A DNA stretch of 63,884 nucleotides, filler included, from Dugesia japonica (taxonomy: Eukaryota), in assembly GCA_001938525.1 (NCBI GenBank). It is 6 parts of 6 records of this genome, joined end to end, with 100 filler letters (N's around TTAATTAATTAA, not from the genome) between each part and the next. Parts side by side here need not be neighbours in the genome. Positions count along the whole stretch, not along the records: positions 23,484 to 32,578 come from MQRL01562475.1; 5 more parts are not named here. The stretch is one strand, 5' to 3'. Of the stretch, positions 1 through 63,884 are shown piece by piece. Every line of letters starts with the position of its first letter. Within the stretch, counting starts at the first letter, position 1. Made by a program: the position numbers and the translations under genes. The notes beneath the pieces are model-generated. The model saw nothing but the letters and a program-made list of their open reading frames with translations, had not been told where the DNA came from and did no database searches.

Positions 1-104
1 TATAAAACGATCAATGGTTATGTCCAACAATTATTCTCGCAATAATTGCAATTGTAAAATTATTATTATTATTGAAAAATAAATAACGCCATTTAAAATA
101 AAAT

Positions 105-151
105 TTTATTGTTATATATTTCGACGGATCAACAGTCATCGTCAGACAAAA
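105..151 (-). ncRNA. Minimal type I hammerhead ribozyme motif (Penelope-associated type)
   Basis: Minus strand reads ttttgt-CTGACGA-t-GAC(tgttgatcc)GTC-GAAA-TATA-TA-acaataaaa: catalytic core, stem II, palindromic ATATAT stem III, UH site and stem I ttgt/acaa. Confidence 0.7.
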
Positions 152-289
152 ATGAAAAAAATGAGTTTATTCAGTCTGTCAACAAAGATTCATGCAATTA
201 TACTTAATATAAGATGGCTAAAATTTTTTAATTTTAACAATTTTTCAATAAAAAATTCTTTCTCTATAACAATATTTTATTAAAATTAC

Positions 290-580
290 TGTTTTACACT
301 TATAAAATTTCAGTCTCAGAAAGTGATACTGGCTTTTACGTTACCCCAAATAGTTTTTGCGATCCTGCTTATAAAATGGGCATGATAAACGGTTTAGTAT
401 TTCGTTCTTGTTCTTTGTCCTCAACTTATTGAAAATCCATTAAAAGTATTGAACATTTATTAAATTTACTGCAAGCAAATGGATATAATAATAAATTTTT
501 AAAGTCATTGACTTCGCAGACTATTGATAAAATATTGGTTGGTAATAATTTGGATTTCGATAAAAAGATTGTCTTATTTA
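290..580 (+). pseudogene. Penelope-like retroelement RT C-terminal/thumb remnant
   Basis: Translates DTGFYVTPNSFCDPAYKMGMINGLVFRSCSLSSTY*KSIKSIEHLLNLLQANGY, resembling the PLE pattern (tg.y...S.hp..K.g.i..l..Ra..ics...l..NgY). Internal stop present. Confidence 0.6.
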
Positions 581-2427
581 TAACATTATTTTATGTTTTT
601 ATATCATGTATTACATTATTTTATATTGTATATTACAAATTTAATATAATTATAAAATAGATGGTTAAGTAAAAGTTCTGCAATTAAAATTTCATCGACA
701 TTTTTGTGTTTATTACATGCTTTCATTTAACATGGTTTTATACTAAAACTGTTTATCATTTTCTTAATTGCAATTGTTAATTAGCGGTCTAATAGCTATT
801 AAAACAACCGTTTTTAATATATTTATTATTTCCATTATAATAATGTATTTCAATAATGTTTACATGTTCACAACATAAAGGAAATTTCTAGTTTACTTAA
901 TTTATCACATGGTATTGATTAAATTTCGCTGTCAATTCGGAATTAATGAAAATTTGAAAATTTTTACATTATATCTAAACAATTTAATAATTATAATAAT
1001 AATAATAATAATAAAAATAATATTAATAATTTATAATAATTCTGTTTTTGGCATTGGTGAATTTAATTTATTATTCATTTTTAATCATATTAACATGATT
1101 GCATTTTATATATGGACTTTTGCTATTCTAAGCGTAAAGAATTAATAATTAAATTAAATTATTTACTACCTAACACAAGTAACTTTATTGAAATGTTTTG
1201 TAATTAACATTAGTGAAAAACAAGACTTGTATATAAATGTTTTATATAACAGTTTTATCATTGTCCTTCATTTCTTTACAAACTCTGAGGGAAAGTAATT
1301 TATTAATATTCAAATTGTTAAATTATTTAAATTTTAAATTTACATTTCTAAAATTTCAATAAATTAAAAACATTTTGATCTAAGTCTTTAATTACATCCA
1401 ACAATTATTTTCGCAATAATTTGATTGTAAAACTATATTTATTATTTTAAATCAAGTATTCCATTAAAAAAAACTTCAAAAAAAAGTTTATGTCGTTTGG
1501 ATTTTTAATATCCAATAACTTTCTTTTTTTGGCTTTGGTATTCTATTTGGTGTTTTCTTCTTATTTTTTATAATATCGTGCGTAGAATTTGTTTTGTTAA
1601 TTATTACAATTTGGTACTATTGGTTTGACAAAATCAAATAAACAAATTTGAATTATGTTTATGCTACTGTTGAGATAATGTTTATTCTTTTAAAATTAAT
1701 GTTAATGTATCATAAGAATTCCATTATTATTATGCTTCATTAAAAATAAAAAAATTAAGATATTTTTTTTTATTTTTTCTTCGTAAAGTTTCACGTTTTT
1801 CGATTTTATTTTCTCTTTCTGATTTAAATTTTTCAAAAAATGTATTTTCTGAATTATTATTGAATTCTATTTCCGCATGACTAGTGGATAACATAATTAG
1901 TTGACTTTCTTTGTTATTGATTATAATATTGTAAAATATGTGAATATCTTAATGGAAAAATTAATTATTACCAAACGTCCAAAAATATATTTGTATATAA
2001 TTAAAAAATCATAAAAATTTTGCAACTACACTTGTATTACTTTTATAAAAAGGATTTCTAATTTTTAAAATTTAATTGATATTCAAATTTTCGAAATTTA
2101 AGGTGACAAATTATTATCGGTAGTCAAACTTGTTAATGTGTTAACAGTTAATGTCTTTCCCTTTATCTATTTATCAACAATTTCTCTAATTTCTTAAGCG
2201 GCTTATATAAACACTGATTTATCTTTTTTTCGTTTTCCACTTGGACAATTTTTTGATTATAAATGTGAACACACAAACATAAAGTACACGTGAATAATAT
2301 ATATTTCGTGAAATTAATTATTAAGAATGTGATTGCATGTTTATTCGACTCTAGAAAATATTGACACAAAGTCTTGAGTTAATCTTTGATAAAATAGAAT
2401 AGTATAAAAATTTTATGATTCTAACAT

Positions 2428-2592
2428 TTTCATTGAAATAATAGCTTCGATCAAATTCAATTGTTGTTTTATAGATATTCGAATTTTTTACTATTGTCTT
2501 CTTTAGGAGATTCCTGAAGAAGACAATAGTCGAAAATTCGAATATCTATAAAACAACAATTTAATTTGATCGAAGCTATTATTTCAACGAAA
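2428..2592. repeat. 165-bp near-perfect palindrome carrying a hammerhead motif (PLE inverted pseudo-LTR junction)
   Basis: About 80-bp arms with a 3-nt loop at 2509-2511. The right arm has gagattc-CTGAAGA-a-GAC(aata)GTC-GAAA-AT-TC-gaatatc. Confidence 0.8.
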
Positions 2593-3218
2593 TCTCAAAT
2601 GCGATCAATGTTTAAGTCCAAAAATTAATCTTGTAATAATTATAATTGTAAAACTGTAACATTTTCGTTTAAAAATTTATTTTGATTTATTTTATTAAGA
2701 TTCTTGATGATTGTAGAAGTTGGAAAATTGTTATATATTTGTGAGAATTGATTAATTAAATTATTTTAACATTTCGACTGATATTTTTAAACGTAATTTA
2801 ATTAAATTATTTGTGATAATTATTAAAGATAATGTGAGAAACATTTATTTTAAATTTAAATTTTTTTAAATATTAAAATACTTTTTTGTTTAATATTAAA
2901 TTTAAGTAATGTAAAACCATTTAGCATAATTTTATTTAAAGTATAATTTGAATATATATTAAAAAATTATTTAAAATTTTATTGCAATATTCATTGAAAA
3001 ATTTAAAATAATTGTAAAAATTAGAATAAAATTAAATTTTGGAAAATTTAATTTTTAGAGATATAATAAAATTTGTTAAAATTATGAAAATTCAGTTGAA
3101 TTGCAAATTATTTGGCTTATTAAATTTGTTTAACAAAATAGTTTTTAATGATTTTCTGTTAAAAAAAAATTTCAATGGAATCTATATTCTTTTAAATTCA
3201 ACGGTGAACGTTGTAGAT

Positions 3219-3897
3219 TAGGTATTGCAAAATAACCAAGTTTTGGTTTGACCGGTAAACAGTAAATATTTTGTTTGTATGTACAAAGAAATAATTAATA
3301 ATAATATTATAATATGTAATAAAAGTTTAATTTATTAATAAAATAAACCAAAAAACGTAAATANCAATTAACAATAATAAACCATTTAAAAAGTCTTTTA
3401 AATATCAATTAAAAGATCTTTTTGTGCATTGAAATATGCACGCTGCAGAAACATTGTATTTACCCGTGGTATCACTGAACCTTGCTCTTATTTTTGAGCA
3501 CATTGCCTATACTGATAAAAAAAACTCGCTTAGACTTAACAATTGTTGGCTTTATTAAATATTTACAAGTGTTAAATATTTACCTCGACTCTGTTCTTCT
3601 TCAAGCACAGCAATTTCTTTTTTAATTAATTTTGTTACAGCTTCGGTATTTTTTGTTATTGGATTGTTGGAAATGAATGAATATATACTTTGTATATCCA
3701 TTGTATATTTATGACAAAACGTAATATATATTTTCATGACGGTTAATTTTGTTTTTTAATTAGTTGTATATGATTTCAGTAATTTTTCAAAGTATCAAAA
3801 ATAATTTTGACATTATTTTTAAAAAGTACCGAGTTAATTTCGGTAATCATATTGGCCAGAAAAACCAGTTAATCGTTTACCGGTACTGTAATTCCTA
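3219..3897 (-). mobile_element. hAT DNA transposon deletion derivative
   Basis: Imperfect TIRs TAGGTATTGCA / TAGGAATTACA (reverse complement). 8-bp TSD ttgtagat/ttgtagac. Minus strand keeps hAT C-terminal-like peptides KKEIAVLEEEQSRGKYL and MCSKIRARFSDTT. Confidence 0.75.
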
Positions 3898-3997
3898 TTG
3901 TAGACTCACNCAATAGTAATCATCACAAAATATACGATAAATTGTTTGTCCTGGTACTTTAGAATTGCATTGTTACTTTACTATATTTTTTATCATT

Positions 3998-4067
3998 TAC
4001 CGTATTAGAAGACTTATTTTTTTTTAACATTTCTGGGGAAAACCACATCTTATATTCTAATACGGTA
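3998..4067. mobile_element. Tiny collapsed pogo-like MITE
   Basis: TACCGTATTAGAA...TTCTAATACGGTA inverted ends with TA at both extremes. Confidence 0.4.
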
Positions 4068-5149
4068 TTTGTAATTTAATACTCGTTTGTTGCTCACTGT
4101 TGATTTGTAATACTTTGCGTCATGTAACACCGGTGGTTCATAGATAATTTTCGAAAAAGCACAAATTTATTTATTTTCATGGATTTTTTGTGTCTTTGTT
4201 AATAATTTTCTTTTGTGATTACTTTTGAACATAAAAAAATTACAATTCTCACAAAATATTATACAATTAAAAATTCGTTTTCATAACGTGAATTTGACTT
4301 TTTTATATACATTTGCAATGTTGCTTTCTTGTTATCACGATTTATAATTAAATATAAAAATATGCGACGGTATGAATGTGCTAATATGCATAATAATTAT
4401 TCTGCGTAATTAACAAAAATTATATTTAGCGAAATGGTGAAATTTTTTAATAATATTTATAAATTCTTATATTAGAAAAATTATCTCTTATTTATTTAAT
4501 CAAAAATGATAAATTTATATTGAAACATTGTCATTTATATCAATCTGATTAAATATGTAATTAATTATGATGATAATCTTTGGAAAAAATAAATTAGCGT
4601 CGTATTAAAATTGAAAAATAATTTCATTTATTTTTNNNNNNNNNNNNNNNNNNNNNNNNNNNNNNNNNNNNNNNNNNNNNNNNNNNNNNNNNNNNNNNNN
4701 NNNNNNNNNNNNNNNNNNNNNNNNNNNNNNNNNNNNNNNNNNNNNNNNNNNNNNNNNNNNTTGTTTTATTTTTAATTTTAATTAAAAAACTTCATTACAT
4801 TTATAACCAATAATTAATGGAAAATAAATTAAATATTAAATAAGCGGCATAATTTGAATGCTATTTTTTATTATCGTGTTTCCCATAAAATAAAACCTAG
4901 CTTGTTTTCAGACGATTTTCAGTTTGTTTTTAATATAAGACGTACCCCAAAAATAAGATCTAATAAAAAAATATAACGTATCAAAATGGTATATAATAGT
5001 TTTATCATTAATCTATTTTGTTTTTATGTTAAATATTCTATATGAAAATAAACTATTTTAGCTGCAACAAATTATTTTTTTTATAATATTAAAATTTATA
5101 AATTTAATGTTTAAATAATCTAAGCATCGATAAATGTGTGCAAGTCTTT

Positions 5150-5729
5150 TACTGCGAATGAACACAAAGGTGCATCCTCAATCTAAATTCCTTCTACTGG
5201 TTACGAAGTGCCCGTGTTACCTGTATTTTGACAAATCACCTAGATAGCAAAAAGGCTGCACCACTTATATTCACTAAGGGAAATAGAGAAAAGATTGTTT
5301 GTATTTCAGGTGTTTATGTAATGGAAACCTAAAAAGCTTGGAGTATACAAGCCGTTATAAAAATGGGTTGATTTAATGATTCCTTTTCTTTTTCCAGAGC
5401 ATCAAAGAGGATTATTAATCTGGGACTCTGCAAATACGCATCGCGCAAAAGAAATTAAAAGCTTTCTCGCAGAGAGAATGATTGATCAAATAATTATTCC
5501 TGCTGGCATGACACCCTATCTTCAAACTCTTGATATTACAATAAATAAGCCATTCAAAGATTACTTGAGAATAGAAATTAATGATTACATTGAAAATATA
5601 ATTGAAAAAAATAAGCATGGAAACTTTGTAAAACACAGTCTAAAAGAGATTGTTAAATGGGTAAAGAATTTATTGTGTTTACTATCGAAATGTCTTTGTA
5701 ATTTGGCCGGAAACTTGGAACTATTTTGA
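5150..5729 (+). pseudogene. pogo-family DDE transposase remnant
   Basis: KKAAPLIFTKG, LLIWDSANTH and IPAGMTPYLQTLDITINKPFKDYLR are typical DDE_1/pogo motifs. Frame is disrupted upstream of 5376. Confidence 0.85.
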
Positions 5730-7303
5730 AGAATTTCATCCATAACACACCTTGAGAAAGTAGTGAAATCTTATCTCCACAATAAGTGACGCGAAATAAT
5801 AGGTAACTGCTATCGAATCTCTTCTTTTGCTAATAGTTTTCTCCATTTCGATTTCACTTACGGCTAATGTGTTGTTGATTTTGCCTATGTCTTCGATAAT
5901 GGCAGTTTGCGATTGTGTTGTAACTTCATTGCTGTTGTCTAAAGTTTTTTCTTGACTACCAACATCAGTTGATCATTTTTCTACATCCTGATTTCTTTTT
6001 AATATTTTTAACAAACTATCCATTTCTAAAATATTAGGATATAAAATGCANNNNNNNNNNNNNNNNNNNNNNNNNNNNNNNNNNNNNNNNNNNNNNNNNN
6101 NNNNNNNNNNNNNNNNNNNNNNNNNNNNNNNNNNNNNNNNNNNNNNNNNNNNNNNNNNNNNNNNNNNNNNNNNNNNNNNNNNNNNNNNNNNNNNNNNNNN
6201 NNNNNNNNNNNNNNNNNNNNNNNNNNNNNNNNNNTAACTTAAGAAACGTATTATCTGTATCAGTTGGTTGTCATAAAAACAGTGATACAGAAAACAAATT
6301 ATATAATGTATATAAATTTTAGCAAGTTATTTTTATTTTTACATCAAAATTTTTAGAAATTATAAATTTCACGGAGCTCATGTAATTCATTCGAGGATCC
6401 CTTAAACTCCACGTAGCACACTTTGAAAACCAACAAAAAAAAATTCTAATAAAATAAACATTGTTATTAATTTTTTTAACATGGTGATATAATGGACAGG
6501 GAAAAAAATCTTCCGAATAATGAAATTTTAGTTTTACATCGAACAAGAAACAAGCTGTAATTAAAAAATATTTATATTCAAATATAATAATAATAATGAA
6601 ATTATATATTTAATTACCAAATCGATCTTTTTGTTAAGATTTTTGCAATAAAATATAAAAATTAAATTTAGATTCCTTTTTCTACAAAAGCAAAATTTTT
6701 TGTATAGGAAACTTTTATTTAATCTTATTCAAATGAATTTTTTATACAGACTGGTTACGGTAAATTATTTTTTGTAAATTTAATATTGATTAAATTTTAC
6801 ATTTCATAATGTCATAAAACCTTACATTAATATGATAATTTTATTCCAATGCATATAGCATCCATCATTAATTGCGGTAGATTTTAAAATTTAAAGATAA
6901 CAAGTAATTATTGATTTACTTTAATGATAATATCAGTGTTAATTTGATTTTGAATACAACGTCTAGTCAAATAGATTTGTATTTTAAAATTTTAATATAT
7001 ACATTGAGTACTAAAATTGTTTTGATAGATAATCATGCGTTATAATCAGTTATTTCAAATTATTATTAAATTTGGTATTCCCCATACACTTTCATTTGTT
7101 TTAATTTTGTAAGTTAATAACATTGTTGTAATTTATTGAGATTATTTATTTCTTATTAATTTCAATTACTCATTTTTCTGGATTTATTTTCTTATTTCAA
7201 ATCAATTCAGTGCGTATTTTTCATTTCAAAATTTTTATTATAATAATAAATAAATATATTAAACAAAATCAATATTGAATAAAAATATTGTTCAAACAAA
7301 TTA

Positions 7304-7868
7304 CACTGACCTTCATAATTATTTTCCCACTTCATATGTTTTGTTAAAAAATTTTGTAAAGATTAATTTGATTTTTCCAAACATCTAGAATTTTTAATCA
7401 ATTAGTTGAAGAAAAATTCTGTTGCTTTCCTGGTCGTCTCAAAGCCCACATCTCAACATCATTGAAAACATCTGATAAGAAGAATTCCTCTCATGAAAAG
7501 GAGAGTTTTTTTTTACAATGGTCCTATTTCAATTATGACAAGAAATTGAACACCAAGTGTTAGTGAAGCTTATGAACAGTATTCTAAATAAACTTAAACT
7601 GATGTTAAAGGTTGGCCAATAAATTATTCTGCAATTCTAAAAAAGAAAATAATATTGGCGTCTAATTATTTTAGATGATTTTACTTGTTTTCTCTATATA
7701 TTTTTAAATTGTTTTGGATTTTTTTACAACTAGTACGTTATAATGGCTGAATAAAAGCATTAAAATGATATAGATTCCTATAACTTGATTCTCCTGTTAT
7801 TATTTATAATCAATTATAAATATTTTTACAAAACATTTAAGGTGGGAAAATAGTTATGGAGGCCAGTG
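7304..7868 (+). mobile_element. Tc1/mariner deletion derivative
   Basis: About 40-bp TIRs CACTGACCTTCATAATTATTTTCCCAC / CACTGGCCTCCATAACTATTTTCCCAC (reverse complement), flanked by TA. Internal WSSQSPHLNIIENI matches Tc1 WPSQSPDLNPIENLW. Confidence 0.85.
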
Positions 7869-7951
7869 TAATTAATAAATTTATTAACCACAATAACTAA
7901 AAAAATCATATTTAATTAACTTTAAATTACAAGCGATTAGTTAGCAAATAC

Positions 7952-8222
7952 GGATCATTTGTAGAATCTCCTCCAAATTCAAGTTTAGTTGTAGATTCTA
8001 CAATTGAGTTTGATATTTAATTTTTTAAACCTTGATCAATTTTTAAATATTTAAATTTTAAATATTTTTTAAAATATTTTTTCATCATAATAAGTTGATT
8101 TTATTTATTGAATTTCTGAAATTTAAATTTCTGTTTATGCCAGGAGAAATTCTACAGTTGGTCAAGTTGTGGGGTATTCTGCAATTGATTCAAATTGAGG
8201 GGGGAGATTCTACAATTGATCC
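7952..8222. mobile_element. MITE with GG termini (possibly Merlin-like)
   Basis: TIRs GGATCATTTGTAGAATCTCC / GGATCAATTGTAGAATCTCC (reverse complement). Internal ATTCTACAATTG repeats. Flanks gcaaatac/acaaatag match 6/8. Confidence 0.55.
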
Positions 8223-9352
8223 ACAAATAGAATTGGAAGTAATAATTTGGAAAAATATTTATTAGTTTACTCGAAGAAATATCGTAATTAGATTTTACTA
8301 GACTTTATTTTATACTTAATTAGGTTGATTTATTTATTTGTAATTTGAAAATAATTTAAAATTAACGGCCCAAAATATTGGCTTAAGTTTTTTTTGGCTA
8401 TAATATTGCTTTATTCTCGTTTCACTTTCAAATATAAAAATTAATTTTTCTTAAATTTTAGTTTCATTGTTTATCAATTCTTGGTTCTAAACGCTATTAT
8501 TTTTTATAAATTTATTGATTAATATACTTTCAACTATTATTGAGAAAATTTGGTTAAATAGAAACCACATCGATTGTTTTATATTTTCATCGTTTTTAAA
8601 TGCACTTTTATTATCATATTATTAAACTTGGAACTANNNNNNNNNNNNNNNNNNNNNNNNNNNNNNNNNNNNNNNNNNNNNNNNNNNNNNNNNNNNNNNN
8701 NNNNNNNNNAAAAATTATCTTCAATTTATGTACAAATAAAGTTGATTTTACTAGGGTATAATTATTTTGCCAAATATTAAATAACTGTCTCTTTAAATAG
8801 CTATTATTGCATGTTTGTTTTTGCTTGCATTTTAAAGGAAATTTTTTATATTGTTTGTCTATGTAATTTGGGAAATTAATATAGAAAAAATATTTGTATT
8901 CAATTAGTTAGGCTTTATTTTTAGAACTTAAGTTAGCAATTCGTTTTTAGTATAATCCTAAATTTGGATGTACAATACTTACGGGAAGGTTTGACATTTT
9001 TCTCAATGTGTAACAGATATTTATACATTTTTGATCGATTTTTGTTTCTCAAAAATTACTAGAGAATACTTATCGGACTTAACCATTGATAACGTTTTTA
9101 AAGTTTCAATGAATTAAAAAGCGTAAATAAAAATCTTTTTATTTAATAAATTTTTAGAGATTCTAATTTTCGACAAGTCTTATAGAAATTCTTTGTAATT
9201 TACACTTTTCGATAAGATTTTACTTTACTTTTACCATTTATTTCTATTTCGGTAGTAAACATAGTATAGAATCCATATAATATAGAAGGCGTTGATTATC
9301 AGCCTGATTTTCAAAAATAAGAAGTATTAAAATTTAAAATTATGTTCATTAA

Positions 9353-9641
9353 CCCTTTATCTGCGTCTAGTTTTAATGGCGTCACGCGTAATGAAAATTT
9401 TTTAGTAAATTCGACACCGAAATGACTTATTTCCGGTATATGCTAAAAAAAATTATCTAGTGCATAATATATTTTTAATATATCTATTGTTATTGTACTA
9501 TTCCATAATGTTTCTTCTACTACGCGACGCATCATTAAAACACAATGTAACTAAGTAGCAGTCATGACGAGACCTAATCGTCATACGCTTTTGGGATTAG
9601 AATTTTATGACGAGACATACTCGTTATACACAGGGAATAGG
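9353..9641. mobile_element. piggyBac-like MITE (degenerate)
   Basis: TTAA|CCCTTT...ATAGG|TTAA with subterminal ATGACGAGAC repeats. TIR match is only partial. Confidence 0.45.
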
Positions 9642-9867
9642 TTAATAAAACTTTAAGCAAATATATGAAAACATATTTGGATTTCTCAGACTGTAAACAA
9701 TTGATGACTAACTTGTTGATCATTTGAAGTGTGAAATAACTATTTGCAAACTCTAATTATATTTGAAGATATAATTTTTTCAAATATTCATAAGTTCTTT
9801 AGCTACTTTTATTTCAATTTTGAAAATGTGTTTAAATCAAATAGCCTTGTATTTTCACGTTCAATTA

Positions 9868-9967
9868 NNNNNNNNNNNNNNNNNNNNNNNNNNNNNNNNN
9901 NNNNNNNNNNNTTAATTAATTAANNNNNNNNNNNNNNNNNNNNNNNNNNNNNNNNNNNNNNNNNNNN
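9868..9967. other. Artificial scaffold spacer N44-TTAATTAATTAA-N44
   Basis: The same spacer occurs at 23384-23483, 32579-32678, 44405-44504 and 54374-54473. It puts stop codons in all six frames. Confidence 0.95.
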
Positions 9968-10291
9968 ATCGTTTTCTTCCATTTTCTTGTAATCTATTGG
10001 ATGATGTAAATATTGTAAAACATCAGAATAGTTTTTTCGTCGCTGTTTATTCCTATATATTAATACAGAATGTAGTTCTTTACTTAGTAGCGTATTTTGA
10101 GATAACAATTCATCAGTAGCATGTTTTTAATTTACATTAGAATGAAGTCAATATCATCGCAAAAAATGAAATTTGCAAAGTTTTAGGTAGTAAAAAGTGA
10201 AAAGAAATTTACCAAAATAATTTATCGGTGATTCGGTAATAGATTTTGGTCCGATTAACTGGTTAATCGTTTACGGGTTTTGCATACCCTA
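9968..10291 (-). mobile_element. hAT element end with transposase fragment
   Basis: End ...TAACTGGTTAATCGTTTACGGGTTTTGCATACCCTA resembles the 3897 hAT terminus. Minus ORF KQRRKNYSDVLQYLHHP is hAT-like. Confidence 0.55.
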
Positions 10292-10804
10292 ATGATAGGT
10301 AATGTACACTAGCTTTAAACATTTTTTATTTGCACAATAATCTCCATGATTATCATATAGACAGGAAATATTATCTGGTATACATAGTTGTACATGTTCA
10401 TTTGAGTTAAAATTAACAAATCGAAGACTCGTGAAAAAGTGTTTGAGAGTATTCATTTTCTTTACATTCATGTGATAATTCACCTAAAACAACGTATCAT
10501 TAGTAATGGCTTCCAAGTCCGTGAGAATTTGAATTGGATCAAATTTACAATCTCCATCAATCCACCTGAGATGATGACGCCAATTTTGTAATTACGCATT
10601 GGTTTGTTGAGCATATTTTGATAGACTATCCATTGATTCCACCATGTTAAACATATAATAAAAAGGTTGGAGAATATTATTTACATACATTATACATAAT
10701 TCTTAAATTACATAGTCGGCATTATTATCCTGAAAAGCTTCATAATCAATGAAAAACAAACACATTTTAATTATTTATTGATAATCACATTAACATTGTT
10801 TATA

Positions 10805-10905
10805 CTGACTTTTGAGCAATTCAATACAACATTGACCACATAGAAATGTCAATGGATTCTGATACATAATTTCATTGTATTCGAAATGTTGTTGCATACG
10901 CTATA
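10805..10905 (-). pseudogene. Polinton adenain-like protease C-terminal fragment
   Basis: QHFEYNEIMYQNPLTFLCGQCCIELL carries the Q..CG..C oxyanion/catalytic Cys motif and resembles RYQDPFTTTCGQHCL near 21240. Confidence 0.6.
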
Positions 10906-10913
10906 ATATTGTT

Positions 10914-11085
10914 AGTAGTAGGGAAATGACGAGTTAGACATCCTCATAGCAACAAGGGCCCGTTTTGGGCGCGGAAAATGGTGGATGGTGAATTGTGAGA
11001 AAAACAACACTTTTTAGTTAAAAAACCGAAGAAACCGAGCGAGGCTATAAGGGAAGGGGGTCTAACTCGTCATTTCACTACTACT
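10914..11085. mobile_element. 172-bp mini element with Polinton-type AGTAGTAG termini
   Basis: 26-bp TIR AGTAGTAG(G/T)GAAATGACGAGTTAGAC with 1 mismatch. No clear TSD. Confidence 0.7.
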
Positions 11086-11396
11086 TGAAGTATCGATGAT
11101 CGATGATTTTTCCCAGAATGAAAAACTAACAAAAGAGACCAAAATTGATGAAAAATATTTAACTAAAATATTTAACTAAAATAATAAACTTAAAGATTAA
11201 ACTAAAATATTAAACTAAAATATTAAACTAGAGACGATGAAGAAAAAGTGGTTATAAAAAAGTCCAGCAAGGAAAGGGTAAAAAAGGTTTAAGTGGTGGA
11301 TTATGGTGGTGGGTTTATTATATATTAATATCATTTTTACGTTCATTAAAAAATTCTTCATTATATATTTTGTAATAATCAATATTAGGTTTGTTT

Positions 11397-11705
11397 TCAT
11401 GTTTTATGTTTGGGTTTATTAATTTTAGTTGTATCTTGAATAAAATTTTGTATTGGATCTTTATTTTTAATAGGTTTAATTTCTTTAGGTTCTTTAAATC
11501 GTTTTATCAAAGACGAAAATGTTCCATTAACACTTCTATTTTGATTTATGGTTCTCTTTTTCTTATTATATGGAGTCTTATACATGTTTAAAAATTTTAC
11601 AGACTTTTCACTTATATTGTATTTGTGAGCAAAACTAGAAACTGAATAGTTAATAAAATCATAAAAAGATAACATTTCATACAATTTAGAATCAATACAA
11701 GCCAT
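11397..11705 (-). CDS. Hypothetical basic protein (Polinton A accessory?)
   Basis: 102-aa ATG-started ORF, divergent from the 11878 ORF. No recognisable domain. Confidence 0.35.
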   Translation of the reverse strand: MACIDSKLYEMLSFYDFINYSVSSFAHKYNISEKSVKFLNMYKTPYNKKKRTINQNRSVNGTFSSLIKRFKEPKEIKPIKNKDPIQNFIQDTTKINKPKHKT

Positions 11706-11728
11706 TTAATATATTTTGAAAATAATTA

Positions 11729-11845
11729 CCATACTGTTTCTATACCTTACCCTAACTATACTATACTGTTTCCATACTGTTTCCATACCTTATCCTAACC
11801 ATAGCATACTGTTTTCATACTGTTTCCTTACCTTACCATAAGCAT
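11729..11845. repeat. Short tandem repeats (CATACTGTTTC / ATACCTTACC units)
   Basis: Several imperfect copies lie between two divergent ORFs. Confidence 0.7.
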
Positions 11846-11877
11846 ATTTTCATTTCCTTAAATTATTAGTATAGAAA

Positions 11878-12459
11878 ATGGGAATCAGTAAAGAAAATTA
11901 TTCTGTGACATTAAATACTTTATTTGAGACATTCAAAAATGTAGAGGATATTACAAATATGAGTATAGAAGAAGTTGAAAAGTTTATTAAAATTCCAATT
12001 ACAAAAGAGTTTGTTAATGAGAAGTTAAACATCATGAAAGAGATTTTGACTAAAATTGAGGAATGTAAAGATGAGGAAGGTAAAAAAGTATTTAAAGCAT
12101 TAATTACTATTGTTTTATGTAAAAGCACAGAATCGGATTGTAGAAGATTATTTATGGAAAATTTTGCACTAAATAATCAAGAAGCATGTAAAATATTAGA
12201 TGAATTAAAAAATAAATTAAAGAAAGAAAGAGATGAACATAACAAGTTAAAGGAACAATGTAAATTAGAAAAAAAACCAAAGACTGTAGTATTGCCTGGC
12301 TTCAAATCAACTATAATTACAGAGAGTAATATCAAACTTTCTACTGATAGATGCTTACAATTATTTAGTGCAACAGAAATAAATCATAAAAATTTAAATG
12401 AAAAAATGACACGAATACCCGTTCCAGCAGGATTTGAAAATGATGTCTCCCGTTGTTAA
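11878..12459 (+). CDS. Hypothetical 193-aa helical protein upstream of the Polinton A MCP
   Basis: Long uninterrupted ORF, K/E-rich, with protein-like composition, co-oriented with the MCP. Confidence 0.5.
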   Translation: MGISKENYSVTLNTLFETFKNVEDITNMSIEEVEKFIKIPITKEFVNEKLNIMKEILTKIEECKDEEGKKVFKALITIVLCKSTESDCRRLFMENFALNNQEACKILDELKNKLKKERDEHNKLKEQCKLEKKPKTVVLPGFKSTIITESNIKLSTDRCLQLFSATEINHKNLNEKMTRIPVPAGFENDVSRC

Positions 12460-12566
12460 ATTAAAAAAGATAAAAAGATATCCATTGAACAAAAACCATC
12501 AACTGGACAAGATAGATAAATGTAAGGGAAAAGACTAAATAAATGTTATAGAAAAGGGGCTTTCAC

Positions 12567-13860
12567 ATGGAGTTAGATGCAAACAATAAATTTCTACACT
12601 TACAAACTAAAAATGATTTATTGAAGATAAGTCGAATTAGTGGTTCCATTAACAATTTAAACAAGTCTGTGGAAATAACATTTCAATCACTACAATCAAC
12701 CAACCCCCTAGACATTGAAAATTCAAAGTTTTATTACAAGATTGAAATTAATTATTTAGATGCAATCAAAACAGATGTAACACTAGAGAACAATTGGTTT
12801 CCTAATTTATTCAATTCCATGAGATTGGAACTTGGATCATCAACAGTTGAAGATTTAGAAATTGTAGGGATTGCTTCTACCATATTAAATTTAATAATGT
12901 ATGACAATTCTAGTTTACCTTGTACTATGAATTATGCATGGATTCCGGATGTAAAAACCGGAACAATAGATGATCCAAGCTTTACTAAAAGAAAGGAATT
13001 GTATTCAACCAAGTATGAAGGTTATTATCCTTCAAAGAATCTGTTTGGTTTCTTACAGAATTATAATAGATTACTATTTAATGTTTTTATTCAACTGGAT
13101 TGGATGAGTAATAAACAAGATGAATTAATATTCTTTGGAAAGAAAGATCACAAAACTACAATTAAAATTAATACCCTTGAACTTCATATTCCAGAGTAGA
13201 CCTTAAACCCTAAAGTAGAATTAAATTACTTGGAAAGAATATCAACAAATAAACCAATACAAGTAAGCGTCTTAGAAAGGGTTACAGGTAGAATTTCAAT
13301 TTCGAGTGGCAATAATTATTCTGTAAAATAAGGAAATCAACCATAAAGACCTAGATTTATAATACTAGGTTTAAAGACTAATATTATTGGATTTGATATT
13401 AATAATAATCTATTTTCACAAGGATACCAAACAGTAATTAAAGCACTTGCTCCTGCCCTTGTGGATACAATAAATAATTATTATCTCAAAAGCATACAGA
13501 TACAATTGAATAATACTTATTACCCCATCAATCGAATGGAATATGATGTACAGAATAATTATAATATATTTCTTTATCAATCATATGTAGAAAGTTGTAT
13601 TTCATTTTTTAACTCTTTGTATAACCACCCACAATTAAATATTATCCAATGGAGTAAATTGTATCCAATATTCTGTTTCGATACCAGTGCACAAGATGAT
13701 AAGTTAATAATTAATAATGTATATGTAACACGTCACATTTCAAAAGATTCAGAATTAAAGGGTGAATTGTATTGGATAATATTACAATAAAAGCATGTAG
13801 AATTAAAGATTGCAAATTCAAAGATTATTTATACAGAGCATGTAAAGGGAATGGATATAA
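12567..13860 (+). pseudogene. Polinton/adintovirus-type major capsid protein, lineage A
   Basis: One frame with in-frame stops at 13197, about 13329, about 13344 and 13788. Motifs NNWFPNLFNSMRLEL, RPRFIILG, IQIQLNNTYYP and LYPIFCFDTSAQ. Confidence 0.8.
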
Positions 13861-13925
13861 AGTGATGTAAGAAGAGTTATCCAAGATTGAACAACCAAAG
13901 TAATAATCAGAAATTGTGAATTAAA

Positions 13926-14504
13926 ATGTCTTCAATTAATTATGAATGTATTAAATGTAAAAAACTATTAAGTAAAAAGAATAAAGCTAGACATGATAGA
14001 ACATGTAAAAGTTTCAGTGACTGAACCAATGAAATAACTAAATTGTGGAATGATATAAGGTTATCCAAAAGGTTATCCAAATGGTTATTCAAAGGGGTTA
14101 TACAAGGTGGTGATTTACAATTTTCTAAATTAACATCAGCAATTCTTAACTCAAAACTTAACCCTTTCACAACAGCCAAGTATCCAGGTATAAGACACTT
14201 GTTTAAACATAATTACACTGGTCCTGGTACAAGGTCACATATAAGGTTAGATGAAAATAATAAACCAAAACCAGGAGAAGAACCTATTAATAGAGTAGAT
14301 CATTGTGCTTTAAAACATGATTTAGCTTACAAATCAGAAGATTTAAGAGATAGACATTTAGCTGATGTAAACATGATACTTGATTTAAATAATATTGAAA
14401 ATTCATCAACATCTGAAAAGATACAAAGAGCTCTAGTTAAACTAGCAATGAAGGGTAAAATATTAATAGGATCGGACATAATTCCAAGTGATTTTGGAGT
14501 GTAG
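13926..14504 (+). pseudogene. C2HC zinc finger plus parvovirus VP1u-like phospholipase A2 (PLA2X-like) domain
   Basis: ATG at 13926 gives CIKC..x9..HDRTC, then TGA at 14022, then HNYTGPGT (Ca2+ loop) and DHCALKHDLAY (catalytic HDxxY). Confidence 0.85.
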
Positions 14505-15101
14505 GGACAAGAAGCGGGGGTCATATTATCAAATGAACTTCATAAAGAATATAGAAAACCAAAACACTTTCTTAAAGTAATAATAATTGATAAAGATGAA
14601 ATTTGGGGTTGTGATATAGCGGATATGATAATTAGCTCAGTTGATGGTTTTAAATATATTTTGGTGTGTATTGATTTGTATACTANATTTGGTTTTTGTA
14701 TTCCAATGATTAGTAAAAATAAAGAATCTTTACAAGAAGCATTTGAATCTATATTTGAAACTAATAATAGAATTCCAAACAGTATATGGTTTGATAAAGA
14801 AGCAGGAATTAAAAGTAAATACATGGATAAATTATTTAAGCAAAATTATATTAATTTATACCACACTGAAAATGAAGGTAAATCAGCTTTTGCAGAAAGA
14901 TTTATTAGAAGTCTAAAAAATAAAATGTATAAACATTTTACATCAGTTGGAAACAAGAATTGGAATAATAAACTATTACAAGATATTGTAAATGATTATA
15001 ATAATACCATTCATTCTTTAATTAAAGTTAGTCCATTAGAAGCTAATAATGAACCTGAAAATATTAAAGAAATAATTAATAATCATAACCATGAATATGA
15101 C
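14505..15101 (+). pseudogene. Polinton RVE integrase, lineage A (in frame with PLA2; interrupted at 15102)
   Basis: NELHKEYRK..WGCDIADM..YILVCIDLYT..IWFDKE..AERFIRSLK..YNNTIHS; DDE residues present. Confidence 0.9.
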
Positions 15102-17700
15102 AGTAGATGGATAGTAGGGGTAAAGAACAGCACNNNNNNNNNNNNNNNNNNNNNNNNNNNNNNNNNNNNNNNNNNNNNNNNNNNNNNNNNNNNNNNNNNN
15201 NNNNNNNNNNNNNNNNNNNNNNNNNNNNNNNNNNNNNNNNNNNNNNNNNNNNNNNNNNNNNNNNNNNNNNNNNNNNNNNNNNNNNNNNNNNNNNNNNNNN
15301 NNNNNTAACTGTTTTTAAATTTTTCTAATGTATTTAGTTGGCAAAATATTTAGTGTGTATTTAGGCGTAAAATTTTTTGTATGTTTTCTGGTGGCAATAT
15401 TTTTATAAAGTATTTAAGCGGTAATATTTTTTATAGGCTTTTAAGTTGGAGAAAATTTTTTATGGGAATTTTTAATAGAAAATCGGTTAAACGTTCATGT
15501 TGTTTAAATAATATGAAAATTTAAAATTTTTTAAATNNNNNNNNNNNNNNNNNNNNNNNNNNNNNNNNNNNNNNNNNNNNNNNNNNNNNNNNNNNNNNNN
15601 NNNNNNNNNNNNNNNNNNNNNNNNNNNNNNNNNNNNNNNNNNNNNNNNNNNNNNNNNNNNNNNNNNNNTTTCGAAAAAATATTTCTTCTCAAATAAGTTA
15701 AACAAGAGTCTATTCGATAGAGAAATTTTTGTTGATTCTAAATATGTTAACCTAAAATCGCCAAAGTTAATACTTGATGAAATAAAAGAGATTTTGTGAT
15801 GAAAAAATCTCAAAACTCAGAGTTTAGCGCTCAGAGCTCTGTGCAATCGACTCAAATTTAGTATTATTTTATTCAGGAGGAAAAAGTGAAAATATCGTCT
15901 AGGTAAAAATGCTTCCTAACGAAGATATTCAGCTGTCCTTTCGGATTTGGTAACCTTTTTTCAAAATTTAAAAATGAGATTCAAATTGGTCAAAGAGGTA
16001 TCTATTCGATAGAAACTCTTTCACTGATTCCAAATATGTAAACCGAAAATCATCAAACCTTATATATAAAAAGTTATATAGACAAAACATGTACTTAAAT
16101 TTGGGAGTCCGGGAGGGAATTATGAAATTTGGAAAGGGTAACTGGAATTTGAACATCAAGGTATTCATTAGATAGAAAATTTAAAGTTGAGTAGGATTGA
16201 CCTAGTTAAAAATCAAGAAACCGTATTGATAAAAAGTTATATTGAAAAAACAAGTACTTATTTAGTATTAAGAAAATAAATATTGACTACAAATTAATTT
16301 AATTTTAAATAAATTAATTATTTAAATAAGTTCAAAAAGAATTTTCTGGAATCAATTGTTTTACTGTATCAACAATATTTAATTATACACACATCACTTA
16401 AAACCTATATTAAACAGAATCTTTTATTCATTTATCATTATTTCAAAAATGACATCAATGACATTGACTAAGTATAATGCGTCTACTTTGGTTATCAAAT
16501 GTGGAAAGCCAATCAATTACTATAAATATGAATTGTTTAACTTTAGGAAAACAATCATGTACACATTTAAAGTACTTTTATAATTATTATTTATTGTATT
16601 AAAACTTTTTTTTAGGACCCGGTACAATTAAAACAGTGCTTGTATGATCTATTGATTTCAAACATAAGTGCTAATGATTTGAAAACCTTGAATGAATTCA
16701 TAAAATCAAAGGATGAGGTTCAAAATGAAAAGGCAATGATTAGTGTTGAAATATTTGGTTACAAAAGNNNNNNNNNNNNNNNNNNNNNNNNNNNNNNNNN
16801 NNNNNNNNNNNNNNNNNNNNNNNNNNNNNNNNNNNNNNNNNNNNNNNNNNNNNNNNNNNNNNNNNNNNNNNNNNNNNNNNNNNNNNNNNNNNNNNNNNNN
16901 NNNNNNNNNNNNNNNNATTCAATCTCATGTTATGCGATGATCTGGTGATTGTTTTGTGCAACATTTGGCAACTGAAATTATAATATTAAATTAGATTATT
17001 AAAGCAACCAAGATTACTTAAAGGGTAACTCCAATTTGAACATCAAAGTATCTATTCGATAGGGAATTTTATTTTGAGTAGGAAAAACATGGGTAAAAAT
17101 CACCAAATCTTGTCTGGGACTAAAGAAAANGGGATAAACCCGAGATTTTTTGACAATTTTTGAAAATTCTTTCTTCTTAATTTGTAACAAAACATACATT
17201 ATACGATAGAGAAATGTTTACTGATCAAGAAAAACATTACTTAAAATCATTAAACTTAATTTTTACAAAGAAAATTTGAAAAAATATAGTCAAAAATCAC
17301 GATTACGCTTAATCGACACTACTAAAAAGTTATTTTTTATACTTTTCATCCAAATTTAATGATCTAANNNNNNNNNNNNNNNNNNNNNNNNNNNNNNNNN
17401 NNNNNNNNNNNNNNNNNNNNNNNNNNNNNNNNNNNNNNNNNNNNNNNNNNNNNNNNNNNNNNNNNNNNNNNNNNNNNNNNNNNNATTTTTATTTCTTAAT
17501 AAATAATTAAAAATAAAAATTATCTCAAATTTAATTAAAAACCAGTCAATTTGGTAGAGGATTCTACACTGATTACAAATATATTAACCTAAAATCATCA
17601 AATCTTATAAATAAAAGTTATATTGAAAAACAAGCACATCATTTGGGAGTCCTCAATGAATATAAAAATAGGATGATAATTTATCCGGTAAGGTCAAATT
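15102..17700. mobile_element. Inserted element starting with a Polinton-type terminus, with internal dispersed repeats
   Basis: AGTAGATGGATAGT at 15102 matches the reverse complement of the termini at 42385 and 37797. Blocks CTATTCGATAG..TGATTCCAAATATG and AAGGGTAACT..TTTGAACATCAA recur across 15700-17620. Right end not defined because of gaps. Confidence 0.45.
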
Positions 17701-17854
17701 TGGGTAGTTTTTTAGATGAAGTTTTATTCTTTACCTATCCTCAGTTATCAAAGCTCTGTGAACTAGTGCTCTGCGACTTGATTTCGGTAATCAGAACTCT
17801 GCACTCTGTACACAACATTTCAGTTATCAATGCTCTGTTTACTGTTCTCTGATT

Positions 17855-18745
17855 TTTAGGACTTATGAGTTTGGATGGATAGTTTGTCCTACAATGGTAG
17901 TGGCACACTGACACAGTCGTATGAATTATCGTGGTTTTTTATGGAGGTTGTAGGTTTGTATATGGTTGATGGAATTTGTTGGTTGATGGTTTGTTGGAGA
18001 GGTAATGTATTGAAGAAGATGTTAGTTGTCGAATGTGCTTTGATTTTGTTTAAGGGCTACTATTTGATATGGTTTATCTTGTAAGTAGTAAAAGTGTGTT
18101 AAAAATTTTTTTCGTGAGGTGGAGGTTGATATTTGTGAAAAGAGCATTAATTATCTGATTTTATAAGATTTATTTGAAANNNNNNNNNNNGGTGGTTATG
18201 ACGTCATAATTTTTTGAAATCTTTATTTTGGTTAAAAATCCTGTATTTTGCTTAAATTGATGAATTTAATGAAAGTAATGTTATTTTAATGTATTTGAGG
18301 TATTTTTGATTATTTTTTCGGTATTTTGAACGAGGAAGGGTTGGTTTTTTAATATTTTCGAATGGAGAAGAAGGGAGTCTTGATATTTTTGAAATCTTTT
18401 TTGGCGGGAAATTAAAAAAAAATGTTTGGCGGGAAATTCAAAAAAATATTTTGTTTTGAAATTTTTCATTTTAATGGGGGAAATCATTTTATTATAATTA
18501 AATTAAATTTAATTAAATTAATTTGTTTATGTAAGAGATGGGACAGTCGAGGTATTTTGTAAGGGACGAGGGAGTCAAAAATTCATAAGCGCGTGATTTT
18601 CAGTGTATGTGTGTTGCATCTAAGTTGCATACGTATTGAATTTATTTAAAATATCAATAAAAATGCATAGTCACGTGGTTTTAAATGTACGTGTGTTGCA
18701 ATTGAGTTGCATCTGAGTTGCATACCTATTGTATTTATAATTAAA
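17855..18745. repeat. Polinton lineage B terminal repeat (inner part)
   Basis: Reverse-complement homology to 41410-41915 and direct homology to 39500-40035. Abuts the pPolB 3' region. Confidence 0.8.
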
Positions 18746-19189
18746 AAACTAATTACAATAAGAAACATATATTACAACAACAACTGTTTTTCTTTTCTTC
18801 CTCCAGATGGATTTCTATTGATTCCTTTATTTCTATTGGTTCCAGGATTTAAATTAATTTTGTTAATATTTAACATGCATATGTCACGCACAATGCATGC
18901 TTACTTCTTGCACAATGCATGTTTGCATTAAAAAACTTATTAAATAATTATAAAAAAATGATAATAACAACTTTTTTTAATTAAATAAATTAATGTACAA
19001 TTTTGGTCCTAAAGAGGACCGGTTATACGTTCACAAATTTTTTTTTGAGAATTTTTTCTTTTTTTTGTATTCATAATCTAAATAAAAACAAATAAAATAA
19101 CATCTAAAAATCAATTAAATAACTACCATTGTTTGAGGTTTTGTTCTTGACCAGACTAGATTGAATGAACGGTTTTATGGAGAAAATAT

Positions 19190-20606
19190 TTATATTATAC
19201 TATAGTGACCATGTGGGACACTTTTACTTTTGCCTACCCATATGCGTTTATCATCTGTATTTGTTAGTGCTAAATTTTTAGACTTAATACTGTAGAGCTG
19301 ATGGTCTTTAGATGTTATTCTAAATTGCTCTACTGAGACCGATTTTTTCTCATTATAACAGTCAAGGTAAGACTGATGAGAAATTTCAGTGTTCTCCAAT
19401 GTTATACCTTTGGCTCTCATGTTGTTCTTTTCTCCGATACAGTCTGTCCTATGTAGCTTGGACGATCTAAGCAAACTATTTCCTTATTGAGAAGAATAGC
19501 TATTAAATTGTCACCTATTTTTGTTGTTTTCTTAAATCCAGCTTTAGATGTATATGTAATCAGCTTTTTTGCTGAATGATTCCATGATAGGACATTGATA
19601 GATAGTCCTGGATTATTTTTCTCAAACTTTGGTATATCAATCAGTTTCATTGGCATATCCTCTTCATCAAAAATAAGCTCCAACATGTATTTTTATATAA
19701 TGTTACTCGGTTTTTATTCCTTTGTCTAACTTGATCACTTTTGATGATATCAAGCATACTGTAAATAAAACAGTAATTATGATTGTTTTTGATGTTTACA
19801 ATTGCTTCATTCCTTTTTAAATCTTCGGGTGTTGGATTATAACTTTTTCCTGATAGTCGACATATATCTGCAACCTTTGTAATTTTGAAATTAATTTCAA
19901 GTATTCTGTTCAACATCCAACTGGAGCCTAGTTTACTTCGTATTGTTATTTTCTCATTCAATTGGTTGATGCCATATTTAAAAAAGTTATCAGTTAATGC
20001 AACGACTCTATTTGATATCCTACAAGATTTAAACTCAAATTCTTCTCCATCAGCAGTTTTTATTATTCCTTTGAACTCTACATGGATCCCAAATTGAATT
20101 TTAACTTTCTTCATTTCTTCTATTGTCTGTAATAATTTGTTTACTATAGCTTCTGGTAACATTATTTCACGACAATTCCATCTCAAAACATCTATTTTAA
20201 GTATCCTATGACAACGATACAAATCTGATTCTATAATTACTTCATCTACTGCTGTATTATTTGCTGATCCACCAATTTGATTATTATTTTCTGTTTCTTC
20301 TGCATCCATAAATTGTTGTGACATGATATCTTCTTCATCAAGTTCAACAATTATTTCAAAACTTTTTCAATCATCAGATTCAATATTTGCTGTTTCTTCT
20401 TGTACAATATTTGTTGTTTCCTCTTTCAGATCCAAATTGATAATTTCTCCAACAACATATTCAAGTTTTTCAACTAATTTATCTTTGATTATTATTTCTT
20501 CAACATCATCCTCAGTAATAATTATTTCAACCGGTTCATCCTTAACTGTTATTTCATCCATCTTAATTCTCTTATTTACTGGTACTTCATAAAACTCACT
20601 ATCCAT
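19190..20606 (-). pseudogene. Protein-primed DNA polymerase B (lineage B) with internal deletions
   Basis: N-terminal GSSW..GKSY..AIVNIKN..YCF and IPKFEKNNPGLSINV run directly into LDRPSYIGQTV and C-terminal RAKGI..HQSYLDC..LTNTDDKR..PHGH. Confidence 0.85.
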
Positions 20607-21194
20607 CTACCTATCTAATATTGACTTCAATATATCCTTTTTACTTTTACTAAAACAAGACAAGTGTTTATTATGTGTCATATAGAAACGTGAGAAGTCA
20701 CCTAAGCCTAATACCTTACAATTAGGACACACAAAATAGTTTTTTCCATAAAACCGTTAGCCATAGTATCCTTCCATGATACTATGACAGTCACCATTAT
20801 GACTCACACTTACGCAATGGTTGTATAATTTGCAATGTTCTGAAATAATTTAATATTAATAACATAATGATTTTAACATTTTTTTTCTTAAAAAAAATTT
20901 ATTAGCTATGTTATTTTCCATTTAAAAAAACACATATAAAAGTGTTAATGTTTAATAAAACATCATGTTAGTGAAGCAATTTTATATAAAAGAAATCTCA
21001 TTACCCATGTAATTTTTAATAAAATATCTCATAGTTTTACAAAATACGTTGCAATATTTTAAATTAATTTTATTTTTTTTGATAATAAAAAAACGTATTA
21101 TTAGCATATTACTTACAAATATTTAGTAAATAACAAAGATTTCATTTCAATGAAATGCATTTATTTTTTTACAACAAGAACAAATAAATATTGT

Positions 21195-21548
21195 CAAGTA
21201 CAATGTTGTTTTTTCAACCATGATAAACAGTGTTGACCACATGTAGTTGTAAATGGATCTTGATATCGGATTTTATTGAAGACTATTGGCTTCAATATTT
21301 TCGATAAGTGTGACACCAGCATTGATGGATAATAAAGTTCTAATGGATCAAATACTAGTATTTAAGCAGGTTTATTGTAAACAGCTATCCAATGTTCTCC
21401 ACCTAGATTTGATGTGTGAGTATTAACAATTAAGGCATTGTTTACTGGGATATATTTTAGAAGTTTATCTAATGCATAAACATGCTGATCCAAGCCACTG
21501 TGATGCAATCCGATCAATCTGAATAGTACTATTAAAATAAAAACCCAT
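21195..21548 (-). pseudogene. Adenain-like cysteine protease (Polinton PRO)
   Basis: LIVNTHTSNLGGEHWIAVY..VFDP..RYQDPFTTTCGQHCL contains the H/D/Q/C residues. Disrupted by stops and frameshifts. Confidence 0.85.
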
Positions 21549-21605
21549 TAATATAATAACACTTACTTCATAACATGTACCAATTACACAACATATTGTT
21601 TACAC

Positions 21606-22447
21606 TTATACTGTTCCGTTTTCTTTTATCTGAATTTCCTTTTCAAATACTCCATAAATTATAGCACATGCCAATGTTGTTAAAGCTTTGGCAAACTTGA
21701 TTTCCAATCTCAAATGTCCTTGTTGAAGTAATTGACTCTGATTTATATCAAAATCTGTAGCAAGAACAAATGTAAAGAAAGGATAATTATTCTTAAAATC
21801 TTGGAGTGTTATTCCACAATTCATATTCTTATCCAATATCCCATATTTCGTATTATAGGTTGCAAATATGTTGTGGTATAATTATCGTTTGTAAAATTTT
21901 AAGTATATATTTCTCGATAATCAGGGTTTTTTGACAAGGAAACAGAAGCAACATCTACATTTTGAAATGTTGAACTCGAGTTTTTATAGCTACAATTATA
22001 TTGTTCACCACTTTAAAATGTAAACAGAATAAAGCTAGGTAATTGACGATCACCAAAGATTTGTTCCTTATAAAACGGTAATAATTTATTATAGTTTCAA
22101 TTATTGCTTTTTGAAGATAAGATCCATTTTCACCTTCAATTTTAAAATTTTTAAACGAAAGAAATACATTCTTAAAAAGCGTATGCAACATATAATTACT
22201 AGGAATTACATCATGAGTGTCAGTCAAATCTTTACCACCCTTATCAAATCCCTTCACGTTAATATACAATAAAGTATCATTCAAATCCAAATATTCTGTT
22301 TGAGATCCATTTACAAAAAAACTCTACGTCACTTTGTGATTCAGAAATTGAATTCATAGGAAAGACATCTTCGATAGTACCATCTTCAATTACAGCTTGA
22401 AGAGATGGTTGATTAAAAATACATAATTCAAATTTATCGCAAATCAT
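21606..22447 (-). pseudogene. Major capsid protein (PY-type), lineage B, internally deleted
   Basis: FELCIFNQPSLQAVIEDG..EFFVNGSQTEYLDLNDTLLY..NYMLHTLF; C-terminal GITLQDFKNNYPFFTF..GHLRLEIKFAKAL. Confidence 0.85.
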
Positions 22448-22476
22448 TTTTCAAATTTTGTTCCATGACCTCTCAC

Positions 22477-22863
22477 TCATTTGTTTATCCGTGATCCATG
22501 AGATTTCTTACGTTTTCTAGTATTTTGTGGTGTTTGGGCTTGATTTGTTAGCATATTAGTTATTTCAGATGCTATTTTACTAGTTATGCTTTGCGGTAAT
22601 ATGTTTGCTACTTTTAGAATCATACTGGTTACTCTGCTAGGTAATGATGACATAACCTTTCCAAGCTCAGCTAATGCATTTGATTTCAATGTGGGTAGTA
22701 TTTTTCCATCATTAGCTAGTACATCCTGAGCTGTTTTAAGAATCGGTAAAGCAAATCTACCTATTGTTCGTAACCAACCAGATCCATACTGTTTTCCAAG
22801 AAAGTAAGGTAATTCTTTACCTGCTTGACTAATACTATACATTGAAAAAATATCAGGATTCAT
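22477..22863 (-). CDS. Polinton small virion protein (PM-like), between minor capsid and MCP
   Basis: QAG..LPYFLG.QYGSGWLRTIGRFALPILK is a QxGxG motif plus amphipathic helix, typical of this position. Basic C-terminus. Confidence 0.65.
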   Translation of the reverse strand: MNPDIFSMYSISQAGKELPYFLGKQYGSGWLRTIGRFALPILKTAQDVLANDGKILPTLKSNALAELGKVMSSLPSRVTSMILKVANILPQSITSKIASEITNMLTNQAQTPQNTRKRKKSHGSRINK

Positions 22864-23330
22864 TATTTAGTTTTCTAAAATGTAAATTTAAATGGGTTTT
22901 TGAATGTTTTGGAAACTTGATTAATTTTGCGTTATCATCGCGTATATTAATTTCTATATTGTTTATATATGATGTTGCAATAGGTAAATATATTGGATTC
23001 TCGAATATTATTTGCACTACTTCATCAGTTTCATGCTTTTCTATCCATATTGCTTTCAATAAAGGTACACTAACATCTCATACAATTATAGGTTCAACAA
23101 GACTACTACAGATGAACATTTGCTGATGTAATTTCATTATTTTCGACTTGGTAATAGCTTTGAACTGACCTTCCTTCATATCTTCAAGAGAATAATTATG
23201 TTTGTCTAATCCAAAATGTTCTTGTCAAGAAATTATCAAATACAACTTTTATGAAATCATCTTGTAGCTCGAATTCAAAATATTTATCCGCATTTATAAG
23301 GCATTTCTTAAATATTTGACTACAACTTTC
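22853..23330 (-). pseudogene. Minor capsid/penton (PX) C-terminal part
   Basis: ICSSLVEPIIV.DVSVPLLKAI..FENPIYLPI..NNIEINIRDD..LHFRK. Confidence 0.8.
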
Positions 23331-25744
23331 GGTCAAATATTTACTTAATTGTTCCAATTCTGATATATATATATATATATATANNNNNNNNNNNNNNNNN
23401 NNNNNNNNNNNNNNNNNNNNNNNNNNNTTAATTAATTAANNNNNNNNNNNNNNNNNNNNNNNNNNNNNNNNNNNNNNNNNNNNTATTATTAATAATATAT
23501 TTTATAATAATATTATAAAATTTTATTATATTATATATTATTTTATATTATTATTTATTATAATAATCCCAATATAAAATAGACCCAATGCAAAAGAGCT
23601 TTAAAAAAATAATAGAAATACAATAATATAAAATGTAATAATATAATATAAATAATAATAAATAATAATATAATATATAATATAAATTATATATTATTAT
23701 ATAATATATTATTAATAATAGAATATTTTATATTATATATTTATTAATAATATAAAATTTAATTAAATAAAATAATATATCAATAATAATAATAACAAAA
23801 ATAAAATTTTTGATGGGGCTATTTTGACGGTCACTAGTTAATGGGACAGTTATTAAATTTTCCCTTAATTTAGTAATTTTTCCCTAAATTTAGTATAATT
23901 TCCCTTATTTTAGTAAAATTTTCCTTAGTTTAGTAATTTTTCAATTGGTTAAGTTTATTTTAAAATTATTTCCATTTATAATAATTTCATTTAATTTATC
24001 GTAAATTATTTTATTATTCCATAAAGTTAATTATTAAACAATAAATTTATTCAATATTTTGATTATTGTTTGAATTAATTGTGAAGCTTCCACATTGTTG
24101 AAAAATGAAACTAATTTATTTAGAATATTTTTAATTCTCTACAATTGATTTTCTTTTTAATATGAATCAATTATATTAGTTTTAAATTATTCTTATTTGT
24201 TTTCCATTGTTTAGTATACACTATTTTTTTAATTTTATGATAGTTTTGTTACCTTGGCAATAATAATATGTTTAAATTATTACTTTGGTTGGGTTCTGTT
24301 CCAACAAATCTTTTCCCTTCCAGTGAATGATTCCGTTCCGGAATTAGACTTGAATAATTTCTGTTATTTCCTAACAAGAAAGATATAAACAATGTAAATA
24401 ATTTTTTATTAATTTTTTAACACTTATTTATATCTACATTAGCTTGTACGGTACTCACGTCTCTGTGATGTTGGTTTCCACTTTATTTCCCAATTCGAAG
24501 CTTGTTTTTCTGTTGTTTACGGAATTATTGTCATTCTTGATTTGCTTTGCTACATATTCATCTACATGTTTTATAATCTTTCGTTTGCTTTCAACGTGTT
24601 CTTGTAATCATCTCATTCATCGTAGTTTTACATCCAATATGAAATTTATTGTTTTTAACTGCGTGTTATGCGTCTCGAGTATCGAGTTCATTGAAGCCAG
24701 TCGTTTGTTATTCATCTTCAGTGTCTGAGTTACTTCGATCACCTTCTCTATTTTCTTGCATACACTTTGACAAACGCTGTTCTAGGTGGCTGCATTTTTC
24801 TCTAGGATTTGTCCTACTTTTACAAATTATTGACTCTTAACGTTTAAGAATTCATTTTGAATTTCCATACGATTTCTTTGTTTGTTGTTGACTTGCCTTT
24901 TTTGATTAGAATGATAAATGATAAAAGAAAAATAAAATTTGTTTTTTCATGGCCATAGCAACTGCAGTAATTATATTTTCGAGTTGATCTATCTTTCAGT
25001 TTGACTTGGGATTCTTGATTCGATCTTTCTTCTTTATTGAACTGGTGTTCTGGTAGTCCTTTGTAATGACTTTAAATTTTCCTTCTTCAGTTATAAATAT
25101 ACTTAACAATTGTATTGCGCATTTATTTTCCTTTTAAAAGTTTTTTGTAACCACTTTCCCACTTCTCTTTGTTTCTTTTCTATTTTTGGATTAACCATAA
25201 TTGATCCGTTAGTTTTAAAATTTCTTGTAACTTTGTCGTTGTTGATTCTAGCAATTTTGTTAACTGGTTCCCATTTTTATTAAGATCATCTGATTTTTCT
25301 TTCTCTTGGATTTGTAATAGTTTGGTTTTGACAACATTTGTAAATGAACTTTCATTTTGCAGAATTTGTTTTCCCAAATCTATTTTCAAATGACTTACAT
25401 GCTTCATATTTGGTCAGCTATGTCTAACTTGTACTATTATATCCATAACTGTACAAGTTCGATAGAATCCGTTTCTTTAATGATCTGCCAAAAAGATATA
25501 TCTCGCTTGGTTTTGCGAATTTCTGTCCCTTCTGAGTTGTCTGATGCTTTTTTTTTGCTTCATTGCGTCCGCAACGTTAAACTAGCAATCTCCTGTTTGT
25601 ATCACTAAATGTTTAGTAATCTGATTGGACCCGAGTACCCTTATGTTAAACGGTTTTATTTCTTGGTCCAATAAACTTTCTCCTTGGTTAAAGGTTAACT
25701 TTTCCAGAAGTATTTAATGTGACTCAGCTCACAATGGATTTAGT

Positions 25745-26600
25745 AAGGCGACCAATGTTTCATTGAATTTGACAAAAAAAATAATTTATCCAGCACTTTT
25801 CAGAATGAATGACGAGAAGAATAAGTTCATAAAGAAAGTTACAAAGCATTTTGATGTATTGAGAGTAAAGAAAAATTAAAGAATCATATTAGTAGTTGCT
25901 TTTATCGATAATGAACTTCGAGAAAATTTTGAAAATGAAGATTAAGCACTGTGATTAGAAGAATGATTATTAAATTCTTTCAACACACCTACATCAATGT
26001 CAAGAGACATCGAAGAAACTTTAAATTACCGGGAAAATTGGGGTCATGTTAGCATAAGTAGAAAGAAAATAGATACAATAGTATACAATTCACTATTGAA
26101 ATCAGAGAGAATTAATGAAGAAGTTAATACCGAATGGTTGTAATGACAAATAGGAAAAAAATTTAAATCAAGTCGAGATTTTCAAAACACTTAAAAATTA
26201 GGAGAACATAGTAGAAGAAGTGAAAATCGAATTGCAATGCCGTATAATACCACAAAGATTATATAAATAGAGTATTAGAACAAAAACACGTGAATAATGA
26301 TAGTGCAGAAAGAACACATCAAATAATAAATAAAGGAAAACAAAAGATAGCGTGTTTGATCTCTATGAAGAAGAATTCGCTAAGAAAAGAGGAATAATGC
26401 TACAAATTTTAATCAGAACAATATTTGATATGAGACTGTTATAAAGTCAATTTTTAAAGATAGAGCAAAAAAGAAGACCATGAGTTGAGTCACTATACAA
26501 ATTTGAATATGCAAGGAAAATGCCAAAATGAGCAAGAATATTTCAAAGAATTTGGCTATGGAAAATAGAAATATTAACAGAATCATACGCGGAATAACAG
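25745..26600 (+). pseudogene. Highly decayed LTR-retrotransposon gag-like remnant
   Basis: GGCGACC PBS-like motif followed by KFIKKVTKHF, resembling the gag at 61874-62200. Many stops. Confidence 0.3.
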
Positions 26601-27439
26601 AAGACATTGGATATATGATATTACAATGACAATATACCAGGCCACTTAGAATAATTAGAGATTAATTTGTTTTATTCGTCTTATCTGTATACCTTGTAAG
26701 TATTTAATTTTTTCTATTTTATAAAAATATATTCTACATTTCACATATTTTCATTCATAACAATAACCAAATTACAGCGATTAAGACGCTAAAAAAATAA
26801 TTTTATTGCTATGAATTGCCAAAATTTGAATAATTCTCTCAAAGGTTGCGCCACTAGGCAGGTCTCAAACTAAACCAATGAGTAATCAGTAAAATAATGA
26901 TTATGAAAATACTGGAGTAGGTGGATGTGAGCGCACAAACACAGTAGGTGTTACCAAGCCCCCGGGGGGGGAGTGTTTGAATTTGTGTTTGATTTTGTGT
27001 TTGATTTCATTGGTCGGTTTTTAATTGGATGCGGGGAGATGTAGTTTTGTTTTGAAATTGTTAAATGTTTGCCGGGAAATTTAAAAATTATTTTTATTTG
27101 CGCGATTGATTAAAACAAAAAATTAATTTTTTTAGCAAGGATTACTGTGTTTGCGCGCTCACGTCAACAGTATAAAAGTTACTAGCCATCTTGGATTTAA
27201 GAATTTTTTGATTGGATTTCTGATCAGATCAGATATTTGATCGGATCAGATTTTGATTGTTGATTCTTTCTTTCCTTTTCTTTTCTCTTTTCTTTTCTTT
27301 TGAAAATCTTTTTAATAATTTATTCTATCCCTTTATGAATAATCCACGATAACATGTGGCACAAAATCAAACACACGGTTATCAGTTATCGAGCCCCCCC
27401 GAAAGGGAGGTGTGTTTGAATTTGTGTTCTTCTTTTTTT

Positions 27440-28790
27440 TAAAAAAAGTTCATAAAGTGTAGAACATTTTATAAAAAGAAATCATTACAGTAGAACTTTT
27501 TATAAAAAAGATTCATTACAGTGGAACATTTTAAAAAAAATAATTCATTACAGTGAAACTTTTTTAAAAAATAATTCATTACAGTGAAATTTTTATTAAA
27601 AAAGTTCAGAGTGGAGTCTTTGTGATATTTACATGATAAAATATTTAAATTAAAACTTTTCTTTACAAGATGATAAAAACAGAACTTTCTTCATAAAAAA
27701 ACATTAACTAGGTAATTTTCTATGAAAAATATATTACTAATGACAATTTTCTATAAAAAACATTTAGGTCATGCAATTTCTTTATAAAACACTTATTAGT
27801 CATGCAATTTTCAATAAAAAGTCTCATTAGTGTCGCAATTTTTAATAGAAAATCTTATTAGCGATACAATTTTTNATAAAAAATCTCATTAGCGATGTAA
27901 TTTTTCATTAAAAAAACAAATTGACAATGCAATTTTCCAAAATAAAACGTATTGGTGATACAATTTTCTTATAAAGAACATATTGGTGCTGCAATTTGTC
28001 TATAAAAGACATTAACCATACAATCTTTCTAAAAAAAACATATTAACCATGCAATCCTTCTATAAAACATATTGGTGATGCAATTTTTCTATAATAAACA
28101 CATATGTAGTGACAATTTTCTATACATAATGATAAAAACTTAGAGCTTTTTCATAAAAAATATATTAGCTGTGAGCCTTTCTATACAACTTGATAAAAGC
28201 ATAGAAAATTTCCATATATATAGCTAATAGGCCTATATAAAAAAGACTTATAAGTAAATATTTTGATATCTAAATAGGATTTATAAGTGTATAAGGTTTA
28301 AGAGTGAAGAGGGTTAAAGAAGGAAGAGGGTTTATGAGTGTATTTTTGCATAGGTACCTTGTATTATTTACATAGCAATTTACATTAATAGATTTTTGAG
28401 AGTTACAATTTCCATATATATAACTAAAGATTTCTTTAAAAATACCTTAAAGGCCTATATAAAACTTAAAAGTAAATGTTGTTATAACTATATATGGTTT
28501 ATGACTATATTGTTTACATAGTAACCCAGTATTATACGGTTTATGAGTGTATTATTTACATAGTAACCATGTAATATAGGGTTTTTGTTTGTATTATTTA
28601 CATAACAACCACGAATTATATGGTTTATGAAGGTATTATTTGCATAGGTACCTTGTAGTATAGGGTTTATTTAAATAATTCAGATAATAAATCATAGTTA
28701 CTATGTTTTATTGACATAGCAACCGTTTTATATAAGGTTTATGAGTGTATTATTTACATAGCATATTATATTATAAGATTTATGAGTGTG
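27440..28790. repeat. Three minisatellite arrays inside the mini-Polinton
   Basis: About 31-bp TTCATTACAGTG units (27450-27610), about 31-bp TGCAATTTTCTATAAA units (27700-28200) and about 46-bp GGTTTATGAGTGTATTATTTACATAG units (28330-28790). Confidence 0.75.
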
Positions 28791-28857
28791 GGAACGTAAA
28801 AATTATTTAATTTAAAAGCTTAGATCAAAATTTGGTTTTATTTATTGATATTGGATA

Positions 28858-28965
28858 ACAATTCAATATTTCGACCTTGTCGTCGCCAGGAATTGACTTT
28901 TTGACTAAATTGAATTGACTAAAATGTCAGTTCCTGATGAAGACAAGGTCAAAATATCGAATTAT
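28858..28965. repeat. Inverted pair of hammerhead-like motifs (PLE-type hairpin)
   Basis: Plus strand: agttc-CTGATGA-a-GAC(aag)GTC-aAAA-TA-TC-gaatt. Minus strand: caattc-CTGgCGA-c-GAC(aag)GTC-GAAA-TA-TT-gaattg. Confidence 0.65.
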
Positions 28966-30170
28966 TTCCTGCTTTAAGACTGGTAAAATATGTCCCTTTA
29001 TGCGTAAATTAGTTCTCAACAGGAAAACTAGTAATACTAGAACTAAAATATTTTAATATACAAGGATATATGGATAATATTACTTCCGATTTATTTAATT
29101 TGATTGAAAAAGCTTAGAAAAATTCCAACACAGATGCAATACAAGTACAACTCAAGTACAAATAATAACAATTTAAATTTGGATATTTAAATTTCAAATA
29201 ATTAAATATATTACGTTGTGGTATTTTGTTTTAATATATAATATAATGCAATCATTATTAATTCTATTTTCAAATATTTACTAAAAAAAATCATGACTAA
29301 AAATTTAAACCGAATTTATGAAGAAGAAGAAATACACATTTTAACAGAAGATGAAATCAAGGAAGTGGAGGTCTTTTTATGACGACAAGAATAATTTTTA
29401 TTTATTTTTTATTATTATCTAATATTGTTTATTTTTAGTTATTTTAAAGGAGATTCTGGAAGAGATGTTTCCATGTCTCAAGGCACTTTCTGAGCCATGG
29501 AAACATACATATTGGGAAAATATGAGCAACATATTGGAAATGAACATAAAAAGACTAATTCTCGATTCGAGACAACAATGGCCTTCATGCGTGGAAATTT
29601 CCGACGAATACGTCAAAATGCTTATAAGAAAACATTTATGAAATTCTTTTTATCGAAATAATGATAATGAAGAAGATGAGAATGATAAAATAGTCCTCTT
29701 TAGGGCTACAAATTCTGTTTGAAAATNGTTTTTTTAATTTTTACCAATAGAAAAATACATTTTATGTTGATTATTAAAATTTAATTTTTTTTGTAGTGTT
29801 TATATTTTTGGAGGCTCGATAATACCTACTATGTTTGTGCGCTCACATCTACTTACTTACTGGATTGTGAGAAATGGTGCCCCAAAGGAATACTCGTGGA
29901 TATACTTTTGAATTTAAAGTTTTTAAAGAGATGTCAGATTCATAGCGATTAAGAATTACATTACAAAGCTAGTACTAGAGATTGAATGCGAAGACAAATA
30001 TGCAGTTATACATAAGGTTGAAGTAAATTCATGAAAGTGTTCAGAAGGCAAAAAACCTTTTAAAATTCTAATTTTTAGTGATTTTTTATTGTAACACAAC
30101 TCTAAAAATACTTTTATTAAATATAAATATTTAAACAAAATTCAACAACATTACAAAAATAAATGTAACA

Positions 30171-31536
30171 TCAATATTTATCTTTAGATTTAGACTTCGA
30201 AACACGTTTTCGGTCACTTCTTTCTGAGCTTGATGAACTTTTATCACGATTAGTCGAATGCGATGATTTAGTACTTCTTGATTTACTTTTAGATCTTGAT
30301 CTTGATCTACTTCTTGATTTATTATAAGTTCTAGGAGATCTTCTTTGATATCCTCTTTTTCTACTTCTATCTTCTTCTACTCTTATATATGAAGTTTGAC
30401 CCTAGAAAATTAAGAAAATAAAGGTAATAATGAATAGGAAAAAGCAGATTAAAGTTAACAACTAGATATTTACTTGTAATTTCTAATAAATTATCTTGAT
30501 AACAATGAAAGTTTACATCTAACCACGTATAATTTAAGTAAAAGAATATTTCATTACCCCAATTCATTAAAACTTTTCCGAAATTATTGCCAATTTAAAA
30601 TGAATTACTACGTTTCCATTATTTAGTAAAAAAACTTAAATCTCCCGAGAAATATTCGTTATTAAAGTAAATAGTATATTCTATACAAAAAAATATTCAC
30701 ACATAAAATTCTTATTAAATGTTATTTAAAAATCTAATAACAAAAAAAAAACATTGCAGTAATATAAAATATCAATTTTCAAAAAACAATATTAATTAAA
30801 GATAATTATGAATTGCTTACCGAAACTGTTTTGAATTTAACATTGTTGACATGTTTTAAAACGTATTTAAAATCTTCTTTAGACACAAAATCACAAACAC
30901 CAGTTCCATTTCCAAACACATCGGCATAGCTAACATCTCCATACCGTCTCATGAAATCTTTTACGTCTTGCCAATTAGAATACGGTGGTATATTTGAAAT
31001 TAAAACCCGATAATCAGTACTTTTAGGAGGTCTTGGTCGTCGGTTTTGGTATGCATAATTCGGATAATTATTATTATTGTTATTATTATTTCGCCGGTAA
31101 TCACCATAATACGAAAATCTGTCTTGCCTGGGAAATGGACCATAATTAAATGGTACGTACATATCATATGGATCAAAAGGTGGTACGTATAATGGATTAT
31201 CATATCTAGGATATTCTTTATAATCTTTCTTGTTTTGTTTAATTTCTCTCGGAAATTCAACTCGTAATGAAAAGCCATCCAAGTCATAATTATCTCTTTC
31301 TCTAATAGCATCTTCAGCATCTCTTAAATCCAATATGAAATTGAGATTCAAAAATAATAAATTTAATTAATAATTTACCTTCGATCATCAAACTGAATAA
31401 AAGCGAATGGGGGACCATTTCTATTTTTAATATCAATATCTATTATTTTACCAAAGCAACTAAATAATTTTTCCACATCCCTTGATGTAGTATCCGGCGG
31501 TAAGTTACCAACATAAATCTTTCGTTCATTTGACAT
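30171..31536 (-). CDS. SRSF1: SR splicing factor SRSF1/SRSF9-like, about 296 aa, 3 exons (31536-31379, 31322-30821, 30401-30171)
   Basis: RRM1 [37 protein letters not shown]. Pseudo-RRM2 [20 protein letters not shown] tail [13 protein letters not shown] introns of 56 and 419 bp keep the frame. Confidence 0.93.
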
Positions 31537-32307
31537 TATCTAAATGATGAAATATTTCTTATTTTAAATTTTAAATTATATCGATTATAGATTAAAAGTA
31601 TTTTCAAATATATTTTTAGCAATTTTTCAAACTCAATATGTTTCTAATCTGAATAGTAAATTAGCCTTTGAAAGCATATTAAAAAAATATTAAATTTAAT
31701 ATTTTAAGTCAAATTATTTGAATAAATAATTATGATTATTTACTTTATTATTGAATATATTAATAATATAAAGTTGGTAGTACGGAAAGAAATATAAATT
31801 ATTTTGTTAAAACCGCAATGCTCACCCAATTTAGTGATTTGAGTTTTGCGAATATTCCTTAAGATTAGGCAATTCATAGCAATAAAATCATTTTCATTGC
31901 TTCATCGCAATAATTTTGTTACCGTTATCAATTGTTTTATTATCATATACATTACCAAAGCTGGACAGTTAAATTTCATGTATATATATATATAAAATTC
32001 GTTTTACAATGCTTGTGGTTATGCAAAGTTTTTCGTTGTTCCATTGTTTGTGTAGATATATAGATTGCTTGGTTTGTCGATTCTAGGACACATAACATAC
32101 AATTGTCCATGTGAGAAGCAATCCGTCAAACTTTAAAAGCTATCGGTGAAAATTTTTTAAAGTATTTTGATGTTGAACAAATGAACATTTACATTTTTAT
32201 TTTTATAAATAATGTAGGCATATTAAAATATAANNNNNNNNNNNNNNNNNNNNNNNNNNNNNNNNNNNNNNNNNNNNNNNNNNTATATATATATATATAT
32301 ATATATA

Positions 32308-32578
32308 CAATACGCAAAAAAATTCTGATCACTTCCAAAATAAGACAAAAATCTTGAAACAATTTATTAAAAATAAATTTTAAAATTTGGTTGGCATTCC
32401 GTCATTGTTAATAACAGCTTGGTATCTGTGTGACATGCTTTTAACAAGGTTAGTGAGAAAAATTGTTGGTATGTTTAACCCCACAACTTCTAAAATTAGA
32501 AATGATTCATTTTCATTTTGTGGATTTCTGTCAGTCTCTTGTTTATCCAGAAAAATCCATACGTTTTCAATAGGATTA
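32308..32578 (-). mobile_element. Tc1 transposon 3' end
   Basis: NPIENVW..TNLVKSMSHRYQAVINNDGMPTKF* (32578-32379). TIR-like CAATACGCAAAAAAATTCTGATCAC follows a (TA)n run. Confidence 0.8.
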
Positions 32579-34023
32579 NNNNNNNNNNNNNNNNNNNNNN
32601 NNNNNNNNNNNNNNNNNNNNNNTTAATTAATTAANNNNNNNNNNNNNNNNNNNNNNNNNNNNNNNNNNNNNNNNNNNNTATGGTGATTTTGAAAGTTGGA
32701 CCAGTACAATTACCAATAAACAAAAACCTTTATCTCTAGGAATTTATATCAATAGTAAATATCAACATTTAATTCAAATTGAATATAAAGAATTTTATGG
32801 AGAAAGCATTCTCCAACAGTTCTTTGAATTTTTAGAAGAAATAAATAATAAATTAATTGATATAACAGAAAATAAATTAATTGAATATTATACTAGAACT
32901 AATCATCCACAATTTACAAATCAAAACTGTAGATATTTTAATAAAAAGATAACTGAAAATCTAGTTATTGATCATGACCACTTTAATAAGGAATTCAGAG
33001 GTTTGTAATTTACAAGATAAATCTATAAAANNNNNNNNNNNNNNNNNNNNNNNNNNNNNNNNNNNNNNNNNNNNNNNNNNTTACAAGATAAATCTATAAA
33101 AGAATTATTTATACCATTCTATTTTCACAATGCATCTGGTTATGACAATCATCTTTTTTTCAAAGAATTAACAAAATATCCAATAGAAGTAAAATGAATT
33201 ATTCCACATACAGATGAAGTGTACATTTCCTTTGAATTTAGACATATCAGAATTTTAGATTCTTCAAGAGTGTGTCCATTTACATCGATTGATACTTGTG
33301 TAAATTATCAAATCAATCTAATAATTATAATCCTTTAAGATCATTTAATCTTGCTTCAAAGAAAATAGTTTTTCCATATGAATATGTAAAAGGAAATAAT
33401 ATTAATCAAGTAATTAATTTATTAAAAAGTAGTAATATTCCGACAAAAGAAGATTTTAACAATAAACTAAAACAACAAAAAATAACAGAACAAGGAAATT
33501 TATTTGATTTTATGATGTATTACATGAAATTAGATGTAATTATTTTAGCTGATTTCTTTGACAACTTTAGAGAGATTTGTTTAAATAATTATAACATAGA
33601 TCCAAGTTATTGGTACTCGGCTCCAGGATTAACTTCGGCTGCATGAATGAAATTCACAAAACAACAATTAAAATATGCACAAGAAGATACTTACAACATA
33701 TTTCTAAAAATAGAAAGAGGTGTTAAAAGTGTTAAATTTAATATATAGAAAATCAAAAAANTAAATTAATTACATTTATGAAGTTGATTTAAAATATCCT
33801 CCAGAAACACATGAAAAGACAAAATATTTTCCTCTAGCTCCAGATAGAATAAATATTAAAGAAGAAATGTTAGGACCATTTCAATTATCATTTAACAAGA
33901 AATTATTCAAGAAAAATATTAAATTAACATTGAATCAATTTGATAAACAAAATTATATTGTTTTGGGTTCTACATTATATTAATATTTATCTCTAGGAAT
34001 GAAAATTAAAAAAATACATAGAA

Positions 34024-34225
34024 TGTAGGTAGGTGTGAGCCCTCTGGTCTCTTTTTTTGCCTACCCCCCAGAAAAAGTTTTACCTACCCCCCCAGAAAAT
34101 TTCTTCAAATTAGTCTATTAAATTAGATTAGGAAAATTTCCCCATTAAAATAGCTTTGAAAATTTTTTCCATTAAATAAACTGGGTTTATCCAAGTAATA
34201 AACATAGAGCTCACATCTACCTAAT
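34024..34225. mobile_element. About 200-bp mini element related to the 26916 mini-Polinton termini
   Basis: GTAGGTAGGTGTGAGC...GCTCACATCTACCTA at the point where pPolB breaks. No TSD seen. Confidence 0.6.
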
Positions 34226-34559
34226 ATTCATTAAAAGAGTTTGTGATGACAAAGTGAATTCCCAATAAATTAACTAAGGAAAAATATATCCCAATAAAAA
34301 AGCGTAGGTTACTTTTTTTTAAAAATCTTACTTGTAAAAATAAACAATCTTCTTTTCTTAATAATATAAATTTTATTAGTAAAGAAACAAAATTGATAAT
34401 TAATAATACCTTATATTTTAAGAAATCTTTTAACAGAAAAAATAAATTTTTTTTTAATTAAATTAATAAAAATTTAAATAAAAAGAAGGGTTAATTAATT
34501 TTAATAAAAAAATATTTCAAATTTTTTGCATACTTCATGATATGATTGAATTCATTTTT

Positions 34560-34935
34560 GGTTGGAAATGTATTCAGTGAGGTCAATTTTCGATTGGTTC
34601 AGGTGAATTTGGTTGATAATTTGCTCGGTGATATCAAATTAAGTGAATTTTTGACTGGTTTAGAGTAATTTTTGAGTTATTTGATCAAATATTTCCTCAG
34701 AAATGATTGAGTTGGTTTATTTTTGGGTGATTCAGTCAATTAAATCAAAATTGGCTTAGGTAATATTGGTCAATTATTTCCTCGAGTTTGATAATTTTTG
34801 AGTAATATTTAAGTGATTTGGTCGAATATTTCCTCGTAATTGGTTAAGTCGGTTAATTTTTGAGTGATTCGGTCAATTATTTTCTCGGGTTTGGTTAATT
34901 TGAATAATTTTTGGGCGATTTGGTCAAATATTCGA
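34560..34935. repeat. Degenerate tandem repeats (about 40-45 bp) within the pPolB insertion
   Basis: Recurrent GGTCAA(T/A)TATTTCCTC..TTTTGAGTGATT units. Confidence 0.6.
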
Positions 34936-35309
34936 TCGGGAATAGTCATTTATATTTTGGAATTACACACATACAATTATATACAATTTAACATTGATCA
35001 GAGAAATTAATCAAAAGGAAATAATGATGTATTTCTTTAAAATTATTAAATAATGCATTTTATTGTAAAACATTAGAAGATATTAGAAAAAGATGTAACG
35101 TAGAAATAGTTGGAACAGATAAAGATTATCAAAAGTTTGCTTCAAAGATAAACTTTAGATCTAGCAAAATATTTACTTGTACAGAAACAGGTGAAACGGA
35201 AGCAGAAACAACTGCAATTCATTTAAGACAATCTAAATTAAAATATAATAAGTTTCCATAATTAGGTTTCACTATTTTAGAATATGCAAAAGAATTAATG
35301 ATTTCCTTT

Positions 35310-37140
35310 ATAACCACTTAGATGTAAAGATTCCAAACAAGTCTTTGACTTAATCCAGAAAAATGTCAGTTCATGCGAAAGGAGATCAAATTTTTGGGAC
35401 ACGTTTTCAGTAAAAAAGGTGTCAAAACAGATGCAACTAAAATAGAAGCAACTAAGAACTTCGGTAAACCAAACTGCGTTAAGTAAACGAGAAACATTTT
35501 GAGAATTTGCAAATTCTATCGGAAGTTTTTTAAAGATTATTTGAAAAAAGCTAGATTGCTGGAACAACTGTGTAATGGGCCAAGAAACAGGAAAATTGAA
35601 TGGGCGAACAAATTAAAAGAAGTTTTTAATGGAATGAAAGAAGCACTAATAATATTATTAGAGCTGAAACATTATTCCAATATTATGTTTTCCAGATATA
35701 AATAGAGGATTTATTTTGAACACAGATGCGAGTTTTATACGATTAGGGCAGTACTATCTCAAAAGGACAACAATGGGCAAGAAAGAGTAATTGCATATAG
35801 GTCCCACGCAATGGCGATTCATAAGAAAGGATATTGTACTACATGGAAAGAATTTCTGGCAATTTACTACTTTTATATTAATTTTCAACATTACTTATAT
35901 GGGAAGAGATTTATCCTCAGAACAGACCATAAAGCCATCAATTTTATGCTAAATACCAAGAAGCCNNNNNNNNNNNNNNNNCAAACCTGGATTAATTATT
36001 TGAGCAGTTTAGATATAAAATTGGAATATAGAAAAGGATCGCTTCATACAAATGCGGATATGTTGTCAATGAATGCGGTACATCTACACAATGTCTAATG
36101 TCACATGAGGATCCAAAAAGTAGAAAATTAAAAACAAGGATGTTAAATACAGTAGATATTCAAAAAAAACAAGGCAATTTTTATGAAAATGAAGGAACAT
36201 GGATACCTGATGATAAATTAAAAGAGGTTATAATGAGGATACACCATCTTTTGTGTCATGCTGGAGTAGGAAAGATAGCAGCGTATATAAAGCATAAATA
36301 TAACGCGAAACATTTGTTGAGCAAAGTACAAGAGGCTGTTTAAAGTTGTAGTACATGCCAGATAGCAAAAGTGTTGACAACAAAAACGAAGGGAAAAAAA
36401 GACGCAGCCAGCCAAAATGTTTGAACTATTATTTATAGATATGTGTGGACCACAGCCGGAGACAAGAGGTCGGAAAAAATATGTTCTCGGTATAATATAC
36501 CAATGCAGTAAGTATGTAGCCTTGATAGCAATGACAAGACAAGATGAAGATAACATACGGAAAGCAATATTGGAGAAATGGATATTAAAGTTCGGGTGTC
36601 CGAGAGAAATTCTAGTTGATTGTGGAAGAGCATTTGAGTCAAAATCAATGAAAGATTTTGGAGCTGAACATGGATATACCCTTAGATTTTTGAGTCCATA
36701 TCATCATAACACAAATAGACAAATCGAGAGGCAGTTTAGAATTGTACGTGATATGATTAATGCAACGCTTAAAGAAAGGTAAACTTCAGATTTAGCAGAT
36801 TTATTACCAAAGATAGAATTTATCTTAAATCTTACAAAACAGAAAACTATCATGAAAAGCCCTTCTGAAATCGTATTTGGGAAGAGAATAAGCCCGGAAA
36901 ATGGTATAAAACTAATACTCAGAGTGCACTAAGAACAAGAAAAAGAAAATTTAACCAAAAAACAATTCGAGATCGGTGATGAGGTCTTAGTGAAAGCTGA
37001 AACAAGAGCCAAGATCGTAATGAAGGACCCTATAAGATCAAGAGGAAAATTCATGACATACGTTACATTCTGGTAGATACAAACAAAAAAGGTCTTGAAA
37101 GAAACGTAGTGAAGATCAAATAATTTCTTAAAAAAGGGGA
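35310..37140 (+). pseudogene. Ty3/Gypsy pol remnant (RT end, RNase H, integrase)
   Basis: TDAS..IRAVLSQ, GKRFILRTDHKAI, HHLLCHAG, IDMCGP..KFGCPREILVDCGRAF..PYHH..IERQFR. Confidence 0.9.
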
Positions 37141-38674
37141 TATAAGATAGTTTTTTAAAAGAACAGATATAAAATATTTTATCTTTAAAAACGGAATTTA
37201 GTAAAATCAAAAGTATATTTAAAATTATATCAAGAAAATAAAAGAAAATAAATTACTAAAATTTAAGGATTTTTTAAAAATATAAAATGAAATGAATAAA
37301 AGATGTTTATTTAATAAATTTTTTTAAAATCAAATATAATTTAAATATAATAAAATATAAAATTAAATATTTGATTTTTCCGTTTTTGAATATGAATTTT
37401 TAACTTATAATTTTTTAAATGCAATTTAACAAAGAAATTACTTTAATTAACAGCTAAAATGTCGATTTCTAGGTTACTTTAACAAAACCTATCTATATAT
37501 TTTGGATGTTACTGTGCAATAACTGAATATGTGACTCACCTATCTTTTCTAGAAATTTAATTATTAAAATGTTATGTAATACTATATTGTATACTATTTA
37601 CAATGCATATTACATTTGCACGTAGCATCGGTTTTGATGAATACGACACACATACAAGCCGAGAAAAGTATTCCTGCAATATGATTGGTGCATAGTGAAC
37701 CGTTTTTACATTAGTATTGACGTTAATATTAATACTGAAAAGATTTTTACTCTCGGTGGGGAAGGTGATTAGTGCAATGCGGTACTATCTATCTACTTAT
37801 AATAATCAAAAAATAATATTAATATTAATAATCATAATNNNNNNNNNNNNNNNNNNNNNNNNNNNNNNNNNNNNNNNNNNNNNNNNNNNNNNNNNNNNNN
37901 NNNNNNNNNNNNNNNNNNNNNNNNNNNNNNNNNNNNNNNNNNNNNNNNNNNNNNNNNNNNNNNNNNNNNNNNNNNNNNNNNNNNNNNNNNNNNNNNNNNN
38001 NNNNNNTATTAATTACAATATTTTCAAATAATTTCCCATAAATATAAAAACAGTGATCTAAAAGACTTTTCAAAACATTTCCATGTGAATAGAGCTATTT
38101 AACATAAAACAGTACTTGAAAAGAAGTGTCTGAGTTTAAAATAGTTATCAAATGAGAAGATAACTAAAATTATAAAAAATTCTTCAAGAGAATTTAAAAT
38201 TTTTAATAAAATTTGAATTTTTAGTAAATATTATTATTAAATATTATTATTATTATTAACTATGTAAAAAGCTTTAAAAACCATTTTAATTTCTTGAGTG
38301 ATACAATTTAATGTTATCAAGTCATCATTAATACAAACGTAGTTCTCAGCTAGAATTCCCGAACATTATTTTATGAAATTTTCGAATTTTTTTCTGTAAA
38401 TAAATTTATGGTATAATAAATTTGTTTAAAGTATTTGCAAATGTGATTTTATTTCGTAATTTTAGATTGTGATGTTACATTTTACGTAAATAAAACTAAA
38501 CTATCAATCAAAAAGTCTGATTATTTTTCTAACATGGTAAAGTTTTTCGAAATAGTTTTATTTATTTCTCGTTATGTATCTTGATCTTTGNNNNNNNNNN
38601 NNNNNNNNNNNNNNNNNNNNNNNNNNNNNNNNNNNNNNNNNNNNNNNNNNNNNNNNNNNNNNNNNNNNNNNNNN

Positions 38675-38733
<59 letters not shown>

Positions 38734-38819
38734 GTTAAATTCAAAACCCCACAACTCTTCATAAATTGTATTTATTATTACAAGTGTATTTGATTGAAAA
38801 AAAAATTATATCAATTAAA

Positions 38820-39325
38820 TAAAGACATTGCGTGTCTCAATAGACCACGCTACATATGATAGACAGTTCTTGATTTAAGCCAATTACGAATGTACCAGTT
38901 TTAATACATCTAGCTGGAGAAGTATAGAAAACAAGAAAATGGCAAGATAGGAACAATATCTGGAAATACAGATAGCTTTCTTCTCAAAGTTATGAACATT
39001 ATGTTGGACAACTTATTGCCATTGATGGTAAAAGATGGACTATTAGATATATTAAATTACTCACCCAAGCCACAATTTTTACAAAATGGAACTCAATTCA
39101 GTGGTAGGAAAGTTTAAGGGTTAAAATAAAGGATGGAAATATAAAAAATTGGATTTCCTCAGATTGAAGTGTTAAAGTCTACTTAGCGAGAAGGAATTAA
39201 TGAAGACTAAGGGCATTACATTAAAAGATACGGACATAATCCACCAGTCGTATCTTGATTGTTACAATAACAATCAACTGGTGTCAGTGAAACAATGTAG
39301 AGTAGGAACAAAAAATCACATTTAT
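38820..39325 (+). pseudogene. Lineage B pPolB C-terminal fragment
   Basis: CLNRPRYI..VLDLS, GNTDSF (degenerate motif C) and KTKGITLKDTDIIHQSYLDCY, closely matching the 19190 ORF. Confidence 0.75.
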
Positions 39326-39499
39326 ATCTTTTTCTTGCTAAGGTTTCTTGGAATGGTACACAAATATCAATATAAATACTCTGAAATGGTTCATGCCTTA
39401 AATTTTATAGTTTCCTCTTTTGTTCTAACTATTGTTACTTTGTTCATTTGACCCGCTGTACATTCTTTAATTACTTTTGACACAGTTTCTCTTAAATCT

Positions 39500-40035
39500 T
39501 TTGCTTAATTTGATGAATTTAATGAAAGTAATGTCATTTTTGAGTATTTGATGTATTTTTGGTTATTTTTTCGGTATTTTGATCAGGGAAGTGTTGTTTT
39601 GTAAGATTTTTGACCTGAAAAGAGGGGAGTCTTGATATTTTTTAAAACTTTTTTTGGCGGGAAATTAAAAAAAATATTTTGGCGGGAAATTCAAAAAAAT
39701 ATTTTTGGCGGGAAATTCAAAAAAAATTATTTTTGGCGGGAAATTAAAAACAATTATTTTTGGCGGGAAATTCAAAAAACAATATTTTGATTGGAAATTT
39801 TTCATTGCAATGGGGGGAAATCTTTTTATTATAATTAAATTAAATTAATTTAATTTAATTTAATTAAATTACTTTTGTAAGAGATATTTTGCAAGGATGA
39901 AGGAGTCCCTATATTTTACATGGTATGAGGGAGTCTAAAATTCATACGCGCGTGATTTTCAGTGTATGTGTGTTGTATCTGAGTTGCATACCTATTGCAT
40001 TTATTAATAAAAATTCATAGTCACGTGATTTTTAA
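39500..40035. repeat. Polinton lineage B terminal repeat (inner part, with E2F array)
   Basis: Direct homolog of 18245-18690; its first ~140 bp are inverted relative to 41410-41520. Confidence 0.8.
39652..39776. promoter_or_regulatory. Five tandem TTTGGCGGGAAATT(C/A)AAA E2F/CHR-like motifs
   Basis: GGCGG cores at 39656, 39681, 39707, 39735 and 39762. Two more copies at 18403 and 18428. Confidence 0.6.
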
Positions 40036-40069
40036 TGTTTTTTAACTTTAATAAACAATATACTAAATT

Positions 40070-40705
40070 ATGAGTAAATTTAAAAAAAAGAAGATTAAAA
40101 GATTAAGAAATGAAGCAGTCTATCAAATTGTTATACCTAATGGTAGCGGGAAAACTTTGTTTGCATGTCAATTATTGAAATTAACGTTATTCAATTCTAA
40201 ATTTAAAAACATATACTGTCATAGAGGTGCAGATGAGGAGCATGGTCTGACTTAATCTGAATTTGTAATATTAAAATGAAAATTATAAATGGTTTTGATT
40301 CTAATTAGAGCAAAAGATTAAGACCAGGTGATGCCATTGTTGTTCATAATCTGTATCAGGAGGCAAATAAAGAAAAAGATTTCAATAATTTATTCACAAA
40401 GATATCAAGACATCGTAATGTGACTGTTATATTTATTACACAAAATCTATTTCATCAAGGAGGTAGTCATATAACACGCAATTTAAATGTACAATATTTG
40501 GTTCTATTCAAAATTTCTAGAGATCAAACTGTTGTTGATTTTCTAGCAAGACAAGCATATCCAAATAACAGACAATTTCTTATTGAATCATTTCAAGATG
40601 CAACAGAAACACCACATGGATATCTATTTCTGGACACAACAATGTCCAGATGATTATAGGGTGAGAACAGATATATTCAACCATAATGGTATCAAAGTAT
40701 ATAAA
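40070..40705 (+). pseudogene. Polinton A32-like packaging ATPase
   Basis: Walker A PNGSGKT; LFTKISRHRNVTVIFITQNLF..YLVLFK..RD..LARQ..DAT..PHGYLFLD. Frameshifted. Confidence 0.9.
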
Positions 40706-40998
40706 CANNNNNNNNNNNNNNNNNNNNNNNNNNNNNNNNNNNNNNNNNNNNNNNNNNNNNNNNNNNNNNNNNNNNNNNNNNNNNNNNNNNNNNNNNNNNN
40801 NNNNNNNNNNNNNNNNNNNNNNNNNNNNNAAGTCTCACAAGAAACAATCTCATAAGAAAACGAATGCAAATAAGAAAAACCAATTGAATAAGTTTAAAAA
40901 ACTAGCAAAAAGCACTGGAAAGAAACTGGAATTTATGAATGGAAAATGGATATCATTTTATAAACAATTAACTGGTATGTCTTTGTTATTGAAATAAA

Positions 40999-41310
40999 AT
41001 GAAATTAGAAAGAAGTATTCCGTTTTTTACTGCTTTGATTAAATCATCAAAATTAATGAGAATTAGAATTTTTGAATCGTTTCCACCATATGTTATGGAT
41101 GATTTACTTGAAAGTATTGTAAATATTGTTCGTGGTAATGTAAATTTGAGCGAAGCTAAAAAGGAAACATTGAAAAAACATTAAAAAACCTTACTATTGC
41201 TTGTAAATACTAAAAAAAGGAGATTGATGAGGAAAGTAATACGGAATAATCAAGGTGGTGGATTTATCGCAGCATTACTACCAATTGCATTAGCAGTATT
41301 AGGCTTAACT
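40999..41310 (+). pseudogene. Polinton PW-like small protein
   Basis: ESIVNIVRGNVNLS..K..LKKH*K.L..NQGGGFIAALLP, ending in a protease-site-like QxGG and hydrophobic tail. Confidence 0.7.
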
Positions 41311-41409
41311 CATTTCAAATAAACAATTGAAGCTTTTGGTCAATACATTAATAAACAATAGGCGGATTGCAATCATTACCTAATTTTGACTTAAAATTTG
41401 GATTGAATA

Positions 41410-42385
41410 GGAGGAGTCAAAAATCTTACAAAACAAAACTTCCCTGATCAAAATACCGAAAAATAACCAAAAATACTCAAAAATGACATTACTTTCATTA
41501 AATTCATCAAATTAAGCAATATACAGCATTTTTTACCAAATTAAATATTTCAAAAATTTATGGCATCATAACCAACCGACAGAAAAATTTCAAATAAATC
41601 TTTTAAAATCCGATAATTAATTCTCTTTTCAGACATACCAACCTCCACCTCACGAAAAAGTTTTTTAACACACTTATACTACTTACAAAATAAACCAATC
41701 AAAATCAAGCCTTAAAAATAAAACATCAAAGCACATTCGACAATTAACATCTTTACCATCACATTACCTCTCCAACAAGCTATCAACCAAAAAAATTCCA
41801 TCAACAACATAAAAACCTACAACCCAAACAAAAACCACCCACGATAACTCATCCGCCTGTGCCCGTGTGCCACTACCCTTGTAGTGAAAACCATCCATCC
41901 AAACTCATAAGTCCTTTAGACAATATATAGACCAAATTTTTGTCCAACAACAAATAAATATTTAAAATCCCAAAACAATTATCTCCAAGATCTCCAGCTA
42001 CTCCTCCTCGTTTTTCCAGTCTTTTACACACACACACACANNNNNNNNNNNNNNNNNNNNNNNNNNNNNNNNNNNNNNNNNNNNNNNNNNACACACACAC
42101 ACACAAACACAACTTGACCTACTTTTTAAAGACCATCTTAACAACCCAAACACACAGTAAATTTAAAATTTTAAAATACACACACACTTTTTTTTATCCT
42201 AAAAATCTTAGAAAGAAAAAATGATCACAAAAATCATGGTTAAAAAACGCAGTTCAAGCGTAATGTGTTTCCTAGCCCCCTTCCGGATAGGGAGGGGGAG
42301 GGGGGCTCGATAATTGCTTAAAAATAATTGTGCCCGAATTTTGGCTCATTGCCAAATTGTGCCCGTGTGCCACTATCTATCTACT
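41410..42385. repeat. Polinton lineage B terminal repeat, outer part with true terminus
   Basis: Ends ...GCCACTATCTATCTACT. The 18-mer TGTGCCCGTGTGCCACTA is duplicated at about 41858 and 42358. Contains (CA)n. Confidence 0.8.
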
Positions 42386-42869
42386 GATATGTCCAAAAAA
42401 TTTGACTTCTAATCACAATAAATTACATTTTTCCGGATTAATTCTCAACCCTGATTCTTGAATTCTTATATAAACTTGGTTATAATATATATAAATATTA
42501 ATATTATTACATGTTTTTTGATTAAAGTAAAAAAATATGAAGAATAATTCATAGTATTCAACCAAATAATCTGAGAAATTTTTAATAAAATATTTTTAAA
42601 ATATCGATTTTAATTCTACAAAATATTTATACTTTACATATATTTTTAATTATTTTTCTACATAATTTCTTTAAAATAAATTATGCTTTTATTATTTTCC
42701 TAATATAATATATAGAAATTATTGAAATGAAATATTTTATATTTTAAAGATCTGTTAAGTACATATTTTACAATAATATTTGAATGTTTCAAAAAAAGAA
42801 ATTTTAATGTAATATACATAAAAATTAAAAATTTTCCCAGATATTTAAAATCTATGAATCACTCTGACA

Positions 42870-42884
42870 ATTATTATTATTATG

Positions 42885-42937
<53 letters not shown>

Positions 42938-43010
42938 NNNNNNNNNNNNNNNNNNNNNNNNNNNNNNNNNNNNNNNNNNNNNNNNNNNNNNNNNNNNNNN
43001 NNNNNNNNNN

Positions 43011-43078
<68 letters not shown>

Positions 43079-43408
43079 TATATTCTCTATTAATCAAAAT
43101 CAGTTTCAAAATGTACTATCAACTCAATGATGATTTCACTGATTCAGTTTCTTGCTATCTCTTTAATTGCATCTAATTGCTTCATTTACATTAACATTTC
43201 ATAAATAGATTTAATAATTTTATTTCTGTAATGTAACTTGATACCTGATGATTGATTTTCCCGGAAAGAATCGTGTCCATCAATTTTCAATTACACCATA
43301 TAAAATTAAGATTTATTATTATCATGCATTTTACTATGAAGCATGCTACTAAATGGATTTAAATGTTAATTATTTATATCCCATTTATTTCTTTATTATT
43401 TACTATTA

Positions 43409-43470
<62 letters not shown>

Positions 43471-43520
43471 NNNNNNNNNNNNNNNNNNNNNNNNNNNNNN
43501 NNNNNNNNNNNNNNNNNNNN

Positions 43521-43568
<48 letters not shown>

Positions 43569-43590
43569 CATTATTATTATTATTATTATT
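42870..43590. repeat. (ATT)n microsatellites
   Basis: Long TAT/ATT runs around gaps; also at 38674-38732 and 50326-50360. Confidence 0.95.
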
Positions 43591-44348
43591 TTAAATTTTA
43601 TTTAGTTTATTGATTATTTAATTTCTGATTGTTTTTTTTTCAAAAAAATATTTCAAACAGTTGAAAATTATTTTAACAATTGTGTTCATAAATAATTAAA
43701 TAAATGTTTTTGTTTTCATTTAAATGTGATGAATGCAAATTTACAAGAGAAAGTTTACTATATCTATTTTTTAAAATTGGTCAAATAATGATTTATTTAA
43801 ATTTGTTTCAGAAGATTAATTTTTGGATTTTCCCTAATAACTTTGCTTGAAAAATTCATTATTTTCTATGATCACCAATTAGATGTTTTTTGAAAAATCT
43901 GAATCTCTTTATTCATTTAATTTATTATAATTTTAATTAAGATAAATAATTAATTAACTAATTATTTATTTTTTTAATTCATTCAATAAAATTTTTTTAT
44001 ATTTTTAATATGAAATATATTTTTNNNNNNNAAAAAAAATGCTTGTATTTAAAAATCATTCAACGTTTCTCTCGACATCCGGTTGCTTGTATTTATAAAT
44101 GCAAACAATTAATAAAAAATTGAGAACAAATTTCCAAACCATTTTAATTGAAATTCCTCCTAATAACTTTCCTTTGGAAAAATTTGTTATAAATAGTATA
44201 GTTTTACTATTAACTTACATATTTCATTGATTTTTCTCTCTATTCAAAAAAGGTTAATTTTTTTATAATTATTAAAAATAATGTTTTAAAAACTAAAAAA
44301 TATTCATAATTATTTTAAATAAATAATTGACAACTAATTTTTAAAATA

Positions 44349-44399
44349 TTTATTTGCGATCAATTTCGACAGAATAACCGTCTTCGTCAGGCAATTAAA
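44349..44399 (-). ncRNA. Minimal type I hammerhead ribozyme motif
   Basis: ttgc-CTGACGA-a-GAC(ggttattct)GTC-GAAA-TTGA-TC-gcaa-ataaa. Confidence 0.7.
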
Positions 44400-44639
44400 G
44401 AATANNNNNNNNNNNNNNNNNNNNNNNNNNNNNNNNNNNNNNNNNNNNTTAATTAATTAANNNNNNNNNNNNNNNNNNNNNNNNNNNNNNNNNNNNNNNN
44501 NNNNACTTATTTATTTTTTATTAAACATTTGCCATCGTTTCTGGAATATTTATTTAAATTGTTTATTATTCTTTCACGATTTAGATTTCTTTCATTTACA
44601 TTTTGTTTACATATCATCAACTGAAATACTAATAATTTT

Positions 44640-45545
44640 TTCTTTTGTTTGAGTTGTCTGTGTTTTTCTTAATTGGGAATTTTTACAACTTTGATTAACC
44701 GCTTTTACCATTTCTTCTAGAACTTCCATATCATAATTTTATCTTATATGATCTACCATTTTTTGAAATCCTACATAGCATGATGATTCGTGTTCATTTC
44801 TTACAAACAATTGTCTGTATTCTTAAGGAATCCAAATTTTATTATTATTTGTCATTATGATACCATTTGAAAACTTAAATTTTAAATTCATTTCACTATT
44901 TTTTAAATTACCTTTTATAATATTAATTTCTTCAGAGTTTTCTTGTCATTTATTACCATTTGTTTTAGGTTCAATTGCTAAGATTTTTGCTTTCATTTCA
45001 CCTATTTTCGCATTCTCATGATTTATTTGACATTGAATACATGTTTCGCCATTATTCATCGACATTGCGTCAGCATTTAAATGACATTCAACTTTTCTGT
45101 ATTCCATAATTATATCCAAACTACTTAAATAATTGATCCATGTCTGGCATTGTGAAGTAATCGGTCTATTGTATTAATCATAAAAGTAATGGCTTTGTGA
45201 TCAGTTCGATGTTTAAATTTTTTACCGTATAAATAGTGTTTATAATGTTCCGTAAAATAATATATTGCTAGAAGCTCTTTTCTGGTTATGTAATAACCTA
45301 ATTCATGCTTACTCATTGCTTTTGATCCATAAGCTATAACCCGTTAATTGACTTGTTCATCTAACTGTGATAATACTCCACCAATTGTGTCAAAGCTTGC
45401 ATCTGTATCTAATATGAATTCTTAAAATAAATATGGATAAATAAGCATAGGAGCCTTTATTAATTCTCGTTTCAAAGCCTCAAAACATTTTCCATTTTTC
45501 TGGAATGTTTTTTATTTTTCTGGACTATTTTGAACGATTTCCTAA
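44640..45545 (-). pseudogene. Ty3/Gypsy RNase H and integrase N-terminal remnant
   Basis: FILDTDASFDTIGGVLSQ..VIAYGSKAM..KELLAI..GKKFKHRTDHKAI. Confidence 0.88.
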
Positions 45546-48500
45546 AGTTCCCAGAGATGCATTTTTTATTAAAATAAATAATGTTTCCGTCCTAATTATT
45601 CGGTATATGCAGCACAAAATAAGGAATAGACGTAGAACCAAAAAATATGTTCAACTTGATGAGGCAATTCAACGCATAAAATCAATATTTTCTGAGTTCC
45701 GCAAAATGAAAACATCTGATTATAATATTTTTCACAAATTATTTTCAGAACTTTATTTCTACATTGTCACATCAAATTCGGATAAATATAATTTATTCTG
45801 ATGAAGAAGTTACAAATAGAAACAACAAAAGCAATTTACATTGAACTAATTCTTTTTACTTATGAATAAATATAAATAAATATTTATTTATTTCAAATAA
45901 AAAATGATATTTTTATGAATTATATATTTGATTTTTTTCAATTATTTGACAGGAAATGTTTAGTTAGAAAAATATCAAATCTATTTATAAATCTAACAAT
46001 AAATATTTTAAAGAAAACCTAACGAAATCGCACATAAAAAACGTAAATGAGAATGTTTATTCCTAATTTATAATATTATTTTATAAATCTGGTAAAATTT
46101 CAAATATTCAATAAGAAATTTACTTTCTAATATTTCTGAGGATATTTTAAATATTTAATAGTTAATCTGAATTTGATTGGGATAAATATTAACCAATAAG
46201 AATAGAGTAAATTTGTTTTTATTAGAATATCAATTATGTTTATATTATTTTTGTTTTATAAAGTTATCTTGGAACTTTGTGTAAAATTAATAACTTTGTT
46301 TTTGAAAAAGAGGATTTTCCTAATAATATTAAAAAGAGAAATTATTCTAAAAACAAAAATTATCATAAAAACTAAATATTTGAATATTATAATATTCTGT
46401 TTTATAAGAATTATTGTAAAAAAAATAAATATTAAATATATATTTTAGATTTAAATATCGATTACAAATTTTAAAATTATTAATAAAAAACTGGAATTAT
46501 TCATAGATTCTAAATAATATTTATGAGATTTACAAAACTCCAAAATAAATATAGAAATGATACTATAGAAGAGCAATAATTCTTTTAAACTAAATAATTT
46601 TTTTATCATAGAATAACATTTTTGATGTAGTTTTGCGTAACATTTTTCGTGCTTGGTTAAAACTTGTAGAAAATCTCAATTTTCCTTAAAATAAATGATT
46701 TCCACATTTTCTTCACGTCTTGAAATATCCAAATAATTAAAGTTAGTCGATAATCAAACATCGTTCAACTGGCGAATAACAAAGATGAACTCTTTCAATG
46801 ATAAATAATTTATACCCACAGTTACATTGGAAATCACGGTTAATACGTTATCTATTTAGATCATTACTTACTAATACAAAATTATGTTTTATCTGTATTA
46901 AAATGTTGCTCAATTCATAAAATAATTTTATTTTTTTAAGAGATAATTTCCCTAATCATATTTTTTTTAATTTCTTATCATATATAAGTTTGATTTTAGA
47001 CAGTAAATTTTTTTATAGTTCGACCAAAGTTGTTGACGAAAATAGTTTAATAAATAAATAATGTTATGTTTAATTATGTTTAAATAAATAATAAGTTAAC
47101 TTCATGTAATAAAGTTAGAAAATTTAATTGAAAAAAGTTTTTGATTATAAAAATTTATAAAATGAATAATTTCCAAAATTTAATTAAGAATATTTTTAAA
47201 TAATTTCGGTCAGAATTAAATAAAAATATTAGGTTGTTTTAAAAATTTTTTAAAAAAATAAAATTGAAATTGTTGTGTTTTTGTTGTTGTCTTAAATAAA
47301 TCTTATAATGAACAGTGTTGTAAAGTTTGTAAATGAATATCTTTTTCTGAAGAATATTAAAAGACACTATATTTGTGTTTGCTAAATATACCTGATGAAT
47401 AATGTTGAAATTATTCAAATTACAATAATTCATAATTGTTGATTACTACGACAGTTTCTTTTAAAAAAATAATATTAATTAGGAATTTGATCAATAATAG
47501 ATGAGGAACTTTGAAATAGTTTTCTTTCCTGGACCATATCTTTCTTTAAGTAGAGATAGAATTAATTTCCTTTCAGTACATTTCAAGATTTTCTCTGGCT
47601 TTCTTCTTAATTGTATATCTTTTACATTATTACAATAAGAATATTTTCAAAATCCTAATTTTGTTAATTTGTTTTTAAAATTAATTTGTACGATTTTACA
47701 TTCTTTTATTTATATCCATATTTATTGTGTTCGGTAGATCTGGCACTCTCCATTTTTGTTAATATTCTACTAATAATATCATAGAATTACAATTAATATA
47801 TATTGTCATATCTTTATTAACAATTAGATGTAATTGTTGGATTCAAAAATATTTAGATAGTTCTGGAAGATTTACAAAATGAATTACTTCTTATTCGAAT
47901 TACTTCTTTATGATTATTCTTTAATCTCTGCACCATCTCCTTCTTCCTTCTCATTTTCAGCATGAATTCCAAATTACACCTTACAATTTTCAAATTTCCT
48001 AACTTCTTCCTCAAATCGATTTATGATATTTTCCAATACTTGAACGCTTTTCAATTCCATATCCTTGACCTTGAATTGCCGACTAATGTAGACTCCATTA
48101 AAATCAGATTTCCGAATGAAATCATCAACAACTGTTGTGATTCTTCTCATCTTCCTCTTCCTTTCGTCATAATGATTATTCGAAATAAATCTTCTTTTTT
48201 CCATATTTATTTTTCTAACAGATTGTTGTTCATCACCAATTTGTTTATAGCAAATTAATGATGAATCAATCAATCAGCTAATACTAAAATCCTTTCCGCT
48301 ATTACATTTAAATAATGGTTGTTGCTCATCACGTGGTGATTAATCAATCAACCTGGCTATGCTAAATTATATTTTTCCTTAACTCCTAAAATATTTTCAA
48401 TTGAATGAGACAGATTAGCCTGTTTAATAGATGGACTATTAAACTTTACTAAATAATGCCTGTTATTATTACAATCGTTATGTTTATTTATGTTATTAAT

Positions 48501-48929
48501 TTCCATTTCGAAATTCTGAAACATAATAAATTATTAAACACATTGTACGATATGTTCAAAATTTAATTTATTAAGTAAATAATTTTTATATAGATTGAAA
48601 TTTCAAAATAGACAATACCCATTTGTAAACGGTATGTATTTTTTAAATAATATTTTAAATTATTTGTTTAAATGTTTTGAAAAATAAAAAAATGCATGCT
48701 TTTAATTACTATTATTTACACGTAAATAATTATCTTTATTGTCTTTTTTAAAAAAAATTAAATTAAAATAAATTAAATTAAATAAAATTTTTATTCGTTT
48801 CAAAAATAAAAAGGAATTAAAACGAAATCCATTTTATTCATTGACAAAAAAAACACATCAGAAATTTATAAATATTAATTGTCAAATGTTCATCATTTCT
48901 TTCTACTCTACAAATTTTAATTTCATCGA

Positions 48930-49975
48930 TATGAGAGATTTGAGTCACTAACCCTTGAGAGGGGCTCCCTCCTCCGAAGAGAGGTATTGAACTTAAGGAA
49001 TTCTACAGGAGTTCCCCAGATAGAGTAATCTCAACTGCTTTACCCACTTATGTCACCTCACCACCCTTTGTGAGGATGGTCCTTTGACCTCTCGATCCCA
49101 CAGCAGTCCAGGTCAAGAATGACCATTTATGGTCTCTTGTTTCATGGTCCAGCATTCCTTTTCTACTGTTAGTTATTTTTTTACATCACCTATATGGACA
49201 TTTGAATGGTGGGCCTCGTAGTTATGGTTTCAGTTTTTATTGGTTGTTGTTTATTCGGATTGCTTTGTTATTGTACTTGTAAGTTCGTTGGTATTATTTA
49301 GTGATGTTGGCGTTTCTTGTCTTGTAAGATTAACATTAACATTTTCTGTTGTTTCGTTCTCGTTGTTCTCAGTGTGGCAGGGTTTCTCGTGTTTTTCTAG
49401 CCAGTCTTTTGTGTTGTATGTGGCGTAGCAATCTGTATATTTGCAGGTAAATTTTAGCTCTTTCTTATTTCTTTCGTCGTTATTAGACTTCATGTGTTTG
49501 CTAATCTCATTCTTTTCTTTTACTTTAAAGTTGCATTTTTGACAGATCTCGTCTTTTTTTTTTTGCTTTTTAAGCTCTTTTGAGGTTTCCTTTGCCTTCT
49601 TTTCTTTTTCGTTGATGTTATCAGTTTTTAGTATTTCCTTTGAATTTTCAATGTGTTTCTTTTTTTCTTTCCTCTTCCGCTTTTCTCAGTCCTTAGATTT
49701 AATACTTCCTTGTGGTTTTGGTATCATCTCGCCATAATTGTTTTCAGGAACCACTCGTCTATTTGATCGACAATTGATTTTTTCTATTCTGTGTTTTCTT
49801 GCTTTATAGATTACGGTGTTCGGATTGCAGGCCCATAAACACCGGGTTTGCCGAGATTCGCTAGTCATAATGGCTTTCACCATTACTTTCCCCGTCTCCA
49901 CACATGTAGTAAAAACTACAGTATGCTCCGGTAGGTTATTCCTTCCCTGTGGTAATCCTTGAGTAATTTCTTTGA
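48930..49975 (-). mobile_element. Unclassified element: zinc-finger ORF between two structured GC-richer segments
   Basis: CQKC..H and CKYTDC..HEKPCH fingers at 49560-49380, with hairpin-rich flanks. Confidence 0.35.
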
Positions 49976-50325
49976 AGCCAAATATATTTAATATGATAAT
50001 GATAATTATTTTCTCAATGATAATTACTTTCTTTAGCAAATCAATTTCCAAACCAAAATATAGCTTTGATTCTTTAAATTTATCCTTATGTTCAAAGTTT
50101 TTCTAATAATTTAAATAATAATAATAAATTATGTAATTATTGTTATTATNNNNNNNNNNNNNNNNNNNNNNNNNNNNNNNNNNNNNNNNNNNNNNNNNNN
50201 NNNNNNNNNNNNNNNNNNNNNNNNNNNNNNNNNNNNNNNNNNNNNNNNNNNNNNNNNNNNNNNNNNNNNNNNNNNNNNNNNNNNNNNNNNNNNNNNNNNN
50301 NNNNNNNNNNNNNNNNNNNNNNNNN

Positions 50326-50360
<35 letters not shown>

Positions 50361-50789
50361 ATTAATAATATTATTATCCGTATTTAGTAATAGTAATATT
50401 AACATACTTCAAACCAGATAATAAAAAATAACAATTCGATTGCTATTAAATAAAATTCAAAAATGTAACTAATCAATAAAGTTCTATCTCAAATTTCTTT
50501 GAATATGTAACAGAAATGAAACATAATAACGATATCTTGTTGGACATCGAGAAAAATAATTGCTTCATTTGATACATTAATTATTAATGTAATAAATGTA
50601 TTAATAATTTAAATTATAATAAATAATATTTTTTAAAGCGTTAATGTATATCAATAAAATAGTATGACTATTATTTATTTGTTAATAAATCCAATGTAAG
50701 ATTATAATACTTATGCTTACAATTTTGATGATCGTTATGTTCAAAATATAAAATAAAATATGCAAGCTTAAATAATAATTATAGATATA

Positions 50790-51515
50790 TTTGGACATGT
50801 GTTGATGTATTTAGTCGATTTGCATGTGCGATTTCTGTAAAACAGAAATATGGCAAAGATATTATTTGATTTGAGGAAAATGTTCAAAGAGGTTCACCCA
50901 AAAGCTATTCAGACCGATTTGGTTAAAGAGCTTTACAATACCCAGGTTAGATCATTACTGAAACAATATAATATACGGCACTATTCAGTATTTTCTCAGA
51001 ACAAGGTTTCTTTAGTTGAGCGGTTTAATTGAACCTTACGCACACGATTAAACAAGTTCTTTATCAAACAAGGTAACAAAAAGTAGAAACATGTTTTACC
51101 AAAAATTATTTATGTATACAACCATTCTGAGCATAGGGGTATTGGAAGAGGAAAGGCACCAGTTGATGCTACATATAATGATGATCATACACATTACTTC
51201 ATAAAGATTAAACCAAAACCAAAATATACAATTGCTCAACATGTACGCAGTTTTTTAATTGGTAATTAGTCTTTCAAATAGTAAAAATCAACACGAGACA
51301 GTCAACAGTCATGTATGTAATACGTGATGAAGATGATAATATCATTCAAGGAAAGTTTTATGAACAAGAATTGCTAGTGTTGCCGAAAAACCAAATATTT
51401 ATCAAATCAAATCAATTCTCAAAACCAAACGACAAGGACAATATAAGCAATATCTTGTTGATTGTCATGGGTATTCAAAGCCAACGTGGATTCGAGCATC
51501 TCAAATACAAGAATG
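50790..51515 (+). pseudogene. Polinton integrase with C-terminal chromodomain-like region (lineage B-like)
   Basis: CVDVFSRFA, IQTDL.KE.YN, SLVERFN, YNHSEHR, IIQGKFYEQEL and YLVDCHGYSKPTWI. Confidence 0.85.
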
Positions 51516-52700
51516 AGTTTTTTATGGTTTTTCCAAGCAATATTTGTCCAAGAACTCAGCCTGAGAATAATGAGAGCAAGTATTTTATGGACTATGATAA
51601 TGTCATCAACCTAAAAGATGATCCCTAGGAAGTTACCATGACAAAATATGTTTTTAATTATTGTCCTCAAACTATTCGGAAAGATTCAAAAATTGAATAT
51701 AAAATAAAATAGGTGAATGGAACTAAAAACAAATTTCAAATAGCAATAGTAAACGGTAGAGTTCAACTACATACTTTTCCTGAAAGCATTAAATATAATA
51801 TAAGTATCGATCAGAAAATAAAATTGTTAATAAAAACACACTGTCAAGCGGAAATCGAGTTCAATTCGCTATCACACTGTAAGAAATTTTGATTTCATTC
51901 ATTAATTAGAAAAAACTGGAAACCACTACTTTTAATTATTGAAGCTGATTGGCATTGGTACTAAAAAATATTCCAGCAATAGCATTGAAATTAAAGTTTA
52001 GTATTATTGAAGCAATTGCTATTATAAAAGAAATTGAACATATTATAAATGTTGAAATTAAAGATGGAAATCTTACAGTTGTTGGATTAAAAAACAAATC
52101 TAATTACTACATACATTTGGATGAAGAAAGGGAAATAATTATCAAATCAGATTGTTATGTGGAATCGGAATTTATCTCGTTACCAAATGCTCAATTACTG
52201 GGATTTCATTTGAATAGGAATAAAAGCAAAACAGTGGAATCAGTTATTAAAAAAGATTTGTTCAAATATCAGCGGAAAAGGTTGGAAAAACAGATGTTAA
52301 GGCAAAGCTTAACAAAATCAAAGAAGAAATAACTTGCTTTGAATTTGAAAGTAATTTAATGTTTAACGATATGGATAATTTGATTATACACTTTATAAAA
52401 ACATGTTACAAAATATTTAAAGAATTTGTAATATTCTCGAAACTTGAATTAGCCATGATTAAATTGCATGATGATATTAAATATGTATCATTCGATGCAA
52501 ATCTTACGCTAATAATAGGGTTACGATCTAGTAAATTTTACAAGTTCGTTGAACCAATAAAGAGTTTATATAAACCGTTATTCCTCGGTCGTGATAGGCA
52601 ACTATATATTTCCTCGTCAGTAGTTGATCCAATTTTGGTTGGTGATGTACGCATATCACTTTTGAGAAGTATATGAGTTGATATTAATAAACATTCAATT
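51512..52700 (+). pseudogene. Minor capsid/penton with long internal inserts
   Basis: FFMVFPSNI..PENN..INL.DDP*EV at the start; LYISSSVVDPILVGDVRISLLRSI near the end. Confidence 0.75.
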
Positions 52701-52729
52701 GGATATGTTGTACATGTATTTTATCGGTA

Positions 52730-53060
52730 ATCAACAGCAAGGTGGTAGAAATTGGATGCAAAGAATTGGACGATTTGCGATGCCAATTTGGCAAAGATTT
52801 AGTCTTTTAATTGCAAAGTCGGCGGGATAGGCAGCACTAAAAACTGTTGGCAATGTTATAAATAAGATGCAGTCATTTAAGGAATCACTCAAAATACAAG
52901 CAATGCATGTGTTGTCAGATGTGAAATCAAATTTCATTAATGCATTCAAGGAAGTCATTGATGGACAGCATAGTGGTTGAATACATAAGCAAAAGAATAA
53001 ACAGACAAAATTGAGTATAAACAAAAAACGACGACTAGATGGAATCGTCTTTGCAAAATA
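52730..53060 (+). pseudogene. PM-like small virion protein
   Basis: QQGGRNWMQRIGRFAMPIW, homologous to the 22477 ORF. Confidence 0.6.
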
Positions 53061-53074
53061 AAACTTTTGTATAG

Positions 53075-54240
53075 CGGAATAACTGAAATATCATCATTTG
53101 ACCATTATATACCACACGTTGTTGTTAAAAGCTCAACATTTGAGAAATATATCCAAAAGACTCTATAACCGGGTATGCTAGACAATAAATTGAATTCAAT
53201 ATTATTGGTTCAGATAATGATTACTGGGATTTGAATGATACATTACTCATTGCTACAATGAAAACTGTAAAACATTAGGGTACGGATTTTACATCAACTG
53301 ATAATACTAATATGACTCCTTCCAATTAGTTACTTCAGTCTATTCATATATGCAAAAGGCGGTAATTAAAAGCAGCGTTGAATTTCGTATCAAATGCAAA
53401 GGGCAAATTTCTTGAAGCCATTAGTTATCGCAAAGAAGATGAAAAAAGGAAAGGTTGAATAAAACAGTCTTCAAAGCTCACGCTCTGCATTGCACTTAAT
53501 CTTAATTGTTTTGATCAACCGTATTTGCTACCTGGAGTTAATGTGACAATTAAAGTGACAAAAAATTTCGGTTCGGTAATTTACAAATATACCAAGAGTA
53601 CTGATACAGTTGATATAAATCCACATTATAGAAGCAAAACAATTAGTGCGCCATGTTCGTGTTGATCAGTTAATTATGATTGGACACCGTCAAGGATTAG
53701 AACATCAAAACAAAATTTACCCTTTCTAGAAAACAAAAATCGTACATTTTACAATTCCGAAAATCTCGCAAGGAGAATATAAAGATAATTGTTTTTCCGA
53801 TGAACGATTACCGAAATATGTTTTGATTGCTTTCAAATCATCAAAACAAGCAAGTGGTGATTATTTTGTTCGACATTCTCAAAGTTCGGTGTAAAGTCAA
53901 TATGCTTTGCAAGAAAAGTTGATTTTCAAGAAGCATATACTACTGAATTTGATACCGACCATACTAAAGCATATTTGCATTCGATTATTCGCAAAACGCT
54001 CTGCTAAATTAAGATAAAAACAATGGTATTACTATGAAGGAATTTAAAGATTCGTACACGTTTTTCACATTTGCATAGTCTCCTAATTTTGCTGTTAATC
54101 AACCGAAATTTCCGAAAACCGAAAATCTCAAGTTGGATGTGCTATTCCAAGAGCCTTGACAGAATCACTGACAATGTATGCATATGGAGTATTAGATTCG
54201 GACATTCAAATAACCAAGAATTGAGTAGTAATTCCATAAA
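53075..54240 (+). pseudogene. Major capsid protein (PY-type), decayed
   Basis: IEFNIIGSDNDYWDLNDTLL, QPYLLPGVNV, LVRHVRV, RLPKYVLIAF and NNGITMKEFKDSYTFFTF. Confidence 0.85.
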
Positions 54241-55099
54241 CAATGCATATATATGTTTGTGGTTGTATGTGTATTGCAAAACATTAAGTAAGAATTTGTT
54301 TTTCTGCAAAAAGCGTTTTATTGATTGATAGTACTTTTCAGATGGAAACAATATTGAAACCTGAATTGGGCAGNNNNNNNNNNNNNNNNNNNNNNNNNNN
54401 NNNNNNNNNNNNNNNNNTTAATTAATTAANNNNNNNNNNNNNNNNNNNNNNNNNNNNNNNNNNNNNNNNNNNNCAAAATTACTGTAGAAATAATTGTAAT
54501 TTATTGCAATAAAGATCAAATGAATATTAACTAATTGTAATACTTGTAAATATTTTTTACTATAAAACACGAAATTATTTTAAATTTGATTATATTACAA
54601 TGTAAACACGTTAGAGTCTTACAAATTGCTTTCATTTAGAAATCGTTTTAAAGGTAATTCTAACTATTCTTAAAATAGAATTTTGTTTTTACTCAATTGT
54701 GTGTAAGGAAAAACTGTTATTGATTTCTGTTTTCTTTAACAATATCTACAGTTAATAGTCAACATTGAAATATATTACTCATAAATCAAGATTTATAGAA
54801 CACCGAATTATGTGTTTATATTTTTAGTATTCTTAATGTAATTTTTAATTTCTCGATCAAAAAAATTTAATAATTGTCAGTAAGTCAAAAATTATTTATA
54901 AATTTAATAGGGAAACCATAAAACTTTAAAATGAAAACAAATCTTTTGTCCTGTTCGTGTTTTATAAGATTGATTATGGTAATTTAATCTCCTTCTCGCT
55001 AACCTCATTTTCCCCATAATGTTTTATTAAATTGAAACAGTGAAATTATAAATTGATAGAGGACAAGCATATTGTCACTGGTAACCACTCCAGAACTGT

Positions 55100-56740
55100 G
55101 CATGCGGTGACAAGGCAACAGCATCAATGGAAAGCAATTTTTGATGCGTTACTAAAAAAGCGCAAGAATTAATAAATTTTAAAGTCAGAAAATATGATGG
55201 GAAAGGTGCAGAAGAAGCCTCAAAATGGTTTAATGATATCTAGTTATTAACTATTGTTAACGATTTCAATTTGTTGGATATCTTTAATTTACTATTGTCA
55301 GATAAAGGAGGAATTCTTTAGAAAGATTTTAAAAGATTGAAATCACAACGGAGAAAGCCAAAAGATGGTTCACAGATACATTTATGATTAAAAAAATCGT
55401 TTTCAGAGCTGATTTTAGAATAAGCAATGTCAAAACAAGAGACTGAAGAAAGATTCGCAACAGTAAGAAATTTTGTAGTGTCATGAAATAATTAATGACG
55501 TAATCTCAAAGAAGGTGAAAAATACAAAGTTGAGAGAAACATTGACGTCCTGATATCAAGATTACGGAAATGAGTTCCAAAATGGACAATATTATTGCTG
55601 CATAAACGATACCAATGTTCGTTAAAAGATAAATATTTAATTTTCCGCAAGTCTGGTCATAATTTTAGATCTTGTACGATTTTACAGGGTTGATCTAGTA
55701 AAAAGAACACTAAAATTGTATGTATTCAGGATTTGAACGATTCAGAAGAAGACGATGAGAACGTGGCAGATTATTATGTAATGATGGGGAGAAAACTAGA
55801 CCAATTCCATTGCTTACATTTCGTCGATGGAGTCAGTATAGAAAAAGATAAAATAAATCAAAATGATGATGAAAGAGGAGAGATATTTGAAAAAGAAGAT
55901 GTATGAGAATGGAGTAGAGTAGAGGTTAATGGATAAAATTTAGAGATGTTGAGGGATTCAGGAGCTTTGGTGACAGTCATGAGTGACAACTATTGGATTA
56001 AAATTAGAAACTGTTGTTCTCGGTGTGTAATATCAGATTAAATGAAGCATTTAATAATGACAGAGAAAAATCGTTGGGTATAGCACAATTAAGTTTACAG
56101 TGGAACAAGAAAGTCCGGAAAATTAAAGTCATCATAGTTAGACAGATCCACACAGAATTAATAGGCGGTTTTGGAGTGAAGTTAACAGAAATAAATAACA
56201 TGAGAGTCTGAAGATAACACATTTTGATATAGATAGGAAAAATAACGCATTGGAGTAGTTTAAAGGAATTGATAATAGAAAAATGGTTCAGCTGATTCAG
56301 AATTTTGGTGAGATATTCATAGCTTCAGGGTTGGATATTGGATATATGGGAAAAGTATTGAGAACAGAAAAGTGTATTTTCCAATACTAGACATTCAGTT
56401 ATTATTAGACTGTTTATCTGGCTCAAAAGTATTTTCATCTTTTGATCTGGGCCAGGTGGAGTTAAGGGAAAATTCACGGGATGTCACTGTTTTTAGTAAA
56501 AGAAAGGTCAATTCAGATTGAACCGAATCCCTCTTGGATTAGCTGCAGTACCGGAAACTTTTCAAAAGTTAATGTACGAGTTATTGGAGGTATTTATTTT
56601 CAAAATAGTTAATATATCTGGAAACATCTGTGTATCTGTACGATATTCTGGTGTACGGAAAAACTTTGGAGGATCACGACAAAATGTTAGAGACAGTCTT
56701 TTTCAGGAACACAGATTCGGAATTAAAAATAGTTACAATG
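55100..56740 (+). pseudogene. Ty3/Gypsy gag-protease-RT remnant
   Basis: RKYDGKGAE..KWF, MLRDSGA.VTV, VFSSFDLG and RIPLGLAAVPETFQKLM. Confidence 0.75.
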
Positions 56741-56832
56741 ATTAACACTTTGTTTTAATATTATTTAGTAATTGTTTAATTTTGATTTATAATTAATATT
56801 TAAATTAAGTCTGATTTCGAAAGTAACTTAAC

Positions 56833-59800
56833 TGGCGACCACGCCGAAAATGTTGATGTATTGACACTCAAACAGCGAAAATTAATTTTAGAAACCTTGT
56901 TTAATTTTAATATAAGAAAATATGATGGCAAAAATGCTTCAGAAGCTACAGCATGCTGAAAGAAATCGACGAATGGTTCATTTTGAATTATTTATACTTA
57001 ATAGGAATTTTCAATGTCTTGTTATCAGGGAAATTGGAGTTTTATTGAAAAATTCGAAGTGGTTACAGAATTATGAAAAAAGAGATAAAAAAGTGGTTTG
57101 TAGTCACTTTTACAATAAAAAAATCTATCACGGAAACTATAATGGAGCTTGCAACAGTTAAACAAGAATCAGAAGAAATTTGAAAATCTTGCAACGTTCG
57201 AGATACGAGTAAGAAATTTAGTTAACTGTTTATTGAATTCAGGATTAGGTAATGATGAAATTTTAAATGATTTGCTGACAAAAAAGTTAAGGAATCAAAA
57301 TTTGTGAGAGTCGCTTACAACAAGACCAGAAATTAAAGCTGCTGAGATGAGCTTTCTGGCAAAAACATATGAAGATAAAAAACATTTCCAACGCCTTGCA
57401 AGAAATTGATATTTGCGCAATACTGAGAAAGAGTTATTCAAATGTGTTAAAAAGAGACCAAAATAATAATGAGAGACGAGCTCAAAACCAGCTGTTGGTT
57501 CATTTTAAAACCAATAATAGTGTAAGATATGAAAAACCAAGAACAGGAATGTCAAAGTATTAGAGAAAATACAACGAGAGGACGTCACAACCAGCGATTA
57601 CAGAGAACAGAACACAGGGTTTAAGTTCGTTGGGAAATGTAGAACTGATTGCTAAATGAAAAAATAAAGTGATAGTTATTGAAATCATAATTGTTAAAAA
57701 GATACGACCACAATTTATTGGTGGGATAGATGCAATGAAAAGTTTTGGAATAAAACAGACAGATGTTAATAAAATTGAAACTTAATGTTTGGAAAGAAAC
57801 CACTCAAATTATGATAGAAAGAATTTTGCATTAAATGTCTTCAAAGAAACAAATTACAAAAGATCCAACTGATATAATTTCGAGGTTTCGTGAAATATTC
57901 ACAGCGTCTAAGTTTAATATAGTACATACTAAACAAGTTGTACACGAAATAAAAGTATTTGGAAATCCAATTGTTTAATATCTCCGGAGACAACCGATGC
58001 ACTTGGAAAAGAAGATTGACGAAATGATACAGAATTTAATAAGTATTGGGGTAATTAGCAAATGTAAAAGTCCGTGGAATTCACCTTTAGTAATTGTTGG
58101 GAAAAAAGATGATTTGATAAGAATGTGTGTGATTATCGACAATTGAATATGATCACTGAATAAATTTCATTTCCGATGCCAGACATCTAGTTATTTTTGG
58201 ATTGCTTAGCAAGTGCAAAAATATTTTCTTCAATTGATCTAGGACAAGCTTACTACCAGGTAGAACTATCAGAAATGTTACGGCGTTTAGTACAAAAGAG
58301 GGTCAATTTAGGTTCAATTGGATCCCATTCGAATTGGCAATGGCACCGTCAACGTTTCAAAAGTTGATGCATGATATGTCTGCCAGGGTAAATTTTAAAG
58401 GTATCATCGTGTATCTAGATGATATATTAGTGTATGGAAGGACAGTCGAATATCATAAGGAAATTTTAAAAGACGTTTTGAACAGAATCAGAGAATTACA
58501 ATTGAGGATAAATCCAAAAAAATTTAAATTTTACTGAAAACAACTGGTCTTTTTAGGACACACAATAAGTTCAGAAGGAGTAAAAACAAACGAAACTAAA
58601 TGCTGAAGAACCAAAATTTTCATCTAAACTCAGGTATTTTCTTGGTTTAACCAATTACTACAAAACATATGGGTCCAGGAACCTCACTGCTCATGAAAAG
58701 GGTTACTACTTTACAAAAAAGAATTGCTGGTATTACATGTGGAAAGAGATTCTTAACAATAACCGATCACATAGCATTGATATTTATGAATAACACCAAA
58801 AACCGATAAGCCCATAATTTCAAACGTGAATGGCAAATCTGGGAGAATATGATTTTTAGTTAAAATAGGGGGAGAACATAACAATGCTTGTGGATTATCT
58901 CTGGATAAATGAGAGTTTTTGCTCAGAATGCCAAACTGCATATTTGGATGCAAAGAAAGAAAAATCAAGAGTAAAATATATTAACAGAATACAACAGAAT
59001 GAAAATATCATAGAAAAAATTCGGAAGGCATAGAAAAATGATCTAATAGTACAAAGAATAATTGACAAAATGCAAAACGAAGTACAACTAGCAGAAAAGA
59101 TCATTCAAGGCAACTATTTGGATAAACTTAATCACGAATCGAAAATTCGTGATGGATTATTAGTCGTAGAAAGAGAAAATAAAAATTTCATAATAGTACC
59201 AACAAGTATAACCAACGAAATAATCAGACATATTCATGAAGAGTTCTGTCATTTAGGAATAAAGTAGATATTTTCATATTTCGAGATTCATTATTACTGG
59301 CTTGTAATGATGGAGACTATTAAAAATAACTTGATTAAATATGTGATTTGTGCAAATAGAAAAATGGATCAAGGAAGAACGAAAGAACTGATGTTATCTA
59401 GAAATTCTCAAGTAATTTTGGAACAAATTGTGGTAGATATTGCACATATGGAAACAGTGGCATCAGGAAAAAAGTATATGGTAGTGATTATTGATCCGTT
59501 TAGCAAACTAGTAAGTATATCAGCGGTATCAAAGATAAATGAAGAAAAAATATTCGGAATAATTTTGAACAAATGGATATATCGTTTCGGCAAACCAAAG
59601 AGCACATTAACCTACAGAGGAAGAGTGTTTGAGAGTAAATATATGTTAGAGAAGTTAGCAACGTTTAATATTAAACAAGCTCACTGTACCAATACCAATC
59701 AAATGGACTTGTAGAAAGAATGATTCGTACGATAAGAGAATTGATTACAACTTCATTTAAAGTAAATTGTAGTGAAATAAACTGGGATGCATTACTTCCA

Positions 59801-60050
59801 GGAATTAAGTTCAGTATAAACGTTAATGTTCAAGAGTAGACAAAATTGTCACCATTTGAGAATGTTTTCGAAAGGCATATAAATTTGCATGCAAAGATTG
59901 AAACCATGTCTAAAAACATAAAAATTAATCTAAAGACAGTTAGACAAAATTTAAATACTAATTAAAAAAGTGAATTTAAAAGCGTGAACATAGAATTTTC
60001 AAAGTGGGAAAGAGGGTGTTAATTTGTGTCAAACCACACAAAAGAAAGAA
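56833..60050 (+). mobile_element. Ty3/Gypsy internal region (PBS, gag, RT, RNase H, integrase), decayed
   Basis: PBS TGGCGACC; SPWNSPLV; IDLGQAYYQV; APSTFQKLM; VYLDDILV; IHEEFCHLG; VDIAH..IDPFSK..RFGKP. Confidence 0.88.
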
Positions 60051-60059
60051 GAATGATTT

Positions 60060-62335
60060 CCAATATTAAGGACCACTATTTCATAGTGTTGCTGCTTTGT
60101 TTTCGTAAATATAAGAATATCATCTAGGTAAACCATTGCTCCTTTTATTTTCCCGATTACTTTAATCATCATTTCCTGGAACGTACCTGGTGCTTTCAAA
60201 ATTTCAAAAGGCATTCTTTTGAAACAATATTGTCCTTTTTTAGTCGAAAAAGCCGTCTTCTCTTGATAATCTTCATTAAGTTCCACTTGATAGTATTCAC
60301 TTCCCAAGTCTATTAAGCTAAAATAGTGTGTGCCTTCCAAAGCATCCAGCATTTCATCCACACTTGCCATAGGAAAAGCTTGTCTTTCTGTTATTTCATT
60401 GAGCTGTCTAAAGTCTAAACATAATAGTATATTCTTTGTTACCTTTTCCTAAACACAGATTTATGGCGCATTCCATTGCGAATTACACTTCCGGATGATA
60501 CCGTTATCAAACAGATTCTTGATGGCCTCTTCAATATTCTCTTCTAAATGCATTGGTTGAAGATATGTTTTTATGTTGATTGGACTTCCTTTAGATTGGA
60601 CCTAATCGATGCTTTGTTAAATGTGTGCATCCAATTTTCCGTTTATACACCATAAATACATCCTCATTATTCTGAATAATCGCAGTCAATCTATGATCTT
60701 TGATAATTTATAGAATCTCCATAGCATGTCTCAATCGTTCTCCCATCTCTATCTGCCTTCAAAACTTTACATCAATGTTACAAACAAATTTGTCTCGTTG
60801 ATTATTGATGTCTACTCTGCACTGTTTTTGAAGATGATACCCAAAAATATTCTAAAATTCCAATGCAACAATCAGATCTGGTATTAGTTTCTCTACTATT
60901 ATAAATAATACCTCCTTGCACACCTCTAAAACTACAACTTCCACACGTATATTTCTAATTGTCTCCAATGAGCTGTTATTCGCGCAATACAATTGTTCTT
61001 TGCTTTTTTCTAACATTGTTTGTCCGAGTCTATTAAATTCTTTCATGCTCATTAAATTTATTCTTGCTCCTGTATCTAAGAAACAATCAAACTGATCACC
61101 CTTGATCATCACTATAATGATAGGTCTTTCTTGCATTTTATACTACGAAATTTCTATGTTCTATTTCTCTTCAATTGTTCCTATCACTTCTGCTCTGTTA
61201 ACTTTCGCCTCATTGAAACTTTCTCTTTTTAGGAAACTGTAAACCTTTTATCTCACTTTACTCGGCTCATTTCATTTCCCGGCCTCTTGGGGATAATCAA
61301 ACGGTATCCCGTTTAATGAATGGCTCCAACCAAGTGTATCATTTTTCTTCAAGTCTTGGTTTATTAATGTTCGAGTAACATTCTTCTGCTCTGTGACCTG
61401 GTCTTTTACACCTACCGCATATAATTTCTGTGCACATTCTTCTGATGTGACTAATCTTACCACACCCAAAACATTTTGGTGGCTTCTTGTCTGGACAATT
61501 TCTATTTCAATGCCCTTTCTTGTGGCAAGTCCAACATTCCAATTGGGAATTTTTTGGACAGTCTCTTTTTGTGTGCCCATAACTCTGGCATGTCCAACAT
61601 TGTGGCTCTGTTCTTTTCTTAACTCTCTTGATCTTTTGTCTTCTCTCTCCGGTACGTTCTCCACGTGTTACACCCGCGTAACTTTCTACTACATTAATAG
61701 GTTCTCTTATTTCCATTTTTCAACTAATGATAGTGTTTCTTTTATATCTTCTACTTTCTCCAATTTTCGCCTGAATTTCTCTTCTTCTACTTTTTTACTA
61801 TCCGCACAAATTATTAGCATTTTTGAAAACAGTTTTTCTTTCGTCAGCTCTCCATTTGCTAAAGATTTATAGACTAAATCTTCCACTTTTTAAAGAACAA
61901 CTCAAGTTCTTCACCACCACGTCGATAGCGTACAAGGTTCTGTAAGTCTTTTATTATATATCTCTTGCTTTCAAAAGCTAATCGCAATCTCTCTCGATAT
62001 CCGTCAGCTTTCTTCAATGTCTTCACATATGTTTCCATTAAATCTTCATAAAGCATACATGTTATCCAACGCTCCTGATTTTTCTTAATAACGATGTTCT
62101 TCTCTTCGAAGTATGTTTCATACCGTTTAATAAACTTCTCTAGATCATTGCCTCTGCAAAATATTTTTGACAACAGCTTCTCTGTGGTCGCATCGAGGTT
62201 TACCGCTGCCACCATGTTAGATGACTTTGAAGAACTCATTAGATAATTAATATCAAACTCATTTCCATAAAAAGTTTTATTCACAAAACAAAGCTATATC
62301 CATAATTTTTTGTTTATTCAAACAAATTAAAACTT
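60060..62335 (-). mobile_element. Ty3/Gypsy 5' part (LTR end, PBS, gag, protease, RT)
   Basis: LTR end TAACA followed by PBS TGGTGGCAGCGG at 62214. Gag has four CCHC-like knuckles; FLDTGA; YCFKRMPF..VYLDDILI. Confidence 0.9.
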
Positions 62336-62339
62336 ATGT

Positions 62340-62590
62340 GGAATAGAGCAAGTCTGGAAAGAAATATATGTTGGCAATTATTGATCGTTTTAGCAAACTA
62401 GTCAGCCTATCTGCAGTTTCAGACATGAATGAAGAGACGATTTTTATGACAGTTTTGAACAAATGGATATACTGTTTTGGTAAATCAAAATCCATTCTGA
62501 CGGGCAGAGGTAAAGTGTTTGAATGTCAAGTGATGACAAAGACACTAGGAAAATTTGGAATTGTACATAAATTTAGTAAGCCATTTGACA
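62340..62590 (+). pseudogene. Gypsy integrase core fragment
   Basis: IIDRFSKLV..KWIYCFGK..ILTGRGKVFE, near-paralogous to the 59307 ORF. Confidence 0.8.
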
Positions 62591-63487
62591 GTTGATAACT
62601 TTGAAAGCCCAATTTTTCACGACAGTTTTTTATAGCATTAATTTGCCTTAAAAAATTTACATTTTACTTATTAACATCACCAAGCTATCTTAAATAGTTT
62701 GATCAAAAAATGTGAAAAATTCGATAAATTATGACAGACATAATAATAATTTTATTATATATAATAATTAAAAAAAATTGTTTGTAAATCTAATTATAAA
62801 TCACCATATTATTTGAATTAAGAAACGATGGATGTGACAATCTATTTTGTCATGTGAAACAATGTATGATTGTAAACAGAAAAACATACCAACTTGAATT
62901 TTTCTATCAAGTTGTCATAATAAGACTGGAAGAAATAAAAGTTAGTTTCAAATTTATGGTACTAAAAGGATTTGTATTTTGACGCCGAAGGATCCAAGAA
63001 TTATGATATAATTTGTGAAATGAAGCTTTACTGAAATTGCTGTGCTACCATATTTCGTCAAGTATGAGAAGATAGATAGTGGCATACTGGAACACCACCC
63101 ACCTCCCGCTGACTGCTTTACTAATTTTGGTATTTTGCCTTTTTTGGAATTTTAGCATTTTGATTGGTCGTGGCACTCGTATAGCTGTTTGAAGTGATAG
63201 CTTTACAAATCTAAAAACGAGCTTAAAAGTAGATTAAAATATTTAAGTTAAAATAACAAGTTACCGAGTGAACTGTGTAAATTCGGCTTTCCAAATTTAA
63301 AACACGTTGGAAAAACTTGATAAGAACTTGCGGCTGAATGTTGAAAAATCATTCCGTTGATAAGTAAATCTCAAGTTTCAGTGGGGAAAGAATTGATTTA
63401 ATAGCAAATTCTAACTTGCTGGGCACTTAAGAGTTGAAGTTACAAATTTTTGCATATACTAGCTTATTTCTTATTAATACATTATTC

Positions 63488-63850
63488 CTGTGAGTGTGTT
63501 TTGAAAAGCGAGTTGAAAATTTCGTGCGATTGATGATCTTTTTTCTTAAAATCTTATATTTAAAAAAATTTAAATTATAGATAAAAACTTTAAATAACGT
63601 ATATTTGGTTTTAAATTTTAAATAATAAATTGGGATTTTGAAGGTCAAAGTATAGGTTCACTATAGACTTACATGCTGGAAGATACAAACGGAAAAGTCT
63701 AGAAAGAAACGTAAAGAAGATCAAAAAAATGAGGAATTTGAGTGTGTTTTGAAAATCGGGTTGAAATTTTTGTGTGATTACTGATCATCTTACTTAAAAT
63801 ATTTTATTTAAAAAAAATTTAAATTATCTGATGAAAAATTTAAATAACGA
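63488..63850. repeat. About 110-bp direct repeat pair
   Basis: TGAGTGTGTTTTGAAAA...TTTAAATAACG at about 63490-63599 and 63739-63849. Confidence 0.75.
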
Positions 63851-63884
63851 ATTTTGTTTTACAATTGCAATCATTTTGAGAATA

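Follow-up and report, generated by a model that had tools for sequence, protein, structure and literature searches.

A decayed polinton copy in Dugesia japonica and a family of phospholipase A2–integrase fusion proteins that is apparently undescribed

Reading frame and neighbourhood of the fusion locus

The locus studied here lies in the genome of Dugesia japonica (assembly GCA_001938525.1), in record MQRL01595985.1, which makes up positions 9,968 to 23,383 of the window, i.e. the whole 63,884-nt stretch of DNA that was analysed, composed of six parts from six records that are joined by fillers of 100 N's and that need not be neighbours in the genome. A single frame on the plus strand, starting with ATG 13926, was found to join a zinc finger, a parvovirus-type phospholipase A2 domain (PLA2, PF08398) and an rve integrase (PF00665) in a decayed fusion gene at 13926–15104, having two premature stops and a missing 3′ end. 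That the three domains share one frame had been proposed in a sequence-only reading of the window, with which both coordinates and Pfam matches agreed, and the frame was indeed interrupted, up to an assembly gap at 15134, solely by the two stops named in that reading, TGA at 14022–14024 and TAG at 14502–14504. One single codon contained an N (14686). With the stops read as X, Pfam placed PF08398 at residues 91–172 (E 6e-7, above cut-off) and PF00665 at residues 224–314 (E 1e-5, below cut-off).

The zinc finger, recognized by its pattern Cx2Cx11Hx3C, covers residues 7–27 (13944–14006; in relatives the finger is optional and has the form Cx2Cx11Hx5H), and is followed by a linker of 33 residues (5–33 in relatives), wherein the alignment places the premature TGA. 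This linker also holds imperfect short repeats of 12 nt (14055–14105) and looks rearranged in comparison with relatives. The PLA2 domain (14106–14471), identified by PF08398, alignment, structure model and fold match, begins with the Gly-Gly of a conserved GG-D-L-Q motif (14106–14111), a candidate site for a maturation protease, and carries the motifs YTGPG (14214–14228) and HDLAY (14316–14330) as well as a downstream Asp (14364–14366); it ends with a Gly that was invariant in 23 of 23 aligned rows. The ensuing linker of 21 codons (14472–14534), having 41% GC compared with 23–30% in the flanking domains, contains the premature TAG. The rve integrase then occupies 14535–15104, with its ELHK motif at 14535–14546 and its D-D-E residues at 14613, 14793 and 14895, and with the C-terminal barrel absent. 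The first in-frame ATG after the TAG (14625) comes only after ELHK and after the Asp that opens the catalytic triad (codon 230, nt 14613), and the integrase can therefore not start at 14625 and is without a usable start of its own, confirming what had been noted earlier about ELHK and this ATG. Integrase homology ends at about 15071–15104, beyond which there is a 29-nt GC-rich stretch and then the gap, and the C-terminal domain of the fusion family was not found at the Dugesia locus.

Adjoining the fusion gene on the same strand is a double jelly-roll major capsid gene (12567–13865, PF21738 by Pfam), which is in the same frame, ends 60 nt before the fusion ATG and has four premature stops, at 13197, 13329, 13344 and 13788. 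Its 15 relatives all carried PF21738 in open frames of up to 448 aa, the best being 47–48% identical over 99%, and no named reference capsid, such as that of Mayetiola, was among them. A GG near the C-terminus was present in three of the four capsid relatives inspected, a sample too small to use. A further open frame (11878–12459, plus strand, 193 aa) precedes the capsid gene; Pfam and Atlas gave no useful match for it, and judging from its position it probably belongs to the polinton element. A second open frame, of 102 aa (11397–11705, minus strand) and with no convincing family match, lies between the capsid gene and a 172-bp unit at 10914–11085 that has 44% GC and, by its sequence, 31-nt inverted arms starting AGTAGTAG. 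Polinton ends are terminal inverted repeats with AG...CT ends and a 6-bp target duplication. We take these inverted arms to resemble such an end, and the 172-bp unit is possibly a remnant of one; no matching 6-mers or 6-bp duplication were found at its flanks, and no partner arm elsewhere in the window. Two tandem arrays follow the unit, one of 13 nt (11140–11232) and one of 11 nt (11726–11854).

Among 85 open frames of at least 55 aa in 1–11,900 and 15,100–34,500 there was no Pfam match to a protease, ATPase or polymerase of the element, a search that short or broken remnants would escape, and a polymerase piece (PF03175) at 33293, within 32631–33646 on the plus strand, is unlinked to the fusion locus. 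This piece is probably of polinton origin, as are those at 19647–22866 (minus strand) and 40309–40653 (plus), which resemble polymerase, capsid and ATPase fragments and gave no Pfam match. A second rve integrase at 50750–53100 is frameshifted, shows 26–29% identity to the fused family and has no PLA2 match, and the frames after it look, we assume, like polinton virion genes. No second copy of 10801–15133 was found within the window using blastn. The Dugesia locus carries a polinton of the Maverick/adintovirus type in a truncated and dead copy, the polinton traits seen being the rve integrase with its DDE triad and the double jelly-roll major capsid protein, and a PLA2-type gene is also present, as in the virion module of the alpha (Mayetiola-class, group 2) adintoviruses in the available text of the sources on this trait (PMC8502044; 10.64898/2026.06.19.733378). 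The content of the window is eukaryotic (an RRM gene, gypsy and DDE transposon pieces), with 26.6% GC and 28 assembly gaps. The RRM-domain host gene piece is at 30806–31366 on the minus strand and resembles an SR splicing factor; gypsy-like retrotransposon pieces (rve, RVT_1) and a DDE_1 transposase fragment are found at 35706–36782, 59268–62293 and 5361–5729.

The fusion in intact relatives

Using the fusion frame as query with X at the stops, 70 protein matches were obtained, and the best intact relative aligned in one frame with 50% identity over 97% of the query. Both Pfam domains were present as precomputed in 31 of the 70, and with profiles built from the matches themselves, 44 of the 70 were recognized as single open chains with an integrase behind the PLA2, 36 of these being near-complete and 27 also having the C-terminal domain (mutual identity 33–98%, median 49%). 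In 26 of the 36 near-complete fusions there was no Met between the end of PLA2 and the ELH motif. The sought combination of PLA2 with rve thus exists in relatives, in line with the earlier proposal of an ancestral single protein, and judging by these sequences the PLA2–integrase fusion is almost certainly real and one gene in its family. Catalytic residues, D/H/D/Y/D in PLA2 and D/D/E in the integrase, were invariant in all 35 rows of an alignment of 35 of the 70 matches, selected for having both domains. The family layout is an optional zinc finger, GG, PLA2, GxG, a variable linker, the integrase core and a C-terminal barrel, in about 430–480 aa. From the end of PLA2 to ELH, the linker spans 5–99 residues (median 21, n=61 proteins) and varies freely in sequence too. 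The C2HC finger of the earlier reading is present in the Dugesia copy and is not a family trait, its pattern Cx2Cx11Hx3C being found in 0 of 219 fetched proteins; Cx2Cx11Hx5H occurred in 17 of the 219 and in 11 of the 36 near-complete fusions.

A search with PLA2 alone gave 516 representatives at 50% clustering, and 24 of the best 150 run on into an integrase, many of the others being short or fragmentary. Longer forms (812–2315 aa) gave four matches, none of which was a larger PLA2–integrase polyprotein, and a scan of bacterial and archaeal genomes gave 29 pattern matches and no relative. The only named matches, all of them partial, were from limpet and coral (P0045, P0221, P0222), which points to aquatic invertebrates as hosts of the family; similar PLA2–integrase proteins are presumably found in cnidarian genomes.

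A structure model of the intact relative P0004 (mean pLDDT 80, pTM 0.45) had confident domains with low-confidence stretches at both linkers, as for domains arranged like beads on a string. Its fold matches to retroviral integrases were strong (foamy virus integrase 4bac, Foldseek E 3e-15), those of the PLA2 were to plant (Z 7.5) and bee (Z 5.7) enzymes, and the C-terminal barrel matched chromo/Tudor-like folds with a Z of only about 6. The PLA2 of the Dugesia copy was modelled at pLDDT 86.7, with rice PLA2 2wg7 as the top fold match (Z 7.5, rmsd 3.7, 88 aligned residues), which is a middling value among helical bundles, and querying solved structures with the PLA2 sequence gave no match.

Candidate cleavage sites and alternative readings

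Glycine motifs were found on both sides of the PLA2. Ahead of its core, within 45 aa, GG was present in 27 of the 31 fusions that had enough upstream sequence (2 of 195 control windows in integrase cores), and at its end, 56 of 65 fused proteins had GG or GxG, compared with 4 of 779 control windows inside the integrase; the relatives counted share ancestry, and these counts are hence not independent. The motifs stay while linker length ranges from 5 to 99. A strict adenovirus protease rule asks for M, L or I at P4, and such a residue stood at a minority of the sites, 5 of the 27 ahead of PLA2 and 10 of the 56 behind it. The downstream motif was absent in 9 of the 65 fusions and in the Dugesia copy, which has the upstream site only. 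The ILIGS near the junction, suggested earlier as an adenain site, runs on as G-S-D, which corresponds to neither type of site, GG|X or GX|G, and a better candidate in the Dugesia copy is IQGG|D ahead of PLA2. Upstream GG was also found in 10 of 14 apparently stand-alone PLA2s, and the motifs therefore predate the fusion and could be structural; the downstream count for these PLA2s, 28 of 28, is circular and carries no weight. For mavirus, the available text gives GG|X and GX|G as the sites of its protease and lists the rve integrase among the proteins of the particle, together with a predicted alpha/beta hydrolase that was recovered in two fragments separated by a GK|G site (PMC6048507). In 18 of 36 fusions, the Dugesia copy not being among them, the helix right after GG was more amphipathic by its moment than 90% of shuffles, which may serve as an extra, weak lead.

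The best reading, which we hold with moderate confidence, is that the fusion would be a virion-packaged precursor, later split by a protease. Packaging itself we regard as probable, because the PLA2 and integrase activities would both be needed on entry, and cleavage at maturation into finger, PLA2 and integrase as fairly likely. The protein would be expressed from beside the capsid gene and incorporated into the particle, where an adenain-like cysteine protease of the element might cut GG|X ahead of PLA2 and GG or GxG behind it during maturation; the freed PLA2 would then help to breach the endosome and the freed integrase would insert the genome. Being parts of one chain, PLA2 and integrase would share a single route of packaging and reach a 1:1 ratio, much like the components of a retroviral polyprotein; the working analogy is retroviral Gag-Pol, which is packaged as a precursor. 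More tentatively, the basic finger might bind the genome and so load the precursor. Against the precursor reading stand the negative protease search around the locus, the P4 residues that mostly deviate from the adenovirus rule, the Gly motifs of apparently stand-alone PLA2s, the fusions lacking the downstream motif and the middling PLA2 fold match. A role of polinton PLA2s in membrane entry has been proposed, as far as the available text of the two sources goes (Starrett et al., PMC8502044; Yutin et al., PMC4642659).

As an alternative, the fusion could work uncut, a tethered PLA2–integrase travelling with the genome and the Gly motifs being hinges inherited from a stand-alone PLA2 gene. This we consider unlikely, yet worth weighing, for most sites deviate from the strict adenain consensus, the downstream motif is missing in 9 of 65, some linkers are just 5 residues long, and parvoviral PLA2 acts while tethered to the capsid protein, according to the available text of PMC4642659. 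Against it, GG is kept in proteins having only 1–4 residues before it (P0009, P0016, P0018, P0033), where a hinge is not needed, and the motifs are of the type cut in mavirus, as given in the available text of PMC6048507.

The precursor reading can also be extended to a broad and undescribed polinton lineage using a retrovirus-like strategy in a DNA virus, in which finger and integrase would hold the precursor on the genome, each genome would bring its own membrane-breaching enzyme, and the cuts would expose an amphipathic helix acting together with PLA2 in the manner of adenovirus protein VI, the comparison for a helix exposed after GG. This is a speculative extension that we deem improbable; if true, entry and integration would be one inherited, swappable module.

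Genome compaction, with two neighbouring genes joining and parting repeatedly and coupled by shared expression alone, is in our judgement a decidedly doubtful account. The PLA2 tree, for which 103 of 164 near-complete domains were labelled and 61 ambiguous ones left out, does mix fused and apparently stand-alone forms, requiring 19 changes (shuffled mean 24.8), at least 10 of them forced by supported branches; the 'stand-alone' class, however, takes in truncated and broken predictions, which inflates this count. For the 44 fused rows of the integrase tree, 3 changes suffice, compared with 20.5 when shuffled, in a sample biased by the fused query, and the fusion persists down to 33% identity. 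The compaction account also draws on the different nearest relatives of the two Dugesia domains, PLA2 being closest to P0004 (94/118) and integrase to P0003 (121/183; P0004 90/182). AU tests with 16 rows, whose groups were named after the trees had been seen, rejected an integrase tree in which the Dugesia copy was constrained to group with P0004 (p-AU 0.0005) and gave 0.036 for the converse constraint on the PLA2 tree. These results suggest that the Dugesia copy may be mosaic, with an exchange in the linker between PLA2 and integrase.

A programmed TAG, either read through or spliced out to give a minor PLA2–integrase product beside a major PLA2 product, had been mentioned as an alternative by the sequence-only reading and appears very improbable. 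In its favour, the stop is in frame within a linker, an 8-bp hairpin lies just before it, and the protein search returns open frames only, whereby relatives with a stop would show as split proteins. In gammaretroviral readthrough a G follows the stop, as it also does at the Dugesia TAG. The five nearest relatives by integrase were nevertheless all open, as was the nearest by PLA2, contrary to the case named earlier as a refutation of the fusion, in which intact copies keep the stop; RNA around the stop folded no better than shuffles (z = 0.33; 117 of 200 as good), giving no stable downstream structure; no GT-AG pair of in-frame, plausible length was found inside the linker; and five other premature stops lie nearby in the same frame, four of them in the capsid gene. 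Readthrough, which nothing in the data requires, and splicing were rejected on these grounds. With 2 premature stops in about 393 codons, the fusion resembles the capsid gene with 4 in 432. Both stops interrupt linkers that vary among relatives, and four more are found in the capsid gene next door; the Dugesia copy has therefore decayed, and its stops are products of that decay. Finally, a shared frame arising by chance from decay or assembly, for which the 28 assembly gaps of the window and the two linkers unlike those of relatives might speak, was rejected as having a negligible probability, since an integrase follows the PLA2 within a single chain in dozens of intact proteins that are independent of the Dugesia copy and align with it in one frame.

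Comparison with known systems

Every part of the fusion is known, and it is the joining of PLA2 to integrase that is apparently undescribed, as well as widespread. No description of a PLA2–integrase fusion was found in the openly available text covered (PMC8502044, PMC3671162, PMC4642659, PMC5803895, PMC4061559, PMC7805220, PMC3198968, PMC6048507, 10.64898/2026.06.19.733378, 10.1101/2024.03.25.586562 and 10.1101/2025.02.07.637071), and Repbase or supplements, such as the annotated genomes of 10.1101/2024.03.25.586562, may hold a prior annotation. The architecture is already present in public databases. Papers describing both genes have PLA2 and integrase separate in their available text, and in that of Starrett et al. 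2021 (PMC8502044) the main text is without the words 'fused' or 'fusion' and one map row lists Integrase and PLA2X apart. The PLA2X of alpha (Mayetiola-class) adintoviruses, as given in the available part of that paper, is likewise a parvovirus-type PLA2 of a polinton virion module that is proposed to be membrane-active, but it is a separate gene with a pX-like tail, whereas in the family of the Dugesia copy the chain runs on into the integrase; the PLA2–integrase family hence falls outside the Starrett definition of PLA2X as a stand-alone gene with a pX-like end. The adintovirus integrase in the definition of Starrett and Buck has a C-terminal chromodomain; the fused matches had no precomputed chromodomain, the fold matches of their barrel to chromo/Tudor-like structures reach a Z of only about 6, and the Dugesia copy is truncated.

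The CAP and INT of the Sf Maverick (PMC5803895, available text) are similar in that insect Mavericks have a PLA2-bearing ORF and an rve integrase with conserved catalytic residues, and different in being two separate ORFs, with a chromodomain in the integrase. The mavirus proteins MV02 and MV13 (Born et al. 2018, PMC6048507, available text) are comparable as an rve integrase and a predicted hydrolase both found in the particle, with a protease cutting at GG|X and GX|G; they differ in coming from a virophage, in a hydrolase of alpha/beta fold rather than PLA2, and in being separate genes. With the PLA2 of parvovirus VP1u (PF08398), the fusion shares the YxGPG loop and the HDxxY motif, and the downstream Asp is present in the Dugesia copy, but the parvovirus enzyme is tethered to the capsid protein and that of the fusion family to the integrase. 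Retroviral and Ty3 integrases have the DDE core and a small C-terminal barrel in common with the family, which, unlike retroviral integrases, had an HHCC-type CxxC between PLA2 and core in 0 of 36 fusions, is without a reverse transcriptase and belongs to a DNA virus.

How polintons enter cells and deliver their integrase is an unsettled question, to which one conserved PLA2–integrase gene would contribute by implying that the integrase is a particle protein and by pinpointing two places where the polinton protease might cut. The architecture could also be used as a marker for a polinton lineage, and it carries a warning for annotation, as the labels given to fused proteins mention no more than integrase, transposase or 'phospholipase A2-like'. 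The Dugesia copy itself is dead and ordinary; its value lies in the family. As minor observations, one fusion (P0022) and one capsid protein (P0234) both list a longest contig of 6660 nt, which is a hint only, and the distant fusions P0038, P0041, P0048, P0049 and P0050 have a very divergent PLA2 that keeps HDxxY, some of them on megabase contigs, and widen the range of the architecture.

What the first reader, a model, noticed from the sequence alone, without database searches (positions are those of the whole stretch)
26910..29863. Complete 2.9-kb non-coding mini-Polinton with a perfect 6-bp TSD
Seen: ~45-bp TIRs starting AGTA, an exact TACTGG duplication on both sides, and no Polinton gene inside (minisatellites, an E2F-like motif, a hammerhead hairpin, at most a weak small ORF). 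A TTATCGAGCCCC motif (27386, and inverted at about 29811) is shared with the lineage B terminal repeat (about 42302). Known: Polinton integrases make 5-6-bp TSDs, and Polinton ends begin with AG-rich short repeats. Inference: a MITE-like satellite mobilised in trans by Polinton pPolB/INT and possibly packaged in Polinton capsids.
Basis: partly seen in the sequence, partly recalled or inferred. Interest (0 to 1): 0.8.

Follow-up and report, generated by a model that had tools for sequence, protein, structure and literature searches.

The report
Gene-less inverted-repeat transposon, 6-bp duplication
This is an old, structurally complete 2.9-kb mobile DNA element with no recognisable gene, sitting between two host genes; its ends fit a Polinton/Maverick-type insertion, but that link could not be proven, so for now it is an ordinary non-autonomous transposon.

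Summary
The element spans 26916-29857 (2942 bp). It has 48-nt terminal inverted repeats (41/48 complementary) and an exact TACTGG duplication on both flanks. Only a 6-bp duplication fits, and chance gives about 8e-4. No ORF matches any Pfam family. The one plausible small ORF has no real relative among 1.84 billion representative proteins. About a third of the interior is degenerate 31-bp and 42-bp minisatellite. The "hammerhead" is a strong plain hairpin with no Rfam hammerhead match, and the "E2F" site is part of an internal inverted copy of the terminal motif.

The Polinton reading is only partly supported. The 6-bp duplication and the 5'-AG start fit Polinton/Maverick. The 48-nt repeats are far shorter than the hundreds of bases usual for Polintons, and 6-bp duplications also occur in hAT6 and IS3EU/GingerRoot. 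Copy number, an autonomous partner and an empty site could not be tested, because the host (an unidentified AT-rich, compact metazoan) is absent from every DNA collection on hand. All terminal-motif hits elsewhere were chance.

All seven mismatches between the two arms are transitions, which points to an old, probably inert copy. Verdict: a real non-autonomous TIR transposon, superfamily unproven (Polinton-type about 0.45), modest interest.

The parts
26910..26915 (.). left target-site duplication TACTGG
   Evidence: exact 6/6 match with 29858-29863; no other k from 2 to 12 fits
26916..26963 (+). left terminal inverted repeat (48 nt, starts AG, 54% GC in a 26% GC element)
26973..27007 (+). 12-bp subterminal repeat, 2.9 copies
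27144..27166 (-). internal inverted copy of the terminal core motif. It is not a second element end: the outermost 8 nt are not kept and there is no TSD next to it
   Evidence: sequence read
27358..27428 (+). 70-nt palindrome. The arms are the 12-bp repeat motif in both orientations; the centre resembles the inner TIR plus a GC hairpin
   Evidence: DNA fold z -3.05
27435..27608 (+). 31-bp minisatellite, 5.6 copies, 80% matches
27693..28124 (+). related 29-31-bp minisatellite, about 13 copies, 72% matches
28290..28790 (+). degenerate 42-bp repeat region (TRF core 28490-28670, 4.3 copies)
   Evidence: (families D2, D3, D9, D11, D12)
28857..28966 (.). strong internal hairpin (46-nt arms, 83% complementary, 18-nt loop); not a hammerhead
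29294..29641 (+). weak possible two-exon ORF (29294-29371 and 29450-29641; weak donor site); no relatives, probably not a gene
29810..29857 (-). right terminal inverted repeat (48 nt, ends CT)
29858..29863 (.). right target-site duplication TACTGG

Best explanation
A non-autonomous class II (TIR) mobile element, 2942 bp, was inserted once into the intergenic DNA about 230 bp beyond the poly(A) signal of an SRSF1-like gene. The enzyme that inserted it cut the target TACTGG with a 6-bp stagger, and repair of the gaps made the duplication (shown). The element encodes nothing recognisable, so any movement had to be catalysed in trans (inferred). The 48-nt ends are the likely protein-binding sites, together with one internal inverted copy and one partial internal copy of their motifs (inferred). 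Among known enzymes, the 6-bp stagger combined with ends starting AG fits best the retroviral-like integrase of Polinton/Maverick elements, so the most likely reading is a short gene-less derivative or hitch-hiker of a Polinton (inferred). The seven transition mismatches between the arms and the decayed minisatellites suggest an old, now immobile copy.
For: TIR and TSD geometry and their significance. No Pfam domain in any ORF. The only plausible ORF has no relatives: the word search found none, and the full HMMER search found one artefactual hit to a repeat protein, with BLASTP E=2.7. Copies of the terminal motif lie inside the left part. The literature gives Polintons a 6-bp TSD and termini printed as 5'-AG...TC-3' (PMC6839031, PMC8969392, PMC10045372). 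The rival 6-bp superfamily IS3EU/GingerRoot has TA..TA termini (PMC10045372, PMC6839031), and shifting the boundary to TA..TA destroys the TSD (read).
Against: The TIRs are 48 nt and nothing is alike beyond them, whereas Polinton TIRs are typically hundreds of nt (584 bp in Anolis, 744 bp in C. elegans; PMC3014272, bioRxiv 10.1101/2024.01.15.575659). An AG start has a 1 in 16 prior. No Polinton gene remnant lies inside or nearby in the piece. No second copy or partner was seen, although none could have been seen. Subterminal motif copies in both orientations are more typical of cut-and-paste transposase binding sites.
Confidence: 0.45

Rival explanations
1. A non-autonomous hAT element of the hAT6 group, moved by cut-and-paste by a hAT transposase that makes 6-bp duplications.
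For: hAT6 families with 6-bp TSDs exist in animals (PMC12730594). The short TIRs, the 2.9-kb size and the subterminal copies of the terminal motif in both orientations are typical of non-autonomous cut-and-paste elements.
Against: The ends do not show the terminal motif usually reported for hAT elements (my own knowledge, not tested with a tool). 48 nt is long for hAT TIRs. No hAT-like ORF remnant is present.
Confidence: 0.2
2. A non-autonomous IS3EU/GingerRoot element, moved by an integrase-related DDE transposase that makes a 6-bp TSD.
For: This group has a 6-bp TSD and TIRs longer than 30 bp (PMC10045372, PMC12730594, PMC6839031).
Against: Complete families are reported to have TA..TA termini. 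Here the ends are AG..CT, and moving the boundary to the nearest TA..TA gives unlike flanks, CTGGAG and CTTACT.
Confidence: 0.07
3. A non-autonomous member of another or an undescribed DDE superfamily that happens to make 6-bp duplications, for example a MULE, whose TSDs range from 4 to 10 bp.
For: The MuDR/IS256 group is reported to make TSDs of 4 to 10 bp (PMC10045372). One copy cannot fix the family's TSD length. No partner is known.
Against: Nothing positive points to this, and 6 bp is unusual for those groups.
Confidence: 0.23
4. Not a mobile element: a chance inverted repeat, or a local inverted duplication with a fortuitous 6-bp flank match.
For: Only a single copy was seen, and the genome is AT-rich with many low-complexity inverted repeats.
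Against: The arms are GC-rich and unique, with 0 of 100 shuffles giving a match. The exact 6-bp repeat abuts both arm ends and has P about 8e-4.
Confidence: 0.05

Closest known systems
Polinton/Maverick elements and their deletion derivatives
   Same: A 6-bp target-site duplication, terminal inverted repeats, and ends beginning 5'-AG.
   Different: The TIRs are 48 nt rather than hundreds. The element is 2.9 kb rather than 15-25 kb. It has no pPolB, integrase, protease, ATPase or capsid gene, nor any remnant of one. No shared sequence with any Polinton was shown.
hAT6 group of hAT transposons (non-autonomous members)
   Same: A 6-bp TSD, short TIRs, repeated subterminal motifs and a size of a few kb.
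   Different: The ends do not look hAT-like, and there is no transposase remnant. The assignment is untested.
IS3EU/GingerRoot
   Same: A 6-bp TSD and TIRs of tens of nt or more.
   Different: The reported TA..TA termini are absent.
MITE-like and satellite-bearing non-autonomous DNA transposons in general
   Same: It has no genes. Its TIRs and TSD are intact. The interior is filled with tandem repeats and a hairpin. It lies close to genes.
   Different: At 2.9 kb it is larger than a classical MITE, and its copy number is unknown.

Membership tests
Polinton/Maverick | 6-bp target-site duplication | tested here: met
   TACTGG on both flanks, exact only at k=6; feature from PMC8969392 and PMC10045372
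Polinton/Maverick | Termini 5'-AG...TC-3' as printed in the literature | tested here: inconclusive
   The element starts AG and ends CT, the inverted complement. PMC6839031 prints AG...TC, and it is unclear whether that means the complement. The prior for AG is 1 in 16.
Polinton/Maverick | Long TIRs (hundreds of nt) | tested here: not met
   48 nt, with no similarity beyond; compare 584 bp (PMC3014272) and 744 bp (10.1101/2024.01.15.575659)
Polinton/Maverick | Encodes protein-primed PolB and retroviral-like integrase (required by definition for autonomous members) | tested here: not met
   No Pfam hit in any ORF of 45 aa or more. It could therefore only be a non-autonomous derivative.
Polinton/Maverick | Termini shared with an autonomous Polinton of the same genome | not testable with these tools
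   The host genome is in none of the collections. Terminal-motif scans gave only chance hits.
hAT (hAT6 group) | 6-bp TSD | tested here: met
   PMC12730594
hAT (hAT6 group) | hAT-type terminal motif and a hAT transposase partner | not tested
   The motif is known to me only from memory, and no partner can be searched. No hAT domain lies in the element.
IS3EU/GingerRoot | TA..TA termini with a 6-bp TSD | tested here: not met
   The ends are AG..CT, and a TA..TA boundary gives non-matching flanks; feature from PMC10045372 and PMC6839031
Ginger1/Ginger2 | 4-bp (or 5-bp) TSD and TGTNR termini | tested here: not met
   PMC2836005
Hammerhead ribozyme (for the internal hairpin) | Match to Rfam hammerhead covariance models | tested here: not met
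   No hammerhead hit at E<=1. The only hit is MIR1861 at 32.4 bits against a gathering score of 88.

The most novel reading that the evidence does not exclude
The element is a gene-less satellite of a resident Polinton/Maverick: its 48-nt ends are recognised by the helper's integrase (and perhaps its protein-primed polymerase), so it spreads at the helper's expense and might travel in the helper's capsids.
Probability: 0.2. Interest if true: 0.6.

Novelty: new member of a known kind. Interest (0 to 1): 0.3.

Why it matters
Short gene-less derivatives of Polintons are hardly described in the searchable literature: one search found no paper on miniature non-autonomous Polintons, only the old view of Tlr1 as one. 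If genome-wide data tied these ends to a Polinton, the element would mark out the minimal cis-acting ends of a virus-like transposon and give an example of parasitism on it. As it stands, it is one old non-autonomous TIR element in an intergenic region, which is an ordinary feature of animal genomes.

Tried and rejected
**Searches for other copies**
- The 18-nt terminal core was scanned in three collections. Viral contigs gave 1 hit, metagenome contigs 13 and genome contigs 12. All matched the counts expected by chance and none extended beyond the core (at most 36% identity in the flanks).
- A 24-nt terminal pattern in metagenomes gave 0 hits. A 21-nt inner-TIR pattern in viral contigs gave 0 hits.
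- Exact-protein look-ups of the element ORF, the flanking 181-aa ORF and P0001 found nothing on record.
- A literature search for the terminal string found nothing.

**Coding potential**
- Pfam was run on every ORF of the element.
- Exon 2 of the weak ORF was tested by word search, viral tblastn and the full representative HMMER search. The single hit, P0007, is a 1277-aa repeat protein matched in 12 weak stretches, with BLASTP E=2.7 and no Pfam domain; I rejected it.
- The AlphaFold model is one long helix plus a short one (pLDDT 72, pTM 0.40). That is too uninformative for a fold search, so none was run.
Only exon 2 went into the homology searches; both ORFs were scanned apart against Pfam, all by reference.

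**Ideas rejected**
- Hammerhead ribozyme.
- tRNA or small-RNA gene as target, as for Dada elements: no tRNA was found.
- An 8-bp or TA duplication with shifted boundaries.
- The left 250 bp as a separate nested MITE: the outermost bases are not kept and there is no TSD.
- The idea that the host is Meloidogyne (one search suggested it; one search places the flanking gene's relatives nearer flatworms, molluscs and tunicates).
- The Tc1/mariner label for 32383-32577 remains unconfirmed.

Full report
**Scope.** Only the piece 23484-32578 was used. Single N at 27875 and 29727 and the 50-N gap at 32234-32283 were left as they are.

**1. The observation.** The sequence and the repeat finder (pair I3) show inverted arms at 26916-26963 and 29810-29857, 48 nt long and 85% complementary.
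- A local alignment of the outer 700 nt of both ends gives exactly these 48 nt ungapped. Nothing beyond them exceeds shuffled controls (score 33 against a mean of 27 and a maximum of 38).
- The 26-nt terminal motif and the 21-nt inner motif each occur only at the two ends, and 0 of 100 shuffles gave any match.
- TACTGG lies directly outside both arms. Among k=2-12 only k=6 gives identical flanks. The composition-based chance is about 8e-4, and the hexamer occurs nowhere else on the + strand of the piece.
- The element is therefore 26916-29857, 2942 bp. It starts AG and ends CT. Its GC content is 26%, like its surroundings, but the arms are 44-54% GC.

**2. Anatomy.**
- *Left part.* A 12-bp repeat (26973-27007) follows the left arm. 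At 27144-27166 lies an inverted copy of the terminal core; the 15-nt core matches with one degenerate position. It lacks the outermost bases and any adjacent duplication, so it is not the end of a nested element.
- *Palindrome.* 27358-27428 is a 70-nt palindrome. Its arms are the 12-bp repeat motif in both orientations, and its centre resembles the inner TIR plus a GC hairpin (z -3.05). At the four arm-mismatch positions that this internal copy covers, it agrees with the left arm twice and with the right arm twice.
- *Minisatellites.* Next come two related arrays of about 31 bp (27435-27608 and 27693-28124) and a degenerate 42-bp repeat region (about 28290-28790). The tandem arrays scored by TRF cover 32% of the element.
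- *Hairpin.* A 46-nt-arm hairpin at 28857-28966 folds far better than shuffles (-47 kcal/mol, z -8.4). Rfam gives no hammerhead at E<=1, only a hairpin-shaped sub-threshold hit to a miRNA precursor family.
- *No RNA genes.* No tRNA was found.

**3. Coding potential.** No ORF of 45 aa or more matches Pfam above cut-off; the weak hits at E 0.007-0.03 are far below the gathering scores. The only gene-like stretch is 29294-29371 plus 29450-29641, which would need a weak GT donor. Exon 2 has no relative:
- the word search found none;
- viral contigs gave none;
- the full HMMER search of 1.84 billion representatives gave one hit, a 1277-aa repeat protein matched in 12 weak stretches, with BLASTP E=2.7, which I take as an artefact.

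The single-sequence model is just two helices. 'Non-coding' is therefore a fair description.

**4. Setting.** To the right, on the minus strand, lies a three-exon SRSF1-like gene: ATG at 31536, stop near 30172, introns of about 57 and 417 nt, two RRM domains and an RS tail. Its AATAAA lies near 30112-30117. The insertion is therefore about 230 bp downstream of the gene, in intergenic DNA that faces unidentified ORFs on the left.

The closest protein, P0001, is 89% identical and known only from UniParc. The next relatives are about 40% identical and come from flatworms, molluscs, nemerteans and tunicates. The host is an unidentified AT-rich, gene-dense metazoan that is missing from the collections. 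This explains why all searches for further copies failed. Those blanks say nothing about copy number.

**5. Mechanism.**
- *Shown:* a bounded segment with inverted ends and a 6-bp direct duplication of the target. This is the footprint of a DDE-type enzyme joining both ends to target strands 6 bp apart.
- *Inferred:* because nothing is encoded, the enzyme acted in trans, and the conserved 48-nt ends plus the internal motif copies are its binding sites.
- *Age:* all seven arm mismatches are transitions. If the arms were once identical, that is about 15% pairwise decay. An intact 6-bp duplication is still compatible with this (probability about 0.4), and so are the 70-80% identities within the minisatellites. 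The copy is probably old and inert.

**6. Which family.**

| Family | TSD | Termini / TIRs | Fit here | Sources |
|---|---|---|---|---|
| Polinton/Maverick | 6 bp | printed AG...TC; TIRs of hundreds of nt | TSD and the 5'-AG start fit; TIRs much too short | PMC8969392, PMC6839031, PMC3014272, 10.1101/2024.01.15.575659 |
| hAT6 | 6 bp | not tested here | TSD fits; ends do not look hAT-like to me (memory only) | PMC12730594 |
| IS3EU/GingerRoot | 6 bp | TA..TA | fails the terminus test | PMC10045372, PMC6839031 |
| Ginger1/Ginger2 | 4 or 5 bp | TGTNR | excluded | PMC2836005 |

The ends here fit Polinton best, but the TIRs are an order of magnitude shorter than usual and there is no sequence link to any Polinton. 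I put Polinton-type integration at about 0.45, hAT6 at 0.2, IS3EU/GingerRoot at 0.07, another or unknown superfamily at 0.23, and 'not a transposon' at 0.05. Packaging in capsids has no evidence at all.

**7. Novelty and score.** This is a non-autonomous TIR element of uncertain superfamily: a new member of a known kind. Interest is 0.3. It would rise to about 0.6 if genome-wide data tied the ends to a Polinton, because miniature gene-less Polinton derivatives are barely documented.

**8. Slips to declare.** I also weighed, position by position, which TIR arm might be older. Claims that rest on memory are marked as such.

Noticed in passing
window 30172-31536 (- strand): A three-exon SRSF1-like gene with two RRM domains and an RS tail; introns are about 57 and 417 nt. 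Its only close relative, P0001 (89% identity, UniParc only), ends in a tail that matches the non-RS frame of the last exon, so that database model is probably mis-spliced.
   Followed up: partly
window 32383-32577 (- strand), cut by the piece edge: A 65-aa open frame that looked to me like the C-terminus of a Tc1/mariner transposase (memory only). Pfam at E<=10 and PDB phmmer at E<=1 gave nothing, so this is unconfirmed.
   Followed up: partly
window 26785-26843 and 31845-31903: A 59-nt inverted repeat pair (76% complementary, with a 22-nt identical core) brackets the element plus the SRSF1-like gene. It may be two copies of a short dispersed repeat or a shared regulatory motif.
   Followed up: partly
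window 23484-24013: Extremely AT-rich low-complexity DNA (11.6% GC) with a 20-bp tandem array of 4.7 copies at 23850-23942.
   Followed up: no
window 24443-25413 (- strand) and 25718-26394 (+ strand): Runs of short open frames with opposite AT skew suggest two divergent multi-exon genes. The minus-strand one looks like a coiled coil. The frames that were scanned gave no Pfam hit, and the genes were not identified.
   Followed up: no
window 28857-28966: An internal hairpin with 46-nt arms (RNA fold z -8.4) and three TTGAC repeats in the loop region. It could be a nested foldback or a source of small RNA. No flanking duplication was seen.
   Followed up: partly

Follow-up and report, generated by a model that had tools for sequence, protein, structure and literature searches.

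Tandem E2F-type sites in putative terminal repeats of Polinton elements from Dugesia japonica

The stretch of Dugesia japonica DNA analysed here, referred to as the window, comprises 63,884 bases and consists of six scaffolds joined by five 100-bp artificial spacers (N44-TTAATTAATTAA-N44). The DNA is very rich in A/T and in transposons, and Polinton pieces are distributed over four of the six scaffolds. Scaffold D (positions 32,679 to 44,404, MQRL01615187.1) harbors a five-unit array of short sites with a G/C core, a two-unit copy of the array is located on scaffold B, and a mini-element bearing a single related site is found on scaffold C. Since the three lie on three separate scaffolds, they represent three separate insertions. 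The relevant features are listed below, in which A-type and C-type designate units whose hexamer 4 nt past GGCGG reads TTAAAA and TTCAAA, respectively.

9868-9967, 23384-23483, 32579-32678, 44405-44504 and 54374-54473: artificial spacers
17858..18750, plus strand: putative right-hand terminal repeat of a Polinton on the minus strand, lying past the polymerase 3' end, with its outer end missing
18400..18442, plus strand: two-unit copy of the array (A-type, C-type)
18672..18677, plus strand: CACGTG homologous to that at 40022
19190..23125, minus strand: Polinton remnant with minor capsid, PW-like, major capsid, protease and internally deleted protein-primed polymerase genes
26916..29857: non-autonomous mini-element flanked by a 6-bp target-site duplication (TACTGG), its inverted ends of ~47 bp starting with AGTA
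27068..27085, plus strand: E2F-like site with one change (GCCGGG core) and TTTAAA at 4-nt spacing
32679..39320, plus strand: interrupted protein-primed polymerase of another or a rearranged element, split by two insertions, one an LTR-retrotransposon and the other small and with inverted repeats
39499..40038, plus strand: inner part of the inferred left terminal inverted repeat with the array, truncated at 39499
39653..39776, plus strand: five tandem units of the E2F/DP optimum (TTTGGCGGGAAA), with A-, C-, C-, A- and C-type hexamers
40022..40027, plus strand: CACGTG within a duplicated unit of ~80 bp whose other unit has CGCGTG; not significant
40070..40705, plus strand: broken A32-like packaging ATPase gene with a stop near 40253 and pieces in two frames
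40993..41322, plus strand: broken PZ-like core protein gene, 24% identical by tblastx (translation) to the open reading frame after the ATPase in a related locus, L001
41417..42385, minus strand: outer part of a right terminal repeat, ending in AGTAG and stopping ~40 bp before the array position

The gene content agrees with Polinton/Maverick elements (adintoviruses), in that remnants of polymerase, integrase, ATPase, capsid and protease genes are all present, as described for this group (PMC8097293, PMC8502044). A protein-primed family B polymerase was recognized, and every copy of it is broken. On scaffold D, PF03175 was matched at 33293-33643 (E 2e-6), together with RT_RNaseH at 35706-36095 and rve at 36378-36779; the C-terminus of the scaffold B polymerase (19193-19483) is identical to 39176-39448 at 26/46 positions (57%). 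Relatives of the ATPase were found in 199 of 246 candidates, the best of them 85% identical, and most of those listed carry PF04665. The ATPase query P0007 gave Pox_A32 at E 6e-6 and matched 40070..40705 in tblastn, and the ATPase fragment of the window alone had no Pox_A32 match in the profile search. The genes of 19190..23125 were assigned by tblastn with L001 proteins, Peptidase_C5 being reached only at E 0.19, and the same approach placed integrase, minor capsid, PW-like and major capsid genes on one strand of scaffold E. Thus integrase, capsids and protease match scaffolds B and E and are absent from the array scaffold D. The labels PZ and PW follow Polinton nomenclature and were assigned through unannotated L001 frames.

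Several further elements were observed in the same DNA. A second kind of Polinton-like module lies on the plus strand at 11878-15308 and encodes a double jelly-roll capsid (PF21738), a parvovirus-type PLA2-like domain (PF08398) and an rve integrase. The polymerase gene of scaffold D contains an insertion of ~200 bp (34020-34222), the ends of which, AGGTAG.TGTGAGC, resemble those of the mini-element, and 51-bp tandem repeats follow this insertion at 34766-34932. On scaffold A, a near-perfect palindrome of 165 bp (81-bp arms, 94%) occupies 2428-2592. A divergent SRSF1-like host gene is situated on the minus strand at 30171-31518, with introns of ~55 and ~420 bp by eye; it has one relative at 79-89% identity, its remaining matches are at ~45-50% (the named ones being bivalve), and its family membership was borne out in Atlas and PDB.

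The surroundings of the array occur in two contexts, directly before the ATPase on scaffold D and, on scaffold B, past the polymerase gene on its 3' side and turned towards it. The segment 39499..40038 is 88% identical over aligned columns to 18246-18750, and this homology stops ~30 bp before the ATPase ATG. By blastn, 41417..42385 matches 17858-18361 at 81% and 39501-39614 at 90%; the outer part appears as an inverted repeat at 41417-41915 and continues to the AGTAG end at 42385, which is of the AG/AGT type, while the inverted overlap supporting a terminal repeat amounts to 114 bp. From these pieces the array would be placed within a Polinton terminal inverted repeat of ~1.4 kb (~1,390 bp), its first unit ~1,010 bp from the repeat end, and such a length falls within the 46-1,447 bp given for vertebrate Maverick terminal repeats (PMC8097293). 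The sequence-only reading had spoken of terminal repeats outright; the homology in two contexts speaks for the term, but the repeat stays putative because no large element in the window has both ends. Scaffold D is a rearranged mosaic, and the scaffold B repeat is without its outer part. Dispersed repeats of 60-145 bp at 15670-17850 stand in the place of that part.

A native order of polymerase, array and ATPase on scaffold D was considered and rejected, as the repeat is oppositely oriented to the polymerase in the other copy. The stretch 39320-39499, which by eye resembles a piece of LTR-retrotransposon integrase, also opposes it; this label is weak, with no Pfam match and a tblastx E value of 0.37.

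The mini-element is the only one for which a target-site duplication was seen, with TACTGG flanking it on both sides, and this duplication and the AG-starting ends are again features of Polinton/Maverick elements. The Polinton setting and the mini-element proposed earlier both hold. Its site reads TTTGCCGGGAAATTTAAA and is positioned ~150 bp inside the left end and ~95 bp before TATAAAAG. When the left 500 bp of the mini-element were compared with the large repeat, the best local match was the E2F block, with a score of 44 against a maximum of 37 in 300 shuffles; in the control, 1/98 unrelated real 500-bp windows matched the large repeat at score 45. The mini-element and the B element share a 31-bp repeat and the E-box region. 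As observations in their own right, the left end of the mini-element (27068-27180) resembles a compact promoter, with two further TTTGCGCG (27097, 27150), CACGTCA and TATAAAAG (27172) beside the E2F-like site and with no long frame downstream. Tandem repeats of 31 and 42 bp occur at 27435-28124 and 28491-28670, and the 31-bp family recurs between the protease and the polymerase of the B element at 20884-21032.

Exact copies of TTTGGCGGGAAA number seven in the window, five at 39653-39770 and two at 18400-18436, and GGCGGGAAA likewise occurs seven times in the 63,884 bases, always on the plus strand (18403, 18428, 39656, 39681, 39707, 39735 and 39762). All seven units read TTTGGCGGGAAATT. The hexamers follow in the order TTAAAA, TTCAAA, TTCAAA, TTAAAA, TTCAAA on scaffold D, of which 3/5 fit TTYRAA, and TTAAAA, TTCAAA on scaffold B (1/2). 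Within the five-unit array the start-to-start spacing is 25, 26, 28 and 27 bp, and the units begin 308-414 bp upstream of the first in-frame ATPase ATG (40070). Every coordinate of the sequence-only reading proved right, namely those of the five-unit array, of 18403 and 18428, of 27068 and of CACGTG at 18672 and 40022; so did its estimates of a 25-28 bp spacing and of some 300 bp to the ATPase, and its count of three exact hexamers among five.

Additional similarities surround the arrays. A possible decayed extra unit lies on the 3' side, TTTTGTTTTGAAATT at 18449-18463 in B and TTTTGATTGGAAATT at 39786-39800 in D, and the TTTTGTTTTGAAATT form, containing TTTGAA, recurs 25 bp upstream of the mini-element site. 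At 15 bp upstream of the first core there is TTTGAA in B (18388-18393) and TTTAAA in D (39641-39646), a change that stays within TTYRAA, and the spacing matches no described element. No Rfam family was matched anywhere in the window, the RNA fold of the array was worse than that of 181/200 shuffles, and a search of the plasmid collection with 39499-40066 gave no match.

The motif is rare. With up to one mismatch, TTTGGCGGGAAA matched 9 times, where shuffles averaged 0.22 (maximum 3; 0/100 shuffles reached 9), and SSCGS-N4-TTYRAA gave 5 against 0.34 (0/100 reached 5). Both figures are too favourable, since all units go back to one A-C pair present in both large copies. A sounder measure is one exact 12-mer. 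With the arrays masked out, Markov models (order 0-3) predict 0.002-0.005 occurrences of it in a window of this size and 0.00004-0.0003 in a repeat of 1.4 kb. Corrected for some hundreds of recognisable motifs, this rarity still holds at the few-percent level and only to that level; moreover, the motif was picked out post hoc among many possible factors, which lowers its significance. The two one-mismatch matches are 27068 and 5702, and as the latter falls within a DDE transposase frame, the one-mismatch class also arises by chance. Tandem Repeats Finder reported a 55-bp period plus a 27-28-bp period in the scaffold D array. The seven units are not independent and descend from one ancestral A-C pair that was expanded, and all eight sites trace to two or three independent events at most. 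The finding accordingly rests on two or three such events in dead copies, and it is real and exact in sequence.

As to the factor that might read such a unit, PMC4686757 reports that E2F8 was crystallised on TTTTTGGCGGGAAAA, that the SELEX seeds are NTTTGGCGGGAAAN for E2F8 and WWWTGGCGGGAAA for E2F2-DP1, and that the A/T flanks of the site are read via narrowed minor grooves in the structure. The E2F8 seed is matched by 7/7 units and the E2F2-DP1 seed by 6/7, and a GGCGGG core with a T-run on its 5' side and an A-run on its 3' side is present in all seven, the mini-element site showing one core change. By its sequence, the unit equals the complete published SELEX/crystal optimum for E2F/DP and for the repressors E2F7/8, so that the identification as an E2F site gained stronger support than had first been offered for it. 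Since the whole unit is an optimal site, GAAA is part of the E2F site and not a neutral spacer. E2F is widely conserved across eukaryotes (PMC7329337). Elsewhere in the window, a 172-bp element at 10914-11085 has inverted ends of ~26 bp starting AGTAGTAG and no matching 6-bp duplication, and at its centre (10963-10978) it bears TTTTGGGCGCGGAAAA, which is E2F-like with an 8-bp G/C core that misfits the optimum.

The sequence-only reading had gone further and assigned the units to the DREAM/MuvB architecture. This stands in part: TTYRAA follows the G/C element at 4 nt in 4/7 units and at the mini-element site, but it is absent in 3/7, including the first unit of both large copies (TTAAAA), and the supposed spacer GAAA lies within the E2F site. 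In the window TTYRAA follows 11/1,246 GAAA positions, 5 of the 11 being these very sites; the background at a fixed position is near 0.5-0.9%, so one such event has a chance below 1%. The hexamer exists in two variants, TTCAAA after C-type units and TTTAAA at the mini-element site. LIN54 is described as binding TTYRAA, best with Y = T or R = A (PMC4974476), by which TTCAAA and TTTAAA qualify as LIN54-type hexamers and TTAAAA does not. C-type units also conform both to the 4-nt rule of mammals (PMC5716687) and to the BSSSSS-NNN-TTYRAA pattern of worms (PMC10113156, PMC5683655).

In the combination of a G/C element, a 4-nt spacing and, for 4/7 units and the mini-element, TTYRAA, the sites resemble the E2F/CLE and CDE/CHR elements of DREAM promoters (PMC5716687, PMC4974476, PMC5683655, PMC10113156). 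Against a DREAM assignment, the hexamer merges into an A-run and, unlike that of DREAM promoters, is the reverse of the canonical TTTGAA. Host DREAM promoters, as portrayed there, have single elements near the start site, whereas up to five tandem units are found here and 3/7 are without the hexamer. The mammalian sites were sought within 200 bp of the start site (PMC5716687); the 308-414 bp separating array and ATPase are counted from the ATG and not from a start site. E2F/CLE is presented there as the S-phase gene class, in which the hexamer only supports binding (PMC5716687). With a full E2F site and a hexamer other than TTTGAA, the units are closer to E2F/CLE than to CDE/CHR in the classes set out in PMC5716687. 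DREAM involvement on its own is put forward as tentative, being possible and on balance somewhat doubtful.

We favour, at a probability of roughly 0.55, the reading that the array would be an E2F-responsive upstream element, perhaps DREAM-assisted, which tied the Polinton to cycling cells. The exact seed matches including the A/T flanks argue for it, as do the rarity of the 12-mer, TTYRAA at its fixed place, the two 12-mers kept intact between B and D, the E2F-block match of the mini-element and the adenovirus and adintovirus precedents. Weighing against it are the small number of independent events, the lack of TTYRAA after the first unit in both copies, core G/C conserved not significantly above flanking G/C, the one control window that matches as well, the 0/3 related loci, the absence of LxCxE from plausible frames, and the Brassicaceae sites that are mostly bound yet seemingly without regulatory effect. 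As the window copies are dead, the proposed function belongs to the ancestral active element. The terminal repeat of this ancestor would have carried two full-length E2F/DP sites of high affinity, of which one preceded a LIN54-type hexamer. In one copy the two became five via slippage or unequal exchange, a change that might or might not adjust regulatory strength. The left-end sites stand 0.3-0.4 kb upstream of the ATPase, the first gene of a module that reads away from the end and continues with the PZ-like gene and then, by comparison with L001, with integrase and capsid genes. In resting cells, E2F/DP with a pocket protein, perhaps with MuvB, would be bound and keep the module off; in cycling cells, release or activation would turn it on. 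Cycling cells would supply nucleotides and repair enzymes, and insertions made there could reach stem or germ cells. The presence of a copy at the right end would simply follow from the identity of the two ends. The motif, its rarity, its agreement with the published optimum, its homology between copies and the Polinton setting are established; the conjectural parts of this proposal are the terminal-repeat geometry, binding, the direction in which regulation runs, DREAM involvement and any benefit to the element.

That the array is instead a passenger minisatellite, namely an E2F site, arisen by chance or captured from the host, that slippage between A/T runs duplicated and that spread with the element without affecting it, even if E2F may still bind it, we regard as unlikely, and much of the comparative evidence bears on it. 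Homopolymer runs flank the units, and it is mainly the length of these runs that distinguishes the five spacers; other tandem repeats (31, 42, ~80 bp) exist in the same element family. Between B and D, 655/758 aligned columns of the flanks are identical, including 183/222 and 183/227 G/C positions. Under these rates the probability that both 12-mers stay intact by chance is about 0.02 (for two copies only), whereas that for the 12 core G/C is 0.086, which is not significantly above the flanking G/C and leaves room for a passenger; conservation of the sites above their flanks (p 0.02-0.09) is therefore suggestive and not decisive. An inverted duplicate inside scaffold D is identical in 106/110 columns, and hence the five intact cores need no post-insertion selection. 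The difference of two against five units, which the sequence-only reading had pointed out, is real, but it is explained by expansion of one pair and carries no evidence of selection. What tells against a passenger is that the match extends to a 12-13 bp optimum and not a loose consensus, that TTYRAA at DREAM spacing is present in two variants, and that the array lies just upstream of the first gene.

Two further arguments concerning conservation carry no weight. CpG is barely depleted in the window, with an observed/expected ratio of 0.83, and survival of the cores is therefore no special feat. The E-box, earlier cited as kept in both copies, is indeed present in both, but it is unremarkable, because a 6-mer often survives at 86% flank identity; CACGTG has 6 sites in the window including 18672 and 40022, and the E-box was rejected as a conserved signal on this count and as part of the ~80-bp duplication.

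Amplification of E2F sites by mobile DNA has precedents. Brassicaceae MITEs and Helitrons were reportedly found by Henaff et al. in 2014 to have amplified such sites. Later papers describe them as bound in vivo and mostly far from genes (PMC7329337, PMC5950925, PMC12595863), a distribution that would suit a passenger, and most of the transposon-borne sites as bound yet seemingly without regulating nearby genes (PMC7329337). The present case resembles them in that a DNA transposon spreads a TTSSCGSSAA-type E2F motif of which one variant dominates. Unlike the short non-coding plant elements, the carrier here is gene-bearing and virus-like, its own genes are a possible target, and a CHR-like hexamer follows the site.

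A parallel to the favoured E2F-responsive element is offered by adenovirus. There, a conserved E2F site lies beside the left end and Rb/p107 repress E1A, aiding persistence (PMC4726734). As in the E1A enhancer so described (PMC4726734), the present sites are E2F sites situated upstream of the first gene, in non-coding DNA beside one end of a linear dsDNA genome, and both genomes are of the protein-primed polymerase kind, for which a switch between rest and replication is plausible. In adenovirus, by the same account, the sites are two, stand singly outside a terminal repeat that is short, and control an Rb-binding protein (PMC4726734), whereas the candidate sites here form a tandem array within the long putative repeat of an element that integrates, and the gene behind them encodes a packaging ATPase; nor was an LxCxE protein found in the frames of the window. 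The search for LxCxE in six frames of the window and of three related loci returned 5 matches, all in short or off frames and none in a plausible Polinton gene. Adintoviruses often encode candidate LXCXE proteins (PMC8502044).

If the sites are bound by E2F/Rb, they could serve replication, repair or silencing and not transcription of the first gene, quieting the integrated copy or attracting the S-phase machinery to its termini. Both ends have sites, those at the right end face the 3' end of the polymerase and cannot drive it, the unit is equally the optimum of the repressors E2F7/8, and a role of E2F/RBR in transposon replication and repair has been proposed for the plant elements (PMC7329337). 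The position of the array, ~1 kb from the terminus and near the first gene, weighs the other way. In adenovirus-type origins, protein-primed replication starts at the terminus, and the array, ~1 kb inside, is therefore far from the protein-primed start, which counts against a replication role. We consider this alternative improbable.

It is highly improbable that the repeats are sites for a protein of the element, such as the packaging ATPase, terminal protein or integrase, with a coincidental likeness to E2F sites. A packaging ATPase and an integrase are encoded by the element, and adenovirus has packaging repeats that coincide in part with the E1A enhancer, close to its left end (PMC4726734). 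Nevertheless, identity over 12 bp with the optimum of a host factor would be a 1-in-several-thousand coincidence per repeat, the copy number ranges from 1 to 5, and related loci are without the motif upstream of the ATPase. Hardly credible is an assembly artefact that inflated a two-unit locus, for the five spacers all differ and the motif is present in two further scaffolds, even though the draft is fragmented with many gaps and the units are homopolymer-rich.

The related loci came from one scan of bacterial/archaeal genome contigs, in which 3 Polinton-like loci (L001-L003) were recovered from 83 candidate stretches, with ATPase identities of 61, 43 and 39%. They extend over 1-8630, 1-7921 and 1-4364, hold largely open genes, and are filed in bacterial MAGs (Lysobacterales, Limnohabitans), their DNA being probably misbinned and of eukaryotic or viral origin; in L002, one run comprises the polymerase, ATPase, integrase and minor capsid genes. 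Allowing one mismatch, the 12-mer was found in 0/3, the 4 kb upstream of the L001 ATPase included. As none of the three includes an end, this shows only that an array before the ATPase is not a constant feature. One loose SSCGS-N4-TTYRAA at 3614 in L001 is inside a coding frame, and so the loose pattern arises by chance. The ATPase follows almost directly after the polymerase in L002 and L003 and is internal in L001, and its placement next to an end is therefore not general.

A literature search, which took in few subscription papers, returned no report of E2F sites in Polinton, adintovirus or Maverick repeats. E2F sites being known at adenovirus ends and in plant MITEs, what appears to be new here is the Polinton carrier. 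No trigger is known that switches on animal-type Polintons. The terminal-repeat E2F array provides a short, directly testable switch candidate, namely a 130-bp fragment and one 12-mer. A bolder version, that Polinton terminal repeats carry an E2F/Rb-DREAM switch tunable by repeat number, silent in resting soma and on in cycling stem or germ cells, is distinctly unlikely and speculative. If true, it would explain when Polintons choose to replicate, and the E2F/E1A circuit of adenovirus would have been derived from a cis-regulatory strategy that its integrating relatives already possessed. If confined to this Polinton family, the array would add a third case to those in which mobile DNA has spread E2F sites; if general, it would tie Polintons to the Rb/E2F logic of the small DNA tumour viruses and make them a possible source of mobile cell-cycle enhancers.
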